From an uncultured Ruminococcus sp. (GTDB lineage Bacteria; Bacillota; Clostridia; Oscillospirales; Acutalibacteraceae), in contig CADASG010000004.1 of the NCBI GenBank assembly GCA_902790475.1, positions 4,373 through 68,372 of the forward strand: 64,000 bases of DNA, written 5' to 3'. How positions within the stretch are numbered: the stretch's first letter is position 1; each line of letters opens with the position of its first letter. Under the pieces are notes generated by a model, which saw nothing but the letters and a program-made list of their open reading frames with translations, was not told the DNA's origin and did not search any database. Made by a program: the position numbers and the translations under genes. This document shows positions 1 through 64,000 of the stretch, piece by piece.

Positions 1-70
1 ATGAAAATACGATTTGCAAAAACAGGGCTGCGCTTCAAGCGCAGCCCTGCAAATATATCTAATCGTTTGA

Positions 71-3000
71 TCAGAAGCTGTCGATCATGCCTGCGACGAG
101 TTTTTGGATCATTGTTGCGTCGTCGATGGTAATTATTCCGTCGCCATAGGTGTCGGCGGCTTCTATCTGTTCGGGTGTGAAGTCGGTCAGATCAGCGAGA
201 TACTTCTGGATCTCCGTAGCGTCGTCGATAGTAACCTTTCCGTCGCCTGTTACATCACCGGGAATCGTGCTTTCGGTGACGGTCTCGGATGATTTTTCTG
301 CTGTAACGCCGCTGTAGCTCTTTGCCGAGTCTGTTACGGTGACCTTGATCTCTTTTTGCTGCCGTTTTCCGCTGATCGTGAAGGTGTCTGCAAATTCGTC
401 ACCTTCGCTGATATAAACGGGAACTATGCTGACGTCCGTGAGTCCCTCGATTTTAACTGTATCGGTATTTACGGTATCGGGGATCATGAATTTGCTGAAC
501 TTCAAGGTGTAATTACCGGTTTTCTCGTCCTTTGTTACGGAAGCGGTCGGGTGTGTGGTTTTGTCAACCAGATTGAAATCAAGTCCTAACTTTTCGGGCG
601 GGATCTCAAACACCTCGGAGGTTTGGGGTTCATAGCCGTCCTTTGAAACGGTCACCTTGAATTTGCCTTCGTCGGTAAACCATGCGTAAGCGCCCTCATC
701 GTTTGTCAGCAGGGGGTTCTGCTGCTCAAAGTCAGCGGCGTTCCATTCCTGCCATTCGCCCGTATCTTCGTTGAGCTTGTAGATAATAGCGGTTGCGCCT
801 TCAACGGGATTGCCCTTGACTGCCTCGTACACATTTCCGGACGGGTCGATAGCGTTGCGCTGTTTACCGTCTTTTTCGGGATTGTGATTGTACATATCGG
901 CGTCGCCCGGGAGGATCGGAAGTCCGTCGGGTCCGAGGCGAACGCCGCCGTGTGTGAAGCTGAAGAAGTTGTCGTTTTCATTGCCCCACTGCCACAAGGT
1001 ATGCAGACCGCCTGTTACAGCTTCGCTCGCCGCGTCAGTCCAATCTCCCTTTACGATATCAATAAGAATATTGATCACGGTGTCTCTGCCTGTCTCGTGA
1101 TAATCACCGAGATCGCCGTGGGGCTTGCCGTCGGCGTCATAATAGAATACTTCTTCATCGCCGTACGGCTTCGGTGGATCTCCGACAGGAGAGTTTTCCT
1201 TGTTGCTCTTGTTGCCGTAGTAGTGTGAACGGTAGGTATCCTTGCGTTCGCCGGTCATATAGAACAGGTTAAACGCTCCGGGTACATAGCTCTGTCCGGG
1301 AACGAGCTCGTGATCGGAAATATTAAAGTATCCTTCGCCTATCCACATATCGCTTCCTTCGTCGTAGAAGAGCTCCATAAATCTCCATTCGCTGCCCTTA
1401 TGGCTCATCAGAACGATGTTGGAGATATTTTCGTCATTTTCAAAGCGGAACTTAAATTGAAGCATTTCCGCAGGGTTGATCATTACAACAGGGCTTGTGC
1501 CTTTTGTGAAAATGCCCGTGATGTCATATGTGTTTGCCTGATTTTGGTGTGAAAGGTTGGTAGTGAAAGGAGCAAGGAATTTTTTGATATTCACGGTCTC
1601 GATCGCTTCAACGACCTTTAAAGCGCCGGGTGTGTAGATAAAGGTTACAACGTCGCTTCTTGCGCCGCTGCATTCGGCGTAAACCTCAAACTTGTCGCCC
1701 TTAGAAGCGTTTTTGCCGTCGGGAAGGATGTTCAGCTCTTCGGAGATATATTTGCCGGTGTACTTGTTCGGACTAACGGTATAGCTTACTGCGTCTCCCT
1801 TTGAGCCATCCTTGTTCAAACGAGTGATATAAACGGTCACATCCTTATCGGGGGACGCGCTGTAACCCGAAACAGTGATCTTTTTCTCCGTCACCTTGGA
1901 AGGAGCGAAAAGCGAGAGCTTCGCGGTGGAGAACTGAACCTCGCCAAGCGGCTTTCTGAAATATGTGCCGTTGTGATGGAACTCGACCTCGGCGCCGAAA
2001 TTGCTGATCGAGTCGTTTGTATTGTTGAGGTACGCGGAAAAACGCAGCTCGCCTGTGGGCTTTCCTCCGGTCAGATCGAAGTTCTTGTAGTCGCCCGTGT
2101 ATTCTGCGTTATTAAAGTTAAAGCCCTCCGCGGAAAACGAGTTGTTCACGATGTCAAGATTGTTTGGGATGCTCAGATAAAGACGGTTCATCTGAATTTC
2201 ATCGTTTTTCCAATCGTCGCGGATATCATATTTCACAGTGAAGTGAACGAGGGTATGATCCGTGCCGATGTTGCCTGTAGACTCAATGCCTGTGTTGGCA
2301 GGATTGAAAACGTAAAAGCGTGCGTCGGTGAATTTGGGACAATCCTTAAAGGTCGTATTATTGAATTCAACGTCCTTCGCCGAGGTTTTCAGCGTGGTCA
2401 GATTTGCACATCTTTCAAAAGCGTAATCGCCGATGCTTTCGAGAGAGTCGGAGCATTCGACAGTTGTCAGCTTTTTACAATCCTTGAAGGTCGAGTTCGG
2501 GATATAACGGATCGACTGAGGAAGCTTTTGGTAAGAAAGACCGGAATTCTCAAAGACGCTTGGTTCCATGTCTCTTACCGTTTCGGGGATAACTACGTTC
2601 TGCAGCACGTCGCAGCCGTAGAAGCACCACTGCGGCAGTTTTCTGACGCCGGCTCCTATCTTGACTGCGTAAAGATTGTTGCACTCCTCGAAAGCGCTGC
2701 TTCCGATCGTTTTTACGTTGTCCGGAATCACGATGGATTGAATATTACTATCTCTGAAACAGGATTTGCCTATATTTATAACAGTATCGGGGATAGTCAC
2801 TTTTGTGAGCTTTCCGGCTCCTCTCAACAGGCTGTCGGTAAGAGTTCCAATGCCGTTGCTGAAAGTAACGTCTGTGATGTTGGAGCCCGCTAAGGGCGAG
2901 TTTGTTGACGACAGGGTTTTGGGGATATAAATCGAAGTAAGCGCGCTTCCCTCGAAAAGATTGTTACCCAAAGTCTGGAGTCCTTCGCGGAAGGTACACT

Positions 3001-4384
3001 CGCTGAGAGAAGTGGTGTTATAAAAAGCGTGCTGATCGATCAACTTTACGCTTTTGGGAACGTCGATTTTTGTGATCGCGGAGCAGTCTTCAAATGCGTT
3101 GGACTCAATCGTTTTCAGATTGGATGGCAGGCTGACCTCGGTAAGGCTTTTACAATATTTGAACGCACGCTCGGAAAGAACGGTAACGCCCTCGGGGATC
3201 ACGACGCTTTCGACCGCAGTGTTCTGGAACAAGCCGCGCACGATAGTATCGGCGTTCTCGGATAAGTTGATTTTCTTGAGCCTTGTGCATTCATTAAAGG
3301 GAGAGTCGCCGCTCTTGACGGAGGCAGGCAGCGTCACTTCTGTGAGCGCGGTTTTCGCGAAGGAGTAGCTGCCGATGTTGACAAGCCCCTCGTTGAAGGT
3401 GGCGCTTGAAAGCCTTGTGCAGCCGGAAAAGGCGTCGTTGCCGATAGAGGTCACGTTAGAGGGAATAGTGATTTCCGTCAGTCTTGGGCAGTTTGTAAAG
3501 GCGCAGTAGGGGATAGCAGTCACGCCTTTTCCGATCGTCGCGCTTGAGAGGTTTGGACACTCGAACAGTACATAATCACCCATTTCGGTTACGCTGTCGG
3601 GAATCACGATTGACTCCAGCGCGCCCATCTGGGCAAGAGAATCCCTGCCGAGCTTGGTAACGGTGTCGGGGATAGTCAGCTCGCGAATGGAGTTGTTATC
3701 CTCAAACATATCGTTGGGGATAGCAGTGATGCCGTCGGCAAAGGTCACGGTTTCAAGCAGGTTAGCTTCGGCAAAAGCCTCGTTAGCCATGGTAACGGTT
3801 GACGGAATGTAGATTTCCGAAACAGGCGTGCCTGCCAAAAAACGGTTTCCCATAGTTTCAAGACCTTCATGCAGTGTGATATCTGTGAGAATCGGGCAGT
3901 TTCTAAAGGCTCTGTCATCGATCGTTTTCAAAGTTGACGGGATATCAACTGACTGCAGGGCTCTGCAGTTTTGAAAAGCGTCCTTGCCGATTGCGGTAAC
4001 GGTTGCGGAAAAGTTGACGTTTTCAAGCAGGTCGCAGCCCGAGAATGCTTCATCTCCGATCGTTGTGATGCCCTCGGAGAAGGTCACGCTCTCGATGTTG
4101 TCGTTGTTTTCAAATGCTTTGGAGCCGATTTCCGTAACACTGACGCCCGAAAGCGTTCCGGGGATGGTCACCTGCGACTGTGTTCCGCTGAAACTTGTGA
4201 TCCTCGCGGTGCCGTTGCCGAGAACCTCGTAGGTGTAGTCTCCGTCTGTGCGGACTTCCGCAGCGGAAGCTGCACCAAAGACATTTCCGATGATGACCAT
4301 ACTGAGAAGAATGGTCATTGCAAGCGTTACCGATATGGTTTTTTTCAGTAAGCTTTTTGCAGAGTAATGTTGTCGGTTTACCAT
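71..4384 (-). CDS. Large secreted BspA-type leucine-rich-repeat protein with carboxypeptidase-regulatory-like/Ig-like domains and C-terminal dockerin
   Basis: Signal peptide; about 25 LRR_5 repeats (xIPxSVxxIGxxAFxxC); IDPSGNVYEAV...GATAIIY module; terminal dockerin GDVTGDGKVTIDDATEIQKYLA...ADTYGDGIITIDDAT. ATG at 4384 follows AGGAGG (ORF track starts at TTG 4390). Confidence 0.85.
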   Translation of the reverse strand: MVNRQHYSAKSLLKKTISVTLAMTILLSMVIIGNVFGAASAAEVRTDGDYTYEVLGNGTARITSFSGTQSQVTIPGTLSGVSVTEIGSKAFENNDNIESVTFSEGITTIGDEAFSGCDLLENVNFSATVTAIGKDAFQNCRALQSVDIPSTLKTIDDRAFRNCPILTDITLHEGLETMGNRFLAGTPVSEIYIPSTVTMANEAFAEANLLETVTFADGITAIPNDMFEDNNSIRELTIPDTVTKLGRDSLAQMGALESIVIPDSVTEMGDYVLFECPNLSSATIGKGVTAIPYCAFTNCPRLTEITIPSNVTSIGNDAFSGCTRLSSATFNEGLVNIGSYSFAKTALTEVTLPASVKSGDSPFNECTRLKKINLSENADTIVRGLFQNTAVESVVIPEGVTVLSERAFKYCKSLTEVSLPSNLKTIESNAFEDCSAITKIDVPKSVKLIDQHAFYNTTSLSECTFREGLQTLGNNLFEGSALTSIYIPKTLSSTNSPLAGSNITDVTFSNGIGTLTDSLLRGAGKLTKVTIPDTVINIGKSCFRDSNIQSIVIPDNVKTIGSSAFEECNNLYAVKIGAGVRKLPQWCFYGCDVLQNVVIPETVRDMEPSVFENSGLSYQKLPQSIRYIPNSTFKDCKKLTTVECSDSLESIGDYAFERCANLTTLKTSAKDVEFNNTTFKDCPKFTDARFYVFNPANTGIESTGNIGTDHTLVHFTVKYDIRDDWKNDEIQMNRLYLSIPNNLDIVNNSFSAEGFNFNNAEYTGDYKNFDLTGGKPTGELRFSAYLNNTNDSISNFGAEVEFHHNGTYFRKPLGEVQFSTAKLSLFAPSKVTEKKITVSGYSASPDKDVTVYITRLNKDGSKGDAVSYTVSPNKYTGKYISEELNILPDGKNASKGDKFEVYAECSGARSDVVTFIYTPGALKVVEAIETVNIKKFLAPFTTNLSHQNQANTYDITGIFTKGTSPVVMINPAEMLQFKFRFENDENISNIVLMSHKGSEWRFMELFYDEGSDMWIGEGYFNISDHELVPGQSYVPGAFNLFYMTGERKDTYRSHYYGNKSNKENSPVGDPPKPYGDEEVFYYDADGKPHGDLGDYHETGRDTVINILIDIVKGDWTDAASEAVTGGLHTLWQWGNENDNFFSFTHGGVRLGPDGLPILPGDADMYNHNPEKDGKQRNAIDPSGNVYEAVKGNPVEGATAIIYKLNEDTGEWQEWNAADFEQQNPLLTNDEGAYAWFTDEGKFKVTVSKDGYEPQTSEVFEIPPEKLGLDFNLVDKTTHPTASVTKDEKTGNYTLKFSKFMIPDTVNTDTVKIEGLTDVSIVPVYISEGDEFADTFTISGKRQQKEIKVTVTDSAKSYSGVTAEKSSETVTESTIPGDVTGDGKVTIDDATEIQKYLADLTDFTPEQIEAADTYGDGIITIDDATMIQKLVAGMIDSF

Positions 4385-4553
4385 TTTCAATCCTCCTAAA
4401 AAAAATAATAATGTTTGCTAAAAACAAATGAACGTTCAGCAAATTTTTGGACAATTATATTTTAACATATCTATGTGATTTTTGCAATAATATTTATACA
4501 TAAAATGTAAAATGATTTAGCATGGTAAAACGATAAACCGGCTTGAACCACAA

Positions 4554-4599
4554 TTATGCGGTATTGCCTTTACTTTTATGCGGTATTGCCTTTACTTTT
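4554..4599 (+). repeat. Perfect tandem duplication of a 22-bp unit containing the right end of the MITE-like element
   Basis: TTATGCGGTATTGCCTTTACTT at 4554-4575 and 4576-4597; the core matches 58839-58853. Confidence 0.9.
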
Positions 4600-4619
4600 G
4601 CGCAGATGTTTGCTATAAT
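4591..4619 (+). promoter_or_regulatory. Putative sigma-A promoter of prfB
   Basis: TTTACT-17 bp-TATAAT. Confidence 0.55.
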
Positions 4620-4650
4620 AAATAGGAATTGAGAAGAAAGGTAAGTGCAT

Positions 4651-5769
4651 ATGATACAGTTTGAAGAATTAATGCTTTCCTTGCAGGCACTTAAGCCTGA
4701 GATAGACGATCTGTCCGACGCGCTGGGCATGAAGGCTATGAAATCCGAAATAGAGCAGCTTGAGCTGAAGGCTACGGAGCCGGGTTTTTGGGACGATGTT
4801 GAAAAATCTCAGCAGGTCCTGCAAAAAACAGGAGCGCTCAAAGGCAAGGTCGAGGCGTATGACAATCTTGTGTCAAAGTATGAGGATACACAGGCGCTGA
4901 TCGAGCTTGCCAACGAGGAAGAGGATCTTTCCCTTCTTGATGAAGCTCAAAGCGAGGTTGAAGCCGTAAAGGAAAACCTTGCCAAGCAGCGTCTCCAAAC
5001 ACTGCTCACCGGCGAGTATGATAAAAACAACGCTATTCTGACTTTCCATGCAGGTTCGGGCGGTACCGAGGCGCAGGACTGGGCTGAGATGCTCTACCGT
5101 ATGTATACGCGCTGGGCGGAGGCTCACGATTTTAAGGTCAAAGAGGTCGATTACCTTGACGGCGATGAGGCAGGTCTGAAAAGCGCAGTGTTACTGGTCG
5201 AGGGCGAAAACGCCTACGGTTATCTGAAAAGCGAGGCAGGCGTTCACCGTTTGGTGCGCGTTTCACCGTTTGATTCCGCAGGCAGAAGACACACGAGCTT
5301 TTCCTCTCTGGAGGTCATGCCCGAGATCGACGATAAGGTTGAGATCAATATCGCCCCGGAGGATATCAAAATGGATGTTTACCGCGCCAGCGGAGCGGGC
5401 GGTCAGAAGGTAAACAAAACCTCATCAGCGGTACGCCTTACACATATACCCACAGGCATCGTCGTGGCAAGCCAGGTCGAGCGAAGCCAGTACCAAAACC
5501 GTGACGTCGCAATGAAAATGCTGATTTCAAAGCTGGTTGAGATCAAGGAGCGCGAGCATCTTGAAAAAATAGAGGACATTAAGGGTGTGCAAAAGGAGAT
5601 CACATGGGGCTCGCAGATACGCAGTTATGTTTTCATGCCCTACACCATGGTCAAGGATCACCGCACAGGCTATGAAACAGGCAATGTCCAGGCTGTTATG
5701 GACGGCGACCTCGACGGCTTTATCAACGAATATCTCAAGTGCGCCGGACAGGGCACGCTGCAAAAATAA
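4651..5769 (+). CDS. prfB: Peptide chain release factor 2 (no internal frameshift)
   Basis: SPF anticodon-mimic (RVSPFDS) and GGQ (GAGGQ) motifs; single continuous ORF. Confidence 0.97.
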   Translation: MIQFEELMLSLQALKPEIDDLSDALGMKAMKSEIEQLELKATEPGFWDDVEKSQQVLQKTGALKGKVEAYDNLVSKYEDTQALIELANEEEDLSLLDEAQSEVEAVKENLAKQRLQTLLTGEYDKNNAILTFHAGSGGTEAQDWAEMLYRMYTRWAEAHDFKVKEVDYLDGDEAGLKSAVLLVEGENAYGYLKSEAGVHRLVRVSPFDSAGRRHTSFSSLEVMPEIDDKVEINIAPEDIKMDVYRASGAGGQKVNKTSSAVRLTHIPTGIVVASQVERSQYQNRDVAMKMLISKLVEIKEREHLEKIEDIKGVQKEITWGSQIRSYVFMPYTMVKDHRTGYETGNVQAVMDGDLDGFINEYLKCAGQGTLQK

Positions 5770-5799
5770 GATATTTTCATTTGAAAGGAAGTTTTTATC

Positions 5800-6405
5800 A
5801 TGTTTATCACTTGTCTTGACTTAGAGGGAGTATTGGTTCCCGAGATTTGGATCGCTTTTGCGAACGCCACCGGCATTGAGGCTCTGAAAAAGACAACGCG
5901 CGACGAACCCGATTACGATAAGCTTATGAAATATCGTCTTGACATACTGGATAAGCACGGTCTGGGCTTGAAGGAGATTCAGGATGTGATCGCGACTATC
6001 GACCCCATGCCCGGAGCAAAGGAGTTTTTGGATGAGCTTCGTTCCTTCTGTCAGGTGATCATCATCAGCGACACCTTTACCCAGTTTGCCGCACCTCTTA
6101 TGAAAAAACTCGGCTGGCCCACCATTTTCTGCAATTCGCTGGTTATCGGCGAGAACGGCAAGGTGGTTGATTTTAAAATGAGATGTGAAAAATCCAAGTA
6201 TACCACTGTAAAAGCGCTGCAGTCCATCGGTTATGAAACGATCGCATCGGGCGACAGCTATAATGATCTCGGTATGATAAAGGCGAGCAAGGCGGGATTT
6301 TTGTTTAAAAGCCCCGAATCCATCAAGAAGGATAACCCCGAGATCCCCGCGTTTGAAACATATGACGAGCTGCTGAACGCGATCAAAGCGGTCGTATGTG
6401 AATAA
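5800..6405 (+). CDS. thrH: Phosphoserine phosphatase / homoserine phosphotransferase (HAD)
   Basis: CLDLEGVLVPEIW N-terminus, ISDTF and GDSYND motifs typical of ThrH. Confidence 0.92.
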   Translation: MFITCLDLEGVLVPEIWIAFANATGIEALKKTTRDEPDYDKLMKYRLDILDKHGLGLKEIQDVIATIDPMPGAKEFLDELRSFCQVIIISDTFTQFAAPLMKKLGWPTIFCNSLVIGENGKVVDFKMRCEKSKYTTVKALQSIGYETIASGDSYNDLGMIKASKAGFLFKSPESIKKDNPEIPAFETYDELLNAIKAVVCE

Positions 6406-6422
6406 ATAGTTCCATAAATCCG

Positions 6423-6448
6423 AGAGCCGAGTTTGTTCGGCTCTTTTT
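6423..6448 (+). terminator. Intrinsic terminator after thrH
   Basis: AGAGCCGA/TCGGCTCT stem followed by a T run. Confidence 0.7.
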
Positions 6449-6526
6449 CATAGGGATTACAAAAATATACCGATAATTCTAATATCTTAATTCAAAATCC
6501 GTTTTTTGTGCTATACTTATTTCTAC

Positions 6527-6623
6527 GGCAACACCGCACAATTCAAGGCGCACGGCTTGCTTGAATCTTATTCCGTCAGCTTGCCCAAAAAATCTCGGCA
6601 AGGCGACAGCCTTACCTCAATTT
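6527..6623 (+). mobile_element. Right-truncated copy of the 126-bp MITE-like element
   Basis: 97 bp identical by eye to 58728-58824; lacks the right TIR. Confidence 0.85.
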
Positions 6624-6635
6624 ATTGTAGATAAA

Positions 6636-7685
6636 ATGTCGATCAAAATAAATCTGGGCGCGTGGCAGTCTGTCTTTGCCGTTCCCTCCAAGATAGTTGA
6701 CGAGGGGCTGAAATTCTCCGACGGTGTAAAGCTAAAGGTGCTGCTCTATTTACTGCGCAATGCCGATAAGGAACCGGAGCTGCAAGCCGTGTCCGAAGCA
6801 ACGGGAGTCAATATTACGGATATCCCCGAAGCAATGGAATATTGGGTATCCATGGGTGTTCTCGCAAAATCGGGCGATTGCTATGAACCCACAGCAGATA
6901 ATTCCAATAAAGAATTAATATCAAGCGATAATTCCGATAAAGAAAATAAAACGTCGGAAAACTCAGCCGAAAAAAAGGAACCCCCAACACCCGAGAGCAT
7001 CGCACGGGAGGTCGGAGAAGTAAAGAAACGATTTGTTGTCACCAAGCCGCAAAAGCCGGATTATGTTTTCACCGCGCAGCGGCTTGCCGTAGACGAGGAG
7101 CTGAAAATCCTTGTTCAGGAGGCTCAGGCGGCTTTAGGAAAAACCCTGTCCAATTCCGATATCTCCACGTTATTAATGCTAAAGGATACCTGCGGACTGC
7201 CTTTGGACGTTATTCTCATGCTGATCCAGTATTGCATAAGCATCGACAAAGGCAATATGCGCACGATCGATAAGATCGGCATATCGTGGGCTGACGAGGG
7301 CATAGATTCAGTTGAAGCGGCTGAGGACAAGATACGCCGCGCCGATCAGGCAAGCAAAAGCTTTTCGATCGTTTCATCTGCCTTCGGTTTGAAGAACGCA
7401 GGCTCACCCACAAAAAAACAGCTTGAATACAGCGGTAAGTGGGTAGGGGAGTGGAAGTTTTCAAATCCCATGCTTCGTGAAGCGTACGAGCGGTGCGTGG
7501 ATAAGCACAGCACGATCAGATGGAACTATATTGACGGTATTTTAAAGCGCTGGAACGCGATGGGGATCCGCAATCTTGAAGAATTGAAAAGCGCCGAGAG
7601 CAGTAAGACCCCTCCGAAAAAGGAAGGCGCATCATATGATATCGACGAGCTTGACAAGATAAACACACTGGATTTTATCAAATGA
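6636..7685 (+). CDS. DnaD/DnaB-domain replication protein
   Basis: MSIKINLGAWQSVFAVP start, N-terminal winged helix and two DnaD-like repeats (YIDGILKRW). The ORF-track extension from 6561 is MITE sequence. Confidence 0.85.
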   Translation: MSIKINLGAWQSVFAVPSKIVDEGLKFSDGVKLKVLLYLLRNADKEPELQAVSEATGVNITDIPEAMEYWVSMGVLAKSGDCYEPTADNSNKELISSDNSDKENKTSENSAEKKEPPTPESIAREVGEVKKRFVVTKPQKPDYVFTAQRLAVDEELKILVQEAQAALGKTLSNSDISTLLMLKDTCGLPLDVILMLIQYCISIDKGNMRTIDKIGISWADEGIDSVEAAEDKIRRADQASKSFSIVSSAFGLKNAGSPTKKQLEYSGKWVGEWKFSNPMLREAYERCVDKHSTIRWNYIDGILKRWNAMGIRNLEELKSAESSKTPPKKEGASYDIDELDKINTLDFIK

Positions 7686-7695
7686 GGAACAGATA

Positions 7696-8682
7696 ATGGG
7701 ATTTAACAGCACAATACAAAAACGCGCTGCGGACGTACTTTTTCAGCGTCGCCTGCTTGCGGAAAAACGCGCCGACGCCGTGAAACGGGAAGTGTTTGAA
7801 AAGTATCCGCGCGCCCGGGAGTTGGATCGCGGGATATCGGACAGCGGCGTTGCTGCGGCAAGAGCAGTGTTAAAGGGCGGCGACGTGGTTGAGGAGATGA
7901 AAAAACTCCGCGACAGCAATCTTTCAATGCAGGCTGAGCTGAAAAAGCTGCTCACCGATAACGGCTATCCCGCAGACGCGTTTGAGCCGCATTATCAGTG
8001 CAAAAGGTGCGGAGACACGGGCTATTATGAGGAGCAGGGGAGAACGGTGGTTTGTACCTGCCTGCGGCAGACGCTGGTTCAGGAGGCGTGCGCAGAGCTT
8101 AACCGCACCGCACCGCTTGCGCTGTCAACCTTTGAAAGCTTCCGCCTTGATTATTACGATAAGCAGCCCGACCCGGGGCTGCGGCTTTCACCTTATGAGC
8201 TGATGGATAAAATCTTCAAGTTTTGTAAGGGATATGCCCAAAGCTTTACGCCTACATCTGAGAGTATTCTTATGAAGGGCGGTACAGGACTGGGCAAAAC
8301 ACACCTTTCTCTGGCGATCGCGAATGAGGTGATCCGCCGAGGCTACGGTGTTATGTATGTTTCCGCTCCGGCGATAGCGCAGCAGCTTGAAAAGCAGTAT
8401 TTTTCCCGTTCCCAAACGGATGAATCTCTTGCGGATATGCTGACCGACTGCGACCTGCTGATTATTGATGATTTGGGCACTGAGTTCCGCACACAATTCA
8501 CAGTGTCGCAGTTTTACAATATCTTCAACGCCCGTATGCTCCGTCACAAGCCGGTTATAATCAATACCAACCTGAATCTGCGTGAATTGGAGCAGGCATA
8601 TTCCGAGCGTTTTGTGTCGCGAATCATCGGAGGCTCCACCAAGCTTGACTTTATCGGCAAGGATATCAGAGTCAGAAAATAA
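7696..8682 (+). CDS. DnaC/DnaI-like helicase loader ATPase
   Basis: Zn motif CKRCGDTG...CTC, Walker A GGTGLGKTHL, LLIIDDLGTE, IINTNL, RFVSRI; directly follows the DnaD-domain gene. Confidence 0.88.
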   Translation: MGFNSTIQKRAADVLFQRRLLAEKRADAVKREVFEKYPRARELDRGISDSGVAAARAVLKGGDVVEEMKKLRDSNLSMQAELKKLLTDNGYPADAFEPHYQCKRCGDTGYYEEQGRTVVCTCLRQTLVQEACAELNRTAPLALSTFESFRLDYYDKQPDPGLRLSPYELMDKIFKFCKGYAQSFTPTSESILMKGGTGLGKTHLSLAIANEVIRRGYGVMYVSAPAIAQQLEKQYFSRSQTDESLADMLTDCDLLIIDDLGTEFRTQFTVSQFYNIFNARMLRHKPVIINTNLNLRELEQAYSERFVSRIIGGSTKLDFIGKDIRVRK

Positions 8683-8710
8683 GTTTTTTTAAGAACTTTA
8701 AAAAAAGCTA

Positions 8711-8739
8711 TTGACAATTTGGGATTCATGCATTATAAT
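8711..8739 (+). promoter_or_regulatory. Consensus sigma-A promoter for the tRNA genes
   Basis: TTGACA-17 bp-TATAAT. Confidence 0.9.
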
Positions 8740-8770
8740 AATGATGTTGCGGACGAGAAGCAACGAATTA

Positions 8771-8844
8771 TGTGGAATAGTGTAACGGTAGCACGACAGA
8801 CTCTGACTCTGTTTGTTGGGGTTCGAATCCCTATTCCACAGCCA
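8771..8844 (+). tRNA. tRNA-Gln(CTG)
   Basis: Acceptor TGTGGAA/TTCCACA, anticodon arm ACAGA-CT-CTG-AC-TCTGT, GTTCGAATC T-loop, encoded CCA. Confidence 0.95.
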
Positions 8845-8845
8845 T

Positions 8846-8875
8846 CAGCCTCGATTAAATCGAGGCTGTTTTATT
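8846..8875 (+). terminator. Terminator-like hairpin between the two tRNAs
   Basis: CAGCCTCGAT/ATCGAGGCTG stem followed by TTTTATT. Confidence 0.65.
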
Positions 8876-8876
8876 A

Positions 8877-8953
8877 CGAGGTGTAGCGCAGTTTGGTAGC
8901 GCACATCGTTCGGGACGATGGAGTCGCAAGTTCGAATCTTGTCACCTCGACCA
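8877..8953 (+). tRNA. tRNA-Pro(CGG)
   Basis: Acceptor CGAGGTG/CACCTCG, anticodon arm CATCG-TT-CGG-GA-CGATG, GTTCGAATC T-loop, CCA. Confidence 0.96.
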
Positions 8954-9075
8954 CTCTTAACACTCCCAAAAGCCAGTATTTATGCGGCTTTTGGGAGTTT
9001 TGCTTTTGTCTGGAAAACAAAAGTGTGTTATTGGTGTGTTACGACATTTTCATGCGGTCTTTTCCATTTTGTCTT

Positions 9076-9270
9076 TCACATTTTGTCTTTCAGCAATTTG
9101 GAAATCGTGTCACAACCGTGCGCTGTCGCTTCCTTGATCTCATGTGTGTACATACTGAGCGTCGTTGTTGGATTTGAATGTCCCACAATGCTTGATACCG
9201 TCGCAATATCGGTTCTCTCATGCACCGGATTGTTAACCGGCGCGTGTCGGCAAGGAGCCGGACGATCTTT
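9076..9270 (-). pseudogene. Tyrosine integrase C-terminal remnant
   Basis: Minus-strand frame 9222-9076 reads HERTDIATVSSIVGHSNPTTTLSMYTHEIKEATAHGCDTISKLLKDKM*, containing the GHS...Y catalytic box. A frameshifted S-L-R-H-like motif lies just upstream. Not in the ORF track. Confidence 0.8.
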
Positions 9271-9456
9271 TGTAATACGCCTGCGCTGTACCGCTCGGTT
9301 ACTAATTTCCTCAGTCCTCTGTTAACCGTAGAGAGCTTTTTATTCAAAGCGGGCTGGAGATAATAGATACTGTTTTGCCAAAATACATATGATGTGAAAT
9401 TCTCGACTTGTTTTTTATTTTTTTATATTTAAACAAAAATTTTTACTTTTTAAAGC

Positions 9457-9478
9457 ATTGTCCTTTTTATGGGACAAT
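9457..9478 (+). promoter_or_regulatory. Inverted repeat (candidate operator) upstream of cas3
   Basis: ATTGTCC-N8-GGACAAT immediately upstream of a TG-A-GATAAT extended -10-like element at 9484-9492. Confidence 0.4.
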
Positions 9479-9553
9479 TGTTTTGAGATAATAGATACAT
9501 GAAATACATGCAACAAATAAATGAATCTTAATAATTTAACAGGAGGTGGTTTC

Positions 9554-11911
9554 ATGACATACGCTGCACGCGTATGTCCGGACGGGAGGATACAAACCGT
9601 AAAAGGACATACAGACGGCGTTTGCCTTAAAGCAGAAAAAGACGCGCTTAGATTTGGTACCGCAGCAATGACAAAGCTGATTTGTTTGCTTCATGATATG
9701 GGAAAGAATACTGCGTACAGCAACCTCTATCAGAACACTGTAGGAGTAGGTGAACAGTGGAAAATAGATAAGCCGATTCATTCTCACGCCGGAGCCAGGT
9801 TGATTGACGAGCAGTATGGAAAAGCCGGTATGGATATATACTCAGTACTTTTCTCGGAATTATCCGAAACGGTCATCATGGCACATCACGGATTGTTTGA
9901 TTGTTTGTGTCCCGACGGACGGAATCAGCTTCTTCGAAAAATCCAAAATCAAGATTACGATTTCGATGAAGCAAGGCGGTTATTGCTTGACGAGATCGCC
10001 TCCTCCGAACAGCTCGACAGCCTGTTTTTAGCGGCGACCGCTGAAATGCAGACTAAGTTTCGCAAACTGCAGAAGATCACTGCAAAAAAGAGTGAGCTTT
10101 CGTTTTATATTTCTATGCTGTTTCGTATGCAGCTCTCTATACTTGTTAATGCCGACCATGCGGATGCGGCTGAATTTTCAACCGGAGAACAAGCTCCGTC
10201 TGACAACGGAAATACCGTACTGTGGGAAGCTTGCAGTACATTTTTGGAGAAGAAGCTGTCAAAATTTGATAATTTATCGGAAATACAAAACATCCGAAAG
10301 GAAATCTCCCGAAGGCTGCTTGAAAAATCGAATGTGAATAAGCGCATAGTTCGGCTGACGGTTCCGACCGGTGGCGGCAAAACGCTGAGTGGTTTGCGCT
10401 ATGCGGTGAATTATGCTAAATGTTATGATAAAAGCCGCATCATATACGTTGCTCCGTTCAATTCGATTCTGGAACAGAACGCAGCGGTTTTCAGGCAATT
10501 CTTACCTGATGATATGGAAATACTGGAGCATTACGGCGACATGACAAATGACGATTCCCGTTTCCGCTTTTACTCAGAAAATTGGAGTGCTCCGGTGATA
10601 ACAACTTCAATGGTGCAGTTTTTCAACACGTTGTTTCTAAGTAAAATTTCATCTGTCAGAAGAATGCGCAGTCTGTTAAACGCTGTTATAATCATCGACG
10701 AAGTTCAGTCCGTTCCGGTAGAGTGTGTGACATTGTTTAATCTTGCGGTAAATTTTCTTGCTGAGGTTTGCGGATGTACGGTGGTGCTGTGCTCCGCTAC
10801 GCAACCGACGCTTTCAGAGGAAGTCAAGCATCCGCTTTTGCTGTCGCCAAAGGACGAATTGATTGAAAACCAACTTGCATACGCAAAAGTCTTCAAAAGG
10901 ACAGAAATCACAGACTGCCTGACGCCTGACGGTTATACCTACGCTCAAACAGCCGATTTTGCAATAGAAAAAGCCGAATCAGCCAAGAGCGTGCTGCTGA
11001 TCGTCAACACCAAAGAGGCGGCAAAAACGGTTTATACACTGCTAAAGGAATGTTTGCCCGAGGATGTAACGGTTGTTCATTTATCCACACATATGTGTCC
11101 GTCGCATCGCAAGTCTGTTTTGGCGACGATGAAAAAACATTTGGACAACGGTGACAGAGTGGTTTGCGTCAGTACGCAGCTTATAGAAGCAGGTGTGGAT
11201 ATTTCATTTGAAACTGTTATTCGCTCTTTGGCAGGACTGGACAGTATCATTCAATCTGCCGGTCGATGTAACCGCAACTGTGAAGCAAAGTTGGGACATG
11301 TGTATGTAATCCGTATCGCAGACGAGAATATTTCTCGAATTAAAGCAATTAAAACCGGTGCGGCAATCACAGAGCGGCTGATGATGACGATACGCGCAAA
11401 TCCGTTGCTTTTTAACGGAGATCTCACAGGTAAAGAAGCCATTAACCGCTATTATCGCGATTATTATAACGCGTTCAAGAATGAATTGGATTTTCCTGTC
11501 ACTGTCGATAATATTGAAACGAGCATTTTTGAACTGCTTTCCACAAATCAAAAAGCATGTAATAATCAAAAAGCACGTAATACGGCAGATAAGCCCAATC
11601 GCTTTATGAACCAAGCCTTTCAAACCGCAGGCAAGGCTTTCAAGGTGATTGATGATTATGCACAGACTGTGCTTGTACCTTACGGTAAAGGAAAAGATTA
11701 CATCTGTAAGATATGTTCTGACCATTCTTTGCAGCCGTCTGCTGCTCTACTCCGTAAGCTGCAGCCTTTCACCATCGGTCTTTCCGACAAGCAGTGCGAG
11801 GGTAGGGTAACGCCGAATGAAGATACCGGTATTTTAATACTGAAAGAAGGTTTTTACAATGATGAATACGGTTTTGACCCTGATGGAAATCAGGATTTGC
11901 TGTTCTTTTAG
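9554..11911 (+). CDS. cas3: CRISPR-associated helicase/nuclease Cas3 (HD fused), type I-C
   Basis: HD motifs LHDMGK, HHG, ADH; Walker A PTGGGKT, IIDEVQ, SAT, STQLIEAGVD, QSAGRCNR. ATG 9554 follows AGGAGG. Confidence 0.96.
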   Translation: MTYAARVCPDGRIQTVKGHTDGVCLKAEKDALRFGTAAMTKLICLLHDMGKNTAYSNLYQNTVGVGEQWKIDKPIHSHAGARLIDEQYGKAGMDIYSVLFSELSETVIMAHHGLFDCLCPDGRNQLLRKIQNQDYDFDEARRLLLDEIASSEQLDSLFLAATAEMQTKFRKLQKITAKKSELSFYISMLFRMQLSILVNADHADAAEFSTGEQAPSDNGNTVLWEACSTFLEKKLSKFDNLSEIQNIRKEISRRLLEKSNVNKRIVRLTVPTGGGKTLSGLRYAVNYAKCYDKSRIIYVAPFNSILEQNAAVFRQFLPDDMEILEHYGDMTNDDSRFRFYSENWSAPVITTSMVQFFNTLFLSKISSVRRMRSLLNAVIIIDEVQSVPVECVTLFNLAVNFLAEVCGCTVVLCSATQPTLSEEVKHPLLLSPKDELIENQLAYAKVFKRTEITDCLTPDGYTYAQTADFAIEKAESAKSVLLIVNTKEAAKTVYTLLKECLPEDVTVVHLSTHMCPSHRKSVLATMKKHLDNGDRVVCVSTQLIEAGVDISFETVIRSLAGLDSIIQSAGRCNRNCEAKLGHVYVIRIADENISRIKAIKTGAAITERLMMTIRANPLLFNGDLTGKEAINRYYRDYYNAFKNELDFPVTVDNIETSIFELLSTNQKACNNQKARNTADKPNRFMNQAFQTAGKAFKVIDDYAQTVLVPYGKGKDYICKICSDHSLQPSAALLRKLQPFTIGLSDKQCEGRVTPNEDTGILILKEGFYNDEYGFDPDGNQDLLFF

Positions 11912-11925
11912 AAAGAGGTGAGGTA

Positions 11926-12663
11926 ATGAAATACAGCAATCAATTTGAATACAAGGTCTACGGCGATTACGCGTTGTTTTCCGACCCGGTCACCAGAGTA
12001 GGCGGTGAAAAAAGCACCTTGCCAATACCAACCTACGCAGCGTTGATCGGTGTTACAAAATCTGTTTATTGGAAGCCGACGCTGCTATACATTATAGATG
12101 AGGTGAAAATTTTAAATCCAATACGTACTGTGTCTAAAGGAATCCGTCCCATTAAATACAATGGCGGAAACGACCTGTCTATGTACACCTATCTGCACGA
12201 TGTGGCCTATGCGGTGCGAGGACGCTTTATCTGGAACGAAAACCATCCCGAGCTGGCGCAGGACAGAAACGAGGACAAACACTTTCAGATTTTAAAGCGC
12301 ATGATAGCGCGCGGCGGAAGACGCGACATTTTTCTCGGTACGCGAGAATGCCAGGCTTATGTGGAGCCGTGCCGCTTTGACGAAGAAAAGAGCTTTTACT
12401 CAGACGGTGAGCTTTCCTTCGGGCTGATGTATCACAGCCTTATTTACGCTGACGAGGCGATCTGCGACGAAGACAAGGGTAAGCTGACGGTATGCTTTCA
12501 TTCACCGGTAATGAAAAACGGAGTAATACGCCTGACGCCGCCCGAGGAATGTTCGGTAAAACGGCATATCAAGCCTGCAAAGATCAAAGTGTTCGACAGC
12601 GAACATCTTATGTCCGCCGATGTGCTATATGAGGAGGTGAAGCAGCTTGAGCTGGTTGAGTGA
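11926..12663 (+). CDS. cas5: Cas5c (Cas5d) crRNA-processing subunit
   Basis: VYGDYALFSDPVTRVGGEK...PTY, SVYWKP, IFLGTRECQAY. Confidence 0.95.
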   Translation: MKYSNQFEYKVYGDYALFSDPVTRVGGEKSTLPIPTYAALIGVTKSVYWKPTLLYIIDEVKILNPIRTVSKGIRPIKYNGGNDLSMYTYLHDVAYAVRGRFIWNENHPELAQDRNEDKHFQILKRMIARGGRRDIFLGTRECQAYVEPCRFDEEKSFYSDGELSFGLMYHSLIYADEAICDEDKGKLTVCFHSPVMKNGVIRLTPPEECSVKRHIKPAKIKVFDSEHLMSADVLYEEVKQLELVE

Positions 12664-14554
12664 GCTGAGTAAGCTATACGATTTGGAAGCGGATATCGTC
12701 GGAGAAGACATCGACGGCAAAACCCTTCTGCCGGTGTACCATTCCACTCAAAAGGCGCAAATTGACGTCTTTCTATTTGACGACGCTTCGTTTGCCTACG
12801 GCAAAGCCGTTGACGAAAGCGACAGTGTGACGATCATTCCCGTATCCATCAAAGCCAAAACAAGAGGTATTGCACCACATCCGTTGTGTGAAGGGCTAAA
12901 ATATGTAGCAGGAGATTATTCAAAACATGTAAAAAACACAAAGAAAGACTACTATGAGTATTTTCGTCAATATATTAAAAATTTGAAAAACTGGGTTGAA
13001 TCAGCGTTTACCGACAGACTTCTTGCAGTCATTTATTCGTATCTTAAAAAAGAAAACTTAATGGCGGATTTGATTGAAAGTGGTCTGTTAACCACTACCG
13101 ATAACGGAGAGCTGGAGAAAAGCAAAAAAATTGCCAAGATACCACAAGCAGACTGTTTTGTGAGATTCACAATTATAGACAAATGCACCGGAGAAACAGA
13201 ATCGGTCTGGCGATGCAAACGCTTATACGAGCAATACATTCAATATGCCGACAGTATCACAACAGAAAGGGATATTTGTTATGTAACCGGAAATCTTGTC
13301 CCGGTTACATATAATCACAGTAAGGGAATAAGTTCTTCATCTGATACAGCCAAGCTATTGTCAGCTAACGATAAGAATAATTTTACTTTTCGAGGAAGGT
13401 TTTGTACACAGCAGGAAGCCTATGCTGTAGGCAGAAAAACGTCTCAAAAAGCACATCTTGCACTTCGCTGGCTGATTGAACGTCAAGGGACAACGGTTGA
13501 CACCGCTATATTTGTGGTCTGGGAAAGCGAACAGCAGTCTGTCATCGACGCCGCGCATCCGTTTGACCTGTGGGAGCTGTTTGAAGACGACGAGCTAATG
13601 CCGAAAACCAACCGTGAATACGGCAGGGCAGTCGCAGAATACATCAAAGGCTATCGGCAAAAGCTTGACTTTTCCTCAAAAATCATGCTGATGTGCTTGA
13701 ATAAGTCATCGAAGGGCAGACTCTCAGTCGTGCAGTATCAGGAGTTTACTGCTACGGAATATTACGATCATCTCGAAAAATGGTACTGTGACGCCTCGTG
13801 GCATACATCATGGTCTCATGACGGTAAGCACTATCACGGAATCGCAACGCCATCTCCCTATCAGATTGCGCTGTTCGCAATCGGTGTGGAGCGTTCTGTC
13901 AAAAAAAAGATTGCGCTATCCGCAAACAGAGTGGAACATTCTGATACCAAAAAGATTATGGTGGACAAGAAACAAATGAATCAGATATTCAGGGAAATTC
14001 ATTCCTGTATATTGCACGGAACTACCGTGCCCATCCATATTCTCAAAATGCTATACAACCGCTGTGCCAACCCTTTAAGATACGATGCAGCGCACGGCAA
14101 CTGGGAAAAACTGCTGGACATCACATGTGCCCTGTACCGTAAACACTATATTGAAAAGAACGGAGTGACTTTTAACGTGGGACTTGACAGAACCTGTACC
14201 GACCGCAGTTATCTGTTTGGCAGACTGACAGCGGTAGCGGACAAAATGGAAACCGATACATTTGAAAAAGATATACGCCAGACAAACGCTAAACGCTATA
14301 TGAGCGCCATGCTGAACGCTCCGTTCAAAACATGGGCGTATCTGGAGGAACGTGTGCTTCCTTACACTGCGAAAATCATCAAACAAAATCCGCAGTATTA
14401 CGCAAGGTATGAAAAAGAGCTTGAGGAAATCCACTCACTTTTCCAAATGGAGGATTATTCCTCCAATGAGCGGCTTAACGCCAAATTTTTCATGGGCTTC
14501 TATTGCCAAAAACAAGATTTTTATAAAAAAGCTATAGCTGAAACGGAGGAATAA
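12647..14554 (+). CDS. cas8c: Cas8c (Csd1) large subunit
   Basis: MSWLSELSKLYD start, PHPLCEGLKY, SQKAHLALRWLI, DRSYLFGRL, FFMGFYCQ. Confidence 0.93.
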   Translation: MSWLSELSKLYDLEADIVGEDIDGKTLLPVYHSTQKAQIDVFLFDDASFAYGKAVDESDSVTIIPVSIKAKTRGIAPHPLCEGLKYVAGDYSKHVKNTKKDYYEYFRQYIKNLKNWVESAFTDRLLAVIYSYLKKENLMADLIESGLLTTTDNGELEKSKKIAKIPQADCFVRFTIIDKCTGETESVWRCKRLYEQYIQYADSITTERDICYVTGNLVPVTYNHSKGISSSSDTAKLLSANDKNNFTFRGRFCTQQEAYAVGRKTSQKAHLALRWLIERQGTTVDTAIFVVWESEQQSVIDAAHPFDLWELFEDDELMPKTNREYGRAVAEYIKGYRQKLDFSSKIMLMCLNKSSKGRLSVVQYQEFTATEYYDHLEKWYCDASWHTSWSHDGKHYHGIATPSPYQIALFAIGVERSVKKKIALSANRVEHSDTKKIMVDKKQMNQIFREIHSCILHGTTVPIHILKMLYNRCANPLRYDAAHGNWEKLLDITCALYRKHYIEKNGVTFNVGLDRTCTDRSYLFGRLTAVADKMETDTFEKDIRQTNAKRYMSAMLNAPFKTWAYLEERVLPYTAKIIKQNPQYYARYEKELEEIHSLFQMEDYSSNERLNAKFFMGFYCQKQDFYKKAIAETEE

Positions 14555-14556
14555 TA

Positions 14557-15438
14557 ATGGCTGTAATGGAAAATAAAATTGATTTTGTGGGATTTATTTC
14601 TGTCGAACGCGCAAACCCCAACGGCGACCCGCTCAACGGCAACCGTCCCCGGGATACTATCGAGGGCTTGGGAGAAATCTCAGACGTGTGTATCAAGCGG
14701 AAGATCCGCAACCGCTTGCAGGATATGGGGGAAAGCATTTTTGTTCAATCCGATGACAAAAGAACCGATAATTATTTTAGTTTAAAAGACCGACTTATTG
14801 CAGATCAGGAGCTAAAAAACCTTTCGCAAGGAAGCAAAAATGACGAGGAAAAATTCAAAGAAAAAGCTTGTCAAAAGTGGATAGACGTTCGAGCTTTTGG
14901 TCAATTGTTTGCTTTCAGCAAAAGTAAAAAAAAGAACAACGACAATCAAGACGACAATTCTGTTTCTATTGGTGTTCGCGGTCCGGTTTCCTTGCATCCG
15001 GCGTTCAGTATTGAACCGATTGAGATTGAAAGTATACAAATCACCAAGAGCGTCAACAGCGAAACTTCGGATTCCCGCTCCTCGGATACCATGGGCATGA
15101 AGCATCGTGTTAAATTCGGCGTTTACAAGCTCAAGGGCAGCATCAATTGTCAGCTTGCCGAAAAGACCGGTTTCTCCGATGAAGACGCGGAGAAGATCAA
15201 AAACGCACTGGCGACCCTTTTTGAAAACGACAGCTCCGCCGCGCGCCCCGACGGCAGCATGTGTGTGGAAAAGCTGTTCTGGTTCCGTCACAACTGCAAA
15301 TCCGGTCAGTATGCCACCGCCAAAGTTCACCGCAGCGTCAAGGCGGAAACGCTCTGCGACAACCCGAGATCTGCCGGGGATTACCGCTTCTTCTATGACG
15401 GCAGCCTCCCCGGCATCACACCCGAGGAAGTGGTGTGA
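14557..15438 (+). CDS. cas7: Cas7c (Csd2) backbone subunit
   Basis: ANPNGDPLNGNRPR, SDVCIKRKIRN, DVRAFGQLF, RGPVS, MGMKHRV, NDSSAARPDG. Confidence 0.95.
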   Translation: MAVMENKIDFVGFISVERANPNGDPLNGNRPRDTIEGLGEISDVCIKRKIRNRLQDMGESIFVQSDDKRTDNYFSLKDRLIADQELKNLSQGSKNDEEKFKEKACQKWIDVRAFGQLFAFSKSKKKNNDNQDDNSVSIGVRGPVSLHPAFSIEPIEIESIQITKSVNSETSDSRSSDTMGMKHRVKFGVYKLKGSINCQLAEKTGFSDEDAEKIKNALATLFENDSSAARPDGSMCVEKLFWFRHNCKSGQYATAKVHRSVKAETLCDNPRSAGDYRFFYDGSLPGITPEEVV

Positions 15439-15686
15439 TGACAGACGACGATCTGCTGAGCATTTCGGGAATACAGCATTTTGTCTTTTGCATAAGGCAG
15501 TGGGCGCTGATCCATATTGAACAGCAGTGGTCTGAAAACGTGCTGACCGTCAGCGGTGAGCTCATGCACCAAAACGCCCATGACGGCACAAGCACCGAAA
15601 ACCGGTATAAAACCAAGGTGGAACACTTCGGCGTAAATCGTTCCCTCGATATGGAAGACGCGCTGATTTTTCAGTGCGAAAGCTAA
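15435..15686 (+). pseudogene. Chimeric cas4'-'cas2 deletion scar (cas1 absent)
   Basis: Residues ~1-55 are the Cas4 N-terminus (LSISGIQHFVFCIRQWALIHIEQQW.EN...G...H). The remainder, NRYKTKVEHFGVNRSLDMEDALIF, matches the type I-C Cas2 C-terminus pattern (NxYKTKVEHIGxKxSxDxExPLIF). Confidence 0.85.
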
Positions 15687-15843
15687 GTGCACAGCTAAAC
15701 GCAAACCTTTCGCACCAAAATTATAATAATATTTTTGCAAATATGAGCAAACAATCATTATAAAGCAATTCATCTAATGATTACTTTCAATATATTGTTG
15801 AACAGTTGATGTCATTCTGATTTGATATTTGTGCATATTTGCT
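15674..15843 (+). promoter_or_regulatory. CRISPR leader
   Basis: GTGCGAAAG...CTTTCGCAC inverted repeat (15674-15715), typical just after cas2 in I-C loci, then an AT-rich stretch up to repeat 1. Confidence 0.75.
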
Positions 15844-16482
15844 GTCGCCCTCCACGCGGAGGGCGTGGATTGAAATAATCTCAACCGTGATTTCCAGTTG
15901 ATTATCTGACGTCGCCCTCCACGCGGAGGGCGTGGATTGAAATCGCTCCTTAATTTAAGGTCATGTATTCAACCTGTAGGTCGCCCTCCACGCGGAGGGC
16001 GTGGATTGAAATAACAGTACCCATCCCCGTGAGTACGACGGAAGTCGTCGCCCTCCATGCGGAGGGCGTGGATTGAAATACTGCTCCGCCTCCAATTCCT
16101 CAATCTCTACCTCTGTCACCCTCCACGCGGAGGGCGTGGATTGAAATCGTCGCGGGTTTGCCGCAGAATGCTCAGCGCTTGTGTCGCCCTCCACGCGGAG
16201 AGCGTGGATTGAAATTTTGAATAACGCCAACAATACGTTATATTTGGTCGTCGCCCTCCACGCGGAGGGCGTGGATTGAAATTTCATACAATCTGTAGCT
16301 CAATTTCTTCACCTCGCGTCGCCCTCCACGCGGAGGGCGTGGATTGAAATAAGTTCATTGTTAGAGCAAGCAAGGCGGATGAGGTCGCCCTCCACGCGGA
16401 GGGCGTGGATTGAAATAACAGTACCCATCCCCGTGAGTACGACGGAAGTCGTCGCCCTCCATGCGGAGGGCGTGGATTAAAT
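15844..16482 (+). CRISPR. Type I-C CRISPR array, 10 repeats and 9 spacers (33-36 bp)
   Basis: 33-bp repeat GTCGCCCTCCACGCGGAGGGCGTGGATTGAAAT starting at 15844, 15911, 15980, 16047, 16115, 16183, 16250, 16318, 16384 and 16451 (last one degenerate, 32 bp). Confidence 0.98.
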
Positions 16483-16543
16483 TTATTCATCCTTCTTTTT
16501 TTGAATAATTTTGTATCGGATATAACATTAAATTATTTCCTTT

Positions 16544-16581
16544 TTTCCGTGCAGGGCAGTGGTTTTGCACGGAAACTTTTT
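16544..16581 (+). terminator. Terminator after the CRISPR array
   Basis: TTTCCGTGCA/TGCACGGAAA stem followed by CTTTTT. Confidence 0.6.
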
Positions 16582-16807
16582 GGGGTTTGCAAACACAATA
16601 TGGTATCAATTGCTTTTTGGTGTTTTATAATAATGAACCCATACCTCAGGAATAATGTGTTATAGCGGTGTAATTTCATGAAATGCCGTGAAACGTAAAA
16701 TGCTCAAAAAGTCACTGTTTATGCGGCTTTTTGGAGTGTTGTTTTTGTTTTGTGTTTTTATTTTTGAGTCTTTGTTTTTTGTATTATGATTAATGACCAT
16801 TTTGCCT

Positions 16808-17590
16808 TTAAAAGTCGTTATATAAAAAGTCAGCCCAGTAATACTGGCTCATGTATTCGCATTCATAGGCGTTGACTGCTCCTGCGTCCAGTTCGCAGAA
16901 TCGGTAGTAATCGCAGTCGAGCACTTCGGGGTTGACCGCGAGGGCGTTGTAGCTGCGCACCACGGCGTCCTCGGCGCCGATCTTTTTCAGACTTTTGATC
17001 ATCGAGTAGATGTAGGTTTGCAAAAGGTTCTGCAGCTTTTTTTCATACGGCTCATCCTCAAATATCGCGGCAAAAATCTCGCGCGTGGTGCAGGAGCTTC
17101 CGCGGCGGTGGACAAGGTAAGCGAATACCTCCTTAGCCTTGCTGCGTTCAAAGCGAACATGATCGCCGTCGGGTGTGAATACGTCGAAGTTGCCGAAGCA
17201 CTGAACACGCAGCTTCGCGTTTTTTTTCGGAACGATCGGAAAGCGCAGGTCGGCAAGCTCTTTTTCTATCTTTTCTTTGGTCACGGGCTTCATTATATAT
17301 CCGGAAGCGTGCATACTCATTGCTTCGCCCGCGTATTCGGAAAAGCCCGTGACAAAGATGATATTCATCTTCGGGTTGACAGTTTTCAGTTCCTTGGCAA
17401 GCTCCACTCCGTTCATACCGCGCATGTGGATATCGAGAAAGGCAATGTCGCAGCCGTTTTTTCGTGCATCCTCAAGTAAATCAGCCTGTTTTTTGTGCGC
17501 AGTGATATCAGCGTCGGGGCGCGCTTCTTTTATCGCCATCTCAAGCATTTTAAGCATCAAGGGTTCGTCGTCCACGCATAGCATCCTCAT
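16808..17590 (-). CDS. Response regulator (REC plus SARP-like winged-helix output)
   Basis: LCVDDE, AFLDIHM, FVTG, KP receiver motifs; VQCFGNFDV...KAKEVFAYLV output domain. Start is coupled to the kinase stop (ATGA). Confidence 0.88.
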   Translation of the reverse strand: MRMLCVDDEPLMLKMLEMAIKEARPDADITAHKKQADLLEDARKNGCDIAFLDIHMRGMNGVELAKELKTVNPKMNIIFVTGFSEYAGEAMSMHASGYIMKPVTKEKIEKELADLRFPIVPKKNAKLRVQCFGNFDVFTPDGDHVRFERSKAKEVFAYLVHRRGSSCTTREIFAAIFEDEPYEKKLQNLLQTYIYSMIKSLKKIGAEDAVVRSYNALAVNPEVLDCDYYRFCELDAGAVNAYECEYMSQYYWADFLYNDF

Positions 17591-19437
17591 TTTCCGTTCT
17601 CCTTTCGTTTCGGGATTATAACTCTCGCCGTCGTGCCTTTGCCGACGGTGCTTTCTATTATGACGTCCGCTCCGCACATATCTTTAAGCCGTTTTTTTGT
17701 GTTTTCCATACCGACGTGCGAACGTCCGTCGTTCTTTTTTTCATTTGTGTCAAACCCTACACCGTCATCCTCGATGATGACCTCATAGGCGTTTTCTGTT
17801 TCACGGGTCGAGATTTTGACAGTTCCGCCTTCCTCTTTCATTCCAACTCCGTGCTTGACAGCGTTTTCTGCAAGCGGCTGAATCGAAAGCAGAGGTATCT
17901 CAAAATCTGTAGTTTGTATATCGTATTCGATATTCAGCAGATCGTCGAAGCGAAGTTTTTCGATATATAAGTATTTTTTCAGGTGCTCCAGTTCCTTTTC
18001 AAAGGGTACGGGAGCGGTTTGTTTTAGGGAATCCATGTTTCCGCGCAGATAGTCCGAAAAGGTTACCGTTGCGGTATATGCGGTATCCGGATTCAGCTTG
18101 CAGAGGATAGCGATAGACGAGAGCGCGTTATACATGAAGTGAGGTCTGATCTGGCTGACCATGACGTTTACCTTTGCCTCATAAAGCTCCTTTTGGATCT
18201 GCTGGTAGCGTATAGCTTCCTTGTACTGTGTTCGCAGATCCAGGATCAGCCGGACGATTTGATAAGCCATTGTGACCGCCAGACCGTAATTGAGATAATG
18301 CGAGCCTGCAAGGTGAAAGTATTGGTCGATAACGTCAAGCGTTAAGGCTATGATCAGAGGGATCAATGAGATTAAGAATACAAGCGAGCTGCGGTTGCCT
18401 CGGATCTCCGTACAGAGCAGCACTGTCATGATAACGGAACACACAGCAATACAAATAAACATATTGGGCGCTGTGGCGGTCAGATCTATATTATTTGTTA
18501 TGTGAAGAACGGCTGCCGCTGAAACCGTTATGAGAAAGACTGCGATTGTACAATTGGCGATCGCCCGTGTGAGCGGATTTTTCAGATTTGATTTTAAGTA
18601 CATTAATATCGAGGTCACAAACAAATAGCTCGTCAGCCGTACCGCGAACAGGCATAATGTCATATCAGATATCCATAGATTCAGATAATCTCCGAGCGAC
18701 TGCATTATCATATAGATTCCCCAGAAAAAGCACAGTACGCCGAAGCACAGATATTTGTAATTGATCCTTCCCAGGACAAAGCCGGAAACGGGGAAGAAGA
18801 ACAATCCGAAAAAACAAACCAAAGTAAATAACAGTACGCTCGGCGTAGATTTAAAGAAAATCTGATTATACAATCCGTCATATTCGGATAGCATTACACC
18901 GAAGCAGTCGGAAAAGCTCTGTGTAGCCGGATAGTAGGGGTATTCTGCCTCTAAAATCAGCTCTTGCTTTCCGCTGAGCACCGATTCGGGGAACAGCTCG
19001 GTAGATAATTGCGCTACCTCGTATCCGGGAGTATCGTTCAGCTTGTTTTGCGGTTGGTAGTATTTTTCGGGTATATCGGGCAGTGAACGGCGGTTTGAAA
19101 AATCAAATGCTCCGTCGGCTGAACGCAGAGAATACCAAACGTTTTTTGAGCATAACGCAAGGATCTCAAAAGCAGCGGCAGTTTCGTTCATCTTTCCCTT
19201 TACGGTTATTTTATGAAAATGCTCGTTGATTTTTGTCGTTGTATTGACGTTTTTCCATTCTCCGCCGTCAACGGAGTATTTGCCTTCGAGCATAACGTTC
19301 ATTTTGTCATTGGTAAAGTCCTGTACTGCATACGGAACGCACTGAACGATAACAAAAATAAACGTCAGTATGACAAAGCCGGTCATAGCCGCCGTGAACG
19401 CCTTGCCGCCGAGAAGCTTTTTTATTCCTGTTTTCAT
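17587..19437 (-). CDS. LytS/YehU-family sensor histidine kinase with extracellular domain and ~7 TM helices
   Basis: SQIRPHFMYNALSSI H-box, IQPLAENAVKHG, IEDDGVGF, HVGMEN, GKGT. Confidence 0.9.
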   Translation of the reverse strand: MKTGIKKLLGGKAFTAAMTGFVILTFIFVIVQCVPYAVQDFTNDKMNVMLEGKYSVDGGEWKNVNTTTKINEHFHKITVKGKMNETAAAFEILALCSKNVWYSLRSADGAFDFSNRRSLPDIPEKYYQPQNKLNDTPGYEVAQLSTELFPESVLSGKQELILEAEYPYYPATQSFSDCFGVMLSEYDGLYNQIFFKSTPSVLLFTLVCFFGLFFFPVSGFVLGRINYKYLCFGVLCFFWGIYMIMQSLGDYLNLWISDMTLCLFAVRLTSYLFVTSILMYLKSNLKNPLTRAIANCTIAVFLITVSAAAVLHITNNIDLTATAPNMFICIAVCSVIMTVLLCTEIRGNRSSLVFLISLIPLIIALTLDVIDQYFHLAGSHYLNYGLAVTMAYQIVRLILDLRTQYKEAIRYQQIQKELYEAKVNVMVSQIRPHFMYNALSSIAILCKLNPDTAYTATVTFSDYLRGNMDSLKQTAPVPFEKELEHLKKYLYIEKLRFDDLLNIEYDIQTTDFEIPLLSIQPLAENAVKHGVGMKEEGGTVKISTRETENAYEVIIEDDGVGFDTNEKKNDGRSHVGMENTKKRLKDMCGADVIIESTVGKGTTARVIIPKRKENGK

Positions 19438-19597
19438 CTTTATCAACCCTTGAAAAAAATAGGCAATACCGCGAGCCTTGACAGTGCAGTATAGTTTGAT
19501 TATATCATAACCGTTTGAAAATGAAAAGTTTAATTCGGGAAAATCCATATATTTATCTGCAACTATTTATTCTGTTAAAATCTCTGAAAACCAACCA

Positions 19598-19626
19598 TTG
19601 ACATCATTATGTTAAAGTGATAAAAT
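19598..19626 (+). promoter_or_regulatory. Sigma-A promoter of ilvE
   Basis: TTGACA-17 bp-TAAAAT. Confidence 0.75.
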
Positions 19627-19665
19627 AATAACAACAATTGCAGAACAAGAAAGGAAGTAATACTT

Positions 19666-20688
19666 TTGGACAAGAAAAACATTGATTGGTCAAATATCGG
19701 TTTTTCATATATAAAGACCGACAAAAGATTTGTATCCAATTATAAGGACGGCAAGTGGGACGACGGCGTACTGACCGAGGACGACACTGTTGTTTTGAAT
19801 GAATGTGCCGGAGTACTTCAATACGCTCAGACTGTTTTTGAGGGTTTGAAGGCATACACCACCGCCGACGGCAGAGTTGTTATATTCCGTCCCGACCTTA
19901 ACGCGTCAAGACTTGTTGACAGCGCAAAGCGTCTTGAGATCCCTCCGTATCCCGAGGATAAATTCATTGAGGCTGTCAAGGCGGTAGTAAATGCGAACAA
20001 GGACTATGTACCTCCCTACGGCACGGGTGCGACGCTGTACCTTCGTCCGTACATTTTCGGAACTAATCCCGTAATCGGCGTTAAACCTGCCAACGAATAC
20101 CAGTTCCGTATTTTTGCTACGCCCGTAGGTCCATACTTCAAGGGCGGTGCAAAACCCATCACCATCAAGATTTCCGATTTCGACCGCGCGGCTCCTCACG
20201 GAACAGGTCATATCAAGGCAGGCTTGAACTATGCCATGAGTCTGCACGCCATCGTTACCGCTCACGCGGAGGGCTTTGACGAGAATATGTATCTTGACGC
20301 GGCGACCCGCACAAAGGTTGAGGAAACAGGCGGCGCAAACTTCCTGTTCGTTACAAAGGACGGCAAGGTAGTTACTCCGAAATCCGACAGTATCCTGCCC
20401 TCTATCACCAGACGTTCGCTGATGTATGTCGCTGAACACTATCTCGGACTTGAAGTGGAGCAGAGAGAGGTTTATCTTGACGAGGTCAAGGACTTTGCGG
20501 AGTGCGGACTCTGCGGTACCGCTGCGGTTATTTCTCCCGTCGGCAAGATCGTTGATCACGGCAAAGAGATCTGCTTCCCCTCAGGTATGGAAGAAATGGG
20601 CCCCGTCACCAAAAAGCTGTATGAAACACTGATCGGTATCCAGTTAGGCACTATCGAAGCTCCCGAGGGTTGGATCGTAGAGATCTGA
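19666..20688 (+). CDS. ilvE: Branched-chain amino acid aminotransferase
   Basis: LQYAQTVFEGLKAY, LYLRP, HIKAGLNY (PLP lysine), EETGGAN, ILPSITR, GTAAVI. Confidence 0.96.
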   Translation: MDKKNIDWSNIGFSYIKTDKRFVSNYKDGKWDDGVLTEDDTVVLNECAGVLQYAQTVFEGLKAYTTADGRVVIFRPDLNASRLVDSAKRLEIPPYPEDKFIEAVKAVVNANKDYVPPYGTGATLYLRPYIFGTNPVIGVKPANEYQFRIFATPVGPYFKGGAKPITIKISDFDRAAPHGTGHIKAGLNYAMSLHAIVTAHAEGFDENMYLDAATRTKVEETGGANFLFVTKDGKVVTPKSDSILPSITRRSLMYVAEHYLGLEVEQREVYLDEVKDFAECGLCGTAAVISPVGKIVDHGKEICFPSGMEEMGPVTKKLYETLIGIQLGTIEAPEGWIVEI

Positions 20689-20727
20689 TTTATCGGACCT
20701 GCCGATAAACAAGAAAAATAAAATCAT

Positions 20728-20767
20728 ACTCCGATAATGAGTTATCCGCTCATTATCGGAGTTTTTT
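20728..20767 (+). terminator. Intrinsic terminator of ilvE
   Basis: 14-bp perfect stem ACTCCGATAATGAG/CTCATTATCGGAGT followed by a T run. Confidence 0.85.
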
Positions 20768-20775
20768 ACGCAATC

Positions 20776-20811
20776 AAAAAAACGGAGCCGACTCAAATGA
20801 ATCGGCTCCGT
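20776..20811 (-). terminator. Intrinsic terminator of the pullulanase genes
   Basis: ACGGAGCCGA/TCGGCTCCGT stem with an A7 run on the + strand. Confidence 0.8.
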
Positions 20812-20817
20812 GATAGT

Positions 20818-23800
20818 TTATTCGGGGATGTAATACTGTGCGGTGGGTGCGTTCGGATTGGTTTCGGGATTATCTGTGTAAATGTTCAGATACTTGCCGG
20901 AGCTGATCTTGGAGTCATCAATGATGATCCAAAGTTCGTTATCTACAAAGCCCTTATAATCTCTGGTCTGATCCTTGGTGGCGTTGGTGACTATCAGGTT
21001 ATAAGTTCCTGCGCCGCTGTAAGTGAAGTCATACTCAAACCAGCCAGTCTCCTCGTTAAGGGGAGCAGGGGGCTGTTTGTTCCATGTGCCGCCTGTGTAG
21101 TTGCCCTTGTCTTTTCCGGCAAGATCGGAACCCCAGATCCAGAGATAAGGAGTCCAGTTGTCGGTGGTGTGCTTTAAGTGCAGCTTAACGTCAAGGCTTC
21201 CGGAAACATAGTAGTAATCTACCTTTACGGTATTGCCATAGCTGAATACGCCCTCTGCGTTTTCGGGAAGCTTGGTTTTATCGAGCGTGTAGCCCATTAC
21301 GCGGTAATCGGTGGTGGTGTAGGGATCGCCGACTCTGCCGGTGAGCTTGACCTCGCTTGTGAGGGTTTTCTTGTTGCCGCTTGCGTCAAAGTAGTAGTGG
21401 TTCACAACAGCGCTGCCCTGAGCTACGCTGTAGCCTGCCAGATACTTCATCAGCATGGTTGCGTCGCTGATGGTGACCTTGCCGTCGCAGTCAAAGTCGC
21501 AGTCGGAAATATCATACGCGGTGCTGCCTGCCAAAGCTTTTTGCATAGCGGTAACGTCGTCAATGTTGATCTTTCCGTCTTTGTTCACGTCGCCGAAGTT
21601 TTTGAGAGCCTCGGGAACGTAATTCGTGTAGATGTAGGTAACTTCCTGAGTATCAGCGGTAAAGGTTCCGGAAGCGTTGCCCTGAACGGTCTTGACCTCT
21701 AAAGTGTTGGGAACAGCGGAGGAGGGAGCGGTTTCATATCCCGAGCCGATATTGCCGAGAATTACCATGGGAGCAGTCAGCTGATCGCCCTTTTCATTGA
21801 CGTAGTTGACAATTACCTTTCCTCTTTCGTCCTTGAGCGCACATGCCTCAAAGCTTTCCTTATCGACTGCGATGATGGAGGTGTTGCCGGGAACAGTAAA
21901 GCTCTTGCCTGATTTCTCCTCAATGGCGTTCAGTCCTGCGGTATCGCCGTTGGCTATGATGACCCATTCGGTAACGCCTGTGCTGCTTACGTCAACAGTA
22001 GCGTTTCCTGCAGCGCCGTTGTGCATAACAGCGACCTTTTTCCACTCGCCTTCCTTGTCGTTGGTTACAACGTAGTTGAGGGAGTTTCTCATGCCGGACA
22101 AAGCTTTGCCCAGGAAGTCAAAGCTGTCATAGTAGCTGTTGTCCGCAGCGGTGAACGGTGAGAAGTTTTTCCTTATCATCATCATGCCCTGATAGTAGGA
22201 AACCAGGTCAGCGTATTCCACTAAGTTTTGCCAGTTGATCTTATTGATTTCGGGAGATGATTTATAGGAGTTGGTGTCGCCGTACTTGGTGCGCGCCATC
22301 TCGTCGCCTGCAAGATAGAAGGTAGCGCCCTGAGCTGTGTTGAGCATCGCGGCTGTCATCTTGCTGAGTTTAACGCCGAGAGCGTCTCGCACGCCGTATT
22401 CGCCCTTTGTTGCGGAGGAAGTGATTTGATCATAGAGGGTAGCATTGTCGTGACAAGCCGCGTAGGAAACGGTCTGTGAGGGAGCTTTTGACTTCCAGCC
22501 GTTTGAATCGGTGTTTGCGCGAACGCCGTTTGCTACGTCAACATAGTGAGTAGCGTTGCCTGCGATAAAGCCCTTTTCAGTGGTATCAAAAACGCTGCCC
22601 TTGATACCGTCGCGGATCTTATCGTTGAAGAATGCGATCCTTTCATTAAGCTGAGCGGCGTTTGCCTGAGTAGCAGGATAGAAAGCAGCGCCGGTGCAGG
22701 TTTTGGACTCGTGTACGGAGGTGCCGCCTGTCCAGCCCTCGCCCCAAATGGTGAGTCTGGTGTCAACCTTATCCATTTCCTCGCGGATGAGGTTCATGGT
22801 TTCGGTATCTATCAAGCCCATAAGGTCAAAGCGGAAGCCGTCAACATGATACTCGTTGACCCAGTACATACAGGAATCAATGATGTACTTTCTGGTCATG
22901 GCGTAGTCGGAGGAAACCTCGTTGCCGCAGCCGGAGCCGTTTGAGAACGCGCCCTTGGAATCAACACGGTGATAATAGAAGGGAACAGTAGCCTGGAAGC
23001 AGGAATCGCTCTTGTCGCAGGAGTAGGTATGGTTGTATACTACGTCCATTACTACGGAAATGCCTGCGTCGTGCAGCGCTTTTATCATCTGCTTGCACTC
23101 GTTGATGCGCACGTTTCCGTTATAGGGGTCGGAAGAATAGGAGCCCTCGGGAACATTGAAGTTTTGAGGATCGTAGCCCCAGTTGAACTGGTCGTCGTCT
23201 CCTGCCTCGTTGATAGACTGGAAATCGTAGAAGGGATTGATCTGAACGGTCGTGATGCCCTGCTGCTTGAGATAGTCAACACAGGTGGAAATACTTCCGC
23301 TGTCGTTCAGTTTTGTGCCGGTTTCGGTGAAAGCGAGGTATTTGCCGCGGTTAGCGTCGCTGACGCCTGAGCTTTTGTCGTAAGAGAAGTCTTTGACATG
23401 AACCTCCCAAACCTGAGAGTCGGTTGGCTTATCGAGCAAAACGTGAGAGTCGTTATCCCAGCCCTCGGGATCGGTTTTGCTGAGGTCGCAAACCATGGAG
23501 CGCTTTCCGTTGACGCCTGTGGCAACAGAATAAACGTCCTGTGTTTCCGCTGTCTGAAGCTCGCCGGATTTGGGATCGGCAGCGGTGATGGTGTAGGTGT
23601 AGTAGGTATCGGCTATGTCACCGCTTACGGTGGCTGTCCATACGCCCGTCCACTGACCGTTCTCCATCAGCTGTTCCATTGTGATCTGACCGAGATCCTT
23701 CGCGCCTGTCTCACTGTCGGAACCGGTGGCAAAACGGTTTAAAATGACCTTGGTCGCTGTGGGCGACCATACCTTGAACACTGTTTTTTCGGGGGAATAA

Positions 23801-23979
23801 ACAGCGCCCAAATCATTTCCGTCATATGTGTACCTTTCATCAAGCGCATGTGCCGCGTTTGCCCACTCGTTCGCGCCGACGTCATCGGCGGTCGAAGCGG
23901 CAAAGCCTGTCATAACGGCTGAAGAAGCCAACATGCAGACTGCCAGTACCGAAGAAATGATTTTCTTTGTACATTTCAT
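20818..23979 (-). CDS. pulA: Type I pullulanase (CBM48-GH13_14) with MucBP-like domains, internal dockerin and C-terminal CBM26-like domain
   Basis: Signal peptide; NWGYDP, GFRFDLMG, WGEGW, CHDN catalytic motifs; dockerin GDVNKDGKINIDD...DFDCDGKVTISD; C-terminal PYLWIWG...W...GWF. Confidence 0.92.
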   Translation of the reverse strand: MKCTKKIISSVLAVCMLASSAVMTGFAASTADDVGANEWANAAHALDERYTYDGNDLGAVYSPEKTVFKVWSPTATKVILNRFATGSDSETGAKDLGQITMEQLMENGQWTGVWTATVSGDIADTYYTYTITAADPKSGELQTAETQDVYSVATGVNGKRSMVCDLSKTDPEGWDNDSHVLLDKPTDSQVWEVHVKDFSYDKSSGVSDANRGKYLAFTETGTKLNDSGSISTCVDYLKQQGITTVQINPFYDFQSINEAGDDDQFNWGYDPQNFNVPEGSYSSDPYNGNVRINECKQMIKALHDAGISVVMDVVYNHTYSCDKSDSCFQATVPFYYHRVDSKGAFSNGSGCGNEVSSDYAMTRKYIIDSCMYWVNEYHVDGFRFDLMGLIDTETMNLIREEMDKVDTRLTIWGEGWTGGTSVHESKTCTGAAFYPATQANAAQLNERIAFFNDKIRDGIKGSVFDTTEKGFIAGNATHYVDVANGVRANTDSNGWKSKAPSQTVSYAACHDNATLYDQITSSATKGEYGVRDALGVKLSKMTAAMLNTAQGATFYLAGDEMARTKYGDTNSYKSSPEINKINWQNLVEYADLVSYYQGMMMIRKNFSPFTAADNSYYDSFDFLGKALSGMRNSLNYVVTNDKEGEWKKVAVMHNGAAGNATVDVSSTGVTEWVIIANGDTAGLNAIEEKSGKSFTVPGNTSIIAVDKESFEACALKDERGKVIVNYVNEKGDQLTAPMVILGNIGSGYETAPSSAVPNTLEVKTVQGNASGTFTADTQEVTYIYTNYVPEALKNFGDVNKDGKINIDDVTAMQKALAGSTAYDISDCDFDCDGKVTISDATMLMKYLAGYSVAQGSAVVNHYYFDASGNKKTLTSEVKLTGRVGDPYTTTDYRVMGYTLDKTKLPENAEGVFSYGNTVKVDYYYVSGSLDVKLHLKHTTDNWTPYLWIWGSDLAGKDKGNYTGGTWNKQPPAPLNEETGWFEYDFTYSGAGTYNLIVTNATKDQTRDYKGFVDNELWIIIDDSKISSGKYLNIYTDNPETNPNAPTAQYYIPE

Positions 23980-24075
23980 AAAAATCCTCCTTTATTTTGA
24001 CGGCAAAGCCGCGTTTTCCGCTCAATACCAAACTTAGATTTGTGTAATAAGCGGTTGTGTACTTTATTGTTTGAA

Positions 24076-26928
24076 TTATTTGTATTCGGTTTTTGCCTGC
24101 GGTTCGGAAGAAAACTCCATAGCCGCTCTGAGTTTCTTTTTTCGGTTGACGCGCGACATTATCGCGGACACAACGCAAAGAGCCATTATCACTCCTGCGC
24201 CGATATAGACGTAGATCAGCAGATCGGCAAAGGGATCGGGCTGAGTGGAGTAGCGGAAAAGAACATTGGTGTCGCCTTTTTTGAATACGCCGAAGGAATT
24301 ATTGGGGACGGCAATAAGGTTCATATCCTCATACTCGTTCTGCTGCGCGGAGTATTCCTGACCTTCTTTTCCCGTCAGAGTCTTTTTGTCCAGTATTTTT
24401 CCGTTGTCCGCCATATATACCAGATTAAGACGGCAAACATCCTTATCCTTGCTGTCGGTCTTTTTATAATAGTAGGTTACCGTTATTTCATCTCCGTGAA
24501 CATCGCCTGCGCCGTTTTTGGGAAGCTTATCCATCATCAGCGAATAGCCGTCGATCTCGGGAAGCTCGGGGGTGTAATACTTTTTTCCCTCGCGGTTGCG
24601 GATAACATAATCGTCAGCCAGTTCCTTTTTTGTCTTTTCATCAACGAACTTTATTGTGACGTTCGACATTTTGCCCTTGTATTTCTCAACATACACGTCG
24701 GCGTATTTTACCTCGGGAGTAAAGCTGCCTGCCGTATCTCCCGAAGAGGATTTGATATCGTAATTGAGTGAAGTCGCGATGGAAGTTATGTCATAACTGC
24801 CGCCGACCCTGTCGGTGATTACCTGTGTTTTGATTTTCTTTTTTGTTTCGTTGTCGTAATAATTGATCACGACCGTGCCCTCAAAATCCTCGATCACGGA
24901 TTTTTCATAGCTCGTCTTATCTATCAATATAGCTGCGGAATGCGCCTTCACCTTAACGCTGCCGGAGCAGGTGCCCAGATTCTTTAGTCCTGCTGTCATA
25001 TCGTCGGCGATTTTGATCCACTCGCCGCTGATGCTGACATTCTGTTCGTCGTCGGAGCCGTTGAATACCATGCACGCCTTCTGCCAGCCCTCCGCTTCGG
25101 TATTGTCCACAGTGTAGGCGCAAACTCCCTTGGGAAGGTTTTCAAGCGCAACAATGCTTTCGGCGGTCATGGTGGTAGGATCTGAAAGCGCTGTAAAGGT
25201 CTCGCGGATCTTCAACAAACCGCGGTAATACTCTATCAAATCGCTGTACTCGTTAAGATTTTTCCAGTCGAGCTGATTTTCGGTGCGGCTGGAGGCGTAG
25301 GAGTTTTCGTCGCCGTCCTTGCTGCGCGCGAATTCCTCGCCGCCCAAAATGAACGGTATGCCCTGTGAGGTAAAGACAATGGCTGCCGAAAGCTTGTTCA
25401 TGGAAACGAGCTCCTCGTGGCGCTTGCGGTACTCTTTGTTGTTCAGCACCGAATCCACCAGCTTGTCATAGAGCGCCTCATTGTCGTGACAGGAGGCGTA
25501 GTTGACGCACTGAGTGGGAACGCTTGCCCAGCCGTTGACGCTCATGCCGAGGAAACCTTTTTTGATGCCGCTGCGGTTTTTGCCGGTCTGAACAAAGCCG
25601 GGTTCATTGCCGAAAACAGAGCCTTTTATCGCGTCGCGGATGGTATCGTTGAACGCGCCGATACGGTTATCAAGCTGCGAAAGGTTGTTTTGGTTCGCCA
25701 TAACTGTGCCGGGAGCGCAGTTGGTATCCAGATTCCAAGCCTCTCCGTACATCAAAATCCGTTTGCCGCTGCCGTCATCATACAGATTGTCGAGCGCCTC
25801 GCGTATTTGATTCATGGTCGTCACGTCGTGAAGACCCATCAGGTCAAAACGGAAACCGTCGATATGATACTCGGTCGCCCAGTAGAGAACGGAGTCGATC
25901 ATGTATTTGCGGAACATAAGATGCTCTGAGGCAGTGTCGTTGCCGCATCCCGAGCCGTTGGAAAAGCTTCCGTCGGGATTCATGCGGTAATAGTAGTTTG
26001 GAACGGTATACTGGAACCACGAATCTGTGGAGTAGGTGTGATTGTAAACCACGTCCATAATAACACCGATGCCGGCGTTGTGCAGCGCCTGTACCATCTG
26101 CTTGCACTCGTTGATGCGCACGCTGCCGTTGTCCGGGTCTGTAGAATAACTGCCCTCCGGGATATTGTAGTTGATCGGATCATATCCCCAGTTGTACTGC
26201 TTCATTATGTCCTTGCTCTCATCAACAGAGCCGAAATCGTACATGGGCATGATCTGCACATATTTTACGCCTAATTTTTTCAGGTAATCCACGCAGGTGG
26301 ACGGTGCGCCCTGTACGCCGTCAACAGTAGTGTCCTTTTCGGTAAAGGCGGTAAACTTTCCTCGGTTTTTAGCTGTCACGCCGCTGCTCTTGGAGGAGGA
26401 AAAGTCCGCTACGGAGATTTCCCATACAGTTGCGTTGGTTTGATGAGCAACATAAACGTGCTGGTCATTTTCCCAGCCCTGCGGATCGGTCGTATTTAAG
26501 TCGATCACCATGCTGCGCTTGCCGTTTACTCCGCAGGCGCGCGCGTAGATATCGCCCGTAACCTTAGTGCTTTTTCCGTGTCTGACGGTATAGGTGTAGT
26601 ACTTGCCTGCGAGATTGCCGGGGATAGTCGCTTCCCATACTCCGGTCGAGCGGTCAAGGGTCATTTTTTTGGTTTTGATAGACTTTCCGCTGCCGCCGTC
26701 GTCATAGATATCAACGCTCATATCGTCTGCTTTCGGCGACCAAACCTTAAAGGTAGTGGCGTCTTTTGTATAGTTTGCGCCTAAATCATCTTTATCATAT
26801 GCCATTTGATCGAGCTCGGCGGCGTACGCCCGGTAATCGGCAGCGCCGACCGCTTTTAAATCTGTTGAAACAACTCCCGTAAACATAGCGATTGTCAATA
26901 CTCCTGTCAATAGTTTTTTTAAAAGCAA
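24076..26928 (-). CDS. pulA: Type I pullulanase (CBM48-GH13_14) with three MucBP-like domains and C-terminal membrane anchor
   Basis: YNWGYDP, GFRFDLMG, YGEAW, CHDN; C-terminal hydrophobic helix followed by RVNRKKK. Probable TTG start at 26928 after AGGAGG. Confidence 0.9.
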   Translation of the reverse strand: MLLKKLLTGVLTIAMFTGVVSTDLKAVGAADYRAYAAELDQMAYDKDDLGANYTKDATTFKVWSPKADDMSVDIYDDGGSGKSIKTKKMTLDRSTGVWEATIPGNLAGKYYTYTVRHGKSTKVTGDIYARACGVNGKRSMVIDLNTTDPQGWENDQHVYVAHQTNATVWEISVADFSSSKSSGVTAKNRGKFTAFTEKDTTVDGVQGAPSTCVDYLKKLGVKYVQIMPMYDFGSVDESKDIMKQYNWGYDPINYNIPEGSYSTDPDNGSVRINECKQMVQALHNAGIGVIMDVVYNHTYSTDSWFQYTVPNYYYRMNPDGSFSNGSGCGNDTASEHLMFRKYMIDSVLYWATEYHIDGFRFDLMGLHDVTTMNQIREALDNLYDDGSGKRILMYGEAWNLDTNCAPGTVMANQNNLSQLDNRIGAFNDTIRDAIKGSVFGNEPGFVQTGKNRSGIKKGFLGMSVNGWASVPTQCVNYASCHDNEALYDKLVDSVLNNKEYRKRHEELVSMNKLSAAIVFTSQGIPFILGGEEFARSKDGDENSYASSRTENQLDWKNLNEYSDLIEYYRGLLKIRETFTALSDPTTMTAESIVALENLPKGVCAYTVDNTEAEGWQKACMVFNGSDDEQNVSISGEWIKIADDMTAGLKNLGTCSGSVKVKAHSAAILIDKTSYEKSVIEDFEGTVVINYYDNETKKKIKTQVITDRVGGSYDITSIATSLNYDIKSSSGDTAGSFTPEVKYADVYVEKYKGKMSNVTIKFVDEKTKKELADDYVIRNREGKKYYTPELPEIDGYSLMMDKLPKNGAGDVHGDEITVTYYYKKTDSKDKDVCRLNLVYMADNGKILDKKTLTGKEGQEYSAQQNEYEDMNLIAVPNNSFGVFKKGDTNVLFRYSTQPDPFADLLIYVYIGAGVIMALCVVSAIMSRVNRKKKLRAAMEFSSEPQAKTEYK

Positions 26929-27069
26929 AATAATGCCTCCTGCCAGCATATTTATTATATAATTGTATCATAAAACAGGGGTGAATTTAATTCTGTATAA
27001 GAAATTAATTTCTGTCACATATGTTTTTAATGTAGAAAATCAAGGATTATTTTAGTGTATTTTGACGAT

Positions 27070-27109
27070 AAAACAGCCTCGTTTCCGGTGTATCCACAGG
27101 AAACGAGGC
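27070..27109 (-). terminator. Terminator of the dnaG-rpoD operon
   Basis: GCCTCGTTTCC/GGAAACGAGGC stem with A-rich flank on the + strand. Confidence 0.7.
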
Positions 27110-27131
27110 AATGATAGGATTATGTATAAGA

Positions 27132-27500
27132 TTATGAATTGTTTTCCAAATAGCGGCGGATCTGTTCCTTGTCCCAATCGCCCAAATCATCAACTCCGGC
27201 AAGGTACTCGTTATGGTGTCTGACCTCGTGGTGAAGTATCCGCACCATTTCGTTGTAAAGCTGCTCGCGGGGGAGTTCGCCGTAAACGCGTGCGATAGAG
27301 CCGTAATAAAAGACGATCGCGTTTCCGAGTGAATTTCGGATATACTCGCCTAAAATCAACAAATCATTATTTCTGGCGGCGGGATGGACCTTGGACTGCG
27401 GCAAAAGCGAGAGCCCGCCGTTTAGGTCGCGGTACAATTCATAAGGCATTGAATCCGCAATCTCATCAAGCATTTCGCCGAGTTCTTCAAAAGTAATCAT
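27132..27500 (-). CDS. Small zincin-like metallopeptidase family protein
   Basis: HHEVRHH (HExxH) motif; IVFYYGS. Confidence 0.72.
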   Translation of the reverse strand: MITFEELGEMLDEIADSMPYELYRDLNGGLSLLPQSKVHPAARNNDLLILGEYIRNSLGNAIVFYYGSIARVYGELPREQLYNEMVRILHHEVRHHNEYLAGVDDLGDWDKEQIRRYLENNS

Positions 27501-27517
27501 ATTTCCGAAAAAGAATA

Positions 27518-28615
27518 TTAGTAATCAAGGTAATCCTTGAGTTTGCGGCTTCTGGAGGGGTGGCGGAGCTTGCGCAGCGCCTTTGCTTCGATCTGGCGGA
27601 TACGCTCACGTGTAACGTTGAATTCCTTGCCGACCTCTTCAAGCGTTCTGCTTCTTCCGTCCTCTAAACCAAAGCGCAGCTTGAGCACCTTTGCCTCACG
27701 GGGGGTGAGAGTGGAGAGCACGTCGGAAAGCTGCTCGCGCAGCATTGTGTGTGAGGCGGCGTCGGCAGGAGCCGGAGCGTCGTTGTCGGGAATAAAGTCG
27801 CCGAGGTGGCTGTCTTCCTCTTCGCCGATAGGTGTTTCAAGTGAAACAGGCTCCTGAGCTACGCGCATGATCTCGCGCACCTTGTCAACGGGCATATCGA
27901 TTTCCTCTGCGATCTCGTCGGGAGAGGGCTCGTGACCGTTTTGGTGAAGGAGCTGACTCTGGACTTTTTTGACCTTATTGATTGTTTCAACCATATGTAC
28001 GGGAATACGGATGGTGCGCGCCTGGTCTGCGATAGCGCGTGTGATAGCCTGACGGATCCACCATGTGGCATAGGTGGAGAACTTAAAGCCCTTGGTGTAG
28101 TCAAATTTTTCGACCGCCTTGATCAGACCGAGGTTGCCCTCCTGGATCAAATCAAGGAACTGCATTCCTCTTCCCAGATAGCGCTTTGCAATGCTGACGA
28201 CCAGTCTGAGGTTTGCTTCGCTCAGGCGCTGCTTTGCCGAAACGTCGCCGTCGGAAATGCGAATGGCAAGCTCAACCTCTTCCTCGCTGGTGAGCAGAGG
28301 CACCCTGCCGATTTCCTTGAGGTAAACCTTAACGGGGTCGTCAATGGTCATGCTCTGTTCGGGAGCGGGGGAGGAGCCGTCCTCGTCCTTCACATCAACC
28401 ATTCCGAGGTCGATATCGTCGATTTTGATATCCTCCATATCCTCAACGATTTCGATACCCTGCGCTTCAATGGTGTCGTACAGCTTTTCCAGCTTTTCGG
28501 GGTCGATGTCCAACTCGCCGATCGCGTCAAGAATATCCTGGTTAGTCAGCTGACCTTTTTGCTTGCCGAGATCTACCAGTTCTCTGACCAGTGAGCGTTT
28601 TTCCTGCTGTGCCAT
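27518..28615 (-). CDS. rpoD: RNA polymerase primary sigma factor
   Basis: [54 protein letters not shown]. Confidence 0.98.
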
Positions 28616-28634
28616 ATTATCGTTCCTTTCCTGT

Positions 28635-30392
28635 TTACTGCCGCTGTCCGTTCAGATAAGCCTGAATTTCCTCGGCGGTCATATTTGAAATGTCCTTTTT
28701 ACTGAGTTTTTTGCTTTCCTCCGCAATTATTCCGAGATACTCGTCGAGCGACTGCCGCGTTCCTGCCACGGTGCCGTATTTGGCGAGGATCTTATATACC
28801 CGCGAGCGTTCATCGTCGGAAAAATCCGAATTAAGATTGTTGAGAGGCTCCATGCCATCTCGGATACGGTTGAGAAAATATGTGTAGTAACGCCGCATCA
28901 ATTCGTTTTGAAACTGATCGGCTGCGATATGTGAGTCAATATAATCCGCCGCGTCGGGATTATTGATGAGATACGCTACAAGCGCTTCCTCTGCCGAGGA
29001 GCTTCGCGGCTTTTTGGAGCGCTCCGTGTCGAGTTTATCACCCCTGCCGCTGAGGTCGTTTTGGATACGGCGAATCTCTTTTTTACTGTTTTCTCTGTTT
29101 TGGCGGCGGTTGACGGAGTTGACCTGACGGACAAAAGCGTCCTTGCCGATTTCAAATTCCTTGCAGAGACGTGATATGTAAACATCCCTTTCAATGGGAC
29201 TGTAGATACCTGCGATAATGCCTGCGGCTTCCTCCAAAAAACGCACCTTGCCGTCGGGAGTATCGAGATTGAAGCCGCCGCGAAGCTTTTGCAGACGGTA
29301 TTCAACGTCGTTGCCGCTTTTTTGGATAAGCGCCTGAAACGCCGCAGGACCGTCGGCACCCTTTGATTTGATAAACTCATCGGGATCCTTGCTGCCCGGG
29401 ACAGTCAGCACTCTGACCAACAGACCTGCGCCCCGCAGGATCGGGATAGCGCGCGATGTAGCCTTCTGACCTGCTTCGTCGCTGTCATAGCAGATGATGA
29501 CCTCGTCGGCATACCTTTTCATCAGCATAGCCTGTTCCCTTGTGAGGGCAGTGCCGAGCGTTGCCACGGCATTTTGAAAACCCGCCTGATTTACGGCGAT
29601 CACGTCCATATATCCTTCGCAGAGTATCAGTGTGCGCGAACCTGAGTTTTTGGCGTTGTTCAGTGAAAACAGGTTCTCGCTCTTTTTAAACACCGGCGTA
29701 TCGGAGGTATTTAGGTATTTTGGCTTTTCATCGGTCATGATCCTTCCGCCGAAGGCTATCACGTTTCCGCGCAGATCAATGATCGGGAACATCACGCGGT
29801 TGCGAAAACGGTCGTATATCCCTTTGCCGCTTTTTTGCCTGACAGCGAGGTTGGCGGCGACCAGCTCGTTGTGACTGAAGCCCTTTTGTTCGAGATAATC
29901 ACACAGCGACGACCAGTCTCCGTAAGCAAAGCCGAGTCCGAAGTGACGGATAGTGCGGTCGGAAAGCATACGGGAGTGAAAATAATCGAGTCCTTCCTTG
30001 CCTTCCGGTGAATAAAGAGATTTATAGTAGTACCTCGCCGCCTCGCGGTTTGCCTCAAACACGCGGTTTCTCAGCTTGCTCATGCTGTCGTCATAGGAAT
30101 CCTCGGGCATATCCATGCCTGCACGCTGCGCCAAAAACTTTACGGCGTCCACATAATCAAGATTTTCTATCTTCATTATAAAGGTTATGATATCTCCGCC
30201 CACTCCGCAGCCGAAGCAATAAAAGGAGTTGTTTTCGGTATAGATATTAAAGGACGGAGTTTTTTCGCCGTGAAAAGGACAAAGCGCGACCAAATTCCTG
30301 CCGTGACGCTTTAAAGTCAAATAGGAGGAAGCAACTTCGGTGAGATCGTTTCGTAATTTCAGCTCCTGCAAAAAGCTCTCGGGAAACGCCAT
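28635..30392 (-). CDS. dnaG: DNA primase
   Basis: CHC2 zinc finger [11 protein letters not shown]...[29 protein letters not shown]. Confidence 0.98.
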
Positions 30393-30449
30393 CGAACTCC
30401 TCCTTTCTTGTATCTAATAGCTTATTACGCGCAAATCCGCGTAATTCCT

Positions 30450-31082
30450 CTATATAATTTCGGAAATAAAATATTTTTCACCGTTTTCCTGTGCGCTGAC
30501 TTCTCCTGCTGTCACATCGGCGAGTTTTTTGTTCAGTGACGGAAGAAAGTCAGGCTTGATGTGAAAACAAATTTTGACCTCAGCCTCATAAAGCGTGTCG
30601 TCTATCACGCCGCCTGTTTCCATCACAGTGGAGCTGACCTTTCCGTACTGATTATAGTTACAGTTTAGTGTGCAAAGAGCGCAGCTCTGCATGGAAATCA
30701 CTTCACCTGCCGCGAGCGCAAGCTTTGCGCCCTGAGCGTACGCGCGAACAAGACCGCCCTTGCCGAGCAGCACTCCTCCGAAATACCTCGTCACCACAAC
30801 GCAGACATCGGTGACCTCGTTTTTGGTGATAACGTCAAGCACAGGCATACCTGCCGTTCCCGAGGGCTCGCCGTCGTCGCTGTAGCGGCGCAGGTTGCCT
30901 TCGCGCAGAGAATAAGCGTAGACGTTGTGACGTGCGTCCCAGTGCTTTGAACGGATTTCCGTGATAAAGGCAACGGCTTCTTCTTCTGTTGTCACCGGCT
31001 TGCAGTAGCCGATAAAACGAGAGCGCTTTTCCGTGAATTCATCGGATGACTGCCGTCGTACTGTTTTATAATCTGCCGCCAT
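30450..31082 (-). CDS. yigZ: YigZ/IMPACT family protein
   Basis: EKRSRFIG, DDGEPSGTAG, VTRYFGGVLLGKGGLVRAY. Confidence 0.92.
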   Translation of the reverse strand: MAADYKTVRRQSSDEFTEKRSRFIGYCKPVTTEEEAVAFITEIRSKHWDARHNVYAYSLREGNLRRYSDDGEPSGTAGMPVLDVITKNEVTDVCVVVTRYFGGVLLGKGGLVRAYAQGAKLALAAGEVISMQSCALCTLNCNYNQYGKVSSTVMETGGVIDDTLYEAEVKICFHIKPDFLPSLNKKLADVTAGEVSAQENGEKYFISEII

Positions 31083-31139
31083 AAATTACCTCATATGAAA
31101 ACAAGGCGACACTCCGTGCCGCCCATGTCGTCGAAAAAA

Positions 31140-31343
31140 TTATTTTGCAATGTTAAAGCGCTTCTTGAATCTGTCAACTCGTCCGCCTGTATCTACAAGC
31201 TTCTGTTTACCTGTGTAGAAAGGATGGCACTTGGAGCAAATTTCAACACGGATATCTTTTCTGGTTGAACCTGTCTCAATAACATTACCGCAAGCACAGG
31301 TAATTGTTGTCTGCTCATACTTAGGATGGATATTTTCTTTCAT
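31140..31343 (-). CDS. rpmE: 50S ribosomal protein L31 (zinc-binding type)
   Basis: MKENIHPKY...CACG...[13 protein letters not shown]...GRVDRF. Confidence 0.97.
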
Positions 31344-31440
31344 TATTTTCACCTACTTACTTTACACAATTAACAGATTGATTATACTACATTTGTTTGC
31401 AAATTGCAAGAGGTTTTTTGAATTATTTAAAAAAATCGTA

Positions 31441-32217
31441 TCATTGCGCAAGATAATCAACGAATTCCTCTAAACACATATTAAAGGTGCGCATTTTTTG
31501 GGCGTTTTCCGCGCCCGTATACCTAAAAACAGCTTTTGAAAAGTCATGGTGAGTCAGGTCTTCCTTGCCCTGAGGATAGCGAAGAATGAAGCCGTAACGG
31601 ATCCCCTCACGCTCCAAAAAGGCAAAAACCTCGGGGTCGCTCACGTCAAAGGAAACCAGCATACCGAGCTGAGCCTCGCTTTCTCCGGCTTTGCTGACGG
31701 AGCGCGAGGCGATAGCCTCGGCTTTGACCTGAGAATACTTACCGTTTTTTCGTACCTTTTCAAGCTGTTTGTCAAACAGCTCTTGCTGTTCGTCATAGCT
31801 GATATAGCCGATTTCGGGCGTCAGGGTCAGATTTCTCTCATTTGCCGCCCTGATCAGACGGTCAAGGTCGTCAGCCATAAGAGTATTGACCTGGACCCCT
31901 CCGCGCTTTGTAAGCTGCGGAATTTGATTTGCCGTCAGTGGATTATGGCTGTTTACGACTTGCAGCAGCAGTTCGTTTGACGCTTTTTCTGTTTTCGCGG
32001 CAGCTTCGGAAGACTTTCCCCGATCCGATAAACCGCTGAAAAGCGCTAACGCCGCGGCAATTCCCAGCAGAAACACGGCGATCACCGCTGCAGCGGCGAC
32101 TTTTTTTCCGCGTGATCTGATAGGACGTATCCTGCCGGTTTCGTAGGATTCCAGCGCCTGCCTGCGCCTGCGCTTTGACGCGTTATACTCTTTTTTTTCG
32201 GACGGGGAAAGTCCCAT
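31441..32217 (-). CDS. VanY/M15B D,D-carboxypeptidase homologue, probably catalytically inactive
   Basis: N-terminal TM helix; fold motifs present (LQVVN, YGFILRYP.GK, FRY.G), but RSY becomes ISY, SEH..G..D becomes SEA..G..S, and EPWH becomes SKAV. Confidence 0.75.
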   Translation of the reverse strand: MGLSPSEKKEYNASKRRRRQALESYETGRIRPIRSRGKKVAAAAVIAVFLLGIAAALALFSGLSDRGKSSEAAAKTEKASNELLLQVVNSHNPLTANQIPQLTKRGGVQVNTLMADDLDRLIRAANERNLTLTPEIGYISYDEQQELFDKQLEKVRKNGKYSQVKAEAIASRSVSKAGESEAQLGMLVSFDVSDPEVFAFLEREGIRYGFILRYPQGKEDLTHHDFSKAVFRYTGAENAQKMRTFNMCLEEFVDYLAQ

Positions 32218-32235
32218 ATGACACCTGCTTAAATA

Positions 32236-34179
32236 TTATTTTATGGTCTTGGAGTCGATCTCTTCCTTAGCCATGGCGATGAATTCCTCAAGCTTCATTG
32301 CGCCTAAGTCTCCATCTTTTCTGTGGCGTACCGATACGGTGTTCGCTTCGATATCCTTATCGCCGACAATGAACATATAGGGAACCTTTTCGAGCTGAGC
32401 CTCGCGGATCTTATATCCGATTTTCTCGCTTCTGCTGTCAACTTCAACGCGCAGTCCCTCTGCCTCAAGCACCTTTTTGATTTCGTATACGTAATCAAGG
32501 TGTCTGTCGGCAACAGCGAGCAGCTTGACCTGAGTGGGAGCGAGCCACATCGGGAACGCGCCCGCGTATTTTTCAATCAGCAGCGCAAGCGTTCTTTCGT
32601 AGCAGCCGATGGAGGTGCGGTGGATAATAAAGGGGTTCTTTTTCTGTCCGTCGCGGTCAGTGTATTCCATGCCGAACTTTTCCGCGAGATAGGGGTCGAT
32701 CTGAATTGTGATCAGAGTGTCTTCCTTGCCGTATACATTCTTGATCTGAATGTCGAGCTTGGGACCGTAGAACGCTGCTTCACCGATACCGATCTCATAG
32801 TCTATTCCAAGATGATCGAGGATAGAGCCCATCATGTTTTGAACGTTGTCCCACTCTTCCTTTGTTCCGATGTATTTCTCACGGTCTTCGGGATCCCACT
32901 GTGAGAAGCGGTAGCTGACGTCCTCGTACAGTCCGACGGTTTTGAGCATATAGGAAGCCAGCTCGACGCAGTTTTTAAACTCGTCCTCTAACTGGTCGGG
33001 AGTACACATCAGGTGACCCTCGGAAATAGTGAACTGACGCACGCGGATCAAGCCGTGCATTTCACCCGACGCTTCATTTCTGAACAGGGTAGAGGTCTCG
33101 TTATAGCGCAGCGGAAGATCGCGGTATGAGCGCTGCTTGTTGAGATACGCCTGATACTGGAAGGGACAGGTCATGGGACGAAGCGCAAAAACCTCGTCAT
33201 CGCTTTCGGGATCGCCGAAAACAAACATGCCGTCCTGATAATGATCCCAGTGACCGCTGATTTTATACAGGTCGCTTTTTGCCATGAACGGAGTTTTTGT
33301 GAGCTGCCAGCCGAGGCTTTGCTCCTTGTCCTCTACAAAACGCTGCAAAAGCTGGATAACACGCGCACCCTTGGGAAGCAGGATGGGAAGACCCTGACCG
33401 ATATAATCGACCGTGGTGAAGAAGCCCAGCTCGCGTCCGATCTTATTGTGATCGCGTTTGCGCGCTTCTTCGAGCATCTTGAGATGCTCCTCGAGCATTG
33501 AAGCCTTGGGGAAGGCGATTCCGTATACGCGGCAAAGCTGCGCGTTGTTCGCGTCGCCGCGCCAATATGCGCCGGTGCAGTTTGTCAGTTCGATCGCTTT
33601 GATCGCGGACACACTCATCAGATGAGGACCTGCGCACAGATCGGTGAAATCGCCCTGCTTATAAAAGCTGATATTCTCGCCCTTGTCGCTGTGCTCGGAG
33701 GCAAGCTCGACCTTGTAAGGCTCCTGCATCTCCTCGAGCATGGCGATCGCTTCTTGGGGAGGAAGTTCAAAACGCTCGATCTCCAGTCCCGATTTTACGA
33801 TCTTCTTCATTTCAGCTTTGATTTTCTGTAAATCATCGTTGGAGAAAGGTTTTTCAACGTCAAAATCATAGTAAAAGCCGCTTTCGATCGCGGGACCGAT
33901 GGCGCATTTGGCGTTGGGATACAGCCTTTTTACCGCCTGAGCGAGCACGTGAGAAGCGGTATGCCAGAAGGCGTGTTTGCCGTCGGGGTCGTCAAAGGTG
34001 AGAAGCTCAACCTTACTGTCCTCTGTAATAGGGGTGCGCAAATCCTTTACCTCATTGTTAATCTTTGCGGCGCAGACGCTTTTATACAGTCCCATGCCGA
34101 TTGATTTAGCGATTTCCGCAGGTGTAACGCCGCTTTCAAATTCCTTGATAACGCCGCCTTTTAATTCAACTTGGATCAT
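32236..34179 (-). CDS. thrS: Threonyl-tRNA synthetase
   Basis: TGS domain, HTASHVLAQA, RDHNKIG, RNEASG...GLIRVRQF, FYGPKLD. ATG 34179 follows AAGGAG. Confidence 0.98.
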   Translation of the reverse strand: MIQVELKGGVIKEFESGVTPAEIAKSIGMGLYKSVCAAKINNEVKDLRTPITEDSKVELLTFDDPDGKHAFWHTASHVLAQAVKRLYPNAKCAIGPAIESGFYYDFDVEKPFSNDDLQKIKAEMKKIVKSGLEIERFELPPQEAIAMLEEMQEPYKVELASEHSDKGENISFYKQGDFTDLCAGPHLMSVSAIKAIELTNCTGAYWRGDANNAQLCRVYGIAFPKASMLEEHLKMLEEARKRDHNKIGRELGFFTTVDYIGQGLPILLPKGARVIQLLQRFVEDKEQSLGWQLTKTPFMAKSDLYKISGHWDHYQDGMFVFGDPESDDEVFALRPMTCPFQYQAYLNKQRSYRDLPLRYNETSTLFRNEASGEMHGLIRVRQFTISEGHLMCTPDQLEDEFKNCVELASYMLKTVGLYEDVSYRFSQWDPEDREKYIGTKEEWDNVQNMMGSILDHLGIDYEIGIGEAAFYGPKLDIQIKNVYGKEDTLITIQIDPYLAEKFGMEYTDRDGQKKNPFIIHRTSIGCYERTLALLIEKYAGAFPMWLAPTQVKLLAVADRHLDYVYEIKKVLEAEGLRVEVDSRSEKIGYKIREAQLEKVPYMFIVGDKDIEANTVSVRHRKDGDLGAMKLEEFIAMAKEEIDSKTIK

Positions 34180-34194
34180 AATAACTCTCCTTTC

Positions 34195-34430
34195 AAAAAA
34201 TAAAGTCCCAATACCTATCGAGGTATTGGGACGAAGTGACTCGTGGTTCCACCCAAATTCGATCAATAATGCTTGTCGATCATTGATCCTTGTTGTTCCT
34301 TAACGCGGAATACGCCGCACCATTTCCTGCGCGGAGCTCCAGGGCGGTAAGCGGTACGTCCGAATATGAAGCTTTCAGCATTTGCTTCACTCTCTGTATA
34401 CGGATTTGGCACAGCTCATATCCCTTTCAC
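34195..34430 (-). promoter_or_regulatory. T-box riboswitch (Thr) leader of thrS
   Basis: Minus strand: AGAGAGTGAAGC...GCTGAAAG stem I, ACC specifier candidate, GGGTGGAACCACG T-box, then terminator GTCCCAATACC/GGTATTGGGAC with U tract. Confidence 0.9.
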
Positions 34431-34443
34431 TGCTTCTGTCAGT

Positions 34444-34472
34444 ATTATATCACTGTGATTTCACAATGTCAA
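34444..34472 (-). promoter_or_regulatory. Consensus sigma-A promoter of the thrS leader
   Basis: TTGACA-17 bp-TATAAT on the minus strand. Confidence 0.85.
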
Positions 34473-34477
34473 CTGTT

Positions 34478-35929
34478 TTATTGCTTATCAATGCCCATCA
34501 AAAGGTCGTTGATTTCCTGCAAACGGCGCTCGTAATAATCGTCGTCCTTTTTTGCGTCTGATGCCGATTTTTTATCGTAATCATTGTTTACCGCTACTAC
34601 CTGCTCGTCAAGAGCTTCCTTTGCTTTTTGCGCGTTATCAGCTTTTTCGGCTGCCTTGCGGGCTTTTTCGGACTTGCTGAGCTTTTTATCGGCAGCCTTA
34701 GCTTTTTCCAGCTTTTTCAGAGCTTCCGCAGCGTTCTGCTTTTTCTGTGTTTTTTCCGAAGGCACAAAAGCAATGTCATCATCATTGTAAGGTAAAGTGA
34801 TAGGTGTTGAAGTGTTTTGCTTTTCATGCTCGGTGAAGTAGGGGATAGGCTCTTCCTCATAGTCGTCAACACTGTAACCGATAACGAAATCATCGATATT
34901 AGCAGGATGCTTTGCGGTATCGCCTTCCATTTCCTCTAAGATCTCGTCCTCGGGGTTTCTGTCCGAAAAAACCAGATCCTCGTATTCCTTGGTGTTGATA
35001 TACTCCTCTTCCGTTTCAGCCTGATGTACGATTTTTAAGTCGTCGTCGGTGGGCTTGTTTTTGGAAACGGCGCGCATGATCTCCTTTTCGTCGGGGGGAA
35101 GCGCGTCTACGATCTCAAACTCGTCTTTTGTGTAGGAATTTAAAAACATCTCCATGATAAACGACGCCGCATATAAGCCTAACGCGATGAACTGCACTGC
35201 GCTGAGCAGTGAGGCGTAATCATAGCCCTCCTTGGAGAGACGCATGATCTCATATACGCCGAAGGTCACTGAGATAGCAACGGCAGGCAAGCCGTAGATA
35301 AAGCAGGATTTAACGGGGTTTCTGCCCTTTATTCTCGAAACGATCATGGAATTGGAGAACAGATAGAGCGTCAGGAAAATATAGCAGAACATCGAAGAAA
35401 GATCTCTGGAATAGATCGACGCCTTTGTAGCCATCAAAAACTCCGTGACCAGCTGTGCGCATCCCCAGAGAGCAGGGGCTACAAACAGCATTGAAATGTT
35501 TGAAACGACGCTTTTTCCCTGAAAATGGATCTTGGAAATAAGCATAAGAGCAATGCCGGCAGGCAGGGAAAAGACAGCGCAAATAATATACATCATCAGA
35601 TTTTCCGATTCTGCCGCGCCTGTGATAGCGGAGGAAAGCCTTGCCGCAGAGCCCGCGATGATCAACGCACCGCTTAAAAGTGAAAGCACGCTCGCGGGAA
35701 CATTTTTCTTAACGGGATAAACCGGCGAGGTTTTTCGGTCAAAAATATTGAGTATCACGCAAACTACAAACAGTCCGACGCATATGCCGATAACAGTGTA
35801 GGTGATATTCATGGCGTTCATGCCCATAAAATTTCCGTTGCCGTCAAGACCAAACAGGCTCATCAGCTTAAAAAACAGCATAACGATGAATGCCGGGACG
35901 AAAGGAATGACTGAATATTTAACCCTCAT
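34478..35929 (-). CDS. Hypothetical polytopic membrane protein with acidic, Lys/Ala-rich cytoplasmic tail
   Basis: About 8 hydrophobic segments in the first ~270 aa, then a charged low-complexity tail; GGAG RBS before ATG 35929. Confidence 0.7.
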   Translation of the reverse strand: MRVKYSVIPFVPAFIVMLFFKLMSLFGLDGNGNFMGMNAMNITYTVIGICVGLFVVCVILNIFDRKTSPVYPVKKNVPASVLSLLSGALIIAGSAARLSSAITGAAESENLMMYIICAVFSLPAGIALMLISKIHFQGKSVVSNISMLFVAPALWGCAQLVTEFLMATKASIYSRDLSSMFCYIFLTLYLFSNSMIVSRIKGRNPVKSCFIYGLPAVAISVTFGVYEIMRLSKEGYDYASLLSAVQFIALGLYAASFIMEMFLNSYTKDEFEIVDALPPDEKEIMRAVSKNKPTDDDLKIVHQAETEEEYINTKEYEDLVFSDRNPEDEILEEMEGDTAKHPANIDDFVIGYSVDDYEEEPIPYFTEHEKQNTSTPITLPYNDDDIAFVPSEKTQKKQNAAEALKKLEKAKAADKKLSKSEKARKAAEKADNAQKAKEALDEQVVAVNNDYDKKSASDAKKDDDYYERRLQEINDLLMGIDKQ

Positions 35930-36130
35930 AAAAAACTCCATCCTGATATTTAATTCGTTTTTTAAGAAAGTACCGATCGGGATATGACCGGAGGCTTTCT
36001 AATGTATACTAAAATGCGTATATATAATATTTTAAGACAAAGACGAGATAATGTCAAGATAAAAACCATATAATATAATAAAATATTAGGGCATAAATAT
36101 TAGTATATGTTGTGAAAAAGGAGCCATGCT

Positions 36131-36673
36131 TTGAAACAAAAGTTTATCTTATTCATTTGTTTTTTGACTGCCATGGCGCTTATCCCGGTTTTCGGGTTAA
36201 GAACGGGCGCCGGCAGATCCGAAAAACAAAACGGCAGCAAAGAAGACGACAGGATATACAAAATCATCGCTTCCGTTTGCGATAACGAGTACAGCGACAA
36301 GACGCTTAGGGCGGTCGCGCGTATAGTTTACAACAATATCAGTCTGGGCTATACATATAAAGACTGTGATTGTTCTGATAAAGAATTATTAGATAAGGTG
36401 AAAAGCGTATGCCGCAAGAAGCCTGCCGATATTATAATTGACGGAAAGCAGCGTTATATTCCGTTTTCAAGCTGCTCAAACGGAAACACCAAGGCTGACG
36501 GCAAATATCCGTATCTTACGTCCGTTGCTTCACCGTGGGATTCTTTCAGCAGTGAATACACAGACAGCGCTGCCTGCGTCGGCGTCAGCATTGACGGATT
36601 GGACTATCTGTGCGAAAACGGCTTTAGCTCAGATCAGGCGCTGAAATGGTATCTGCCGGGAATGAAAGGTTGA
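36131..36673 (+). CDS. Short SpoIID/LytB-like protein
   Basis: Signal/TM helix; YLTSVASPWD and GVSIDG...L...G...QAL.WYLPG resemble the SpoIID C-terminal motifs; only 180 aa. Confidence 0.6.
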   Translation: MKQKFILFICFLTAMALIPVFGLRTGAGRSEKQNGSKEDDRIYKIIASVCDNEYSDKTLRAVARIVYNNISLGYTYKDCDCSDKELLDKVKSVCRKKPADIIIDGKQRYIPFSSCSNGNTKADGKYPYLTSVASPWDSFSSEYTDSAACVGVSIDGLDYLCENGFSSDQALKWYLPGMKG

Positions 36674-36717
36674 AGTATTTGCGTTAGTGTGGTATAATAA
36701 CACCGGAAGGAGGCATA

Positions 36718-37215
36718 GTGGTGAAGAAAATAATATCGCTGATTCTCTGTATTTTGACAGTCGCGGCGTTCGGAGGCTGCGGCAATGACGAAACCTCTGC
36801 GCAAAAAGACGTGAAAGCGGATATGTTCACGCTCAGTCAGGAAATGATGAAGGCAGACGAAACGCTGCCTATTATGATGATCTATACCGATAAAGAGGAT
36901 ACCGACGGAAGCAAGCTGAAAAACCACTGCGGCTTGGATAGGAATAAGACAAATTCCTATTTCTTCGCATGTGAGGAGTCGGAAAACACTCACGAGATTT
37001 CCGTAATTGAAATGAAAAGCGAGGGAGACGTATCTCTTGCGCAGGAAGCTCTAAAGCAACATGCCGAAGCGCTCTCAAAGCGTTTTTCCTCGGCTCCGGA
37101 GAAAAAAGCGCGCGCGGATAAATATGTTATAACCGCTAAAGGCAGATATACGGCGCTGATTATCTGCGACGATCCCGACTCGGTAAAAAAGGTGTTTGAG
37201 GAATCGGTAAAATAA
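36718..37215 (+). CDS. Lipoprotein, DUF4358-like
   Basis: Lipobox AFGGC; HEISVIEMKS and GRYTALIICDD pattern. Confidence 0.65.
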   Translation: MVKKIISLILCILTVAAFGGCGNDETSAQKDVKADMFTLSQEMMKADETLPIMMIYTDKEDTDGSKLKNHCGLDRNKTNSYFFACEESENTHEISVIEMKSEGDVSLAQEALKQHAEALSKRFSSAPEKKARADKYVITAKGRYTALIICDDPDSVKKVFEESVK

Positions 37216-37223
37216 TACGCGAC

Positions 37224-37251
37224 AAAAGCCCGGACGATCCCGGGCTTTTTT
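37224..37251. terminator. Bidirectional terminator
   Basis: AAAAGCCCGG/CCGGGCTTTT between convergent genes. Confidence 0.8.
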
Positions 37252-37260
37252 ATTTGACTT

Positions 37261-38517
37261 CTATTCTTCGCTGAGTATTTTGCTTGCCGCGAGCATAACG
37301 CCGAGCTTGCCGGCGTGGAAGTTTAAGCCGCCCTGCATCCAAACGGCATATGGCTCGCGCAGGGGAGCGTCGGCGGACAATTCTATCGAAGAGCCTAACG
37401 TGAACGCGCCTGCTGCCATGATGACCTTGCTTTCGTAGCCCGGCATATCGGACGGTACGGGCTGAACAAAGCTGTCCACTGCGGAACCGCTTTGGATACC
37501 GCCGCAAAACCGTTCGAGATTATCTTCATTGCCCAGCATGATCAGCTGAATGATGTCCGCGCGGTTTTCGTTGTATTTTGGCGAGGTTTCAAATCCGAGA
37601 AGCTCAAACAGAGCTGCTGCAAATACAGCGGTTTTCAGCGCTTCGCCGGTCACATGCGGCGCGTGGTAAGCGCCCATGAACAGCTCACGCGAAGTGTTCA
37701 GCGTGGCGCCGATCTCCTTGCCTGTTCCCGGCGTCGTCAGACGGTATGCGCACATTTCCACCAACTCCGCTTTTCCTGCGATATATCCTCCTGTGGGAGC
37801 GATACCGCCGCCGGGGTTTTTGATAAGCGATCCTGCCATCAGGTCAACGCCGACTGTCAGCGGTTCAACGCGCTCTGTAAATTCTCCGTAGCAGTTGTCG
37901 AGCATAATGATCGATTCGGGTGATTCCGCTTTGGCTATCTCACAGATCTTTTTTATCTCGCGGTAAGTCAGGGTGGGGCGCAGGCTGTAGCCGCGCGAAC
38001 GCTGGATATAAACCATCTTAGGCTTTTTCTTCGCGATATCGTCTTTGATCTTATCATAATCCGGCGTGCCGTCGGTCATCAGCTCTGTCATTTCAAAACG
38101 GATGTCAAAATCCTTTAGCGAGCCCGGGTAGTCGCCCTCGATACCGATAGCGGAGCGGATCGTGTCATACGGCATACCCGTGACGCTCAGCATTACGTCT
38201 CCGGGTCGCAGCACTCCGAACAGCGCTACAGTGAGCGCGTGAGTTCCGCTTACAAAGTTATGTCGCACCAGCGCGTCCTCGGCGTCAAAAGCAAAGGCGT
38301 AGACCCTGTCGAGCGCGTCACGTCCGAAGTCGTCGTAGCCGTAGCCCGTGGAACCGCTGAAATAACTTTCGCGCACTCCAGCCTGCTGGAACGCCTTGAT
38401 CATCTTGATCTGATGGTATTCCTGAACCGCTTCGATCTCCTCAAGCTGCGCGGCGCACAGCTTCATGGCTTCATCGGCGGCAGTGCGAACCCGTTCATCT
38501 ATTTCAAAAAAACTCAT
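37261..38517 (-). CDS. Methionine-gamma-lyase family / aluminium-resistance (YnbB-like) PLP enzyme
   Basis: STGYGYDDFGRD, FVSGTHA, YIQRSRGY, AGSLIKNPGGG, MAAGAFTLGSSIELSADAP. Confidence 0.9.
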   Translation of the reverse strand: MSFFEIDERVRTAADEAMKLCAAQLEEIEAVQEYHQIKMIKAFQQAGVRESYFSGSTGYGYDDFGRDALDRVYAFAFDAEDALVRHNFVSGTHALTVALFGVLRPGDVMLSVTGMPYDTIRSAIGIEGDYPGSLKDFDIRFEMTELMTDGTPDYDKIKDDIAKKKPKMVYIQRSRGYSLRPTLTYREIKKICEIAKAESPESIIMLDNCYGEFTERVEPLTVGVDLMAGSLIKNPGGGIAPTGGYIAGKAELVEMCAYRLTTPGTGKEIGATLNTSRELFMGAYHAPHVTGEALKTAVFAAALFELLGFETSPKYNENRADIIQLIMLGNEDNLERFCGGIQSGSAVDSFVQPVPSDMPGYESKVIMAAGAFTLGSSIELSADAPLREPYAVWMQGGLNFHAGKLGVMLAASKILSEE

Positions 38518-38526
38518 TTATTCTCC

Positions 38527-39300
38527 TTAATTTCTGCTGTATTCGCACCAACTGCCATATTCGGTGAATCCGAGCTTGGAATAAAACCGCTCGTTCGCGT
38601 TTTTGGCGCGGTGCAGATACACCGTTTTGCCGTGTTCAAGCATATGGTTGGTGAGATATTTGACTATCGCGGAGCCGTAGCCGTTTTTGCGGAAATCGGG
38701 GTCGCACGCCACAGCTCCGAGCACGGCGCTTTTGTCGCTTTCAGCCACTGTCATGGCGACTGCCGCAAGACGGTGTCCCTCGCGCACTCCGTGCATACTC
38801 ATGGAGTGATGGCGCAGCTTGTGGTTCACGTCCACATAAAAATCCTCAAAAGACGGAGGAATAAAGTTGCGGTCGGCGCAGCGGACTATCAAATAATACG
38901 CCTCGCGGATATCAGGCTGCACGATACGCGCGTAAGGGTCAAGCTTCTCAAACGGCTCTGTTTTGCGGAGGATCACTCCGCTGTGCGCACGCATATCGAA
39001 AAGGTCGAGCTTGTATTTGCCGTCGCACAGTATTTCGGACGCTCCCGAAACGCGCATAAAGGAGGACACCTCTTCCAAATCCGTTTCGTCGGTCAAAAAC
39101 AGAACAAACACCGAGCCGCTCCGCGCGATCGCTCCCGTGTAGTTGAGCATGTCGCCCATCAGCAGCCAGTAGTCCACAAACGCAAGGTCCGGTTTATAGC
39201 TTTGGTAAAGCGAGATCAAACGGCAGGCAAAGGGGTTGTCCTCTTCGAGCCTGCTTATAACTTCAACAAAATCGGTAGTTTGATCAACTGAAATAATCAT
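38527..39300 (-). CDS. GNAT family N-acetyltransferase
   Basis: VACDPDFRKNGYGS acetyl-CoA motif and FYSKLGF. Confidence 0.85.
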   Translation of the reverse strand: MIISVDQTTDFVEVISRLEEDNPFACRLISLYQSYKPDLAFVDYWLLMGDMLNYTGAIARSGSVFVLFLTDETDLEEVSSFMRVSGASEILCDGKYKLDLFDMRAHSGVILRKTEPFEKLDPYARIVQPDIREAYYLIVRCADRNFIPPSFEDFYVDVNHKLRHHSMSMHGVREGHRLAAVAMTVAESDKSAVLGAVACDPDFRKNGYGSAIVKYLTNHMLEHGKTVYLHRAKNANERFYSKLGFTEYGSWCEYSRN

Positions 39301-40330
39301 GGTTCAATGTCCCCTTCGCAACAAGACTTGCCAAAGCGCGGGTAAGCTGCAGCACGCTTTCACAGTCATCCTTGGCGGCAACGCAGTTCGGCGCGTGCAG
39401 ATATCGGCAGGGCAGTGATACGGCAAGCGTGCGTACTCCTCCGCGGCTTTTGTGTATCACGCCTGCGTCGTTACCTCCTGCAACGGCGCGTTTTATCTGT
39501 GCCTTTACGCCGATCTCTTCGGCGGTTTTCAATGCGAGCGCCGCCATTTCCTTATCGTAGATCGTGCGTTTGTCCATCATGGAAATAACCGCGCCTTCTC
39601 CGAGACGGCACACCTGCTTTTGAGCGTCGATCTCGGGGATATCTGCGGCGGTGGTTGTTTCGATCACCAACGCGTAATCGGGGTCGAGCGTGTACGCGGC
39701 AACGGTGGCGCCGTGAAGTCCCACCTCTTCCTGAACGACAAACGCGAAGTCTGTGTCAAAATCCAATTCACTTTTTATCAGGTCTATCAGCACCAGACAG
39801 CCGAAACGGTCGTCGATAGCCTTAGACCTGATTGTTTCGGTGGTTTGAGTGAATTCGGAAACAAAGCATACGCTGTCTCCGGGACTTACATACTGCTGTG
39901 CTTCCTGCGCCGACTGCGCTCCGATATCTATATACAGCTCGCTGTAAGACGGGATCGCCGAAGACTCATCGCCTTTTGTCAGATGTATCGGCTTTACCCC
40001 GATAACTCCGTTGACCGTTTGATTTACCGTCACGTTTTTCCCGATCAATACGCGGCGGTCAATGCCGCCCACCTCGTCGAATTTCAAATATCCGTCCGAT
40101 GTGATGTCCGTAACCATCAGCCCCACTTCGTCCATGTGAGCTGACAGCATGAGCTTTGTCTTGGGACGGCTTTTTCCTTTTTTATGTATCAGCAGGTTTC
40201 CGAGCGGATCTATCGTCACCGAATCGGCGAACGGTCTGATCTCAGCTAAAATCAGCTCGCGCACGGCGTTTTCGTCACCGGAGATCCCGTCGGCTGCGCA
40301 GAGCTTTTGCAAAAGCGCGTAATCAATCAT
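39284..40330 (-). CDS. M42 family aminopeptidase
   Basis: AHMDEVG, AIDDRFG, QEEVGLHGA, RYLH. Confidence 0.92.
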   Translation of the reverse strand: MIDYALLQKLCAADGISGDENAVRELILAEIRPFADSVTIDPLGNLLIHKKGKSRPKTKLMLSAHMDEVGLMVTDITSDGYLKFDEVGGIDRRVLIGKNVTVNQTVNGVIGVKPIHLTKGDESSAIPSYSELYIDIGAQSAQEAQQYVSPGDSVCFVSEFTQTTETIRSKAIDDRFGCLVLIDLIKSELDFDTDFAFVVQEEVGLHGATVAAYTLDPDYALVIETTTAADIPEIDAQKQVCRLGEGAVISMMDKRTIYDKEMAALALKTAEEIGVKAQIKRAVAGGNDAGVIHKSRGGVRTLAVSLPCRYLHAPNCVAAKDDCESVLQLTRALASLVAKGTLNHDYFS

Positions 40331-41345
40331 TACAGACACCTCCGCTCAAAACATAATCGGCAAGCAGCCGCGCGGTTGCCGTAACATCTTTAATGTCAAC
40401 CACTTCAACGGCAGTGTGCATATACCGCTGAGGTATGGATATCATGGCTGTTTTAATACCGCCTCTCGTCAGGGCGATCTTGTCGGCATTCGTGCCGGTT
40501 CTGCCCGCGATAGGTTCCAATTGATACGGCATTTCGTTTTGTTCGCATATCGTTTGAAGCTGCTTGGTCATTTTCTTATTTAAAATGGGGGATATGCCAA
40601 TCATCGGACCTTCCCCGAGCGATATTTTAGCGTACTGTCCGCTGATATCGGGCTGAGAGGCAAAGCTTACGTCAACCGCAATTGCTTCGTCTGCATTGAT
40701 TTTGTAAGCGCCCGTTACAGCGCCGCTGCCGTAGGTTTCCTCTTGTGCGGAAAACAGCAGCACGACCTTGCACGGCGGTTCTTCTTCGTGCAGCAGAGCT
40801 GCGGTTTGGATAAGCGCCGCCGCTGAACATCGGTTATCAAGCGCCGGAGAAGTTACGCGGTCGTTTAGCAGCATACGCGGCAGAGAAACAAAGGTCAGCA
40901 CATCGCCGACTGCAAGATGCTTTTTTATTTCCCGTGCGTCCATGCCGAAGTCCACCCATACCTTTGATACAGGCGTTGCCTTGTCCTCGCTTCCGTCCGA
41001 AAGATGAGGCGGCAGACAGCAGACCGTGCCGGTTATACCGTCGGGGGCGGTAAGCAGGGCGTTTTGAAGCACCCGTGCGTCAATGCCTCCGCATTTATCG
41101 ACCTTGACGAATCCTTCTTTGCTGATATCGGTCACCATAAGTCCTATGCGGTCAAGGTGAGCGTCAATCAGAATGGTTTTCTCAGCGTCGGTTTTGCCGA
41201 GAAAAGCGTATAGGTTGCCGTTTGCGTCGGTTTGAGTTTCGGCAAACGGCGCGAGCGCCTGTTTGACAACGGCGAGCGCAGGTTCTTCGTGACCCGACAC
41301 GCCCTGAGCCGTGCATAAATCAAAAATCAGTTGTGTGAGTTCCAT
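40323..41345 (-). CDS. M42 family aminopeptidase (second paralogue)
   Basis: AHLDRIG, ALDNR, QEETYG, AVDV, RYMHT. Confidence 0.9.
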   Translation of the reverse strand: MELTQLIFDLCTAQGVSGHEEPALAVVKQALAPFAETQTDANGNLYAFLGKTDAEKTILIDAHLDRIGLMVTDISKEGFVKVDKCGGIDARVLQNALLTAPDGITGTVCCLPPHLSDGSEDKATPVSKVWVDFGMDAREIKKHLAVGDVLTFVSLPRMLLNDRVTSPALDNRCSAAALIQTAALLHEEEPPCKVVLLFSAQEETYGSGAVTGAYKINADEAIAVDVSFASQPDISGQYAKISLGEGPMIGISPILNKKMTKQLQTICEQNEMPYQLEPIAGRTGTNADKIALTRGGIKTAMISIPQRYMHTAVEVVDIKDVTATARLLADYVLSGGVCND

Positions 41346-41353
41346 ACTATATG

Positions 41354-42745
41354 TTACTTCAAATCATTGACAAGTGCTTTGAAGTGGTTACCTCTTTCCT
41401 CAAAATTACGATACAGTCCGAAGCTTGCGCTGGCAGGTGAGAGAGAAACTATGTCGCCCTCCTCGGTATTTGCTGCCGCCGCGCAGACCGCCTCCTCCAT
41501 GTTTTCGACGCGAATAATATTGATAGCGGAAGGGTCGTAGTTATCGGCATTTTTCACTGCCGCTTCAATTTTAGGAGCCGTGTCGCCGAGCAGGATCAGA
41601 GTCTTTACCTTGTTGTTTATGACGGGACCCAGCGGCTCATAGGGGATATGCTTGTCATAGCCGCCAGCGATAACGACGATTTTTTCATCATAAAGCGAGA
41701 GAGTTCCCAGTGCGGTCCGGGTCGGACTTGACGCGATCGAGTCGTTGTAGTACTTCACTCCCTTAAACTCCCTGACAAACTCCGCGCGGTGCGCGACACC
41801 GCCGAATTCACGCGCGACCTTAATTATCGCCTCAACGGGAACCATGCCCCAAACGGCGGATATGGCTGCAAGGTAGTTTTCCACATTGTGCATACCGGGG
41901 ATACGGATATCGGATATATCCATGATCTCGGTGATTTTGCCGTAGTCGTTATAACAAATCGTAGTTCCGTTCAAATACGCGCCGTTTTCCACGGCCTGAC
42001 GGACGCTGAATTTGCAGAGCTGTCCTCTTACCGCTTCGGAAAAGCCGTTTGTGATCTCGTTGTCGAGGTTGAGCACAGCTTTGGAAAACGCGTTTTGGTG
42101 AAGAATAATATTCTTTTTGCTGTCGATGTATTCCTGCATATCCTTGTGGATGTCAAGATGGTTCGGCGCGAGGTTTGTAACCACGGCGACGTCGGGACTT
42201 TTGCGCATGGAGATAAGCTGGAAGCTGGAAAGCTCGACCACTGCGCAGTCTTCGGGCTTGACTGATTCTATCTCGGGCAAAAGCGGTTTGCCGATGTTTC
42301 CGCCCAAATGAACGGTTTTGCCTGCTGCTTTTAAAAACTCCGAGATGATGGTAGTGGTAGTCGTTTTTCCGTCAGAGCCCGTGACCGCGATTATTTTGCA
42401 CGGGCAGAGGTCAAAGAACACCTCCATTTCGGAGGTGAGCGTCTTGCCTTCGTTGCGCAGACGCGTAAGCTCTTCCTTATAGAACGGAGTACCGGGACTG
42501 CGGAAAACAATGTCCGCGTCGATATTGCTGAGGTAGTCGTCGCCGAGCTTTAGCTCTGCGCCGTAAGCCTTAGCCTTTGCGCCGTTCTCACCCAATTCGT
42601 CATAGCTTTTGCGGTCGCAGGCGATCACCGCCGCACCCTTTTGCGCAAACTGCTCTATCAGCGGCAAATTACTGGTGCCGATTCCGATAAACGCCACACG
42701 TTTACCCTTGACGCTGTTGAAAAACTCACTGACTGTTGTATTCAT
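41354..42745 (-). CDS. murD: UDP-N-acetylmuramoyl-L-alanine--D-glutamate ligase
   Basis: VTGSDGKTTTT, GGNIG, ELSSFQL, NHLDIH, YNDS, LSPASASF. Confidence 0.97.
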   Translation of the reverse strand: MNTTVSEFFNSVKGKRVAFIGIGTSNLPLIEQFAQKGAAVIACDRKSYDELGENGAKAKAYGAELKLGDDYLSNIDADIVFRSPGTPFYKEELTRLRNEGKTLTSEMEVFFDLCPCKIIAVTGSDGKTTTTTIISEFLKAAGKTVHLGGNIGKPLLPEIESVKPEDCAVVELSSFQLISMRKSPDVAVVTNLAPNHLDIHKDMQEYIDSKKNIILHQNAFSKAVLNLDNEITNGFSEAVRGQLCKFSVRQAVENGAYLNGTTICYNDYGKITEIMDISDIRIPGMHNVENYLAAISAVWGMVPVEAIIKVAREFGGVAHRAEFVREFKGVKYYNDSIASSPTRTALGTLSLYDEKIVVIAGGYDKHIPYEPLGPVINNKVKTLILLGDTAPKIEAAVKNADNYDPSAINIIRVENMEEAVCAAAANTEEGDIVSLSPASASFGLYRNFEERGNHFKALVNDLK

Positions 42746-42931
42746 AAGTATCCCTCTTACTCAAAATAGATTCAAAACTATAATACATTATACTGTTTTT
42801 TACATAGGAATGCAATAAGCTTGCGATAATTTCTCGTGTGAATCTGATTTGGTAATCAATTTGTAACTATTTGATATGCTGTGATAAGATAGGGTGCAGC
42901 AGTGAATGATCATTATGAAAACTTTATCACA

Positions 42932-42968
42932 AACGCAAAGAGCACGCGTTGCGCGTGCCCTTTGCGTT
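42932..42968 (-). terminator. Long hairpin downstream of the DUF4956 gene
   Basis: 17-bp arms with one mismatch: AACGCAAAGAGCACGCG-TTG-CGCGTGCCCTTTGCGTT. Confidence 0.7.
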
Positions 42969-43002
42969 AGGAGATTATTATGAAAAAAAGCGGATGTCGG
43001 TT

Positions 43003-43680
43003 TTACAGTGCGCGTTCATCAAGCGCCGGAATGAGGACAGCTATTTCCAGATTGCCGTTGCGGCATCTGAGCTCGTCGATAAACTTTTGGATATCGTCCT
43101 CCTGCTTGATCTCTACGCGGTAGATCAGCTTATAGAGACTGCCCATGTTGGTGGTTTTTACGTTTTGCAGCTTTGCGCTCTTGGTGTATTGTGCAAACAA
43201 ATCGTCAAACTCATGCGCGTAGTTGAGCGATTCGGGTATCGTGATCCTCAGCTCGCGGGTCAAATCGTCTTTCTCTTTGATATTCACAAAGTTGGAAAGT
43301 ATTATGACTGCACATATTATGATAACAAACAGCGCTGCCAGAGCTACATAACCGACTGCGGTAGCCAAACCTGCCGCCATAGCCAAAAAGATAGCTACGA
43401 TTTCTTTCGCGGAACCGGGAGCGCTTCTGAAACGAACCAGAGAAAAAGCTCCCATTACAGCTACGGCAGTACCTACGCTTCCGTTTACCAGCATGATAAC
43501 GGTTTGTACGATCGGCGGAAGCAGCAGCAGCGACAGCATAAAGCTTTTGGTTTGTCGGCTGCGGAAGCCCGTTGCCCATGCTATCACCGCGCCGAGAGCG
43601 AGTGAAACCAGAGTACAGATCAAATAGGCGGATATTGTGAACGTTCCCGAAAAAATGGGTGAAAATAAAGTCTCAAGCAC
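43003..43680 (-). CDS. DUF4956 family membrane protein
   Basis: GAFSLVRFRSAPGSAKEI, LRITIPESLNY, DELRCRNGNL; GTG start after AAGGAGG. Confidence 0.88.
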   Translation of the reverse strand: MLETLFSPIFSGTFTISAYLICTLVSLALGAVIAWATGFRSRQTKSFMLSLLLLPPIVQTVIMLVNGSVGTAVAVMGAFSLVRFRSAPGSAKEIVAIFLAMAAGLATAVGYVALAALFVIIICAVIILSNFVNIKEKDDLTRELRITIPESLNYAHEFDDLFAQYTKSAKLQNVKTTNMGSLYKLIYRVEIKQEDDIQKFIDELRCRNGNLEIAVLIPALDERAL

Positions 43681-44401
43681 AGTTCTTACCTCCTTTATAA
43701 AGTGCGTTGTTTTTTCTTTCTTCCGTGATTTGATATGCTGTTCCGTATTTTGAGAAGGAACCGGGGAAAACTCCCAATTTGTCAAGCGTTTCGGTCAGCC
43801 AAAGCGGCATAGCCTTTAGCGCCTTGATCTCCATTATGCATAAGCTTCTGTCCAGTATCACCTCGCCGAAGCTGCCCTTTGCCAAGTCCAGCTCCGTATC
43901 ACGGAACCTTACGTTGCGGTCAAAGGTGATCCTCAGCTGTCTGTCGGTATTGCTGTAATACGCGGTGCGGTCATAGGCGATAAACATCTTAGGTTTAAGT
44001 CCTCTGTAGTATTTCATCGTCCAGTCGATCTCCCTCATGATCTGAGAATCGTCGGGCAATACTCCGTGATCGATATAGTTCATTGCCGAGTCGTAAGTCA
44101 GGGTTCGGCGGCGCTTGTAAACTACTCCGTTATATTTCTTTTTCAGTTCCAAAAAAACATTGCTGTCATGCTTTGGAGTTGAGTAGCTGCGAAGTCTGAG
44201 CTTTTCTTTATAAATAGGTTTTTCAACGGAGCTGCGGATCATTTGAAAGTTATCGGTGTCAAAATACAGACTGCAAATCGTGCTCTCACCGTATTCGTCT
44301 TCCGAAATGTGTTCCCGGATGGCGCTGATCAGCTTGCTGCGCTGACTCAGGGTGAGTATATATTTTTTCTCGGTTCTTTCAAAAACTGTCTGGATATTCA
44401 T
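43673..44401 (-). CDS. VTC-domain (polyphosphate polymerase-like) protein
   Basis: RTEKKY, SLYFDT, KEKLRLRSY, ELKKK, YDRTAY, RITFD, MEIK, FSKY. Confidence 0.9.
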   Translation of the reverse strand: MNIQTVFERTEKKYILTLSQRSKLISAIREHISEDEYGESTICSLYFDTDNFQMIRSSVEKPIYKEKLRLRSYSTPKHDSNVFLELKKKYNGVVYKRRRTLTYDSAMNYIDHGVLPDDSQIMREIDWTMKYYRGLKPKMFIAYDRTAYYSNTDRQLRITFDRNVRFRDTELDLAKGSFGEVILDRSLCIMEIKALKAMPLWLTETLDKLGVFPGSFSKYGTAYQITEERKNNALYKGGKNCA

Positions 44402-44433
44402 GAAAACGCCTCCTTGTTGTTTGCTATGGCTGT

Positions 44434-44466
44434 ATGATAAAGGATAAAGCTTAAAAAACGCTTAAA
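44434..44466 (-). promoter_or_regulatory. OmpR-type direct-repeat box plus -10 for the VTC operon
   Basis: Minus strand TTTAAG-N5-TTTAAG-N10-TATCAT. Confidence 0.7.
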
Positions 44467-44492
44467 TACCGAAAAAAATAATAATTTTATTC

Positions 44493-44525
44493 TTTAAGGA
44501 ATATTTAAGCCTTGTCCCTTAATAT
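44493..44525 (+). promoter_or_regulatory. OmpR-type direct-repeat box plus -10 for the two-component operon
   Basis: TTTAAG-N5-TTTAAG-N10-TAATAT. Confidence 0.7.
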
Positions 44526-44576
44526 AAAACATGTTAAAATGAAATATAAAATATTTATCGGAAAGAAGGCTTGAAT

Positions 44577-45251
44577 ATGCAGATACTGATAGTTGAAGAT
44601 GAAAAAAGACTTGCCAACGCGTTAAAGCAAATACTGCTGGAACAAAAATATATGGCTGACGTAGTTTATGACGGCAGCGAAGGCTTGGAATACGCCATGA
44701 GCGGAATTTATGATTTGATCATTCTTGACGTGATGCTGCCATACAAGGACGGTTTTCAGGTCGCATATGAGCTGAGGGAGAACAAAATCGCTACTCCTAT
44801 CTTAATGCTGACTGCCAAGGATACTATCCCCGACAAGGTGAGCGGTCTCAACAGCGGAGCCGACGATTATATGACAAAGCCTTTTGCACCAGAGGAGCTT
44901 TTGGCGCGTATCAAAGCGCTGACAAGGCGCAGGGGAGAGGTCATGCTTGACGAAACGGGCTTCGGTGATTTTCAGTTCAATGCTTCAACAAGCGTCCTTT
45001 CTAAAGGCTCCAAATCGGTTCATCTGAATTTTAAGGAAGCCGCGATTTTGAAGCTTTTTCTTGCTAATCCTGAGGCGATACATTCCAAAGAAAACATCAT
45101 AGTCAAGGTTTGGGGCTATGATTCCGATGCGGGCAGCAATAACGTTGAGGCTTACATATCATTTTTAAGAAGAAAGCTGCACTTTATTCAATCCTCAGCC
45201 GAGATCAAAGCGATTAAAAAAATGGGTTACCGACTGGAGATAAAGCAATGA
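44577..45251 (+). CDS. OmpR/PhoB-family response regulator
   Basis: IVEDE, ILDVMLP, LTAK, DDYMTKPF, VEAYISFLRRKL. Confidence 0.93.
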   Translation: MQILIVEDEKRLANALKQILLEQKYMADVVYDGSEGLEYAMSGIYDLIILDVMLPYKDGFQVAYELRENKIATPILMLTAKDTIPDKVSGLNSGADDYMTKPFAPEELLARIKALTRRRGEVMLDETGFGDFQFNASTSVLSKGSKSVHLNFKEAAILKLFLANPEAIHSKENIIVKVWGYDSDAGSNNVEAYISFLRRKLHFIQSSAEIKAIKKMGYRLEIKQ

Positions 45252-46504
45252 TAAAACGCCTTAGAAGAAATATTATTCTTGTAAATATGCTGATGGTAGG
45301 AACTGTTATACTGGCGATTTTTACCGTTGTATGTCTCAACAGCTACCGAACCTCATGCGATAATCTGCTTCGGAGCATGACCGATACGATAAGGCGCAGC
45401 AACCGTTTTGAGGAAAACAAAGAGAAGCGCGAAAACGTGCTTGACAATAACCGCGAAAAAAAATTCGACGCGCCGATGCAGCTATCCGATTATGTGATAG
45501 TACGGCTTGATTCGGACGGGAACATAACCGAAAAGACCGAAAACAACCTGACGATCGAGGATGACAGTCTGAAAGAATACGTGTCGGCAGCGTTATCCGA
45601 CGGCGGCAAGGAGGGTCAGCTGACCGATTTCGGACTGATGTATGTGCGCGACGATTTTCAAGCGGAAAACAAGCTTATCTTTGCCGAAACAGCCAGCATC
45701 TACACGGCGCTGAGAAATACCGTTTTGATATGTCTGCTGCTGTTTTTCGGAAGCATGATAATTATTTTGCTGATCAGCCTGTGGCTGTCGGGGTTCTCGG
45801 TAAAGCCCGTCAAAAAAGCATGGCAGCAGCAAAAGCAGTTCGTTGCGGACGCCTCGCACGAATTAAAAACGCCGCTTACGGTCATTTTGGCAAACAACAG
45901 TATAATGATGTCGCACAAAAACAACCGCGTCAGCGACGAGGAGCAGTGGCTAGAGAGCACTCAGGAAGAAGCGCAGCATATGAAGCAGCTTATTGACCAA
46001 ATGCTGTTTTTGGCAAAATCCGACGCAGGCAACAGCAATATCGAATTAAGCGAGGTTGAGCTCAGCGAGATCATCGAAGGTACGGCGCTCAATTTTGAGC
46101 CGGTCGCTTTTGAGCGCGGAGTGATGATCGAAACGATGCTGGATGAGGATGTCAGACTTAACGGAAACTCCATGCAGCTAAAGCAGCTTGCGCATATTCT
46201 GATAGATAATGCCGTTAAGTATTCCGCAGACAACAGCACGGTCACCATAACGCTGCGCAAAAGCTCGGACTCCGCGGTTCTGGCTGTAAATAACCGCGGC
46301 AATGTGATAGCTAAGAGCGATCTGGAGCACATTTTCGACCGCTTTTACCGCGCCGAAAAATCGCGCACCACAAAGGGCTACGGTCTGGGACTTTCGATCG
46401 CTCAGAACATCGTACAGAGCATGAACGGCAAGCTGACCGCCGAAAGCAACGAGGAAAAAGGCACGACCTTTACCGCGCAGTTCAAATGTATCAGCAAAAA
46501 ATAG
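45248..46504 (+). CDS. Sensor histidine kinase (HisKA-HATPase)
   Basis: Two TM helices, ADASHELKTPL, ILIDNAVKYS, FDRFYR, GYGLGLSIA. Confidence 0.93.
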   Translation: MIKRLRRNIILVNMLMVGTVILAIFTVVCLNSYRTSCDNLLRSMTDTIRRSNRFEENKEKRENVLDNNREKKFDAPMQLSDYVIVRLDSDGNITEKTENNLTIEDDSLKEYVSAALSDGGKEGQLTDFGLMYVRDDFQAENKLIFAETASIYTALRNTVLICLLLFFGSMIIILLISLWLSGFSVKPVKKAWQQQKQFVADASHELKTPLTVILANNSIMMSHKNNRVSDEEQWLESTQEEAQHMKQLIDQMLFLAKSDAGNSNIELSEVELSEIIEGTALNFEPVAFERGVMIETMLDEDVRLNGNSMQLKQLAHILIDNAVKYSADNSTVTITLRKSSDSAVLAVNNRGNVIAKSDLEHIFDRFYRAEKSRTTKGYGLGLSIAQNIVQSMNGKLTAESNEEKGTTFTAQFKCISKK

Positions 46505-46513
46505 CGTATAAAG

Positions 46514-46549
46514 AGGGCGCCTCTAAACAGCAGAATTTAGAGGCGCCCT
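46514..46549. terminator. Hairpin between convergent genes
   Basis: AGGGCGCCTCTAAA/TTTAGAGGCGCCCT perfect 14-bp stem. Confidence 0.75.
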
Positions 46550-46611
46550 GATTTATTGTCAAAGCTATCACGGCAGGGGATTGTTAGAGGTTCCCGTTAA
46601 TCAGTGGTACC

Positions 46612-47874
46612 TTAAAATATGCACTCGTTATTTGATCCGTCGGGATGGATCCTGTACAGCTTGTTCGCTCCCGTACTGTAATACAGCCACTCTTCATCAA
46701 AGATATAAAGCTTGTCTGCGTCTTTTGCGGCATGTAAAGCGGTGGGCTTATCCGAGTCATCGCTGAAAGCGTATAATTCGTCTTTAAGCTGTCCGATTTC
46801 TCCGTACTCACCGTAGTAGCTTTCCGTCGTTACGTTTACGTAAACCTTGTCGCCGTATCCGTTTATCGTAAGAGAACAGTCGTCGATATCCATAAGCTTT
46901 TCAAGCTTATCTGTTTTGATATCGTAGCGGTAGATCAAGGTTTTGCTTGCGTGTCCTATATCCTGAAGCATAGCGTCGTGTTCGATGATTTTCTTCGGGT
47001 AATGATCTTCGAGCATTTCAAGCTTTTCCACAAACAGATACACCTTGTTGTCGGTGACAAAGAAATCAAACAGGGCGCAGTTCTTTTTCGGAAGCTCCTT
47101 GTCAAGACAGGAAAAGTCAATGCAGCCCTCCGTTTTTCTTTCCTTTAAATTGTACTTGTAAAGCTTTCGTATACCACAGTCATAAAAATCCGCTTCAAAA
47201 TCATTTGGAACAGATTTTTGGTTTTCATAACCGTATTCCGAAAAATCGCGTTCCAAAGAATAATACATGATATCGCCGCAAAAATCCTCGGGATAATAAT
47301 TTTCGCCGCAAAGCTCCTTTGAAGCCGCTACATCAATTGTTTTATCGTCAACATAATGATAGATATCAGAATATATTATATCTCCGGAGCCTGTATCCAT
47401 ATAATAATATAGCTCGCCTCCCGTAACAAAAACAGAAGAAGGCTTTTCGCCGTCCTTCATGGGCGGATCGAGAAAAGGTTCAAATATGCCGTTTAGATAA
47501 TTCAAGCTGCAAATCGCTCCGTTGTCAACGTCGACCATCCTTCCGCGATAGACATAAGGGGAGAAAGGTACATACGGCGTAATGCTCAGTTCTGCTGTGT
47601 ATACCCGGCGAGTAATGCCGCTGTCGATTTGATAGATGCCGCTGAACAAAAAATGATTGTAGGCTTCAAAGAACAGCTTGTCATCTCCGCCGACTGCGTT
47701 GGCGTTATATTCGTTCCTCACGTCGTTTCGGTAAGAGTTATCCACTGATGTAGAGATTTTCTTTAAAGAAGGCCGAGGAAAGCCCGATATACAAAAACAA
47801 ACCGCCGCGCCGATCAATAAGACTGCAATACTGATGATGATTATTATGCGCTTGCTTTTTTTGCCTGATTTCAT
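46612..47874 (-). CDS. Membrane-anchored hypothetical protein, possible beta-propeller (DUF5050-like)
   Basis: N-terminal basic plus hydrophobic anchor; repeated xxLYYY / KLYKY / EWLYYS...LYRIHPDG blades. Confidence 0.55.
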   Translation of the reverse strand: MKSGKKSKRIIIIISIAVLLIGAAVCFCISGFPRPSLKKISTSVDNSYRNDVRNEYNANAVGGDDKLFFEAYNHFLFSGIYQIDSGITRRVYTAELSITPYVPFSPYVYRGRMVDVDNGAICSLNYLNGIFEPFLDPPMKDGEKPSSVFVTGGELYYYMDTGSGDIIYSDIYHYVDDKTIDVAASKELCGENYYPEDFCGDIMYYSLERDFSEYGYENQKSVPNDFEADFYDCGIRKLYKYNLKERKTEGCIDFSCLDKELPKKNCALFDFFVTDNKVYLFVEKLEMLEDHYPKKIIEHDAMLQDIGHASKTLIYRYDIKTDKLEKLMDIDDCSLTINGYGDKVYVNVTTESYYGEYGEIGQLKDELYAFSDDSDKPTALHAAKDADKLYIFDEEWLYYSTGANKLYRIHPDGSNNECIF

Positions 47875-47992
47875 AGGATCATCTCCGGGTTTTATTGATA
47901 ATCCTATAATATCATGTTATGCTGCGGAAATCAATAAAGTGGTTAAATCTACACGTTTTTTGGTAAAATCGGTAGGTAAAATCGGTAGATAA

Positions 47993-48037
47993 TAAAAGGC
48001 TGTATCAAACCGGGAAAGGTTTTGATACAGCCTTTTA
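47993..48037 (-). terminator. Terminator of the amylase gene
   Basis: TAAAAGGCTGTATCAAA/TTTGATACAGCCTTTTA 17-bp stem. Confidence 0.8.
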
Positions 48038-48064
48038 AATAGCAGAGATCTTAGTGAGAAAAAC

Positions 48065-50968
48065 TTATCCCGCGTTTAGCCAGGTTCCGTTAGAGTATAT
48101 CGCGCTCAGGTAAGGAATGTTCACTAAATCCTGTTGTACCAGTTTAGTTGAGCCGTTCAGGAAGATACAGCAGTTATATTCCTTCGGACAGGTGTATTTG
48201 TAAATATTGCTTCCGTCGTTAGTCATCTGCGTTCCGGGCCAAGCGACCATACAATCGTTCGTTCCGTATTTCCACACATAAATACAGGGATTTGAAGCGT
48301 TGAAATAGTTGTTGTCAAGGTAGATCGTTCTGTAATTCGCGGGGTCTTCCTCAACGACGTTCACGTATTCTCCGCAGTGGTTTCCGCTTACCGTCATATG
48401 AGCGACAAACTTTTGAATGAGCGTTGCGTCAGATACACTGACCGAATTGCTGCTGTTGACGTCCGCGGCTTTCAGAGAGTCACCGGTAAGCGTTGTGATA
48501 GAGGAGCTGTGACGCTGGATCTCGGTGGCGTCTCTGATGTCGATAACGCCGTCAAGGTTTACGTCACCGATAAGTACACGCTGAGGAGCGGTAAAGCTGC
48601 TCCAATCCGTGAGGTTGGTGAGCATCATGTCGGAGCCGTTTATCTCAAGTCCTTTGGCGCCCGACGCAGGGTACTGCGACGAGCCGTTGTTGAAGATCGC
48701 CAGTCCGTTTTCCGCAAGCTCGTCGGGAACCTCATAAACGTAGTAGCCTGTTGAGTTATCGTACTCCATCGCCTCGCCCGGCCATGAGTGGTTGCATGTT
48801 ACGGGGCTTGTTGACTCGTCATAGACATAAACGTTAACGTTGCTCCAGTTGTAACGGGAGTTGTCAAAGTAGATCCTTGTTACCGCGGCAGGATCCTTCT
48901 TTTTGTAGGTGAAGGTTTTTTCAACGGTTTCCTCGGAGTTTGTCGCGGTCATAGTCACGTTAAAGGTCGTGCCTACCGCGATCCCGTCGCCGATCTCAAA
49001 TGTCTGACCGTTGACTACTCTGAACTGTGTTCCGCCGTTTATGCTGACCATCGCGTAGTCTGCTCCGCGCAGTGAAACGGTCACGGTCTGGCTGTCATAG
49101 AATGCAGGCTTGCCGCCTTTGAGCGACATTGAAATCGTGGGAACGGGTCCCGAAATCAGGATAACTCCCTGAGCACCCGAGTTAAAGGTCACTCTGCCGT
49201 TTTGAACCACAGCCGTTATGCCGTTATACTCGTTTGTCAAGGTCGCGCCGTTGTTGAATACAGAGGAAACATCAATCGTGATGTTGGTGTTTACGGGAGC
49301 GCCCACTGTGCATACAACGTTGTCGCAGGTCACGCCGTCGTCATAGGTTCTCGAGAAGGTGTAGCCTGTAGAGCTGTTGTAAGCTGAGATCTGATTGTGA
49401 GCGCCTGCGCCAACCGCAACGTGATTTGAGCGGAATTTGCCTACCTTCCGCCAGTGCTGAAGCACGCTTTGGTTGATGCTGCTCCAGTTCATGTCGCTTC
49501 TCAGCGAATGACCGCTGCCGCCGTTGCCGTCAAAGTCCATGTTGGATACAAGTCCGCGGTTCGTTTCGTCGCCGTAGAAGATCTGGACGCCGCCGGGCAG
49601 CAGCATCAGTGACGTACCCTGATAGTAAAGGTCGTTGCTTCTCGCGAGGTTTGAGTCGTGCGAGGAAATATAGGTGAGCATATTGAAGTCAAGGTCGGTG
49701 TTAATGCTGTTTGCGTAGTTCTGATAAATGCCGTTGAGACTGCTTACTCCGTCAATGCTTCTGCCTGAGAACGAGAAGTTGATCATCGAGTCAAAGCCGC
49801 CTGATGTAAAGTAGCCGTCCTTATTCAGACCGTGACCCCAGCTTTCGCCGGTCATCCAGAAGTCCTCATCCCAGTCCGCGCCGGGGGAGGTGGGGTGGTT
49901 TGTTCTCCATGTGTTGAGAGCGGTTACGCACTTGGTTTTGAGCTTGTTCCAGGAGGAAAGCTCAACGTGCTTTGCGGTGTCGCAGCGGAAGCCGTCAACG
50001 CCGTATTCCTCAACCCATTCCGAAAGCCATGTCGTGAGGTAGTCGGAAACGGTTCCCAAACCGTTGTACTTCGCCATTTTTTGGTTATAGGTTCCCTCGC
50101 TTTGCCATTTTGTTTTCAAAATCTGAGGGACAGAGACATTGGTCGTAGATTCGGTGCGGAAGTCGGGCAGGCTCGCAAGACACTGAGTCAGTTCGCTGCC
50201 GTTGTTTTCCGTATAGCCCGAAAGTCCCGCTCTTATCCAGTCGGGTCCCCACCATCTGCCCCAGGAGGTTGCAGATGAAGATGAATTGTAATCAATATAG
50301 CTGTTGATGCTGCCGACGTTGTTTATCCTGTACATATAGGATTCAGCCATAGTGCGGTTGCTGAAAGCTCCGTAGTTGTACTGGATCATGTCCTTGACGT
50401 TTGTATAGCCTGCGTGGTTCATAACAACGTCAAGAATAACGCGGATATTATGTGAGTGAGCAGTGTCTACCATGGTCTTGAACTCCTGCTTGGTGCCGAA
50501 GTTCGCGTCGGTCTCGGTGTAATCGAGCGCGTAGTAGCCGTGATATGCGTAGTGAGCGAAGCCTGCGCCCGAATCGACGTATCCGTGGATCTGCTCGTAG
50601 GGAGCGGAGATCCAAATCGCGTTGACGCCCAAATCGTCGAAGTAGTTTGCGTTGATCTTTTGGGTTATGCCCGCGAAGTCGCCGCCGTGGAAGGTACCGG
50701 GATTGGTGTCCCAGCCGCTGATAGGCGAGTTGTTTTGATCAAGGGCTCGTCCGTAGGAGTGGTCGTTTGAGCTGTTGCCGTTGTAAAAACGGTCAGTCAG
50801 CAGGAAATAAACATTCGCATTGTCCCACGAAAAATCATCGGGAGACTCAACGGTTCGTTCGGTTCCTACCGGCTCCGCCGCTTCTGCCGCTCCAGCAGTG
50901 AAGCCTGAAACTGACATTGAAGCGATCATAGCCAGACTCAGCGCGGCGGAGATAATTTTCTTTTTCAT
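48065..50968 (-). CDS. Secreted alpha-amylase (GH13, MalS-like) with CBM26-dockerin-CBM26 tail
   Basis: Signal peptide; GFRCDTAKHVE, MTGESWG, ISSHD catalytic triad; RIYFDNS..NWS.V.VY.Y and TIYLDN...C.YVW CBM26-like units flanking dockerin GDVNLDGVIDIRDAT. Confidence 0.9.
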   Translation of the reverse strand: MKKKIISAALSLAMIASMSVSGFTAGAAEAAEPVGTERTVESPDDFSWDNANVYFLLTDRFYNGNSSNDHSYGRALDQNNSPISGWDTNPGTFHGGDFAGITQKINANYFDDLGVNAIWISAPYEQIHGYVDSGAGFAHYAYHGYYALDYTETDANFGTKQEFKTMVDTAHSHNIRVILDVVMNHAGYTNVKDMIQYNYGAFSNRTMAESYMYRINNVGSINSYIDYNSSSSATSWGRWWGPDWIRAGLSGYTENNGSELTQCLASLPDFRTESTTNVSVPQILKTKWQSEGTYNQKMAKYNGLGTVSDYLTTWLSEWVEEYGVDGFRCDTAKHVELSSWNKLKTKCVTALNTWRTNHPTSPGADWDEDFWMTGESWGHGLNKDGYFTSGGFDSMINFSFSGRSIDGVSSLNGIYQNYANSINTDLDFNMLTYISSHDSNLARSNDLYYQGTSLMLLPGGVQIFYGDETNRGLVSNMDFDGNGGSGHSLRSDMNWSSINQSVLQHWRKVGKFRSNHVAVGAGAHNQISAYNSSTGYTFSRTYDDGVTCDNVVCTVGAPVNTNITIDVSSVFNNGATLTNEYNGITAVVQNGRVTFNSGAQGVILISGPVPTISMSLKGGKPAFYDSQTVTVSLRGADYAMVSINGGTQFRVVNGQTFEIGDGIAVGTTFNVTMTATNSEETVEKTFTYKKKDPAAVTRIYFDNSRYNWSNVNVYVYDESTSPVTCNHSWPGEAMEYDNSTGYYVYEVPDELAENGLAIFNNGSSQYPASGAKGLEINGSDMMLTNLTDWSSFTAPQRVLIGDVNLDGVIDIRDATEIQRHSSSITTLTGDSLKAADVNSSNSVSVSDATLIQKFVAHMTVSGNHCGEYVNVVEEDPANYRTIYLDNNYFNASNPCIYVWKYGTNDCMVAWPGTQMTNDGSNIYKYTCPKEYNCCIFLNGSTKLVQQDLVNIPYLSAIYSNGTWLNAG

Positions 50969-51115
50969 TTGAATCATCCTTTCATAAATTATTGCGGTTT
51001 TTTACGGGTTGCGCCGTACCCATTGAGTGCATTTTGATTCATAATAATTATAACATAAATTCACCGAAATTTCAATACAAAATTGTTTTGTTTTGTTGAT
51101 ATTCGGTATCAATAT

Positions 51116-51151
51116 AAATAAGCCGCCGTGAAAATATACGGCGGCTTATTT
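51116..51151 (-). terminator. Terminator of cotJABC
   Basis: AATAAGCCGCCGT/ACGGCGGCTTATT stem. Confidence 0.75.
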
Positions 51152-51163
51152 GATATAAACGGT

Positions 51164-51799
51164 TTATTGCTGCTGTTTGTTTGCTTTTGTTTTTTTGAAG
51201 CATGCTTTGTCGAACGACGGGTTGAATGCGTAGAAATTCTTTTCGTTAAGATTATCCGTCAGCAGACGTAAGTTTTCGCCGAAGCGCTGATAATGGACGA
51301 CCTCTCGCTCCCTCAAAAAGCGAATGACGTCCTTAACGTCGTAGTCGTCGCAGTAACGAAGAATATTATCATAGGTAGTCCGCGCTTTTTGTTCGGCGGC
51401 GAGATTTTCGTGCAGATCGGTTATGGGGTCGCCCTTGCTTTGGATATAGGCGGCGGTGAACGGAACACCCTCGGCGGAAGCAGGATAGATACCCATTGTG
51501 TGATCCACAAAGTAGCCGTCCAGCCCTGCCTTCTTTATATCCTCGGGCGTTTGGTTTTTGGTCAGCTGATAGATGATAGCTCCCACCATCTCAAGATGCC
51601 CCAATTCCTCGGTTCCGATATCTGTCAGCGTGGCTTTCAGTTCGGGCATGGGCATGGTGTAACGCTGGCTCAGGTAGCGCAGCGACGCGCCGAGCTCTCC
51701 GTCGGGACCGCCGTATTGAGAGGCGATTATCTTGGCAAGCTTAGGATTGGGATTCTTTATATTTATAGGGTATTGCAGCTTTTTTTCATATACAAACAT
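51164..51799 (-). CDS. cotJC: Spore coat protein CotJC (manganese catalase family)
   Basis: MFVYEKKLQYP, QYGGPDGELGAS.RY, DIGTEELGH, AAEQKAR..Y, REVVH.QRF. Confidence 0.93.
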   Translation of the reverse strand: MFVYEKKLQYPINIKNPNPKLAKIIASQYGGPDGELGASLRYLSQRYTMPMPELKATLTDIGTEELGHLEMVGAIIYQLTKNQTPEDIKKAGLDGYFVDHTMGIYPASAEGVPFTAAYIQSKGDPITDLHENLAAEQKARTTYDNILRYCDDYDVKDVIRFLREREVVHYQRFGENLRLLTDNLNEKNFYAFNPSFDKACFKKTKANKQQQ

Positions 51800-52053
51800 C
51801 AGTTGTTCTCCTCGCTTTCCCAAGGCCACGGTCCGGTGATCCAGCTCCAGTTATTTCCCTGCGTAACGGTTTTCTGCAACGGTTCGAACTCCTCCTCATA
51901 TTCCTGCTTTATCTTTTCTGCTTTTAGTTTATACAAATTCATTTTTTCAAGAGTCGCGGAGTCGTTGGGGTGAGAGTCCAAAAAGAGCTGCAAATCAAGC
52001 ACGGCGAACTGATAGGTTGACAGTTTTTTGAGCAGCATTTCACGTTTTGTCAT
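51799..52053 (-). CDS. cotJB: Spore coat protein CotJB
   Basis: FAVLDLQLFLDSHPND...Y...PL...W.W..GPWPWE. Confidence 0.9.
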   Translation of the reverse strand: MTKREMLLKKLSTYQFAVLDLQLFLDSHPNDSATLEKMNLYKLKAEKIKQEYEEEFEPLQKTVTQGNNWSWITGPWPWESEENN

Positions 52054-52246
52054 TTGTATCACCGCATTTGCCGCCGTAAAAAGGTTTGTTTAACATCGGA
52101 TACATGGTGCCTGTCGCAAACCCCTGATCGGGAGAGTAAGTTTCCGTTGCCAAAGCCTGATAAGGCACATACGCCATTGCGAAGGGCGTTTCTTTAGGAA
52201 ATTTTTCCAGTCCGTATTGCTGAGTTATTATTTCATTCAGCTTCAA
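52040..52246 (-). CDS. cotJA: Spore coat protein CotJA
   Basis: AMAYVPYQ...Y...GF..GT.YP.L.KPF. Confidence 0.88.
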   Translation of the reverse strand: MKLNEIITQQYGLEKFPKETPFAMAYVPYQALATETYSPDQGFATGTMYPMLNKPFYGGKCGDTNDKT

Positions 52247-52284
52247 TTCAATTCTCCTTTCATAATTGAGCGCTGCTCAGTATT

Positions 52285-52310
52285 ACTATATGAAAGGTAT
52301 TATCAAGTGT
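52285..52310 (-). promoter_or_regulatory. Putative mother-cell (sigma-E/K-type) promoter of cotJABC
   Basis: Minus strand AC-N16-CATATAGT. Confidence 0.5.
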
Positions 52311-52324
52311 TACGGATCGCCGAA

Positions 52325-52368
52325 AAAAGAAAAGCAATACCGCGCGCCGAAACGGAGCGGTATTGCCT
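52325..52368 (-). terminator. Intrinsic terminator of the L,D-transpeptidase gene; stem identical to the MITE TIR core
   Basis: GCAATACCGC-N13-GCGGTATTGC with an A-rich flank on the + strand. Confidence 0.75.
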
Positions 52369-53296
52369 ATACAATTAAGATTTGAGGTGAAGCGTCCTGT
52401 CGGAGCCATTGCAAAATTCGCAGCATATCTTCCTGAGACACACCTACGCAGCCGTGGGTCGGCTGCGTGCTGACGTGCATAAAAAACGCTGAGCCCATGC
52501 CGGGTGCGGCCGGGTTCATGTTGTAGTCAAACACAAAACCGCAGTTGTAATTGTCCGGGAAATCGATCATGTGTTCCGCGGATTCCCAGTCCTTATCTTC
52601 GGGATTTTCGACGCGTTGATTGTAATACCGCGAATTCGGGTCGTCTACCCAGTAGGTGTCGTCGGTTATCTGAAAATAATCGAGTCCGGTGTCGATGGAT
52701 CCGTCAAATCCGAAGGCGGTCGGTATTCCGAACAGCCCCATCGGAGTGACGCTCACACCTTCGCTTGCTTCTCCGACGCCTTCCGAACCGACAAAGGCGC
52801 TGATTTCCTCAAAGCCGTCCGCAGCTTGCCAAGAATCTCCGTTCTTTTGATAAAGCCTGACGGTTGCATTCGAGCTTCCGTTTTGTGAGGAATCCACCAG
52901 AATCAACTGCGTGCCGTACAAAGCGGAGCTGTTAGCGCCGATCAGCGACAGGGCGTTTTGAAGCGGTTGGGGAAGAGGCTTGTCCAAAGCTTCCGTCTGC
53001 TCCTCGGTGAAAGCTTCTGCCTGTTCATCTTCGGGCGGTTCTGTTTCCCCGGTAATAGTACTTGCTACGTCAGATCCCTTTGATTCAGCCGTACTGTCAT
53101 TTGCCGTCAAGGAGGTGACCTGTATTTGTTGTGATGCGGTTGACGGGACAGTGTTTGCAAAAGCGGTATGGTTTTCGTTTCTGTGAAAGGATATCACGAG
53201 CACCACTGCAATGACCGTCGCAGCTAAAGCCGCAGCGGAAACCGCGGCGGCTATAGTGATCCTTTTATCCTTGATTTCAGCATGTCGATGTGACAT
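52367..53296 (-). CDS. L,D-transpeptidase (YkuD-like) family protein
   Basis: TM anchor, low-complexity linker, EG...TPMGLF, GSAFFMH...THGCV catalytic His/Cys. Confidence 0.85.
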   Translation of the reverse strand: MSHRHAEIKDKRITIAAAVSAAALAATVIAVVLVISFHRNENHTAFANTVPSTASQQIQVTSLTANDSTAESKGSDVASTITGETEPPEDEQAEAFTEEQTEALDKPLPQPLQNALSLIGANSSALYGTQLILVDSSQNGSSNATVRLYQKNGDSWQAADGFEEISAFVGSEGVGEASEGVSVTPMGLFGIPTAFGFDGSIDTGLDYFQITDDTYWVDDPNSRYYNQRVENPEDKDWESAEHMIDFPDNYNCGFVFDYNMNPAAPGMGSAFFMHVSTQPTHGCVGVSQEDMLRILQWLRQDASPQILIV

Positions 53297-53696
53297 AATT
53301 ACCTCTTGATTTGTACGAAATAATAGGGGCAACCTCAAAAGACAGTATTCTATCATTGGATATTATTCTAATTTGGAATAATATCTTAATATCTGCAAAT
53401 TGGTTAATATCCTTCAGTGTAATCATTCTATTCCGCTTGTACTCGCAGATAATTTGCGCATTGATGTAATGAGAACTGACGTGTCTGTTATCGAAAAAAC
53501 CATAATGTTTTTTTGAATTAACTACAATCTTTGCATGGTTCTTGTAACTGCAGCGAGTTCGTTACTGTTCTGTATTTTTTTGGAATGCCTTTTTAAGTGA
53601 AGAACATAATTTTACCAGTTTACAAATAATTGAATTATGATGGAGCTATTATACCAAATCTCATATTTCTATGGCGGATTCTTTAGTGGTGCCTTT

Positions 53697-54666
53697 TTAG
53701 TTAAGCAATGTTTGCAACCATGGCAGTACTGTAGGAAGTATAGTAGTTACAACAAATACTAAAATTTCACTTAAATCAATATTTAATAGTGATTTTTGTT
53801 TTTTATCTGAAATTATAGATTCAGAATAATAATTTGTGATATAATATCTTGCGATGTATATACTGCTAAAAAAGAGCTGCAAGAAACATTGCTATTATCA
53901 GAATTATTCCTCCAGAATATCCTGCTAAAGCGAATTCTACATTATATTTTGTAGTTGCACGATAATCCGAGAGAAACGCTGTTGCTACTGAAATCATTGA
54001 ATAAATGCCAAAGAAAACACAAAGCGTACAGCTGCTTTTCAAAATATTAAAAATATCTTTTGTTTTTTCTGTATCTTTCGTTGTTACTCCTTTTTTTCGA
54101 TATGAACAAATCGTAAACATGTATATAATTATTGAAATAAAAAAGTGTACTGACATTGACAGAACAAAACAGATTAATAATCCATAGTACCATATTCCAA
54201 CTCCAACGAGTGAATACCAGTATACTATATTTTGCGATTCCGAGACATGATAAGCATTTGTAATGAAAAATATACCAGATGCAAATCCAATTATTATTGA
54301 ACCAATTAACGTCCATACTCGTAATAGTTGAACCGTTTTTTGTAATTTTTTATAATTATTTACTCTTATGTTCTCAAATTCTCTCATTCTTCCGCCTATA
54401 TAACTTAAGAATTTTCCAGATGCAAAATAAATAAAAAACAATTGATAAACTAAAACAAAAGAATTAGTCAAATCGTCAAAAATTCCAAAATATTTTACAT
54501 TTTTTTGGATTTGCGTATTGTTTAGTTCATGAATAATTGCATCGCTATTCAATAATATAATAATAAAAATAGCCAAAAGAATAAAAGGAATAAAAATATA
54601 GATCATTCTTCTACATGTTCCTTTGTCGTGCCAAAGCCAATTATATAAAGTATTACCATAAAACAT
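53697..54666 (-). pseudogene. AT-rich membrane protein gene apparently split by a frameshift in a T6 run
   Basis: ORF 53866-54666 stops at CTT TTT TAG. Removing one T joins it to the 53697-53882 frame (FSSIYIARY...LPWLQTLLN*). About 7 hydrophobic segments; GC ~23% in a counted 60-mer. Confidence 0.55.
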
Positions 54667-55234
54667 TTTGTTACCTCTTTCATTGTTTTTTTAGTTTTTT
54701 ATTATTATCTTTTTTCAAATTCAAAAAAAGATAAAATATCGTTTGAAATATCACATTGAAGAATTAAGACGTTTTTCTTCTACTTAAGAATACAGCGCAA
54801 ATGTGTAATCTGTTTTGTTTTTTATCAATTCTTTCGCTTTTCTCTGGGTTTAATTTGTTTGTTTTCCTTGCAAATGTTTCTCTGACAAGGTGAAACGACA
54901 AATGATGTGTCAATGATAGTTGTAGAATGTGTGATGATAATGTTCTTTTCTAACTCCTTTCTATAGACGATAAATAACTGTTTTTATTATGCCAGTTTTT
55001 TGTAAGGGCTTTTATGATAAAGCCAAATATCTTTTTTAGGCACTCTATCTCCAAGCGACAGTACAAGAAAACGCATAAAACTCATATGGCTATTGATCAG
55101 GCATTATGTTTGTGCAACCGATAGGATTCAACCATTTCTGCAAATAGATTCATTTGTCATTATCACTATCGCTTTCTGATGGTTATCCAATATCATATTA
55201 TCTATTTTTGTAAGTTTTTTAGGTTATCTATATA

Positions 55235-56905
55235 TCACTTTTTGTTTTTCAGTTTCGTGACTGCGAGGGCGGTCACTCCGCCGACTGCCGCTATTACTGC
55301 CAGACTTTTTACTATGGCTTTTCTTACGAAGGGCACGTTATAGTCAAGCGTGGAGTAGGAGGGATTGATCATGTAGGGAAGCAGCGGCATAAGGAGCTTG
55401 CGGCTGCGGCTTAGAATATCATGCTCGATATGCGGCTGCTTGGAAAGAACCATTGAAGCGCGGCTTTGTGACTGATAAGGTTCCCAGTCCAAGCCTTTTG
55501 CGGCAGGCTTGCCGCTGCGCGCAAAGCTTGTCCACAGCTCCATGACTGTATCGGACAGCGCTTCGTCGGCAGGCTGACCCGTATAAAGAGTTTCTTCTGT
55601 ATTTCCGAAAACATATGCGAGCTCCACCGCGTGACACGCCTTGCGCAGTGGAAGTGCGGATTGGACAGTCCAGTAGTACATATAAACGCTGCCGCCGTTT
55701 TCAGAATGTCCCTCTGCCTGAGCAACGGCAGGAAGGCGGAACATCATTTCGTTATAAAACTGCGCCATCTTCCACATGCTGTGTCCGCTCATGCTTCTGA
55801 AAAAGAGCTCCACGCGCATTTTTCCGCTCTTGTTCAGCACCTTCATGTCGTTTTCAAATTTTACCGGGATACTGAAACGGAAAGGAACCAAGCCGCCGAT
55901 CTCACCTATCCAATAGTTCATCTCGTCCGAGTTTGTGCCTATCAAAATATCAATGTCGGATGTTTCTCCGTTTCTATACGGAAGGTATGGGTCGAAGGGG
56001 ATCAAACGCCCGTCGCGCTGCGGAAAGTTGTTGTATTCATTGAGCTTTTCATTGAGCGTCATAAGCTCGCTTTCGCTCAGCGCCAGTAAATCATCAACAG
56101 CTTTGGCTCGGCTTGCGCGTATCAAGCGCCGTGTGAACTCCTTGCACTCATCCTTTGAAAAGGTCAGGGCAACAGAGCCGCTTTGTGCGATAATTCGGCG
56201 AAACAGTCCCTTTGCTTTCGGAATAACAGGCAAAAGCGAAACGCTGCCGCCTCCTGCCGATTCACCGAAAACAGTGACGTTGTAAGGGTTACCGCCGAAA
56301 TTCGCGATATTTTGTTGTATCCACCGCAGGGCTTCGATCTGGTCAAGCAGACCGAGGTTCGGAGCGTCGGGATAATTTTCTCCTCCCTTTAGGTATGAGA
56401 GATCGGTAAAGCCCATCAAGCCGATTCGGTAGGCGACCGTGACCAGAATAATATCAGGGTGCTTTTCGACAAGGTTTTTGCCGTCGTACATCGGGTCGGC
56501 AGTGCCGCCCCAGCCGTATGAGCCGCCGTGAAAAAATACCATCACGGGTTTGTCGGCGGTTTTATCGTCGGCACTGTGCCAAATGTTAAGGTAAAGGCAG
56601 TCCTCACCCTGCGGATAGTATGACGCCTGCTCGGTTTTCCATTCGGTTTGAATTGGAGATTTTCCGTTGTAGTAAGCTTCAAACACCCTGTCGTCGGGCA
56701 AAACCGGCTCGGGAGCCTTCCACCTGAGTTTTCCTACAGGCGGCTTTGCAAAGGGTATCCCTCGGAATACCAAGGTATTTCCCGAGCGGGCTCCTACAAA
56801 GGTTCCGTTTACGCATTTCGCGGAAAGCTCTTTGTCATAATCTTCGGTTATTACGCGGTTTTCACCGTAGCTGCTGCGAATAGCAGCTATTGCTTCTGAT
56901 GTCAT
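55235..56905 (-). CDS. Type-B carboxylesterase (p-nitrobenzyl esterase-like) with C-terminal hydrophobic tail
   Basis: FRGIPFAKPP, EDCLYLNIW, HGGSY, FGESAG nucleophile, GTNSDE, CHAVEL. Confidence 0.92.
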   Translation of the reverse strand: MTSEAIAAIRSSYGENRVITEDYDKELSAKCVNGTFVGARSGNTLVFRGIPFAKPPVGKLRWKAPEPVLPDDRVFEAYYNGKSPIQTEWKTEQASYYPQGEDCLYLNIWHSADDKTADKPVMVFFHGGSYGWGGTADPMYDGKNLVEKHPDIILVTVAYRIGLMGFTDLSYLKGGENYPDAPNLGLLDQIEALRWIQQNIANFGGNPYNVTVFGESAGGGSVSLLPVIPKAKGLFRRIIAQSGSVALTFSKDECKEFTRRLIRASRAKAVDDLLALSESELMTLNEKLNEYNNFPQRDGRLIPFDPYLPYRNGETSDIDILIGTNSDEMNYWIGEIGGLVPFRFSIPVKFENDMKVLNKSGKMRVELFFRSMSGHSMWKMAQFYNEMMFRLPAVAQAEGHSENGGSVYMYYWTVQSALPLRKACHAVELAYVFGNTEETLYTGQPADEALSDTVMELWTSFARSGKPAAKGLDWEPYQSQSRASMVLSKQPHIEHDILSRSRKLLMPLLPYMINPSYSTLDYNVPFVRKAIVKSLAVIAAVGGVTALAVTKLKNKK

Positions 56906-56925
56906 TTCTTTCACCGTAAGGTTGT

Positions 56926-58695
56926 CTATATTGTAATGGTAATGTTGTTTAATTCCATCGTGCTGAGATACTTGATATCCTTTGCCATTCCGCACACCAT
57001 ACGGATACCGATGTTGCGTGTCTTGTCCTCGTTCTCGTGGAGCTTCAGCCACTCTGTGGGGTCAAATTTGGGACAGTTATCTCTCATTCTCAGCATCCAT
57101 CCGCTGTCAAGACGGATCACGCGCACGTCGATACTGCGCTTTTTGTTACCGTCAAAGCCGAACTGAATGATGTTGTTGCTCAGTTCCTCAACGAACAGTG
57201 ACAGCATCATGCTTTCCTTGGGAGTCGCGCCCTTTTCTTCACAGAATTCTCCCACCGTGGAGGAAGCCGTCACCACGTCTTCTGCCTTTGTTATTGAAAA
57301 GTCAAGCAGATCATCCTCGGAAACACCGAACGGTTCTTTGAGGAATAAATAATTTTTTGCGCAAAAAGGTATACCGCGTTTTTTAACCGCTGCCATGATA
57401 ATGATCAGAATAAGGTTAAGCGACTCGCCGATCAGGAATGACCACCATACTGCGTCGGTATCAAGCACGCCGAACAGTGCAAGAGCAGGGATCACTATAA
57501 ACGGAAAGTTTACAAGGAAACAGATGACGTCTGACATAACCATTCGTCTCATTCCCTGCGTATAGTTGATAAAGGCGACGTTCAGACCGTACACAATGAT
57601 ACTGAGCGCGTAGATTCGCAAGCCTCTTGAAGCAAGCTCGACCATCTTTGCGCCGTCCGCAGAGCCGAATGCGCCAGCGATGGGGGCGGCAAATATCAGC
57701 AATATCGCACTGAGGATACCGCCGACTACAAGCGTAGTCCTGATCGTAACTTTAATCAGCGATTCGGCGGCTGTTCTGTCCTGCTCGCCCAGGATCATTC
57801 CGGCTATCATCGCAGTAGTCATGGCGACGCCGAGCATTGTTGATGAAGTGAAGTTGAACACTGTATTGACTACACCGAGAGCCGCCACAGCCGTACTTGA
57901 CAGCACGGAAGCAACCATGATCTGATTCAGTACCGTGTTGCGCAGCATGGAGGAAGCGGAACCGATCGCTGAGGAGGAGCCGATCGCGAAAATCTCTCCC
58001 AGATCCTTCATTCTTAATCCCTTGAATGAGAATTTGAAAATAATATCCTTTTTTGTGAAATGCAGCAGCATGATCACCAGGGCTGCAAAATAGCTCAGCG
58101 AGGTGGTGAGTCCAATGCCGAGCATACCGCCGTGGATCACCAGAGCGTTCACAAGGTCTCCGGCGATATCCAAAAGGGTCATCACCACGACTGCGACGAT
58201 CACGCGGTTCGGGTCTCCGTCAAGGCGCATGAGCGAATTGAACTCAAACAACAGCAGAACGCAGGGAAAGGAAAAAACCATACCGAGCAGGTAATCGGAG
58301 GTGGGGGCGAGAAGATGAGCGGAATTGCCTCTTGCGCCGAGCAGCACTCCGATCGGTTCTCTGAACACCAGCACTCCTGCCATCATAACCGCCGAGATAA
58401 CTGCCGTAGCGATCATGCACATCGAAAACGCGCGCCTTGCTTTTTGCTTGCTGCCTGCTCCGAGGTGCTGCGCACAGATGATCTGAGCGCCCGTTGCCAG
58501 AATTCCGCTGAAAGCGGTGGCAAGGTTGATGATAGGAGTGACCAATCCGTATGCCGCCATGCTGTCGGGACCGAGAAAACGGCCGATAACAATACCGTCG
58601 ATCACAATGCCGATCATTGTGGCGACCGCCGCCAGAATGATACTGATCACGGAATTGCGGAAAAGTCTGCTTATAATTTTTCCGTTATTCTTCAT
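56926..58695 (-). CDS. MATE efflux transporter fused to C-terminal RsbW-like HATPase domain
   Basis: IDGIVIGRFLG...AAYGL, 12-TM MATE pattern; C-terminus EELSNNIIQFG...RMRDNCPKFDP...NIGIRMV. Confidence 0.85.
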   Translation of the reverse strand: MKNNGKIISRLFRNSVISIILAAVATMIGIVIDGIVIGRFLGPDSMAAYGLVTPIINLATAFSGILATGAQIICAQHLGAGSKQKARRAFSMCMIATAVISAVMMAGVLVFREPIGVLLGARGNSAHLLAPTSDYLLGMVFSFPCVLLLFEFNSLMRLDGDPNRVIVAVVVMTLLDIAGDLVNALVIHGGMLGIGLTTSLSYFAALVIMLLHFTKKDIIFKFSFKGLRMKDLGEIFAIGSSSAIGSASSMLRNTVLNQIMVASVLSSTAVAALGVVNTVFNFTSSTMLGVAMTTAMIAGMILGEQDRTAAESLIKVTIRTTLVVGGILSAILLIFAAPIAGAFGSADGAKMVELASRGLRIYALSIIVYGLNVAFINYTQGMRRMVMSDVICFLVNFPFIVIPALALFGVLDTDAVWWSFLIGESLNLILIIIMAAVKKRGIPFCAKNYLFLKEPFGVSEDDLLDFSITKAEDVVTASSTVGEFCEEKGATPKESMMLSLFVEELSNNIIQFGFDGNKKRSIDVRVIRLDSGWMLRMRDNCPKFDPTEWLKLHENEDKTRNIGIRMVCGMAKDIKYLSTMELNNITITI

Positions 58696-58727
58696 GGAAT
58701 CGTCCTCCATAGGTTCGGGATACTGAA

Positions 58728-58853
58728 GGCAACACCGCACAATTCAAGGCGCACGGCTTGCTTGAATCTTATTCCGTCAGCTTGCCCAAAAAATCTCGGC
58801 AAGGCGACAGCCTTACCTCAATTTTCCGCACACCTGAATTATGCGGTATTGCC
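58728..58853. mobile_element. 126-bp MITE-like element with 19-bp TIRs and 4-bp TSD
   Basis: TIRs GGCAACACCGCACAATTCA / TGAATTATGCGGTATTGCC (17/19); flanked by TGAA at 58724-58727 and 58854-58857; 97-bp identical copy at 6527. Confidence 0.85.
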
Positions 58854-58877
58854 TGAATAGTCTACGCATGAGTTTGA

Positions 58878-59729
58878 TCAATCCTTATTGTTGTTGCCTG
58901 CGATGGTTATGATCAAGTCAAGCACCTTGAGGTACAGCCACAAAATCGTAAAGGAAAGTCCGAACGCCGCCTGCCACTCATATTTTTTCGGCAGCTTGTC
59001 GTTTACAACATGGTCGATCGTGTCAAAATCGCAAATAAGGAAAAGAGCTGCAATGATGATAAATCCAATCGAAGCGGCAATTGAGAGTGCAAAATTGTTT
59101 TGTATCGTCTTAACAAGCGGCTGAACAGCCGGAATAAACGATCCGATAAAGGTAAATAGGGAAGTAGCGATCATGGTGACAAACAGAGTTGTGATCACCA
59201 TTTTGAATTTCTTTGTGACACGGACCACTCCCGTTGTGTAAAGGATCGACATAACGGCAATGATCAGCATGGTGATAAGCAGCGCCAGAAAACCGAGGTA
59301 TTCCAGCTTATATGCGCCCAGAACCTTGAACAGCAAAAAAGAAATGAAGTAGCCTTGGCTCGCGCAGTACAGCGCGCCGGTCACCGGGGTCGTGGAGCGT
59401 AAGAAGAAAGCGAGCAGCTGCAGTAAGATACCGGCTAACAGCACCGCTAATAAAACGATTATTTCGGCGTTAGTGACCGAAACCTTGAAGCCTTTGATGT
59501 TAAGAACGGATGACTCGCCTTCTGCGAGCATCTTTGCCGTGATCGCCTGAGCTAAAATACCTACTGCGCTGAACAGCAGAAAGAACATGGTTTTAAGTGT
59601 GATTCCTCCGTAGGTTGCGCAGTTTGAATCGGCATGTTCATCAACGTTATCAAGCCTGCGCATTATCGGGTTGGATGAAAGAAACGATCGTTTGGTTTTT
59701 TGTTTCGTATTGCTTTGCAGTCTGTTCAT
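58878..59729 (-). CDS. Bax inhibitor-1/YccA family membrane protein
   Basis: SSNP..., T..GI..KT..LL, L..DFD.I...V....PKKYEW.AAFGL..T.LWLYL..L. Confidence 0.85.
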   Translation of the reverse strand: MNRLQSNTKQKTKRSFLSSNPIMRRLDNVDEHADSNCATYGGITLKTMFFLLFSAVGILAQAITAKMLAEGESSVLNIKGFKVSVTNAEIIVLLAVLLAGILLQLLAFFLRSTTPVTGALYCASQGYFISFLLFKVLGAYKLEYLGFLALLITMLIIAVMSILYTTGVVRVTKKFKMVITTLFVTMIATSLFTFIGSFIPAVQPLVKTIQNNFALSIAASIGFIIIAALFLICDFDTIDHVVNDKLPKKYEWQAAFGLSFTILWLYLKVLDLIITIAGNNNKD

Positions 59730-59822
59730 TTTTTCCTCACTTTACGGTATATCTTGCGGAAACAGCGGAATTTTCAGGGCTTTCTCCGATATTTCCGCAC
59801 GATGCCGTACCTTTATATGTTC

Positions 59823-62813
59823 TTATTTTTTCCTTGAAAATACGCCCTTGACGGTTTCAAAGAAATTGCGTTTGCTGTTGTATTTTTTGCGCAGCTCGGC
59901 GATGGTTACATCTGTTTGAGAATTGTGAGTAACTAAGCCCTGAGCCGTTTTTACGAAAATATCCTTGAAGCGTTCCATGCTCTCGTCCTCATAGAGGCTT
60001 GCGGTGTAGTCGATCATAAGCACCAGACCTTCGGCACCGTCGAGGATCTCCATGTCGAGGACTGTCTGCGACGCAGCCTGATTCTGACGGATGTCTATGG
60101 TCTCTATGTCCATTTCCTCAAGACCGCCCATGTCGCGAATATCCTGCTGATAGAGAAGATAAGCCGCCTCGCTGCTGCCGACGCGGTTGTGGATATCTAC
60201 ATAGGGGTAGCAGCTGTGCTCAATGCCCTTCTGTACCTGATCATGAACGTCCGCAAACAGCTCGCGCAGAGTCATCTCGTCTTTAAGCCGCACTCCTACG
60301 GGAAGCTCGCGGAACAGCAGACCGACTGAGTTCATAGCGGTCAGATCTTCGCGGCCGTTGTATATCCAGCACAGCTTAATGTCGTTCTTTTTGTTGTAGA
60401 TCGAAATGGAGAGAGCGGCGACAGCGATAAAGAACTCGTTGCGGCTGATTTTGTAATGCCGTTCCATCGCCTTCATCTGCGGCTGCTCGATACCGATCGG
60501 CGCGAACAGCTCGCCCATCTCGTTTTCGCGCGATTCGTGGTCGGTTTCGGGATAACTTGACCACTCCACTCCGTCAAGACGGTTTTCAAAATACTGTCTG
60601 CTTTCCTCGTAAAATTCGGTCTGAGTCTCGTTCTCGCGGTTTTGCAGTATCAAATAATACAGATCGGGGTCGGGCTGCATCCCCATGTACGCCTTTCCCA
60701 CGTTTTGCATAAACACCTTTAGCGAGGTGCCGTCAAAAATCGTGTGGTGAACGTCAAAGAAAATATAGCCGTGTTTTTCGGTTTCAAAGACGCGGCAGCG
60801 GTGCAGACAGCCTCCGATGATCTTAAACGGCCGCACCAGCGCGTCCTTGATATCGGCAAACTCGAACTCGCTGATTTTCTCTACACGGATATCGCTCAGC
60901 ACCTCGGGGGTGTACCGCTGGATGATATCTCCGTCCTGATTGAAATGAAAGGTCGTAAGCAGCGCCGAGTGGTTGCGGATCGCGGTGCGCATCGCGTCAG
61001 CCATTTTCTGCATATCGAATCTTTCCTTGTCGATACGCATCATGGTAAAGAGGTTATACATCGTTGATTTCGGGGTATAGAGCTGATAGTCAACCATGTA
61101 AAGCTGCTCAACCGTCAGCGGATGATCGGTCTCCATTGCGCGTGCGTTTTTTATTTCGGGCGATTCTCCGTCGTCGGAGAGGTTTTTCTCATACAGCTCC
61201 GCGATCTTCTTCGGTGTTCTTCCGCGGAATATCTCGCTTGCATTCAGTCCGGGCAGACCGCTTTCGGTGATAACGCGAATGGAACCGAGAGAATCTCCGC
61301 CAAGCTCATAGAAATCGTCGTTGATACCGAACTGCTCCAGCTTCAAAACGGCAGCCATTGCGTCGCATAGCTTTTGCTGTATCTCGTTCTCGGGAGCGGC
61401 ATAATCGGTTTTGAAATCGGAAGCGTCGGGCTTAGGCAGTGCTTTCCTGTCCATTTTGCCGTTTCTGTTTAGAGGTACCTTGTCGATCTTGATATAGTAA
61501 GACGGTATCATATAGTAGGGCAGACGCTTTGAAAGCGACTCGCGCAGTTGATCACTGTCTACTTCTATGTCAGCGGTGTAGTAAGCGCAGAGGAAGCTCT
61601 TTCCGTTTTCCTCAAAGCCGCGCGCCGCTACCCAGTCAACTCCGAGCACCTGTTTTACGGAGGCTTCTATCTCGGCAGGTTCAATGCGGTTGCCGTTGAT
61701 CTTTATCATATCGCCTGAGCGTCCGAGAAGCACATAGTTGCCGTTTTCGTCAATGCGCGCCAGATCGCCGGTGCGGTACATGCCGCCGCCAAACGCCCTT
61801 TCGGTCTCCTCGGGGAGATTGATATATCCGCGCACAAACGGGTTTTCAAAGCAAAGCTCGCCGATCTCGCCGTTCTGTGCTTCCTCACCGTCCTCGTTTA
61901 TCAGGCTGATTTTTGTTTCTATTTCGGGCTTTCCGATAGGACAGGTCTCGTATGGCTTGTCGATTTTATACACTCCCACGGCAAAGCCGCTTTCGCTTGC
62001 TGCATAGATATTTATGAGGTCAACGTTTTTCAGATAAACATTATTCGCAGGTTCGCTTCCCACAAAAAGCATTCTCAAAAAAGGACCTGTTTGGTTTCCG
62101 AGCATACGCACATAGGAAGGTGTTAGGAAGGTGATCGTGATTCGCTTTTCAACAAAAAACATTTTCAGCGACATGGGATTTTTGATCGTAGCGTAGCTGA
62201 CAATAAAGATTTTGCCGCAGCAGATGCTCAGCGCTTCCAGAATGACGATAACGGAAGCCACAAAATTCATGGGAGCGAGCAGCGCAAGTCTGTCCTTTCC
62301 GTTAAAGGGATTTTCTCCGTTGAGCCTCACCGATTTGATGGCTCTTTCGATATTGCCGTATTCATGAAGCACGCCCTTTGGATTTCCCGTGGTACCCGAG
62401 GTATATATGGCATAAGCTGCGTCATGTTCGTCTGCGAGCCAGTAACCTTTTATGGCTGTGGTCGCCATGATTTTCTCCCAGTTGGCGGCGCTCAGCTCTT
62501 CCTTGCAGCCGCAGTCCTTTCGTATGTATTCAATACGTTCGGGAGCGTATGTATCCTCAACCAGCGCCCATGCCGCGCCCGCTTTCCATACTCCGATCAT
62601 AGCGATGACCGGCATAACTCCGCGCGGCAGGTTTATGAGAACAAAGTCCTCTTTGCCTATCCCTTTATTGCTCAGATATGCGTAGACCCTTCCGCTGAGC
62701 TCGTCAAGCTGAGCGTAAGTGATACCCTTGGTGTGGGCTTCGTCAAAAAGGATCGCCGCGTTAGGCTTTTCCTTGGAGTACCGGTCAAGCAATTCGAGAA
62801 TATTCATAATCAC
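59823..62813 (-). CDS. Stand-alone NRPS-like protein: adenylation - carrier (T) - condensation
   Basis: A3 YTSGTTGNPKG, YRTGD, GRSGDMIKINGNRIE, A10 NGKMDR; T domain DDFYELGGDSL; C domain HHTIFDG; no TE or R domain. Confidence 0.92.
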   Translation of the reverse strand: MIMNILELLDRYSKEKPNAAILFDEAHTKGITYAQLDELSGRVYAYLSNKGIGKEDFVLINLPRGVMPVIAMIGVWKAGAAWALVEDTYAPERIEYIRKDCGCKEELSAANWEKIMATTAIKGYWLADEHDAAYAIYTSGTTGNPKGVLHEYGNIERAIKSVRLNGENPFNGKDRLALLAPMNFVASVIVILEALSICCGKIFIVSYATIKNPMSLKMFFVEKRITITFLTPSYVRMLGNQTGPFLRMLFVGSEPANNVYLKNVDLINIYAASESGFAVGVYKIDKPYETCPIGKPEIETKISLINEDGEEAQNGEIGELCFENPFVRGYINLPEETERAFGGGMYRTGDLARIDENGNYVLLGRSGDMIKINGNRIEPAEIEASVKQVLGVDWVAARGFEENGKSFLCAYYTADIEVDSDQLRESLSKRLPYYMIPSYYIKIDKVPLNRNGKMDRKALPKPDASDFKTDYAAPENEIQQKLCDAMAAVLKLEQFGINDDFYELGGDSLGSIRVITESGLPGLNASEIFRGRTPKKIAELYEKNLSDDGESPEIKNARAMETDHPLTVEQLYMVDYQLYTPKSTMYNLFTMMRIDKERFDMQKMADAMRTAIRNHSALLTTFHFNQDGDIIQRYTPEVLSDIRVEKISEFEFADIKDALVRPFKIIGGCLHRCRVFETEKHGYIFFDVHHTIFDGTSLKVFMQNVGKAYMGMQPDPDLYYLILQNRENETQTEFYEESRQYFENRLDGVEWSSYPETDHESRENEMGELFAPIGIEQPQMKAMERHYKISRNEFFIAVAALSISIYNKKNDIKLCWIYNGREDLTAMNSVGLLFRELPVGVRLKDEMTLRELFADVHDQVQKGIEHSCYPYVDIHNRVGSSEAAYLLYQQDIRDMGGLEEMDIETIDIRQNQAASQTVLDMEILDGAEGLVLMIDYTASLYEDESMERFKDIFVKTAQGLVTHNSQTDVTIAELRKKYNSKRNFFETVKGVFSRKK

Positions 62814-63115
62814 TCACCTTTATTGTAAGTCAGTATTTCATCAAAACCCGTCACCTCAAACACATCGGTGACGACCTCGCTGACGTTGATCAGCCGCATC
62901 TCGCCCTGATTCATCATCACCTTTTGCAGCGACAGCAGAACCCTGAGTCCTGCGGAAGAAACGTAATTGACGTCTTTAAAGTCCAGCACCAGCTTTGTGA
63001 TCCCGTCTAAATTGGGCTTAACACCTGCTTCCAGCTCAGGCGCAGTAACGGTGTCTATCCGTCCGCTGATCGTAACATTCAGTTTGTTTCCCTCTTTTTT
63101 TCTTTTGATATTCAT
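62810..63115 (-). CDS. STAS anti-anti-sigma factor (RsbV/SpoIIAA-like)
   Basis: GRIDTVTAPELE, LDFKDVNYVSSAGLRVLL (phospho-Ser), VFEVTGF. Confidence 0.92.
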   Translation of the reverse strand: MNIKRKKEGNKLNVTISGRIDTVTAPELEAGVKPNLDGITKLVLDFKDVNYVSSAGLRVLLSLQKVMMNQGEMRLINVSEVVTDVFEVTGFDEILTYNKGE

Positions 63116-63549
63116 TTCCTGTTCTCCTTTGCCTTTGTTTTTTCAATGTTTTTCTTTATTTTTAAAATATTTTTTCCGTCCTTGTAGGTGTACTCAACCA
63201 TCGTCATGGTTTTCTTTACGAGGAAGATCCCCAGACCGCCTTCTTTTCGTTCCTGCGCCGAAAGCTTTATGTCGGGTTCAGCCTGTTCCAGCGGATTAAA
63301 GGGCTTTCCGTTGTCAATAAAGGATATCACGACCGCGAGAGGGGATTCCTCCACTTCAAAGCAGACGGTCGCTTTTCCGACGTCGGGACTGTAGGCGTAC
63401 CGGGCGATATTACCGAACAGCTCGTCGATCGCGATAGTTATCTGGATCTGAGCCTTCAAAGGGCAGTCAAGCCGTTCCAGCTCCGCCGTGATAAAATCCG
63501 TTACAGGTTCAATGTTTTCCACTGCCGCTTCAATAGTTAATTCTTTCAT
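63112..63549 (-). CDS. RsbW/SpoIIAB-like serine kinase (anti-sigma factor fold)
   Basis: AIDELFGNIARYAY, IDNGKPFNP, GGLGIFLV. Confidence 0.9.
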   Translation of the reverse strand: MKELTIEAAVENIEPVTDFITAELERLDCPLKAQIQITIAIDELFGNIARYAYSPDVGKATVCFEVEESPLAVVISFIDNGKPFNPLEQAEPDIKLSAQERKEGGLGIFLVKKTMTMVEYTYKDGKNILKIKKNIEKTKAKENRK

Positions 63550-64000
63550 ATCTCTTTACCTCTGTAATGAATACACAACATTGTCAAATCGTCAAACTGC
63601 GGCTGATCCTGAACAAACCTTTGAACGTCCGCGGAAACCGCTTCAAGAAGCTGCTGCGGCGCTGCGTCCTTGTTTTTGTTCAGCGTTGCGAGAAACCTGT
63701 TGTAGCCGTACTGTGACTGCGACCTGTCCTCCGCTTCGGGAACGCCGTCGGTATACACGAAGATTTTTGTTCCGGGTTCAAGCGTGGTCTGTGTTTCCCT
63801 GTAGCTTATCCCTTTGATCCCTCCGACTACAAAGCTGTGCTTGCTTTTATGAAGCTCAAAATCTCCGCCGGCGGTTTTTATGATCGGATATTCGTGACCC
63901 GCGTTAGCGGTTGTCAGGGTACCGTCGCTCAAATCGAGAATCCCCAGCCATACGGTGACAAACATCTCCTGCTGGTTATTCTCGCAAATCTGATTGTTAA
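63546..64000 (-). CDS. PP2C/SpoIIE (RsbU-like) phosphatase, 5' part outside the window
   Basis: EMFVTVWLG, ANAGHE, YTDGVPEA, QFDDLTML; the frame stays open to the window edge (NNQICENNQQEMF). Confidence 0.9.
   Translation of the reverse strand, partial: NNQICENNQQEMFVTVWLGILDLSDGTLTTANAGHEYPIIKTAGGDFELHKSKHSFVVGGIKGISYRETQTTLEPGTKIFVYTDGVPEAEDRSQSQYGYNRFLATLNKNKDAAPQQLLEAVSADVQRFVQDQPQFDDLTMLCIHYRGKEI

What the first reader, a model, noticed from the sequence alone, without database searches (positions are those of the whole stretch)
15435..15686. Single deletion fused cas4 to cas2 in frame and erased cas1, leaving an interference-only type I-C system
Seen: the 83-aa ORF switches at ...HDGTSTE|NRYKTKVEHFG... 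from Cas4 N-terminal sequence to the Cas2 C-terminal signature. The leader inverted repeat follows exactly where it normally follows cas2. The expected stop after LIF appears as CAG, extending the ORF by four residues. cas3/5/8c/7 keep their motifs. Established: the I-C order is cas3-5-8c-7-4-1-2. Inference: spacer acquisition is lost, so memory is frozen unless Cas1/2 come in trans. An annotator would call this simply a short cas4.
Basis: partly seen in the sequence, partly recalled or inferred. Interest (0 to 1): 0.68.

Follow-up and report, generated by a model that had tools for sequence, protein, structure and literature searches.

The report
Deletion scar fusing cas4 to cas2
A rumen bacterium's type I-C CRISPR locus lost its spacer-acquisition genes in one 1.7-kb deletion, which left a short cas4-cas2 remnant, intact interference genes and an array; this is a real but ordinary kind of CRISPR decay.

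Summary
The ORF at 15435-15686 consists of Cas4 codons 1-55 joined in frame to the last 24 codons of Cas2. Close full-length relatives (L086, L087, L088) show one deletion of 1746-1747 bp. It removed the 3' three-quarters of cas4, all of cas1 and the 5' three-quarters of cas2. The crossover lies in an imperfect 6-nt microhomology, AA[G/C]CGG (15600-15605), that sits in the same codon phase in both genes. The former cas2 stop TAG is CAG here, while sister alleles still have TAG.

The junction is not an assembly artefact. It occurs on more than 30 contigs from many rumen and gut studies, in Logan contigs of three independent runs and in a metatranscriptome contig. One sample holds both the deleted and the full-length form.

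cas3, cas5c, cas8c and cas7 are full length, and no cas1 or cas2 lies elsewhere in the window.

One inference is not supported at population level, namely that memory is "frozen": arrays linked to the same deletion share almost no spacers.

The event type is common. About 10% of related I-C loci carry similar scars, and this clade alone has three independent deletions plus a cas1 frameshift. Interest is low to moderate.

The parts
9521..11911 (+). cas3 (HD nuclease fused to helicase), 796 aa, full length
   Evidence: It matches TIGR01587 at 126 bits (cut-off 102) and TIGR01596 at 46.5 bits (cut-off 43.45). It is 96% identical and collinear with Cas3 of the intact locus L088. HD is at residue 58, GGGKT at 284, DEVQ at 393 and QSAGRCNR at 578.
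11926..12663 (+). cas5c, 245 aa
   Evidence: It matches TIGR01876 at 219 bits (cut-off 85) and is 94% identical to L088 Cas5.
12647..14554 (+). cas8c (csd1), 635 aa
   Evidence: It matches TIGR01863 at 319 bits (cut-off 219) and is 90% identical to L088 Cas8c with no internal stops.
14557..15438 (+). cas7 (csd2), 293 aa; its TGA stop shares one base with the ATG of the remnant ORF
   Evidence: It matches TIGR02589 at 327 bits (cut-off 182). The ATGA-type overlap is read directly from the sequence and is the same as at cas7/cas4 in L086.
15438..15601 (+). cas4' remnant: codons 1-55 of cas4. It holds the first Fe-S cysteine and none of the nuclease motifs.
   Evidence: It is 55/56 identical to the N-terminus of the 218-aa Cas4 of L086. 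Pfam PF01930 matches only profile positions 2-42 of 160, at 20.9 bits, below the 22.7 cut-off.
15600..15605 (+). Deletion junction: imperfect microhomology AA[G/C]CGG, in the same codon phase in cas4 (AAG CGG) and cas2 (AAC CGG)
   Evidence: Three-way DNA comparison with L086, L087 and L088. Sister alleles L110-L112 read AAG CGG at the junction.
15602..15671 (+). cas2' remnant: the last 24 codons of cas2 (NRYKTKVEHFGVNRSLDMEDALIF; the first two bases of its first codon lie in the AA shared with cas4 at 15600-15601)
   Evidence: It is 24/24 identical to the C-terminus of the intact Cas2 P0150. tblastn against 80 loci hits only Cas2 C-termini.
15672..15686 (+). Former cas2 stop mutated TAG to CAG, giving a 4-codon read-through (QCES) to TAA
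   Evidence: Intact loci have TAG at this position. The 78-aa alleles P0124, P0126 and P0128-P0131 and loci L110-L112 keep the stop. In most I-C loci the frame reads LIF*CE(S).
15674..15715 (+). Conserved post-cas2 inverted repeat GTGCGAA-N28-TTCGCAC
   Evidence: the repeat finder pair I4. The strict motif is found in 46 of 60 I-C loci and near variants in several more.
15687..15843 (+). A+T-rich CRISPR leader, retained intact
   Evidence: It is 96-98% identical to the leaders of the intact loci L086-L088. A possible promoter TTGCAA-N18-TATAAA at 15735-15764 was seen by eye only; the consensus scan did not report it.
15844..16483 (+). CRISPR array: 10 repeats of 33 nt (GTCGCCCTCCACGCGGAGGGCGTGGATTGAAAT) and 9 spacers, 8 of them unique; the terminal repeat is degenerate
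   Evidence: the repeat finder family D1; weak Rfam CRISPR-DR9 matches.
16013..16079 (+). Internal copy of the trailer-end unit (spacer 3 plus a hybrid repeat with the terminal-repeat variant CATGCGG), identical to 16417-16483
   Evidence: the repeat finder family D2, 99% identity. The same spacer is the terminal spacer in L087, L102 and L104.
16544..16575 (+). Terminator-like hairpin downstream of the array

Best explanation
The locus is a type I-C CRISPR-Cas system from an uncultured rumen/gut Clostridia bacterium (Ruminococcus-like). Its adaptation module was removed by one illegitimate-recombination deletion of about 1.75 kb.

The deletion joined cas4 codon 55/56 to cas2 codon 72/73 at a short imperfect microhomology, AA[G/C]CGG. 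That motif is in the same codon phase in both genes, so the scar is in frame. The resulting 78-aa ORF was later extended to 82 aa by a TAG-to-CAG change.

The ORF is most likely a functionless remnant. It lacks the RecB nuclease motifs and three of the four Fe-S cysteines of Cas4. It also lacks the whole ferredoxin-like core of Cas2.

Shown here: cas3-cas5c-cas8c-cas7, the leader and the array are untouched, and the operon is found in rumen RNA libraries.

Inferred: the locus still makes crRNAs (Cas5c processing) and carries out Cascade/Cas3 interference, but it cannot add spacers by itself.

The nearest full-length alleles already carry a frameshifted cas1. The deletion may therefore have removed a module that was already dead.

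Array content in carriers has nevertheless diversified. This happened through Cas1-Cas2 supplied from elsewhere, through recombinational exchange or shuffling of arrays with co-resident strains that keep the module, or both.
For: - Breakpoint mapped against intact loci L086, L087 and L088.
- The Cas2 C-terminus is 24/24 identical to P0150, and the Cas4 N-terminus is 55/56 identical to L086.
- The junction is present in contigs of independent runs X1, X2 and X15. In X3 a 170-nt junction unitig (depth 16.9) co-exists with a 1917-nt unitig (depth 8.3) that bridges 15605 to 15600, which is the full-length allele.
- The same scar is on more than 30 contigs from ENA, NCBI, JGI and Logan. Every contig that reaches far enough has full-length cas3/5/8c/7.
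- The haplotype table shows the deletion alleles as one tight group, closest to L086/L087.
- Among carriers, pN/pS is 0.13-0.29 for cas3, cas5, cas8c and cas7.
- A metatranscriptome contig spans the junction with no differences, and RNA contigs cover cas3 to cas7.
- L086 and L087 share a 1-nt deletion in cas1.
- No cas1 or cas2 lies elsewhere in the window.
- The window array carries a recombinant hybrid repeat and a duplicated trailer unit.
Against: - No protospacer was found for 5 of the 8 unique spacers in IMG/VR, or for the array in INPHARED. Targets and the PAM are therefore unverified.
- Interference activity is inferred from intact ORFs and transcription only. The RNA libraries are read as assembled contigs and may contain DNA.
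- The rest of the genome could not be searched for cas1/cas2.
- Polymorphism in the remnant ORF cannot settle whether it is unconstrained. My contig sample was selected by exact protein sequence, so the low pN/pS for this ORF is an ascertainment artefact.
- The order of the cas1 frameshift and the deletion is not known.
Confidence: 0.88

Rival explanations
1. The junction is an assembly artefact, either a collapse or a chimera between cas4 and cas2 at a short shared sequence, and the real genome has an intact cas4-cas1-cas2.
For: The junction lies in a short shared motif. Intact alleles exist in the same habitat and even in the same sample.
Against: The identical junction was recovered by different assemblers (MEGAHIT, SPAdes, Logan unitigs) in more than 30 contigs from many studies. 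The alleles carry their own later mutations, including AAC/AAT/AAG at the junction and TAG/CAG at the stop. In X3 both forms are separate unitigs with different depths. A 6-nt imperfect match is far shorter than any assembler k-mer.
Confidence: 0.01
2. The 78-82-aa Cas4N-Cas2C protein is not junk but a retained, functional small protein. One possibility is a decoy that binds Cas1 through the Cas2 C-terminal tail and damps adaptation complexes supplied in trans or by invading elements.
For: The ORF is in frame, translationally coupled to cas7, present in RNA and kept open in all 16 protein variants of the cluster. Independent in-frame cas4::cas2 fusions exist in other lineages: P0010/L109, P0021 and L063.
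Against: The in-frame cases were found with an in-frame query, which biases the search. Out-of-frame or stop-ridden scars also exist (L060, L024). Sister deletions in the same clade leave no such ORF (L001, L082-L085). At least 13 different amino-acid substitutions and a stop-codon loss segregate within a 78-aa protein. No catalytic or cluster-binding motif set is complete.
Confidence: 0.05
3. The system is not interference-only in practice. Cas1-Cas2(-Cas4) encoded elsewhere in the genome, or on a resident mobile element, keeps adding spacers to this array.
For: Carriers of the same deletion have at least 8 array types with over 45 distinct spacers and few shared ones. Several pairs look like leader-end additions on a shared trailer: [s3], [s44 s45 s3] and [s1 s2 s3...], and L103 [s17..] against L089 [s15 s16 s17..]. 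The leader and the first repeat are fully conserved. Use of adaptation proteins in trans is documented for other systems (abstract of bioRxiv 10.1101/2024.10.25.620265).
Against: No cas1 or cas2 lies in these 64 kb. The same array patterns can arise by spacer loss and by recombination between arrays. The window shows direct evidence of such recombination in its hybrid repeat and duplicated trailer unit. Shared spacers s2 and s22 sit in different neighbourhoods, so the arrays are mosaic.
Confidence: 0.3

Closest known systems
Canonical type I-C CRISPR-Cas loci (cas3-cas5c-cas8c-cas7-cas4-cas1-cas2-leader-array), e.g. the intact relatives L088, L004 (Thermoclostridium caenicola) and L008 (Brevibacillus panacihumi)
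   Same: They share the gene order, the protein families, a 33-nt repeat ending ATTGAAAT and the conserved GTGCGAA..TTCGCAC element after cas2. L088 is 92% identical in DNA over cas3 to cas4'.
   Different: 1746-1747 bp are missing here: cas4 codons 56 to the end, all of cas1, and cas2 codons 1-72.
Other adaptation-module deletion scars in I-C loci found here: L001, L018, L082-L085 (cas4' joined to the leader/repeat); L063, L060, L109/P0010, P0021 (cas4'::cas2'); L024 (cas1'::cas2')
   Same: They show the same kind of event: an internal deletion that starts in cas4 or cas1 and ends in cas2, the leader or a repeat, and that keeps the effector genes and the array.
   Different: The breakpoints differ and the events are independent. 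Some also lost the leader (L001, L018, L082-L085). Some are out of frame or carry stops. L082-L084 additionally have a split cas8c.
CRISPR-Cas variants that naturally lack adaptation genes (type IV, transposon-borne type I and V-K, V-U; review PMC6452270) and loci that borrow Cas1-Cas2 in trans (Listeria seeligeri VI-A, bioRxiv 10.1101/2024.10.25.620265)
   Same: An effector module and an array without their own cas1/cas2.
   Different: Those are established, long-lived architectures, often with changed function. This locus is a recent within-species loss from a standard defence locus, and the full-length allele still segregates.
Natural Cas4-Cas1 fusion proteins (e.g. type I-G Cas4g/Cas1g, NCBIfam NF049935)
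   Same: This is the best NCBIfam match of the ORF (E 2e-5), through the Cas4 N-terminus.
   Different: Only profile positions 2-69 of 546 are matched, at 23 bits against a cut-off of 560. There is no Cas1 domain. The ORF is a scar, not a domain fusion.

Membership tests
Type I-C CRISPR-Cas system | Effector genes cas3 (HD nuclease plus helicase), cas5c, cas8c/csd1 and cas7/csd2 in this order, with no cas6 | tested here: met
   All four are above NCBIfam cut-offs with near full-length matches. They are collinear with the intact locus L088. No other ORF lies between them.
Type I-C CRISPR-Cas system | Adaptation genes cas4, cas1 and cas2 downstream of cas7 | tested here: not met
   Only cas4 codons 1-55 and cas2 codons 73-96 remain. 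No cas1 or cas2 lies elsewhere in the window at tblastn E<=10, apart from chance-level hits.
Type I-C CRISPR-Cas system | Adjacent CRISPR array with an I-C-type repeat and leader | tested here: met
   There are 10 repeats at 15844-16483. The leader is 96-98% identical to those of intact loci.
Type I-C CRISPR-Cas system | Interference activity against protospacers with a 5'-TTC PAM | not testable with these tools
   No protospacers were found. An interference assay is needed.
Cas4 (PF01930 / TIGR00372) | Complete RecB-like nuclease domain with four Fe-S cysteines | tested here: not met
   PF01930 scores 20.9 bits against a cut-off of 22.7 and covers profile positions 2-42 of 160. TIGR00372 scores 17.4 bits against a cut-off of 65. 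The alignment to the 218-aa Cas4 ends at residue 56.
Cas2 (PF09827) | Ferredoxin-like fold of about 90 aa with the N-terminal beta-strand (LITYDV) | tested here: not met
   There is no Pfam match. Only residues 73-96 of the 96-aa Cas2 P0150 are present.

The most novel reading that the evidence does not exclude
In this rumen species the costly adaptation module may be kept by only a minority of cells. The majority would carry interference-only loci, produced by three independent deletions plus a cas1 frameshift. They would still renew their arrays, either through Cas1-Cas2 acting in trans or by importing and shuffling arrays from module-bearing strains through homologous recombination at repeats and flanks. 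Spacer acquisition would then act as a population-level shared resource.
Probability: 0.25. Interest if true: 0.55.

Novelty: new member of a known kind. Interest (0 to 1): 0.3.

Why it matters
For annotation, the ORF should be labelled a cas4'::'cas2 deletion remnant and not "Cas4, partial". The locus should be typed as I-C without an adaptation module.

For biology, this is a well-resolved natural example of how CRISPR loci shed cas1/cas2 by short-microhomology deletion while keeping Cascade/Cas3. The deleted and full-length alleles co-occur in the same samples. This makes the species a usable natural system for asking whether interference-only strains keep up with phages, and how their arrays change.

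It does not reveal a new mechanism or a new protein.

Tried and rejected
- Protospacer search: five of the eight unique spacers, with every sixth base free, gave no match in IMG/VR. The whole array against INPHARED hit only repeat-bearing fragments. The PAM and the targets therefore remain unverified.
I used a composite query instead, made of the N-terminus of L051 Cas2 plus the window tail, purely as a search device. The hits were then judged by their own sequences.
Co-existence of the two alleles therefore rests on the X3 unitigs laid on the window.
- pN/pS of the remnant ORF came out at 0.11. I rejected this value because the contigs had been retrieved by exact protein identity, which hides non-synonymous variation.
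- I first read I19 (FCIRQW instead of FCRRQW) as a sign of relaxed constraint and then dropped the idea. The full-length Cas4 of L086 has the same residue.
- Rfam has no family for the post-cas2 element.
- The consensus promoter scan reported nothing in the leader.
- The weak Cas2-like tblastn hit at 62831-62992 is a STAS-type anti-sigma-factor-antagonist-like ORF (my reading of the translation) with a chance-level E-value, not Cas2.
- Recurrent origin of the same junction was considered. The haplotype table fits a single origin on an L086/L087-like background better. The AAG/AAC/AAT variants at the junction codon leave a second resolution of the same microhomology possible.

Full report
**1. 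What is at the coordinates**

The window carries a standard type I-C effector operon. All four genes match their NCBIfam models above the curated cut-offs over nearly their whole length.

| Gene | Coordinates |
|---|---|
| cas3 | 9521-11911 |
| cas5c | 11926-12663 |
| cas8c | 12647-14554 |
| cas7 | 14557-15438 |

- The proteins are collinear with those of an intact relative, L088, at 78-96% amino-acid identity and without internal stops.
- Cas3 keeps HD (residue 58), GGGKT (284), DEVQ (393) and QSAGRCNR (578).
- The ORF of the finding starts at GTG 15435 or ATG 15438. Its ATG shares one base with the cas7 stop. It ends at TAA 15684-15686.
- After it come a 157-nt A+T-rich leader and a CRISPR array of ten 33-nt repeats at 15844-16483.
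- A terminator-like hairpin follows at 16544-16575.

**2. The ORF is Cas4 N-terminus plus Cas2 C-terminus**

- Pfam and NCBIfam see only a sub-threshold Cas4 N-terminus, covering profile positions 2-42 of 160.
- A database search with the ORF returned near-identical copies of the same fusion (P0001 and its cluster). It also returned contig-cut intact Cas4 proteins of the same lineage that continue ...HDGTSTEKRGDVLISRGMPV....
- A second search recovered intact Cas2 proteins whose last 24 residues are identical to residues 56-79 of the ORF: P0150, 24/24.
- Residues 2-57 match the N-terminus of the 218-aa Cas4 of L086 at 55/56, and nothing after residue 57 aligns to Cas4.
- tblastn of the 28 C-terminal residues against 80 related loci hits the Cas2 C-terminus in about 60 of them. 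In most, the frame reads LIF*CE(S).

**3. Breakpoint**

Contigs encoding P0150 and P0156 gave three full-length loci. L086 and L087 hold cas7-cas4-cas1-cas2, and L088 holds cas3 through cas2.

- The window aligns to them as two blocks that abut at 15600-15605. The missing block is 1746 bp against L086/L087 and 1747 bp against L088.
- At the junction, cas4 reads ACC GAA AAG CGG GGC, cas2 reads GGC AAC CGG TAT, and the window reads ACC GAA AAC CGG TAT.
- The crossover therefore lies within an imperfect 6-nt microhomology, AA[G/C]CGG, which sits in the same codon phase in both genes. That is why the scar is in frame.
- Sister alleles L110-L112 read GAA AAG CGG TAT and keep TTC TAG. That is the ancestral state on both sides, so the original crossover may have been in the CGG.
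- The window's TAG-to-CAG change at 15672 is a later substitution. Six 78-aa cluster members still end at LIF.

**4. It is real, not an assembly artefact**

- The exact 82-aa product of the window occurs on at least 12 contigs from NCBI, JGI/IMG, ENA and Logan, the longest of 182 kb. A one-residue variant occurs on at least 15 more, and the cluster has 16 protein variants.
- I retrieved 23 such contigs from many studies and assemblers. All carry the junction.
- Logan contigs of three independent runs cross the junction without differences (X1, X2, X15).
- In a fourth run (X3) a 170-nt unitig crosses the junction at depth 16.9. A 1917-nt unitig at depth 8.3 has one end on 15501-15605 and the other on 15600-15670. 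That is the length expected for the full-length allele.
- A 151-nt rumen metatranscriptome contig covers 15489-15639 with no differences. Low-depth RNA contigs cover cas3 to cas7. These are assembled contigs and DNA carry-over cannot be excluded.

**5. Origin and state of the module before deletion**

- A table of variable sites over 15000-15850 places all deletion alleles in one tight group. This group is closest to the full-length alleles L086/L087 and more distant from L088. A single origin is the simplest reading.
- L086 and L087 come from two different runs and share a 1-nt deletion in cas1 (GGGTCTGG to GGGTTGG). It splits cas1 into ORFs of 235 and 118 aa.
- Adaptation may therefore already have been dead on the background where the deletion arose. 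This is an inference, because the order of events cannot be recovered.

**6. Other losses in the same clade and elsewhere**

- L001 is the species-representative MAG closest to the window, at 83% DNA identity. It joins cas4 codon 19 directly to the first base of a repeat (TTTTGCA|GTCGCC), so it has also lost the leader.
- L082-L085 and the P0006 cluster (11 protein variants) join cas4 codon ~95 into a repeat at a CACGGA microhomology. In L082-L084, cas8c is also split.
- Among 65 species-representative I-C loci with enough downstream sequence, 58 have near full-length cas4, cas1 and cas2 and 7 do not.
- Scars among those 7:
  - L063: Cas4 N-terminus fused in frame to Cas2 from RVQNSVFEC.
  - L060: cas4'::cas2' with stops.
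  - L024: cas1'::cas2'.
  - L018: cas4' joined next to a repeat.
- P0010/L109 and P0021 are further in-frame cas4::cas2 fusions with other breakpoints.

The event type is thus recurrent and fairly common. The in-frame cases were found with an in-frame query, so they say nothing about selection for frame.

**7. Is the memory frozen?**

- No cas1 or cas2 is detectable elsewhere in the 64 kb. The only weak hit, at 62831-62992, has a chance-level E-value. The ORF there looks to me like a STAS-type anti-sigma-factor antagonist rather than Cas2.
- The rest of the genome could not be searched.
- Arrays linked to the same scar are very diverse. There are at least 8 array types with over 45 distinct spacers. 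Only a few are shared: s2, s3, s17, s22 and s24, some of them as common trailer spacers.
- This diversity needs either acquisition after the deletion, with Cas1-Cas2 in trans, or exchange and shuffling of arrays by recombination with module-bearing strains.
- The window shows that recombination occurs. Spacer 3 and its downstream repeat (16013-16079) duplicate the trailer unit (16417-16483). The internal repeat is a hybrid, carrying the terminal-repeat variant CATGCGG at its 5' side and the normal ATTGAAAT at its 3' side.

I cannot separate the two routes. "Frozen" holds for the locus acting alone and is not shown for the lineage.

**8. Function of what remains**

- All carriers with enough sequence keep full-length cas3/5/8c/7.
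- Polymorphism in these genes among carriers is mostly synonymous, with pN/pS of 0.13-0.29.
- Together with the RNA evidence, this supports a maintained interference module. This is inferred and has not been assayed.
- The remnant ORF lacks every complete motif set of either parent, and at least 13 different amino-acid substitutions segregate in it. I regard it as a scar.
- My pN/pS estimate for the remnant is invalid because of how the contigs were retrieved.

**9. Comparison with what is known**

- Four literature searches found no description of cas4::cas2 scars in I-C loci. That is absence of a catalogue, not evidence of a new phenomenon.

**Verdict**

It is a new member of a known kind and of low to moderate interest.

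Noticed in passing
window 15674-15715; the 70 nt after the cas2 stop in L003-L079 (alignment A1): A conserved element, GTGCGAA-N4-AAG-N3-ACAT..-TTCGCACC, begins at the last base of the cas2 stop codon in most type I-C loci from many Firmicutes and a Bacteroides MAG. The 7-bp outer stem shows 2 compensatory changes (L014, L066) and 9 G-U-compatible changes on the + strand. Rfam has no family for it. It could be an RNA structure at the end of the cas mRNA or a protein-binding site in the distal leader.
   Followed up: partly
window 16013-16079 and 16417-16483: Spacer 3 and its downstream repeat are duplicated, and the internal repeat is a hybrid of the terminal and the normal repeat. This is a footprint of recombination between arrays or array ends. 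The same spacer is the trailer spacer in L087 (full-length allele), L102 and L104.
   Followed up: partly
L086 about 2760-2800 and L087 about 2465-2500 (cas1): The two full-length alleles closest to the window share a 1-nt deletion that frameshifts cas1 just before the conserved GLDPYVGF region. They come from two different sequencing runs.
   Followed up: yes
L001 8850-8930; L018 1098-1230; L082 3040-3120: Independent deletions join a 5' fragment of cas4 to the array. In L001 and L018 the right end lies at or within a few bases of the 5' boundary of a repeat, which is the site where the Cas1-Cas2 integrase acts. In L082-L085 it lies inside a repeat at a CACGGA microhomology. Whether the boundary cases reflect integrase-related breakage was not examined.
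   Followed up: partly
L082-L084, cas8c region (75-590 and 785-1939): In the lineage with the cas4-to-repeat deletion, cas8c is split into ORFs of 171 aa and 384 aa. The whole system seems to be decaying there, unlike in the window's allele.
   Followed up: no
window 8771-9225: tRNA-Gln (8771-8844), tRNA-Pro (8877-8953) and a 49-aa C-terminal remnant of a tyrosine recombinase (9076-9225, minus strand) lie just upstream of cas3. The upstream neighbourhood differs between strains: DnaD/IstB-like genes, MBOAT, or PepSY/Cthe_2159. The I-C locus appears to sit at a variable, integration-prone site.
   Followed up: partly
proteins P0036, P0039, P0054, P0087, P0113: Many database 'short Cas4' proteins from other lineages are Cas4 N-termini that go out of frame right after ...TEK(R/K)K.., presumably an A-rich stretch in the DNA. 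They may be real frameshifts or homopolymer errors. P0031 looks like an internal in-frame deletion within cas4.
   Followed up: no
window 20818-26949 (minus strand): Two large ORFs downstream carry alpha-amylase/CBM48, MucBP and dockerin domains in the equivalent genes of L089-L092. This fits a cellulosome-bearing Ruminococcus-like rumen bacterium.
   Followed up: no

Follow-up and report, generated by a model that had tools for sequence, protein, structure and literature searches.

Genes and junctions of the locus

Annotation of the window (the whole stretch of 64,000 nucleotides that was analysed, from an uncultured Ruminococcus sp.) showed seven genes between 55 and 64 kb, all on the minus strand, and Pfam domains placed them and their products where the preliminary description had put them. 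The gene for the PP2C phosphatase (63546 to beyond 64000; SpoIIE, E=6.8e-33) is truncated by the window end after the C-terminal 150 aa. It is followed by an RsbW-like kinase of 145 aa (63112-63549; HATPase_c_2, E=1e-19), a single-domain STAS protein of the anti-sigma-antagonist type of 101 aa (62810-63115; STAS, E=5.7e-16), an A-T-C NRPS (59823-62807/62813; AMP-binding, 1.8e-48; PP-binding, 1.8e-5; Condensation, 3.7e-41), a membrane protein of 283 aa (58878-59729), a MATE protein with a C-terminal HATPase_c_2 domain (56926-58695; MatE, E=1.5e-36; HATPase_c_2, 36.8 bits with a cutoff of 27.4), and a type-B carboxylesterase of 556 aa (55235-56905; COesterase, E=3e-96). The 283-aa protein, for which about 6 TM helices were predicted, had been read as a BI-1/YccA protein; its match is the BaxI_1 family (PF12811, E=2.9e-42), a relative of the BI-1/YccA family.

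The first four genes had been described as chained by ATGA overlaps. True ATGA overlaps were found at the PP2C/kinase and kinase/STAS junctions but not between STAS and NRPS, where a GTGA overlap exists only if the NRPS starts at the GTG at 62813 (996 aa). The alternative start, an ATG at 62807 preceded by the ribosome-binding site AGGTGAG, was the choice of the gene callers (994 aa) and leaves a 2-nt gap after STAS (TGA-tt-ATG). Genes downstream of the NRPS showed no overlaps, with gaps of 93 nt (NRPS to BaxI_1), 182 nt (BaxI_1 to MATE), and 20 nt (MATE to esterase).

The upstream end of the locus was supplied by a near-identical contig (L001), which carries a 228-aa membrane protein and the complete PP2C, with a divergent AAA_28 gene beyond them. 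The complete PP2C is a SpoIIE-family Ser phosphatase of 519 aa (L001 6645-8204) with about 6 TM helices predicted within its first 260 aa, and the gene for the 228-aa protein (L001 5962-6648; 5 TM) precedes and overlaps it. No family match in Pfam or NCBIfam was obtained for the 228-aa protein or for the N-terminal half of the PP2C. In a second contig (L002), six upstream genes have identical products and the MATE fusion and the esterase are absent after BaxI_1; therefore, neither is strictly required at this locus.

A dispersed repeat of about 100-130 nt, given without strand, lies in the spacer between the BaxI_1 and MATE genes (58727-58853). It bears the best terminator-like hairpin of the region on the gene strand (58817-58798) followed by a T-run, and it has an identical 97-nt copy at 6527-6623, further copies in other loci and no match in Rfam. 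Its word depth was very high, with divergent flanks, in the metatranscriptome, the transcript data for the locus being unstranded contigs only, possibly containing DNA. The repeat is probably the boundary between two transcription units and the site of a rearrangement breakpoint.

Conservation among rumen Ruminococcus

The NRPS was found at 69-85% identity in 80 species-level rumen Ruminococcus genomes with its partners kept in at least seven gene orders, which bears out the synteny of NRPS and switch on which the preliminary description depended. The flanks were otherwise unconserved, and every other flanking gene family was limited to 9 loci at most. Of 75 loci, 47 have STAS as the gene immediately upstream of the NRPS. 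Of 64 loci, 52 have the esterase immediately downstream of it, 10 a MATE gene, and 2 neither of these. The PP2C and kinase are present at about half of the loci and the MATE with the kinase-like tail at about a third, where it mostly stands directly before STAS; the fusion is kept down to 63% identity and was also found without the NRPS, there with a STAS gene about 5 kb off. BaxI_1 is an occasional accessory gene (7/32 well-flanked loci). Switch genes were seen in nearly all NRPS subclades.

The reading in which switch, NRPS, exporter, and esterase are unrelated neighbours could draw on tight spacing in one genome only, as in any operon-rich region. Against it, dozens of species have these families around the NRPS, their order shuffled and the flanks unrelated, and because the gene set recurs with differing neighbours the arrangement goes beyond chance. 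This recurrence refutes chance juxtaposition for practical purposes. Judged from sequence comparison, the cluster is conserved and clade-specific, belonging to rumen Ruminococcus that are starch-degrading relatives of R. bromii, and a functional linkage of its switch, NRPS, esterase, and exporter is well supported.

Many loci keep STAS by the NRPS although neither a kinase nor a phosphatase gene occurs within 7 kb, an indication that STAS and not the kinase is the effector. In 7 of the 32 well-flanked loci no STAS gene stands within 7 kb of the NRPS, and several close relatives have the NRPS and esterase only; hence the switch is not obligatory in cis. The sole locus recovered from a clade at 48% lacked STAS over the 5 kb that precede the NRPS, and its downstream side runs off the contig.

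Substrate, exporter and esterase

The NRPS is a stand-alone single A-T-C module with every core motif present and the TE domain absent, and it aligns with LgrA across A-T-C (E=8e-148). Its C domain is divergent, with TycC6 as the best PDB match at only E=9e-13; HH..FDG was retained in every C-domain motif variant listed among the orthologues. The adenylation pocket reads V-A-I-F-F-G-I-F-A-K, in which the alpha-amino-binding Asp235 is replaced by Val, and in an alignment with the LgrA A domains the motif FVAS falls on their FDxS. All 80 orthologues have Val or Ile at this position, and all 80 keep the pocket positions and the GGDSL motif. Since the pocket is without Asp235, the substrate is probably no alpha-amino acid. 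Its absence agrees with an acyl, keto-acyl or aryl substrate and thereby favours the acyl amide or ester that had been proposed over a peptide. A crude motif scan found no PPTase gene in cis.

The MATE part has 12 TM helices, and the RsbW-like domain fused to it as a cytoplasmic tail takes up about the last 140 aa (56926-57345). The domain had been described as a second RsbW-like one and was found as such, but without the look of an active kinase: the N-box is retained, while G1 (DNC) and G2 (RNIG) are degenerate and their glycines are gone. Because of this degeneracy the tail is probably a pseudokinase or STAS-docking domain; a pseudokinase docking STAS fits its motifs better than a second kinase does. 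An AF2 model of the fusion had a mean pLDDT of 79 with an alpha/beta tail. In Foldseek the top matches were PfMATE, DinF, and VcmN, while ClbM ranked 35th and MurJ was a weaker match; the modelled fold is thus closer to drug and metabolite exporters than to lipid flippases.

These proteins could also serve envelope modification, with the NRPS-like enzyme and the anchored hydrolase acylating a membrane lipid or wall polymer by Dlt/MprF-like logic, the MOP-superfamily transporter translocating the product and the membrane PP2C sensing envelope stress. Five of the 8 proteins are membrane or membrane-anchored, some homologues of the MATE fusion also match the Polysacc_synt and MurJ families, and envelope polysaccharides are controlled by other non-sigma partner switches (PMC8256260; bioRxiv 10.64898/2026.04.08.717354). 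The A domain resembles DltA too, about as much as it resembles many NRPS modules. The flanks, however, hold no conserved MBOAT/DltB-like or glycosyltransferase partner, drug and metabolite MATE exporters stand well above MurJ in Foldseek, and the Asp that a D-Ala or Lys substrate would call for is missing from the pocket, which makes this explanation quite unlikely.

The esterase is PnbA-like (B. subtilis p-nitrobenzyl esterase, PDB 1c7i, E=4e-72), with the nucleophile motif GESAG in 60 of 61 orthologues. No signal peptide was found in it; it has a C-terminal hydrophobic anchor, where a TM segment was predicted in 50 of 58 orthologues, and from these features it looks anchored on the cytoplasmic side. 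The order that had been proposed, in which the product is made, exported, and then hydrolysed, is therefore doubtful. Hydrolysis is more likely intracellular because the esterase is C-terminally anchored and coupled to the NRPS (52/64 loci) far more than to the exporter. The same location speaks against a stress-gated antibiotic or toxin, in which a bioactive acyl compound would be made, the esterase would act as a hydrolase for immunity or detoxification and the MATE as a self-resistance pump, and the switch would only set the timing. In favour of this reading, toxin or prodrug clusters commonly combine NRPS, MATE, and hydrolase, the structural matches include ClbM of the colibactin pathway, and in 62 of 64 loci the gene after the NRPS encodes an esterase or a MATE protein. 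Nothing in the esterase, however, indicates an extracytoplasmic location. We consider the toxin reading very unlikely; it is compatible with the regulatory model given below and differs from it on the purpose of the system only.

The partner switch, its output and comparison with known systems

The kinase motifs are intact across 20 orthologues (N-box ELFGN, G1 DNGKPF, G2 GGLG). Against NCBIfam the kinase scored 44 bits for RsbW (cutoff 145) and 24 for SpoIIAB (cutoff 135), and with scores below these cutoffs it is an orthologue of neither. The STAS protein matched TIGR00377 at 79.9 bits (cutoff 53.45), its Ser54 aligns with the phospho-acceptor Ser56 of RsbV (PDB alignments with 4hyl; RsbV structure 6m36), and the motif Y.SSAGLR is kept across 47 orthologues. 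PP2C and kinase were fused as a single ORF in about nine species.

No sigma factor was found between 55 and 64 kb or at the upstream end in L001, in agreement with the preliminary description, and the sole sigma factor of the window is the housekeeping rpoD by dnaG (27.5-28.6 kb). Only 1 of 82 related loci (L045) has an adjacent sigma factor, a sigG-like gene that has an unrelated gene between it and the cluster and no homologue in the other loci. Classical anti-sigma control would have the kinase bind a group-3 sigma factor encoded elsewhere, which transcribes the operon, the switch being merely co-located with its regulon. The RsbW/RsbV type of the kinase and STAS, the presence of sporulation-type sigma factors in these bacteria (the sigG-like gene of L045), and the close relatives that have NRPS and esterase with no switch in cis would fit such control. 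It is nevertheless unlikely: 81 of the 82 loci have no sigma factor in cis, the kinase lies far under both equivalog cutoffs, the part that stays with the NRPS is STAS and not the kinase, and a second RsbW-like domain fused to an exporter makes no sense for sigma control. Because no sigma factor lies upstream and synteny is kept in relatives, the earlier claim that the genes form one functional system whose output is not a sigma factor is well supported.

We put at about 0.5 the probability that the locus is a membrane-sensing partner switch with a small-molecule pathway, not a sigma factor, as its output. In the resting state the kinase would phosphorylate STAS at Ser54 and hold it inactive. 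A signal from the membrane or envelope would be sensed by the transmembrane half of the PP2C and lead to dephosphorylation of STAS, which would leave the kinase and bind its effectors, the MATE pseudokinase tail and/or the NRPS itself, turning synthesis and export on. The NRPS would load a hydrophobic carboxylic acid other than an alpha-amino acid (keto, aryl or fatty type), and its terminal C domain would join the acid to a free amine or alcohol to give an acyl amide or ester. On the cytoplasmic side of the membrane the esterase may act on this compound or a precursor of it, and the MATE would export the compound. The arrangement suggests that a protein phospho-switch directly gates small-molecule production; the direct post-translational control and the chemistry are what we infer. 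That STAS acts directly on the carrier domain is pure conjecture, and comparison of the orthologues gave no T-domain signature separating STAS-linked from STAS-less NRPSs. Precedents exist for non-sigma STAS outputs (PMC8256260), for a biosynthetic enzyme regulated by a partner switch (bioRxiv 10.64898/2026.04.08.717354) and for a STAS-ACP complex (PMC3340395, citing Babu 2010). No description of the present system was found in the literature.

The locus shares with colibactin the logic of an assembly-line enzyme, a dedicated MATE (ClbM), and a membrane-associated hydrolase (ClbP) in one locus. ClbP is a periplasmic peptidase acting after export, whereas the Ruminococcus esterase is PnbA-type without a signal peptide. 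To our knowledge, phospho-switch control is not among the described features of the colibactin pathway.

With stand-alone or terminal-C NRPS modules such as LgrA A-T-C it shares the canonical A, T, and C core motifs, and with keto-acid-selecting A domains (PMC10949194; PMC11355689) the aliphatic residue at the Asp235 position. It differs in being a single module with no KR or TE and a very divergent C domain, and its other pocket residues match no recognised amino-acid code. As in the C-terminal STAS domains of SLC26/SulP transporters (E. coli YchM/DauA) and in MlaB-MlaF, a STAS module would communicate with a membrane transporter (PMC3340395; PMC7367683), and the YchM STAS also binds a carrier protein. 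The arrangement seems inverted here: the transporter, a MATE and not a SulP or ABC protein, bears the putative STAS partner (the RsbW-like domain), and STAS is free and predicted to be phosphorylatable.

Non-sigma STAS systems such as V. fischeri SypE/SypA, Bordetella BtrU/V/W, Nostoc HmpU/V/W, and Anabaena HenR/All4160 (PMC8256260; bioRxiv 10.64898/2026.04.08.717354) act through unphosphorylated STAS on a non-sigma target, with the switch within the locus that it controls, as would be the case here, and the PP2C-kinase fusions in some of the Ruminococcus species are reminiscent of the bifunctional SypE. The published systems govern polysaccharide synthesis, secretion or motility; in none of them is the switch tied to an NRPS, carboxylesterase or MATE, and none has a transporter-fused RsbW-like domain. 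Like Bacillus RsbU/RsbV/RsbW and SpoIIE/SpoIIAA/SpoIIAB, the module comprises a PP2C, a GHKL Ser kinase, and a single-domain STAS with a conserved serine in overlapping genes, and its PP2C is membrane-embedded like SpoIIE. Unlike the Bacillus modules, it lacks a cognate sigma factor, both in the operon and at 81 of 82 related loci, its kinase falls under the RsbW and SpoIIAB equivalog cutoffs, and its neighbours are biosynthetic and export genes. What sets the locus apart is a partner switch kept beside a single-module NRPS, an esterase, and an exporter instead of beside a sigma factor.

Gene layout and surroundings of the cluster

Pfam searches of the window proteins confirmed the domain calls of the preliminary description for this minus-strand gene cluster. 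It opens with a PP2C/SpoIIE phosphatase gene, of which the window has the last 150 codons (from 63546 onwards; Pfam SpoIIE, E=6.8e-33), followed by an RsbW-like kinase (63112-63549; HATPase_c_2, E=1e-19), a single-domain STAS protein (62810-63115) and a stand-alone NRPS with A, T and C domains (59823-62807). Downstream are a BaxI_1 membrane protein (58878-59729; PF12811, E=2.9e-42), a MATE transporter with a C-terminal HATPase_c_2 domain (56926-58695; Pfam MatE in two stretches, E=1.5e-36) and a type-B carboxylesterase (55235-56905; COesterase, E=3e-96). The membrane protein had been called BI-1/YccA; its only Pfam match (to E=0.01) is to the related BaxI_1 model, and it has no NCBIfam match. 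The four genes from phosphatase to NRPS had been described as chained by ATGA overlaps, and these are genuine at the PP2C/kinase and kinase/STAS junctions, but at the STAS/NRPS junction the genes overlap, as GTGA, only when GTG is taken as the start codon. The NRPS start chosen by the gene callers is an ATG 2 bases past the STAS stop, behind an AGGTGAG ribosome-binding site. Intergenic gaps of 93, 182 and 20 nt follow the NRPS, BaxI_1 and MATE genes, respectively.

Two other contigs lengthen the locus: L001, on which the products of six window-encoded genes are identical, and L002, identical in the genes that it shares, including the products of the six genes that precede the MATE gene. On L001, the full-length PP2C phosphatase is 519 aa long, and about six transmembrane helices are predicted within its first 260 residues. 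The start of its gene is overlapped by that of a 228-aa protein with five transmembrane segments, upstream of which lies a divergent AAA_28 gene. Neither the 228-aa protein nor the membrane half of the phosphatase matched any Pfam or NCBIfam model.

Contigs from four bovine metatranscriptomes extend across the entire locus, one of them (5.2 kb) running from inside the NRPS gene through STAS, kinase and PP2C. The contigs, which are unstranded and may contain DNA, weakly support expression of the locus. The best terminator-like hairpin of the region is on the gene strand in the BaxI_1/MATE spacer, which suggests two transcription units, one from the upstream membrane gene through BaxI_1 and the other with the MATE and esterase genes. 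Just downstream of the esterase, the stretch at 53866-55230 is AT-rich (GC 0.36 vs about 0.48 elsewhere), contains a 570-nt non-coding spacer and a 266-aa ORF that matched nothing in Pfam, and falls outside the coverage of the metatranscriptome contigs.

A dispersed element of about 100 nt was found in the window at 58727-58853 and 6527-6625, with a 97-nt copy 100% identical at both sites. Further copies were found at L011 2929-3027, L008 20111-20189 and about 2076-2124 of L001/L002, and in L025 (L008, L011 and L025 being related loci in other genomes). The element has sharp boundaries, and one metatranscriptome contig has the 6.5-kb site without it. Where the flanks have a word depth of about 10-20x in rumen metatranscriptomes, that of the element ranged from several hundred to about 2,600x, and to either side of it many contigs diverge. 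The fold of its minus-strand RNA scores well (z=-2.8) and has a terminator-like hairpin within it. An Rfam scan of 54-64 kb gave no match, so a known riboswitch was rejected as the source of the peak in RNA depth at the BaxI_1/MATE spacer. A leader RNA was rejected as well, because orientation relative to the neighbouring genes differs between the two copies, and the element looks like a MITE/REP-type repeat. L001 and L002 diverge inside it: after BaxI_1, L002 carries lectin-dockerin and DegV genes, with no MATE fusion and no esterase (L002 11896-12960 vs L001 12021-16550, window 55235-58878). The repeat may mediate this rearrangement. A type I-C CRISPR-Cas locus, indicated by Cas3 and Csd1 (Cas8c) genes (window 9521-15438), has one copy of the repeat about 3 kb upstream.

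Dockerin-bearing amylases with CBM26, together with database names, place the organism among the rumen relatives of Ruminococcus bromii. Dockerin-bearing amylases (CBM26, CBM48, MucBP) and a 1439-aa BspA-type LRR protein with a dockerin are encoded at 48065-50977, 20818-23979, 24076-26949 and 71-4390 of the window; surface proteins of this amylosome type are characteristic of starch degraders like R. bromii.

Conservation of the cluster among related genomes

An exhaustive NRPS profile search of 1.8 billion representatives returned four 50% clusters of the same architecture (68%, 59% and 48% identity, plus one fragment), and the NRPS family is therefore narrow. The other matches listed were megasynthetase modules at 26-34% identity, multi-module megasynthetases having swamped the search. 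A scan of one genome per species yielded 80 NRPS loci at 69-85% identity, nearly all from rumen Ruminococcus/Clostridia MAGs, together with two complete isolates. Neighbouring genes were counted with profile HMMs built from clusters and run against six-frame translations of the loci.

STAS immediately precedes the NRPS in 47 of the 75 loci with enough sequence. The gene directly downstream is the esterase in 52/64 loci, a MATE gene in 10/64 and neither in 2/64. In the 32 loci flanked by 6 kb or more on each side, the counts were 25 for STAS, 27 for the esterase, 18 for PP2C, 17 for the kinase, 15 for a MATE gene (11 with the RsbW-like tail), 9 for the 228-aa protein and 7 for BaxI_1. Every other flanking gene family occurred in at most nine NRPS loci. 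STAS, not the kinase, is the part of the switch most faithfully attached to the NRPS.

The synteny check proposed in the preliminary description showed that the NRPS and switch genes stay together in relatives, in several orders and with differing flanks. With TM228 for the 228-aa protein, KIN for the kinase, EST for the esterase and MATE~K for the MATE fusion, the orders were (a) TM228-PP2C-KIN-STAS-NRPS-EST, (b) TM228-PP2C-KIN-MATE~K-STAS-NRPS-EST-BaxI, (c) MATE~K-STAS-NRPS-EST-KIN-PP2C, first seen in locus L006, (d) STAS-NRPS-EST-KIN-PP2C, (e) NRPS-MATE-STAS-KIN-PP2C, (f) STAS-NRPS-EST and (g) NRPS-EST, making at least seven in all. The gene order of the window was found only in its own lineage. 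This shuffling of gene order amid unrelated flanks is strong evidence, of a comparative kind, that the NRPS, switch, esterase and exporter are functionally linked. When the NRPS sequences were clustered by identity, switch genes occurred in nearly all subclades with STAS-less variants scattered among them, which suggests repeated loss or relocation. Compared for a binding-site signature, STAS-linked and STAS-less NRPS orthologues differed at 11 scattered positions, none of them in the T domain, a pattern that carries little information. For the relative at 48% identity (P0351), a metagenome scan gave one usable locus, with a clostripain-like gene and no STAS upstream of the NRPS; a single locus is too little for deeper history.

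In R. vasco JL13D9 (NZ_CP162392.1, L024 8501-9544), a transposase gene (HTH_38 + rve, IS30-type architecture) sits between kinase and STAS, and the locus is a natural polar-insertion variant for comparison with R. hollandia JE7B6.

Switch, sigma factor and predicted chemistry

By sequence, PP2C, kinase and STAS are the three proteins expected in the switch of a partner-switching system of the Rsb/SpoIIA type. The N, G1 and G2 boxes of the kinase (ELFGN, DNGKPF, GGLG) are kept in 20 orthologues, G1 reading DxGxPF across them, and the protein scores far under the NCBIfam cutoffs for RsbW and SpoIIAB. The STAS protein scored above the cutoff of TIGR00377 (79.9 bits); its Ser54 aligned with the phospho-acceptor Ser56 of RsbV, and the surrounding motif Y.SSAGLR is conserved across 47 sequences. 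The N-terminal half of PP2C differs between architectures, a 482-486-aa form aligning with the window-type protein in the catalytic half only. The input side of the switch thus looks modular, and the STAS-NRPS-esterase output looks constant. PP2C and kinase form one ORF in about nine species, such as the 661-aa protein of L008 (5906-7891); single ORFs of this kind are also present in loci L011, L029, L030, L035, L042, L065 and L066. Second, paralogous PP2C-kinase modules, some with STAS or the MATE fusion, lie less than 10 kb from the NRPS cluster on the opposite strand (L008 15644-16826 and 18974-19207; L011 3095-4210; L018 14865-19883), so that in the genomes of these three loci the family of such switches is expanded.

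Partner switches are textbook regulators of sigma factors. To our knowledge, only a handful act on other targets, and these targets are mostly unidentified. The preliminary description had recorded no sigma factor in the visible part and had proposed retrieving the upstream contig, which also proved to be without one. A PROSITE-style sigma-70 scan detected no cognate sigma factor in the locus, the upstream contig or 81 of 82 related loci, and the sole sigma gene in the window is rpoD, adjoining dnaG 27 kb from the cluster. The exception, locus L045, encodes a 259-aa group-3 sigma factor with a SigG-like N-terminus (15621-16400), 0.6 kb past PP2C and beyond an unrelated 145-aa membrane ORF. It is the only sigma factor found near any of the 82 loci, has no homologue in the others and is probably a chance neighbour. 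Because no cognate sigma factor accompanies it, the cluster falls outside the Rsb and SpoIIA sigma-control families. A PADLOC search for known anti-phage defence systems gave no match for any of the eight cluster proteins.

The NRPS aligned with LgrA across A-T-C (E=8e-148) and has the A-domain core motifs A3, A7, A8 and A10, the T-domain serine and the C-domain motif; it has no TE domain. YTSGTTG and GGDSL were found in 80/80 orthologues, and every listed variant of the C motif retains HH..FDG. The C domain is very divergent, its best solved-structure match being TycC6 (E=9e-13). FVAS of the NRPS aligned with FDxS in the A domains of LgrA, which puts Val (79/80 orthologues) or Ile (1/80) where PheA has Asp235, within a conserved pocket signature, V-A-I-F-F-G-I-F-A-K (80 orthologues). 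Asp235 binds the alpha-amino group, and its position is typically aliphatic in keto-acid-activating domains (PMC10949194, PMC11355689). From this replacement, we infer that the substrate is a hydrophobic acid and not an alpha-amino acid; the chemistry of the product is hypothetical. A crude motif scan of the window and 86 loci detected no Sfp-type PPTase.

The AF2 model of the MATE protein (mean pLDDT 79, pTM 0.75) showed twelve helices and an alpha/beta sandwich tail, and Foldseek matched it to PfMATE, DinF and VcmN with target TM-scores of about 0.8-0.85. A MurJ/Wzx-type flippase was rejected as its identity, MATE exporters ranking far higher and ClbM also better than MurJ. The second RsbW-like domain reported on the exporter was confirmed as a HATPase_c_2 fold (36.8 bits, gathering cutoff 27.4) and shares 24% identity with the kinase, but its own ATP-binding boxes G1 and G2 are degenerate. 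The N-box is kept, G1 has changed from DNG to DNC and G2 from GGLG to RNIG, likewise in the family consensus, and the tail is probably a pseudokinase. A search with the tail domain alone returned only fragments of the same fusion; the fusion was also found where there is no NRPS, about 5 kb from an orphan STAS gene.

The esterase matched the B. subtilis PnbA structure 1c7i (E=4e-72), and its orthologues have the GESAG nucleophile elbow (60/61) and a C-terminal hydrophobic segment (50/58) with positive charges on both sides. No signal peptide was predicted, and with the hydrophobic segment this would most simply place the catalytic domain on the cytoplasmic face of the membrane. The missing signal peptide argues against an esterase acting outside the cell after export, and the scheme in which the product is exported and then hydrolysed is hypothetical.

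Proposed mechanism and comparison with known systems

The preferred reading, to which we assign a probability of roughly three in four, is that the cluster is one system in which the switch controls the pathway with no sigma factor in cis. The preliminary description had proposed a switch acting on the NRPS carrier domain and/or the exporter; comparative genomics bears out the linkage and the absence of a sigma factor in cis, and its other elements, direct action of STAS on the carrier domain among them, are offered as hypotheses. In the full post-translational model, for which we consider the odds about even, the kinase would phosphorylate Ser54 of STAS and keep STAS off. The membrane PP2C, perhaps with the small membrane partner, would sense a membrane or envelope cue and dephosphorylate STAS. 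Free STAS would then bind the exporter's pseudokinase tail and/or the NRPS, so that an acyl amide or ester would be made and exported, and the esterase would act intracellularly on this compound or its precursor.

A more specific version, which is speculative and on balance unlikely, makes STAS a phospho-regulated subunit of the NRPS. Unphosphorylated STAS would bind the NRPS and dock on the MATE pseudokinase tail at once, switching synthesis and export together within seconds and without transcription, the binding to the NRPS being modelled on MbtH-like proteins and the YchM-STAS-ACP pair. If true, this would be the first partner switch with a biosynthetic enzyme and a transporter as alternative partners, and the NRPS would be the first one described with a post-translational phospho-gate.

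For the preferred reading of a switch controlling the pathway, comparative genomics names candidate non-sigma targets: an NRPS, an esterase and a transporter with its own RsbW-like docking domain. Among the Ruminococcus that are the main starch degraders in ruminants, the cluster is found in at least 80 species-level genomes, and two cultured, fully sequenced carriers (R. hollandia JE7B6 and R. vasco JL13D9) make the partner of a non-sigma switch directly testable. Its product is probably an uncharacterised small molecule of abundant rumen bacteria, an acyl amide or ester made from a non-amino acid. A natural post-translational gate on an NRPS, if this is one, would be useful for engineering. 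Literature searches on partner switching or anti-sigma factors with NRPS or MATE, on Ruminococcus NRPS and on the isolate names turned up no account of such an association, and a preprint on the two isolates does not mention the NRPS.

Two known arrangements differ from the cluster. The colibactin ClbM/ClbP prodrug logic needs an extracytoplasmic hydrolase after export, whereas the cluster esterase has no predicted signal peptide. Dlt-like envelope acylation has an MBOAT (DltB) partner and a D-Ala-specific A domain, whereas the cluster has no conserved MBOAT neighbour and its pocket lacks Asp235. Others are closer. The YchM STAS-ACP complex shows that carrier-protein binding is possible for a STAS fold (PMC3340395), and STAS-transporter coupling is known from MlaB-MlaF and SLC26 (PMC7367683, PMC3340395). 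The PP2C-kinase single ORFs of several cluster species recall SypE, a bifunctional phosphatase-kinase, and the cluster was likened in its working to the non-canonical STAS systems SypA, BtrV, RbaV and HmpV (PMC8256260). [quoted passage not shown]

Follow-up and report, generated by a model that had tools for sequence, protein, structure and literature searches.

The 64,000-nucleotide stretch of DNA analyzed here (the window), from an uncultured Ruminococcus sp., encodes an A-T-C (adenylation, thiolation, condensation) protein, and we lean toward reading this synthetase as a self-contained one-module NRPS-like acyl-transfer enzyme that would make no peptide but a small acylated amide or ester. 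The A domain would adenylate a hydrophobic carboxylic acid without an alpha-amino group (candidates are alpha-keto or alpha-hydroxy acids, aryl-alkanoic acids and short or branched fatty acids); the acid would be loaded as a thioester onto Ser508 of the T domain, and the HHxxxDG-type C domain would pass the acyl group on to a carrier-free nucleophile (the amine or hydroxyl of a small molecule), yielding a single amide or ester. A tail-anchored esterase may serve the same pathway, either by freeing acid or acceptor from an ester or by de-acylating the product.

The family is uncharacterized, large and common among rumen bacteria. A scan of contigs of species-representative genomes yielded 435 relatives; of the 80 that were listed, nearly all come from ruminant samples, and the family appears to be specific to the rumen and ruminant gut. 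Of the 101 species in the genus, 36 have an orthologue, and identities of 70-85% hold across records labeled as different families. If our reading is true, these abundant starch- and fiber-associated rumen Firmicutes make small acylated molecules, or acyl marks, of a class not yet explored, and the synthetase and its esterase provide a simple two-gene system for product discovery by expression.

Domain layout and adenylation pocket

The open frame (59823-62813, on the reverse strand, as are all features described below) is free of stops and translates into 996 aa from a GTG; the probable start is the ATG at 62807, which gives 994 aa and matches the length in database clusters. This ATG lies 2 nt past the stop codon of a STAS gene, the 3' end of which contains an AGGTGA ribosome site for the synthetase. 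Pfam places AMP-binding at residues 11-328 (E = 1.8e-48), AMP-binding_C at 381-453, PP-binding at 480-517 and Condensation at 561-969; LgrA and GrsA are the best Foldseek matches, and the predicted structure is poor in the C domain (mean pLDDT 66.5). The A domain (residues 3-470; 61404-62807) has the A3 (YTSGTTGNPKG), A7 (YRTGDL), A8 (GRSGDMIKINGNRIE) and A10 (NGKMDR) cores of an NRPS-type adenylation domain of the ANL superfamily, all present and conserved, with Lys453 of A10 (61455-61457) equivalent to GrsA Lys517. It is followed by the T domain (61179-61376), in which the phosphopantetheine Ser508 (61290-61292) sits in GGDSLG (61284-61301), by the C domain (59907-61133), with a canonical HHTIFDG at 60729-60749, and by a conserved, basic, amphipathic-looking C-terminal tail (59826-59906; ...NFFETVKGVFSRKK), possibly a membrane-association helix. 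Motif coordinates were verified by translation.

An earlier, sequence-only reading of this DNA had described an A4 motif NFVASV (62250-62267) and an A5 motif NIYAASE (61992-62012), and both translation and a HMMER alignment to LgrA agree with it ('mnFVaSv' over 'fsFDgSa', 'NiYAaSE' over 'NgYGPTE'). Val185 (62259-62261) stands at the position of GrsA Asp235, and Gly-Pro-Thr of the canonical A5 NxYGPTE is replaced by Ala-Ala-Ser. An Asp that could be realigned to position 235, which that reading had named as grounds for abandoning it, is absent from the ten residues on either side of A4. Its by-eye pocket code was reproduced exactly: a MAFFT alignment with GrsA-PheA (a reference sequence that yields the canonical DAWTIAAICK and so validates the alignment anchor) gives VAIFFGIFAK as the 10-residue specificity code. 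Being bulky, this pocket is probably shallow or flat. Both features of alpha-amino-acid A domains, the Asp at GrsA 235 and the NxYGPTE of A5, are absent, and the TIGR01733 score (220.8 bits) is under the cut-off of 317.4.

These deviations are conserved. Among 33 orthologues of 70-85% identity, N183, F184 and A186 do not vary and V185 is conserved at 90% or more, as would be expected of a family trait and not of decay. The T-domain Ser and the HHxxxDG motif, also noted earlier as intact, are present as GGDSL and HHTIFDG; Ser508 and H689/H690/D694/G695 are invariant in the same orthologues, together with the A3, A8 and A10 cores and the A7 Asp. These alignments show all three domains to be intact and subject to purifying selection.

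The synthetase carries both marks of keto-acid A domains, a hydrophobic residue 235 (Val185) and a non-Pro A5 (Ala here, and Met at the Pro position in a 52% orthologue). Position 235 is hydrophobic in keto-acid A domains (PMC13643306), the codes of which begin with Val (PMC5238615); StsA has Ile for the Asp and Met for the A5 Pro, the M415P change abolishes StsA activity, and keto-acid activity is gained in LgrA P483M/A (PMC11253843).

At 52.6% identity, the A domain is far closer to the first A domain (P0171_A1) of a 2999-aa A-T-C-A-T-C-A-T-R synthetase than to amino-acid A domains (~30%). In the tree, the A-T-C family has P0171_A1 as its sister (100/100) and forms one clade (97/86) with five of seven Asp-less first-module A domains, and all Asp-bearing A domains fall in a separate clade (96/93). 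Across eight related multimodular NRPSs, Asp-less A domains were found in seven of the eight first modules and in none of the 24 internal ones (Fisher p = 2.4e-6). A unit without an alpha-amine fits only the first position of an assembly line. By sequence, then, the A domain is a member of this Asp-less starter clade, and the restriction of Asp-less domains to first modules may serve as an annotation aid for NRPSs of gut Clostridia. A hydrophobic acid without an alpha-amino group is well supported as the likely substrate, because Val235 and the non-Pro A5 are published marks (PMC5238615, PMC11253843, PMC13643306) and because the domain belongs to the Asp-less first-module clade.

The sequence-only reading had taken loss of Asp235 as the mark of A domains for non-amino acids. 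The published marks bear this out, but the loss is not absolute proof against amino acids, because a review (PMC11253843) reports in vitro activation of L-Phe by McyG, which has Val here. The synthetase might likewise activate an amino acid despite Val185, its product then being an aminoacyl amide or ester or something like a dipeptide, and its hydrophobic, Phe-rich pocket could accommodate the side chains of Phe, Leu or Ile. We regard this as unlikely: Asp and the A5 Pro are lost together, which is the combination of keto-acid and other non-amino-acid adenylating enzymes (PMC11253843). The confinement of Asp-less relatives to first modules speaks in the same direction. McyG itself, moreover, has a phenylpropanoid and not Phe as its physiological starter.

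Esterase partner and neighboring genes

The absence of a TE or reductase, also part of the sequence-only reading, holds in cis: Pfam finds neither domain anywhere in the protein, and the polypeptide stops after the C domain. It does not hold in trans, where a dedicated type-B carboxylesterase is the conserved partner of the synthetase. This esterase (55235-56905) is PnbA-like, with a GESAG motif (retained in 59 of 63 esterases) and a C-terminal hydrophobic tail. Its gene lies directly 3' of the synthetase gene in 62 of 72 related loci (86%), and in 45 of those 62 the synthetase stop and esterase start overlap by 4 or 1 nt. In ten loci the two are not adjacent, and in the window they are 3 kb apart, with a BaxI_1 membrane protein (58878-59729) and a MATE exporter carrying a C-terminal, anti-sigma-kinase-like HATPase_c_2 domain (56926-58740) in the interval. 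With this coupling in 86% of the loci, synthetase and hydrolase make up a pair, and the ligase does not stand alone. The earlier proposal of a one-step acyl ligase instead of a peptide synthetase remains the most probable reading, with a well-supported donor half (Val235, Asp-less starter clade), but it is incomplete without the esterase.

Upstream of the synthetase the partner-switching set is complete: a STAS anti-sigma-factor antagonist (62810-63115; Pfam STAS 5.7e-16), an RsbW-like HATPase_c_2 kinase (63112-63549; Pfam 1.1e-19) and a SpoIIE-type PP2C phosphatase (63546-64000; Pfam SpoIIE 6.8e-33) that is clipped by the window end and in the full contig has about 528 aa and an N-terminal membrane segment. 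This switch and the MATE exporter are linked to the synthetase-esterase pair in many genomes, and the STAS gene is directly upstream of the synthetase in 49 of 76 related loci. In about a third of loci no STAS gene lies within 8 kb, though the esterase is retained, and some loci have STAS, synthetase and esterase without kinase or phosphatase in the 8-10 kb examined on each side. The near-constant coupling to an esterase and the often linked switch and exporter are unusual features of this family, as are its size, its apparent restriction to ruminants and its strong conservation.

Such a neighborhood could also belong to a system that writes and erases acyl marks on a non-diffusible target (the conserved STAS serine, a membrane lipid or a polymer), with the tail-anchored esterase removing what the synthetase attaches. 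The translational coupling of the synthetase to a hydrolase of opposite chemistry would suit this, as would the STAS gene directly upstream and, in the window, 2 nt from the synthetase start, the loci that have STAS, synthetase and esterase without the remaining switch genes, and the C-terminal features of both enzymes, which suggest membrane association. We nonetheless hold it improbable, since we know of no NRPS C domain that acylates a protein side chain and since the STAS gene is lost from about a third of loci while the esterase is kept. The STAS protein also looks like an ordinary anti-sigma antagonist by its TIGR00377 score (79.9 bits, over the 53.45 cut-off), often with kinase and phosphatase alongside, which points to regulation by phosphorylation and not to a substrate. 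A conjecture to which we give little credence goes further: the A-T-C enzyme and esterase would run a switch-controlled cycle of acylation and de-acylation, not a secreted-metabolite pathway, in which a des-amino acid typical of the rumen (3-phenylpropionate, phenylacetate or a volatile fatty acid with a branched chain) is put on STAS or on a cell-envelope component and erased by the esterase, with the STAS/kinase/PP2C set gating the enzyme directly instead of a sigma factor. These acids are long-known, mechanistically unexplained growth factors of rumen ruminococci.

The acceptor of the condensation domain

The C domain bears a weak likeness to the peptide-forming C domains of TycC and LgrA (E about 1e-12). 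Among the C domains of related synthetases (~24% identity) it is nearer to an internal C2 than to C1, the one that accepts acyl groups, and nothing in its sequence points positively to a site for a free acceptor. It is the sole PF00668 match in 11 of the 16 gene-carrying genomes, four of these 11 being 100% complete. In one 100% complete genome (G125) only two PP-binding matches were found, the T domain of the synthetase and an ORF of ~100 aa that is taken to be a fatty-acid ACP; each of eight genomes checked has one PPTase ORF of 200-234 aa. With no second C domain in several ~100%-complete genomes, and no carrier other than the presumed ACP in G125, an acceptor bound to the carrier of a second NRPS is therefore ruled out there. 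Free acceptors are used by the C domains of VibH (PMC10510592), of the fatty-acid-amide (FAA) NRPS-like pathway of gut Clostridia (PMC13310621) and of TybD (PMC13235161). This exclusion and these precedents suggest that the terminal C domain may pass its acyl group to a diffusible nucleophile.

The C domain might instead need no external acceptor, and hydrolyze or cyclize the thioester or esterify two carrier-bound hydroxy acids of a dimer, with release by the esterase. Fungal terminal C domains do release by intramolecular attack (PMC10510592), a hydroxy-acid substrate would fit the absence of Asp235 (PMC11253843), and a hydrolase is at hand directly downstream in most loci (62/72). The fungal motif, however, is SHxxxDx (PMC10510592) and the one here a canonical HHTIFDG; in addition, a lone acyl unit without a nucleophile is unable to cyclize, and the use of ATP and a 450-aa domain for mere re-hydrolysis would be senseless, so that we think this quite unlikely. 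The esterase itself could be the releasing catalyst, the C domain then having another role.

That the synthetase is an initiation module in trans, the C domain of which joins the acyl group to the aminoacyl carrier of another synthetase, is very unlikely, even though AmbB with AmbE and ergot LPS2 with LPS1 offer models. The source genome does encode a 2002-aa A-T-C-A-T-R synthetase (contig C40), the A domain is related to the starter modules of enzymes of that type, and the canonical HHxxxDG lies in a C domain that resembles peptide-forming ones. But the C40 enzyme owns an Asp-less starter module, a homology scan of 80 related loci found no NRPS genes, and the 11 genomes without another C domain count against a partner, as does G125 with no further carrier than its presumed ACP. 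Finally, the layout, which looks like that of an A-T-C-A-T-R enzyme's first module with its C domain, and the non-canonical A4 and A5 might suggest that a larger synthetase has decayed and lost its function. This is barely credible beside ~995-aa open frames in 80 loci at 70-85% identity with invariant catalytic motifs, conserved non-canonical residues and conserved operon partners.

Comparison with known systems

Acylation of free acceptors by one-module A-T-C enzymes is already known, though few of these enzymes have been characterized. The reductase-terminated NRPSs of Clostridia (A-T-C-A-T-R and A-T-C-A-T-C-A-T-R) have the Asp-less first-module clade in common with the synthetase. We take them to be enzymes of AusA-like and N-acyl peptide aldehyde pathways, of the kind reportedly described by Guo et al. 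in 2017 and by Schneider and Balskus in 2018. AusA is the best NCBIfam match of the whole synthetase, far under the model cut-off. Unlike these NRPSs, the synthetase has neither a second module nor a reductase, and its neighbors are an esterase and STAS, not NRPS parts. Keto-acid A domains (StsA/CesA, PksJ, PyrG) have a hydrophobic residue 235, a lost A5 Pro and Gly at code position 6, as here; the StsA-type A5 Met recurs in the 52% orthologue, with Ala in the synthetase. They differ from it at code positions 2-5 (VGMWN vs. VAIFF), and they are followed by a ketoreductase with a pseudo-Asub, which Pfam does not find after the synthetase A domain.

FmqC/Af12050, a fungal monomodular A-T-C enzyme that activates L-Ala and acylates a free metabolite, has the layout of the synthetase but is fungal and amino-acid-activating. 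VibH (vibriobactin) takes a free small-molecule acceptor (PMC10510592), but as a stand-alone C domain with an aryl-carrier-protein donor. Neither has an esterase or STAS partner, unlike the synthetase. The fungal terminal (CT) class of C domains was rejected on its motif (HHTIFDG vs. SHxxxDx; PMC10510592).

The FAA pathway (Chang et al. 2021; OaaC structure, PMC13310621; ebf/ecf, PMC10871352) resembles the proposed chemistry, in which a des-amino acid would pass to a carrier and, by a C domain, to a free amine, and its clusters have a hydrolase gene and anaerobic gut Firmicute hosts in common with the synthetase. There, however, A, ACP and C stand alone, whereas the three domains are fused in the 996-aa synthetase; the C motif is (D/H)HxxxD(S/A) vs. 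HHTIFDG, only 17% of FAA C domains having Gly at the place of the last residue (PMC13310621); and the pockets accept C12-C18 acids, against a pocket lined here by Ile, three Phe and Ile. BLAST detects no similarity between our C domain and the FAA-type C domain of Lachnospiraceae AC2029 (DHRLIDS, locus L147; E = 0.3), and the FAA-type A domain of that strain is 24% identical to ours and forms a long outgroup in the A-domain tree. Membership in the FAA family was rejected on these grounds (fused domains, HHTIFDG and the two comparisons with AC2029).

Judged by description, TybD from the tyrocitabine cluster of Lactobacillus iners is the nearest functional precedent, an A-PCP-C protein which, according to PMC13235161 (on Patel et al. 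2022), O-acylates a free nucleotide-like metabolite. Like the synthetase, TybD as described there is a single Firmicute A-PCP-C protein without a further NRPS module, and that layout is seen here in the 11 of 16 genomes in which the C domain is the only one. The tyb cluster also contains acceptor-building TybB, TybC and TybE, and no acceptor-building genes were identified among the recurrent neighbors of the synthetase. Export, and later cleavage of the acyl groups by esterases, belong to the logic of the tyb system. Genes for an exporter and an esterase are present here as well; unlike in the tyb system, the esterase here is the cell's own, tail-anchored and encoded beside the synthetase.

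The adenylation domain and its donor acid

Read from a GTG, the ORF at 59823-62813 (minus strand) stays open through 996 codons; the likely start codon is the ATG at 62807, two codons further on, which lies 2 nt past the stop of the upstream STAS gene with an AGGTGA ribosome site within the last STAS codons, and the database clusters of this synthetase are also 994 aa long. Pfam divides the product into adenylation (A; AMP-binding, residues 11-328, and AMP-binding_C, 381-453), thiolation (T; PP-binding, 480-517) and condensation (C; Condensation, 561-969) domains and finds no thioesterase or reductase domain in it. When aligned with LgrA (HMMER), FVAS stands opposite FDGS and NIYAASE opposite NGYGPTE. 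A MAFFT alignment with GrsA-PheA gave the specificity code V-A-I-F-F-G-I-F-A-K; since the GrsA-PheA reference sequence used returns its canonical code, DAWTIAAICK, the alignment anchor is valid. With motif coordinates checked by translation, the details reported in the sequence-only reading were all borne out: the deviant A4 and A5 motifs, the intact T and C motifs, the lack of thioesterase or reductase, and the pocket code, which had been read by eye and is identical to the one from MAFFT.

Aliphatic and aromatic alpha-keto-acid A domains have codes that begin with Val (PMC5238615), and in keto-acid A domains Asp235 is replaced by a hydrophobic residue (PMC13643306). In StsA, the only keto-acid A-domain structure, the Asp has become Ile and the A5 proline Met; StsA M415P is inactive, and LgrA P483M/A acquires keto-acid activity (PMC11253843). 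Both marks, a hydrophobic residue at 235 and a non-proline A5, are found in the synthetase. As a caveat, McyG, with Val at the Asp235 position, is reported in a review to activate L-Phe (PMC11253843).

The relationships of the A domain bear on the same question. It shares 52.6% identity with A1 of the database protein P0171, a 2999-aa A-T-C-A-T-C-A-T-R synthetase (R, reductase domain), and 37% with A1 of a 2002-aa A-T-C-A-T-R synthetase of the same genome; with the amino-acid A domains further along these two enzymes the figure is only about 30%. A maximum-likelihood tree united five Asp-less A domains from first modules with the A-T-C family in one clade (support 97/86), with the family as sister to the first A domain of P0171 (100/100), and placed all Asp-bearing A domains in a separate clade (96/93). 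Across eight multimodular relatives, A domains lacking both the Asp and the proline occupied the first module in 7 of 8 cases and internal positions in 0 of 24 (Fisher p = 2.4e-6). This pattern is expected if Asp-less A domains load non-amino acids, because a unit without an alpha-amine can act solely as a donor and so only as a chain starter; the load of the A-T-C protein, too, serves only as donor. An acid without an alpha-amine is, as far as sequence comparison can tell, a well-supported donor class, and the bulky pocket residues (Ile, Phe, Phe, Ile, Phe) would argue, purely by inference, for a short, branched or flat aromatic acid over a long fatty acid.

Distribution of the family and its gene neighborhood

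Orthologues with 52-85% identity are present in 36 of 101 species genomes of the genus, and 120 further genera of its family were found to lack the gene. When prokaryotes were scanned with one genome for each species, 435 relatives emerged, the best 80 of which are 70-85% identical and come nearly all from rumen or ruminant-gut MAGs and isolates (the RUG series; samples from goat, sheep, deer, yak and buffalo; Ruminococcus sp. JE7B6 and JL13D9, Ruminococcaceae bacterium P7). Among these 80, a few come from entries that bear the label Lachnospiraceae (isolate AC2029, 73%), Bacilli or Erysipelotrichaceae, and their loci (L095-L098, L105, L108, L132, L136) hold orthologues of 70-75% identity. Together with the absence from the 120 genera, this suggests horizontal spread of the gene among rumen Firmicutes, though MAG labels may be unreliable. 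The family is narrow: a search of 1.84 billion representative proteins, whose list was dominated by giant multimodular NRPSs with scores summed over repeats, showed only two full-length members, P0123 (68%) and P0232 (48%), and no distant characterised relative surfaced in it. Elsewhere in the window, a 970-aa secreted amylase-like protein (48065-50977, minus strand) has, as read by eye, a dockerin-like repeat (DVNLDGVIDIRD...) close to the C-terminal third, which would fit a starch-degrading, R. bromii-type Ruminococcus.

In 33 aligned orthologues the A3, A8 and A10 cores, the A7 Asp, N183-F184-x-A186 of A4, Ser508 and H689/H690/D694/G695 are invariant and Val185 is at least 90% conserved; the 52% orthologue has Ile at the Val185 position and NFYLMSE as A5. 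The synthetase, odd residues included, is therefore under purifying selection, and those residues are a family trait rather than decay. The C-terminal tail, FFxxhxxhFRRKK (59826-59906, minus strand), is conserved in orthologues down to 70% identity and may form an amphipathic membrane-binding helix.

The most constant neighbor is a PnbA-like type-B carboxylesterase (best PDB match 1c7i, E = 4e-72), which lies directly 3' of the synthetase in 62 of the 72 loci with enough flank among the best 80 relatives; in 45 of these 62 pairs, the stop codon of the synthetase and the esterase start share 4 or 1 nt. GESAG is retained in 59 of 63 esterases and a hydrophobic C-terminal tail is present in 53 of 63. 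The locus survey thus makes synthetase and esterase a conserved functional unit. In the window the genes run PP2C, kinase, STAS, A-T-C, BaxI, MATE-kinase fusion, esterase, so that in the stretch 55235-59729 (minus strand), which ends with the esterase, the BaxI and MATE-kinase genes stand between the two partners; as the pair overlaps or abuts in 86% of related loci but is split here, the window genome has undergone a local rearrangement.

Switch genes also recur. A STAS gene is directly upstream of the synthetase in 49 of 76 loci, and of the 33 loci flanked by 5 kb or more on each side, 16 contain RsbW-like kinase or PP2C genes and 7 the MATE-HATPase_c_2 fusion, there as orthologues of 69-81% identity that adjoin STAS and synthetase. 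The window copy of this fusion (56926-58740, minus strand) is a MATE exporter with a C-terminal, anti-sigma-kinase-like HATPase_c_2 domain (Pfam E = 4.7e-09). A hydrophobic segment at the N-terminus of the PP2C phosphatase (about 528 aa; 63546-64000 and past the window end to roughly coordinate 65132) suggests that this enzyme is a membrane-bound sensor phosphatase; upstream of its gene, a 236-aa membrane protein is encoded.

The condensation domain and its acceptor

The C domain carries a canonical HHTIFDG, unlike the (D/H)HxxxD(S/A) of the gut Clostridia fatty-acid-amide (FAA) system (PMC13310621) and the fungal terminal-C motif SHxxxDx (PMC10510592). By primary structure it is distant from everything: its best PDB matches are TycC and LgrA (E ~1e-12), it is about 24% identical to the C domains of related synthetases (slightly closer to the internal C2 than to the acyl-accepting C1), and, searched alone against NCBIfam, it drew weak AusA and generic matches that gave no subtype. 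OaaC (PDB 12KH) was not among its PDB sequence matches, the entry possibly being missing from the copy searched. An AlphaFold2 model from the 33-sequence alignment (mean pLDDT 66.5, pTM 0.44, below 50 in the C-terminal half of the C domain) gave in Foldseek against the PDB the same likeness to the LgrA A-PCP-C as sequence had.

A free acceptor for this domain is supported by exclusion and by precedent. Free acceptors are established for the C domains of VibH (PMC10510592) and of FAA systems (PMC13310621), and Lactobacillus iners has in TybD a stand-alone A-PCP-C enzyme whose O-acylation target is a free metabolite (PMC13235161). The alternatives that remain are action of the C domain on water and mutual action of two subunits. 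A partner NRPS acting in trans is ruled out by a genome census: the synthetase holds the sole condensation domain in 11 of 16 gene-carrying genomes, four of these 11 being 100% complete, and in one 100% complete genome (G125) the only PP-binding domains are its own T domain and an ORF of about 100 aa that we take to be the fatty-acid ACP. With no aminoacyl carrier partner available, the acceptor is free or at least not carrier-bound. A single PPTase ORF (200-234 aa) is present in each of the eight genomes examined for it.

The sequence-only reading had proposed a one-step acyl-amide or ester ligase. This interpretation survives every test run and is the best available, but it is only partly supported: motifs, clade and position uphold its donor class, exclusion and precedent its acceptor, and it had missed the esterase partner. 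That a non-amino acid is loaded and transferred by the C domain to a free acceptor we regard as reasonably probable.

Comparison with known systems

By descent, the A domain is a member of the clade of starter modules from reductase-terminated Clostridial NRPSs; those enzymes have a second module and a reductase, whereas the synthetase has neither. The 2002-aa enzyme of the same genome (contig C40, 139-6147, outside the window) is of this kind; its A1 lacks both Asp235 (TFVASV) and the A5 proline (SYGQTES), its A2 is canonical, and its product is probably an N-acyl amino aldehyde. A-T-C-A-T-C-A-T-R enzymes of about 3000 aa likewise occur in the genus; position 235 of their first module is Ala or Ile. 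Schneider and Balskus reportedly described the Ruminococcus bromii rup cluster in 2018, and Guo et al. are said to have described gut dipeptide aldehydes in 2017.

The FAA family is alike in mode of working, but the synthetase is not a member. Lachnospiraceae bacterium AC2029 has, besides its A-T-C orthologue, a typical FAA-type cluster (L147:3817-8372) with a stand-alone C protein bearing DHRLIDS, a 79-aa ACP, a 506-aa A protein and a 356-aa alpha/beta hydrolase. Membership was rejected on comparison with this cluster: similarity is absent between the two C domains (E = 0.3), and identity between the A domains is 24%.

The unit of synthetase and esterase is reminiscent of FAA clusters, which also hold a hydrolase (PMC10871352), and of tyrocitabine, for which an acylation/esterase logic has been proposed (PMC13235161). 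TybD, from the tyrocitabine cluster, is the closest functional precedent. The A-T-C protein is a rumen-associated, uncharacterised variant within a kind of enzyme that is already known.
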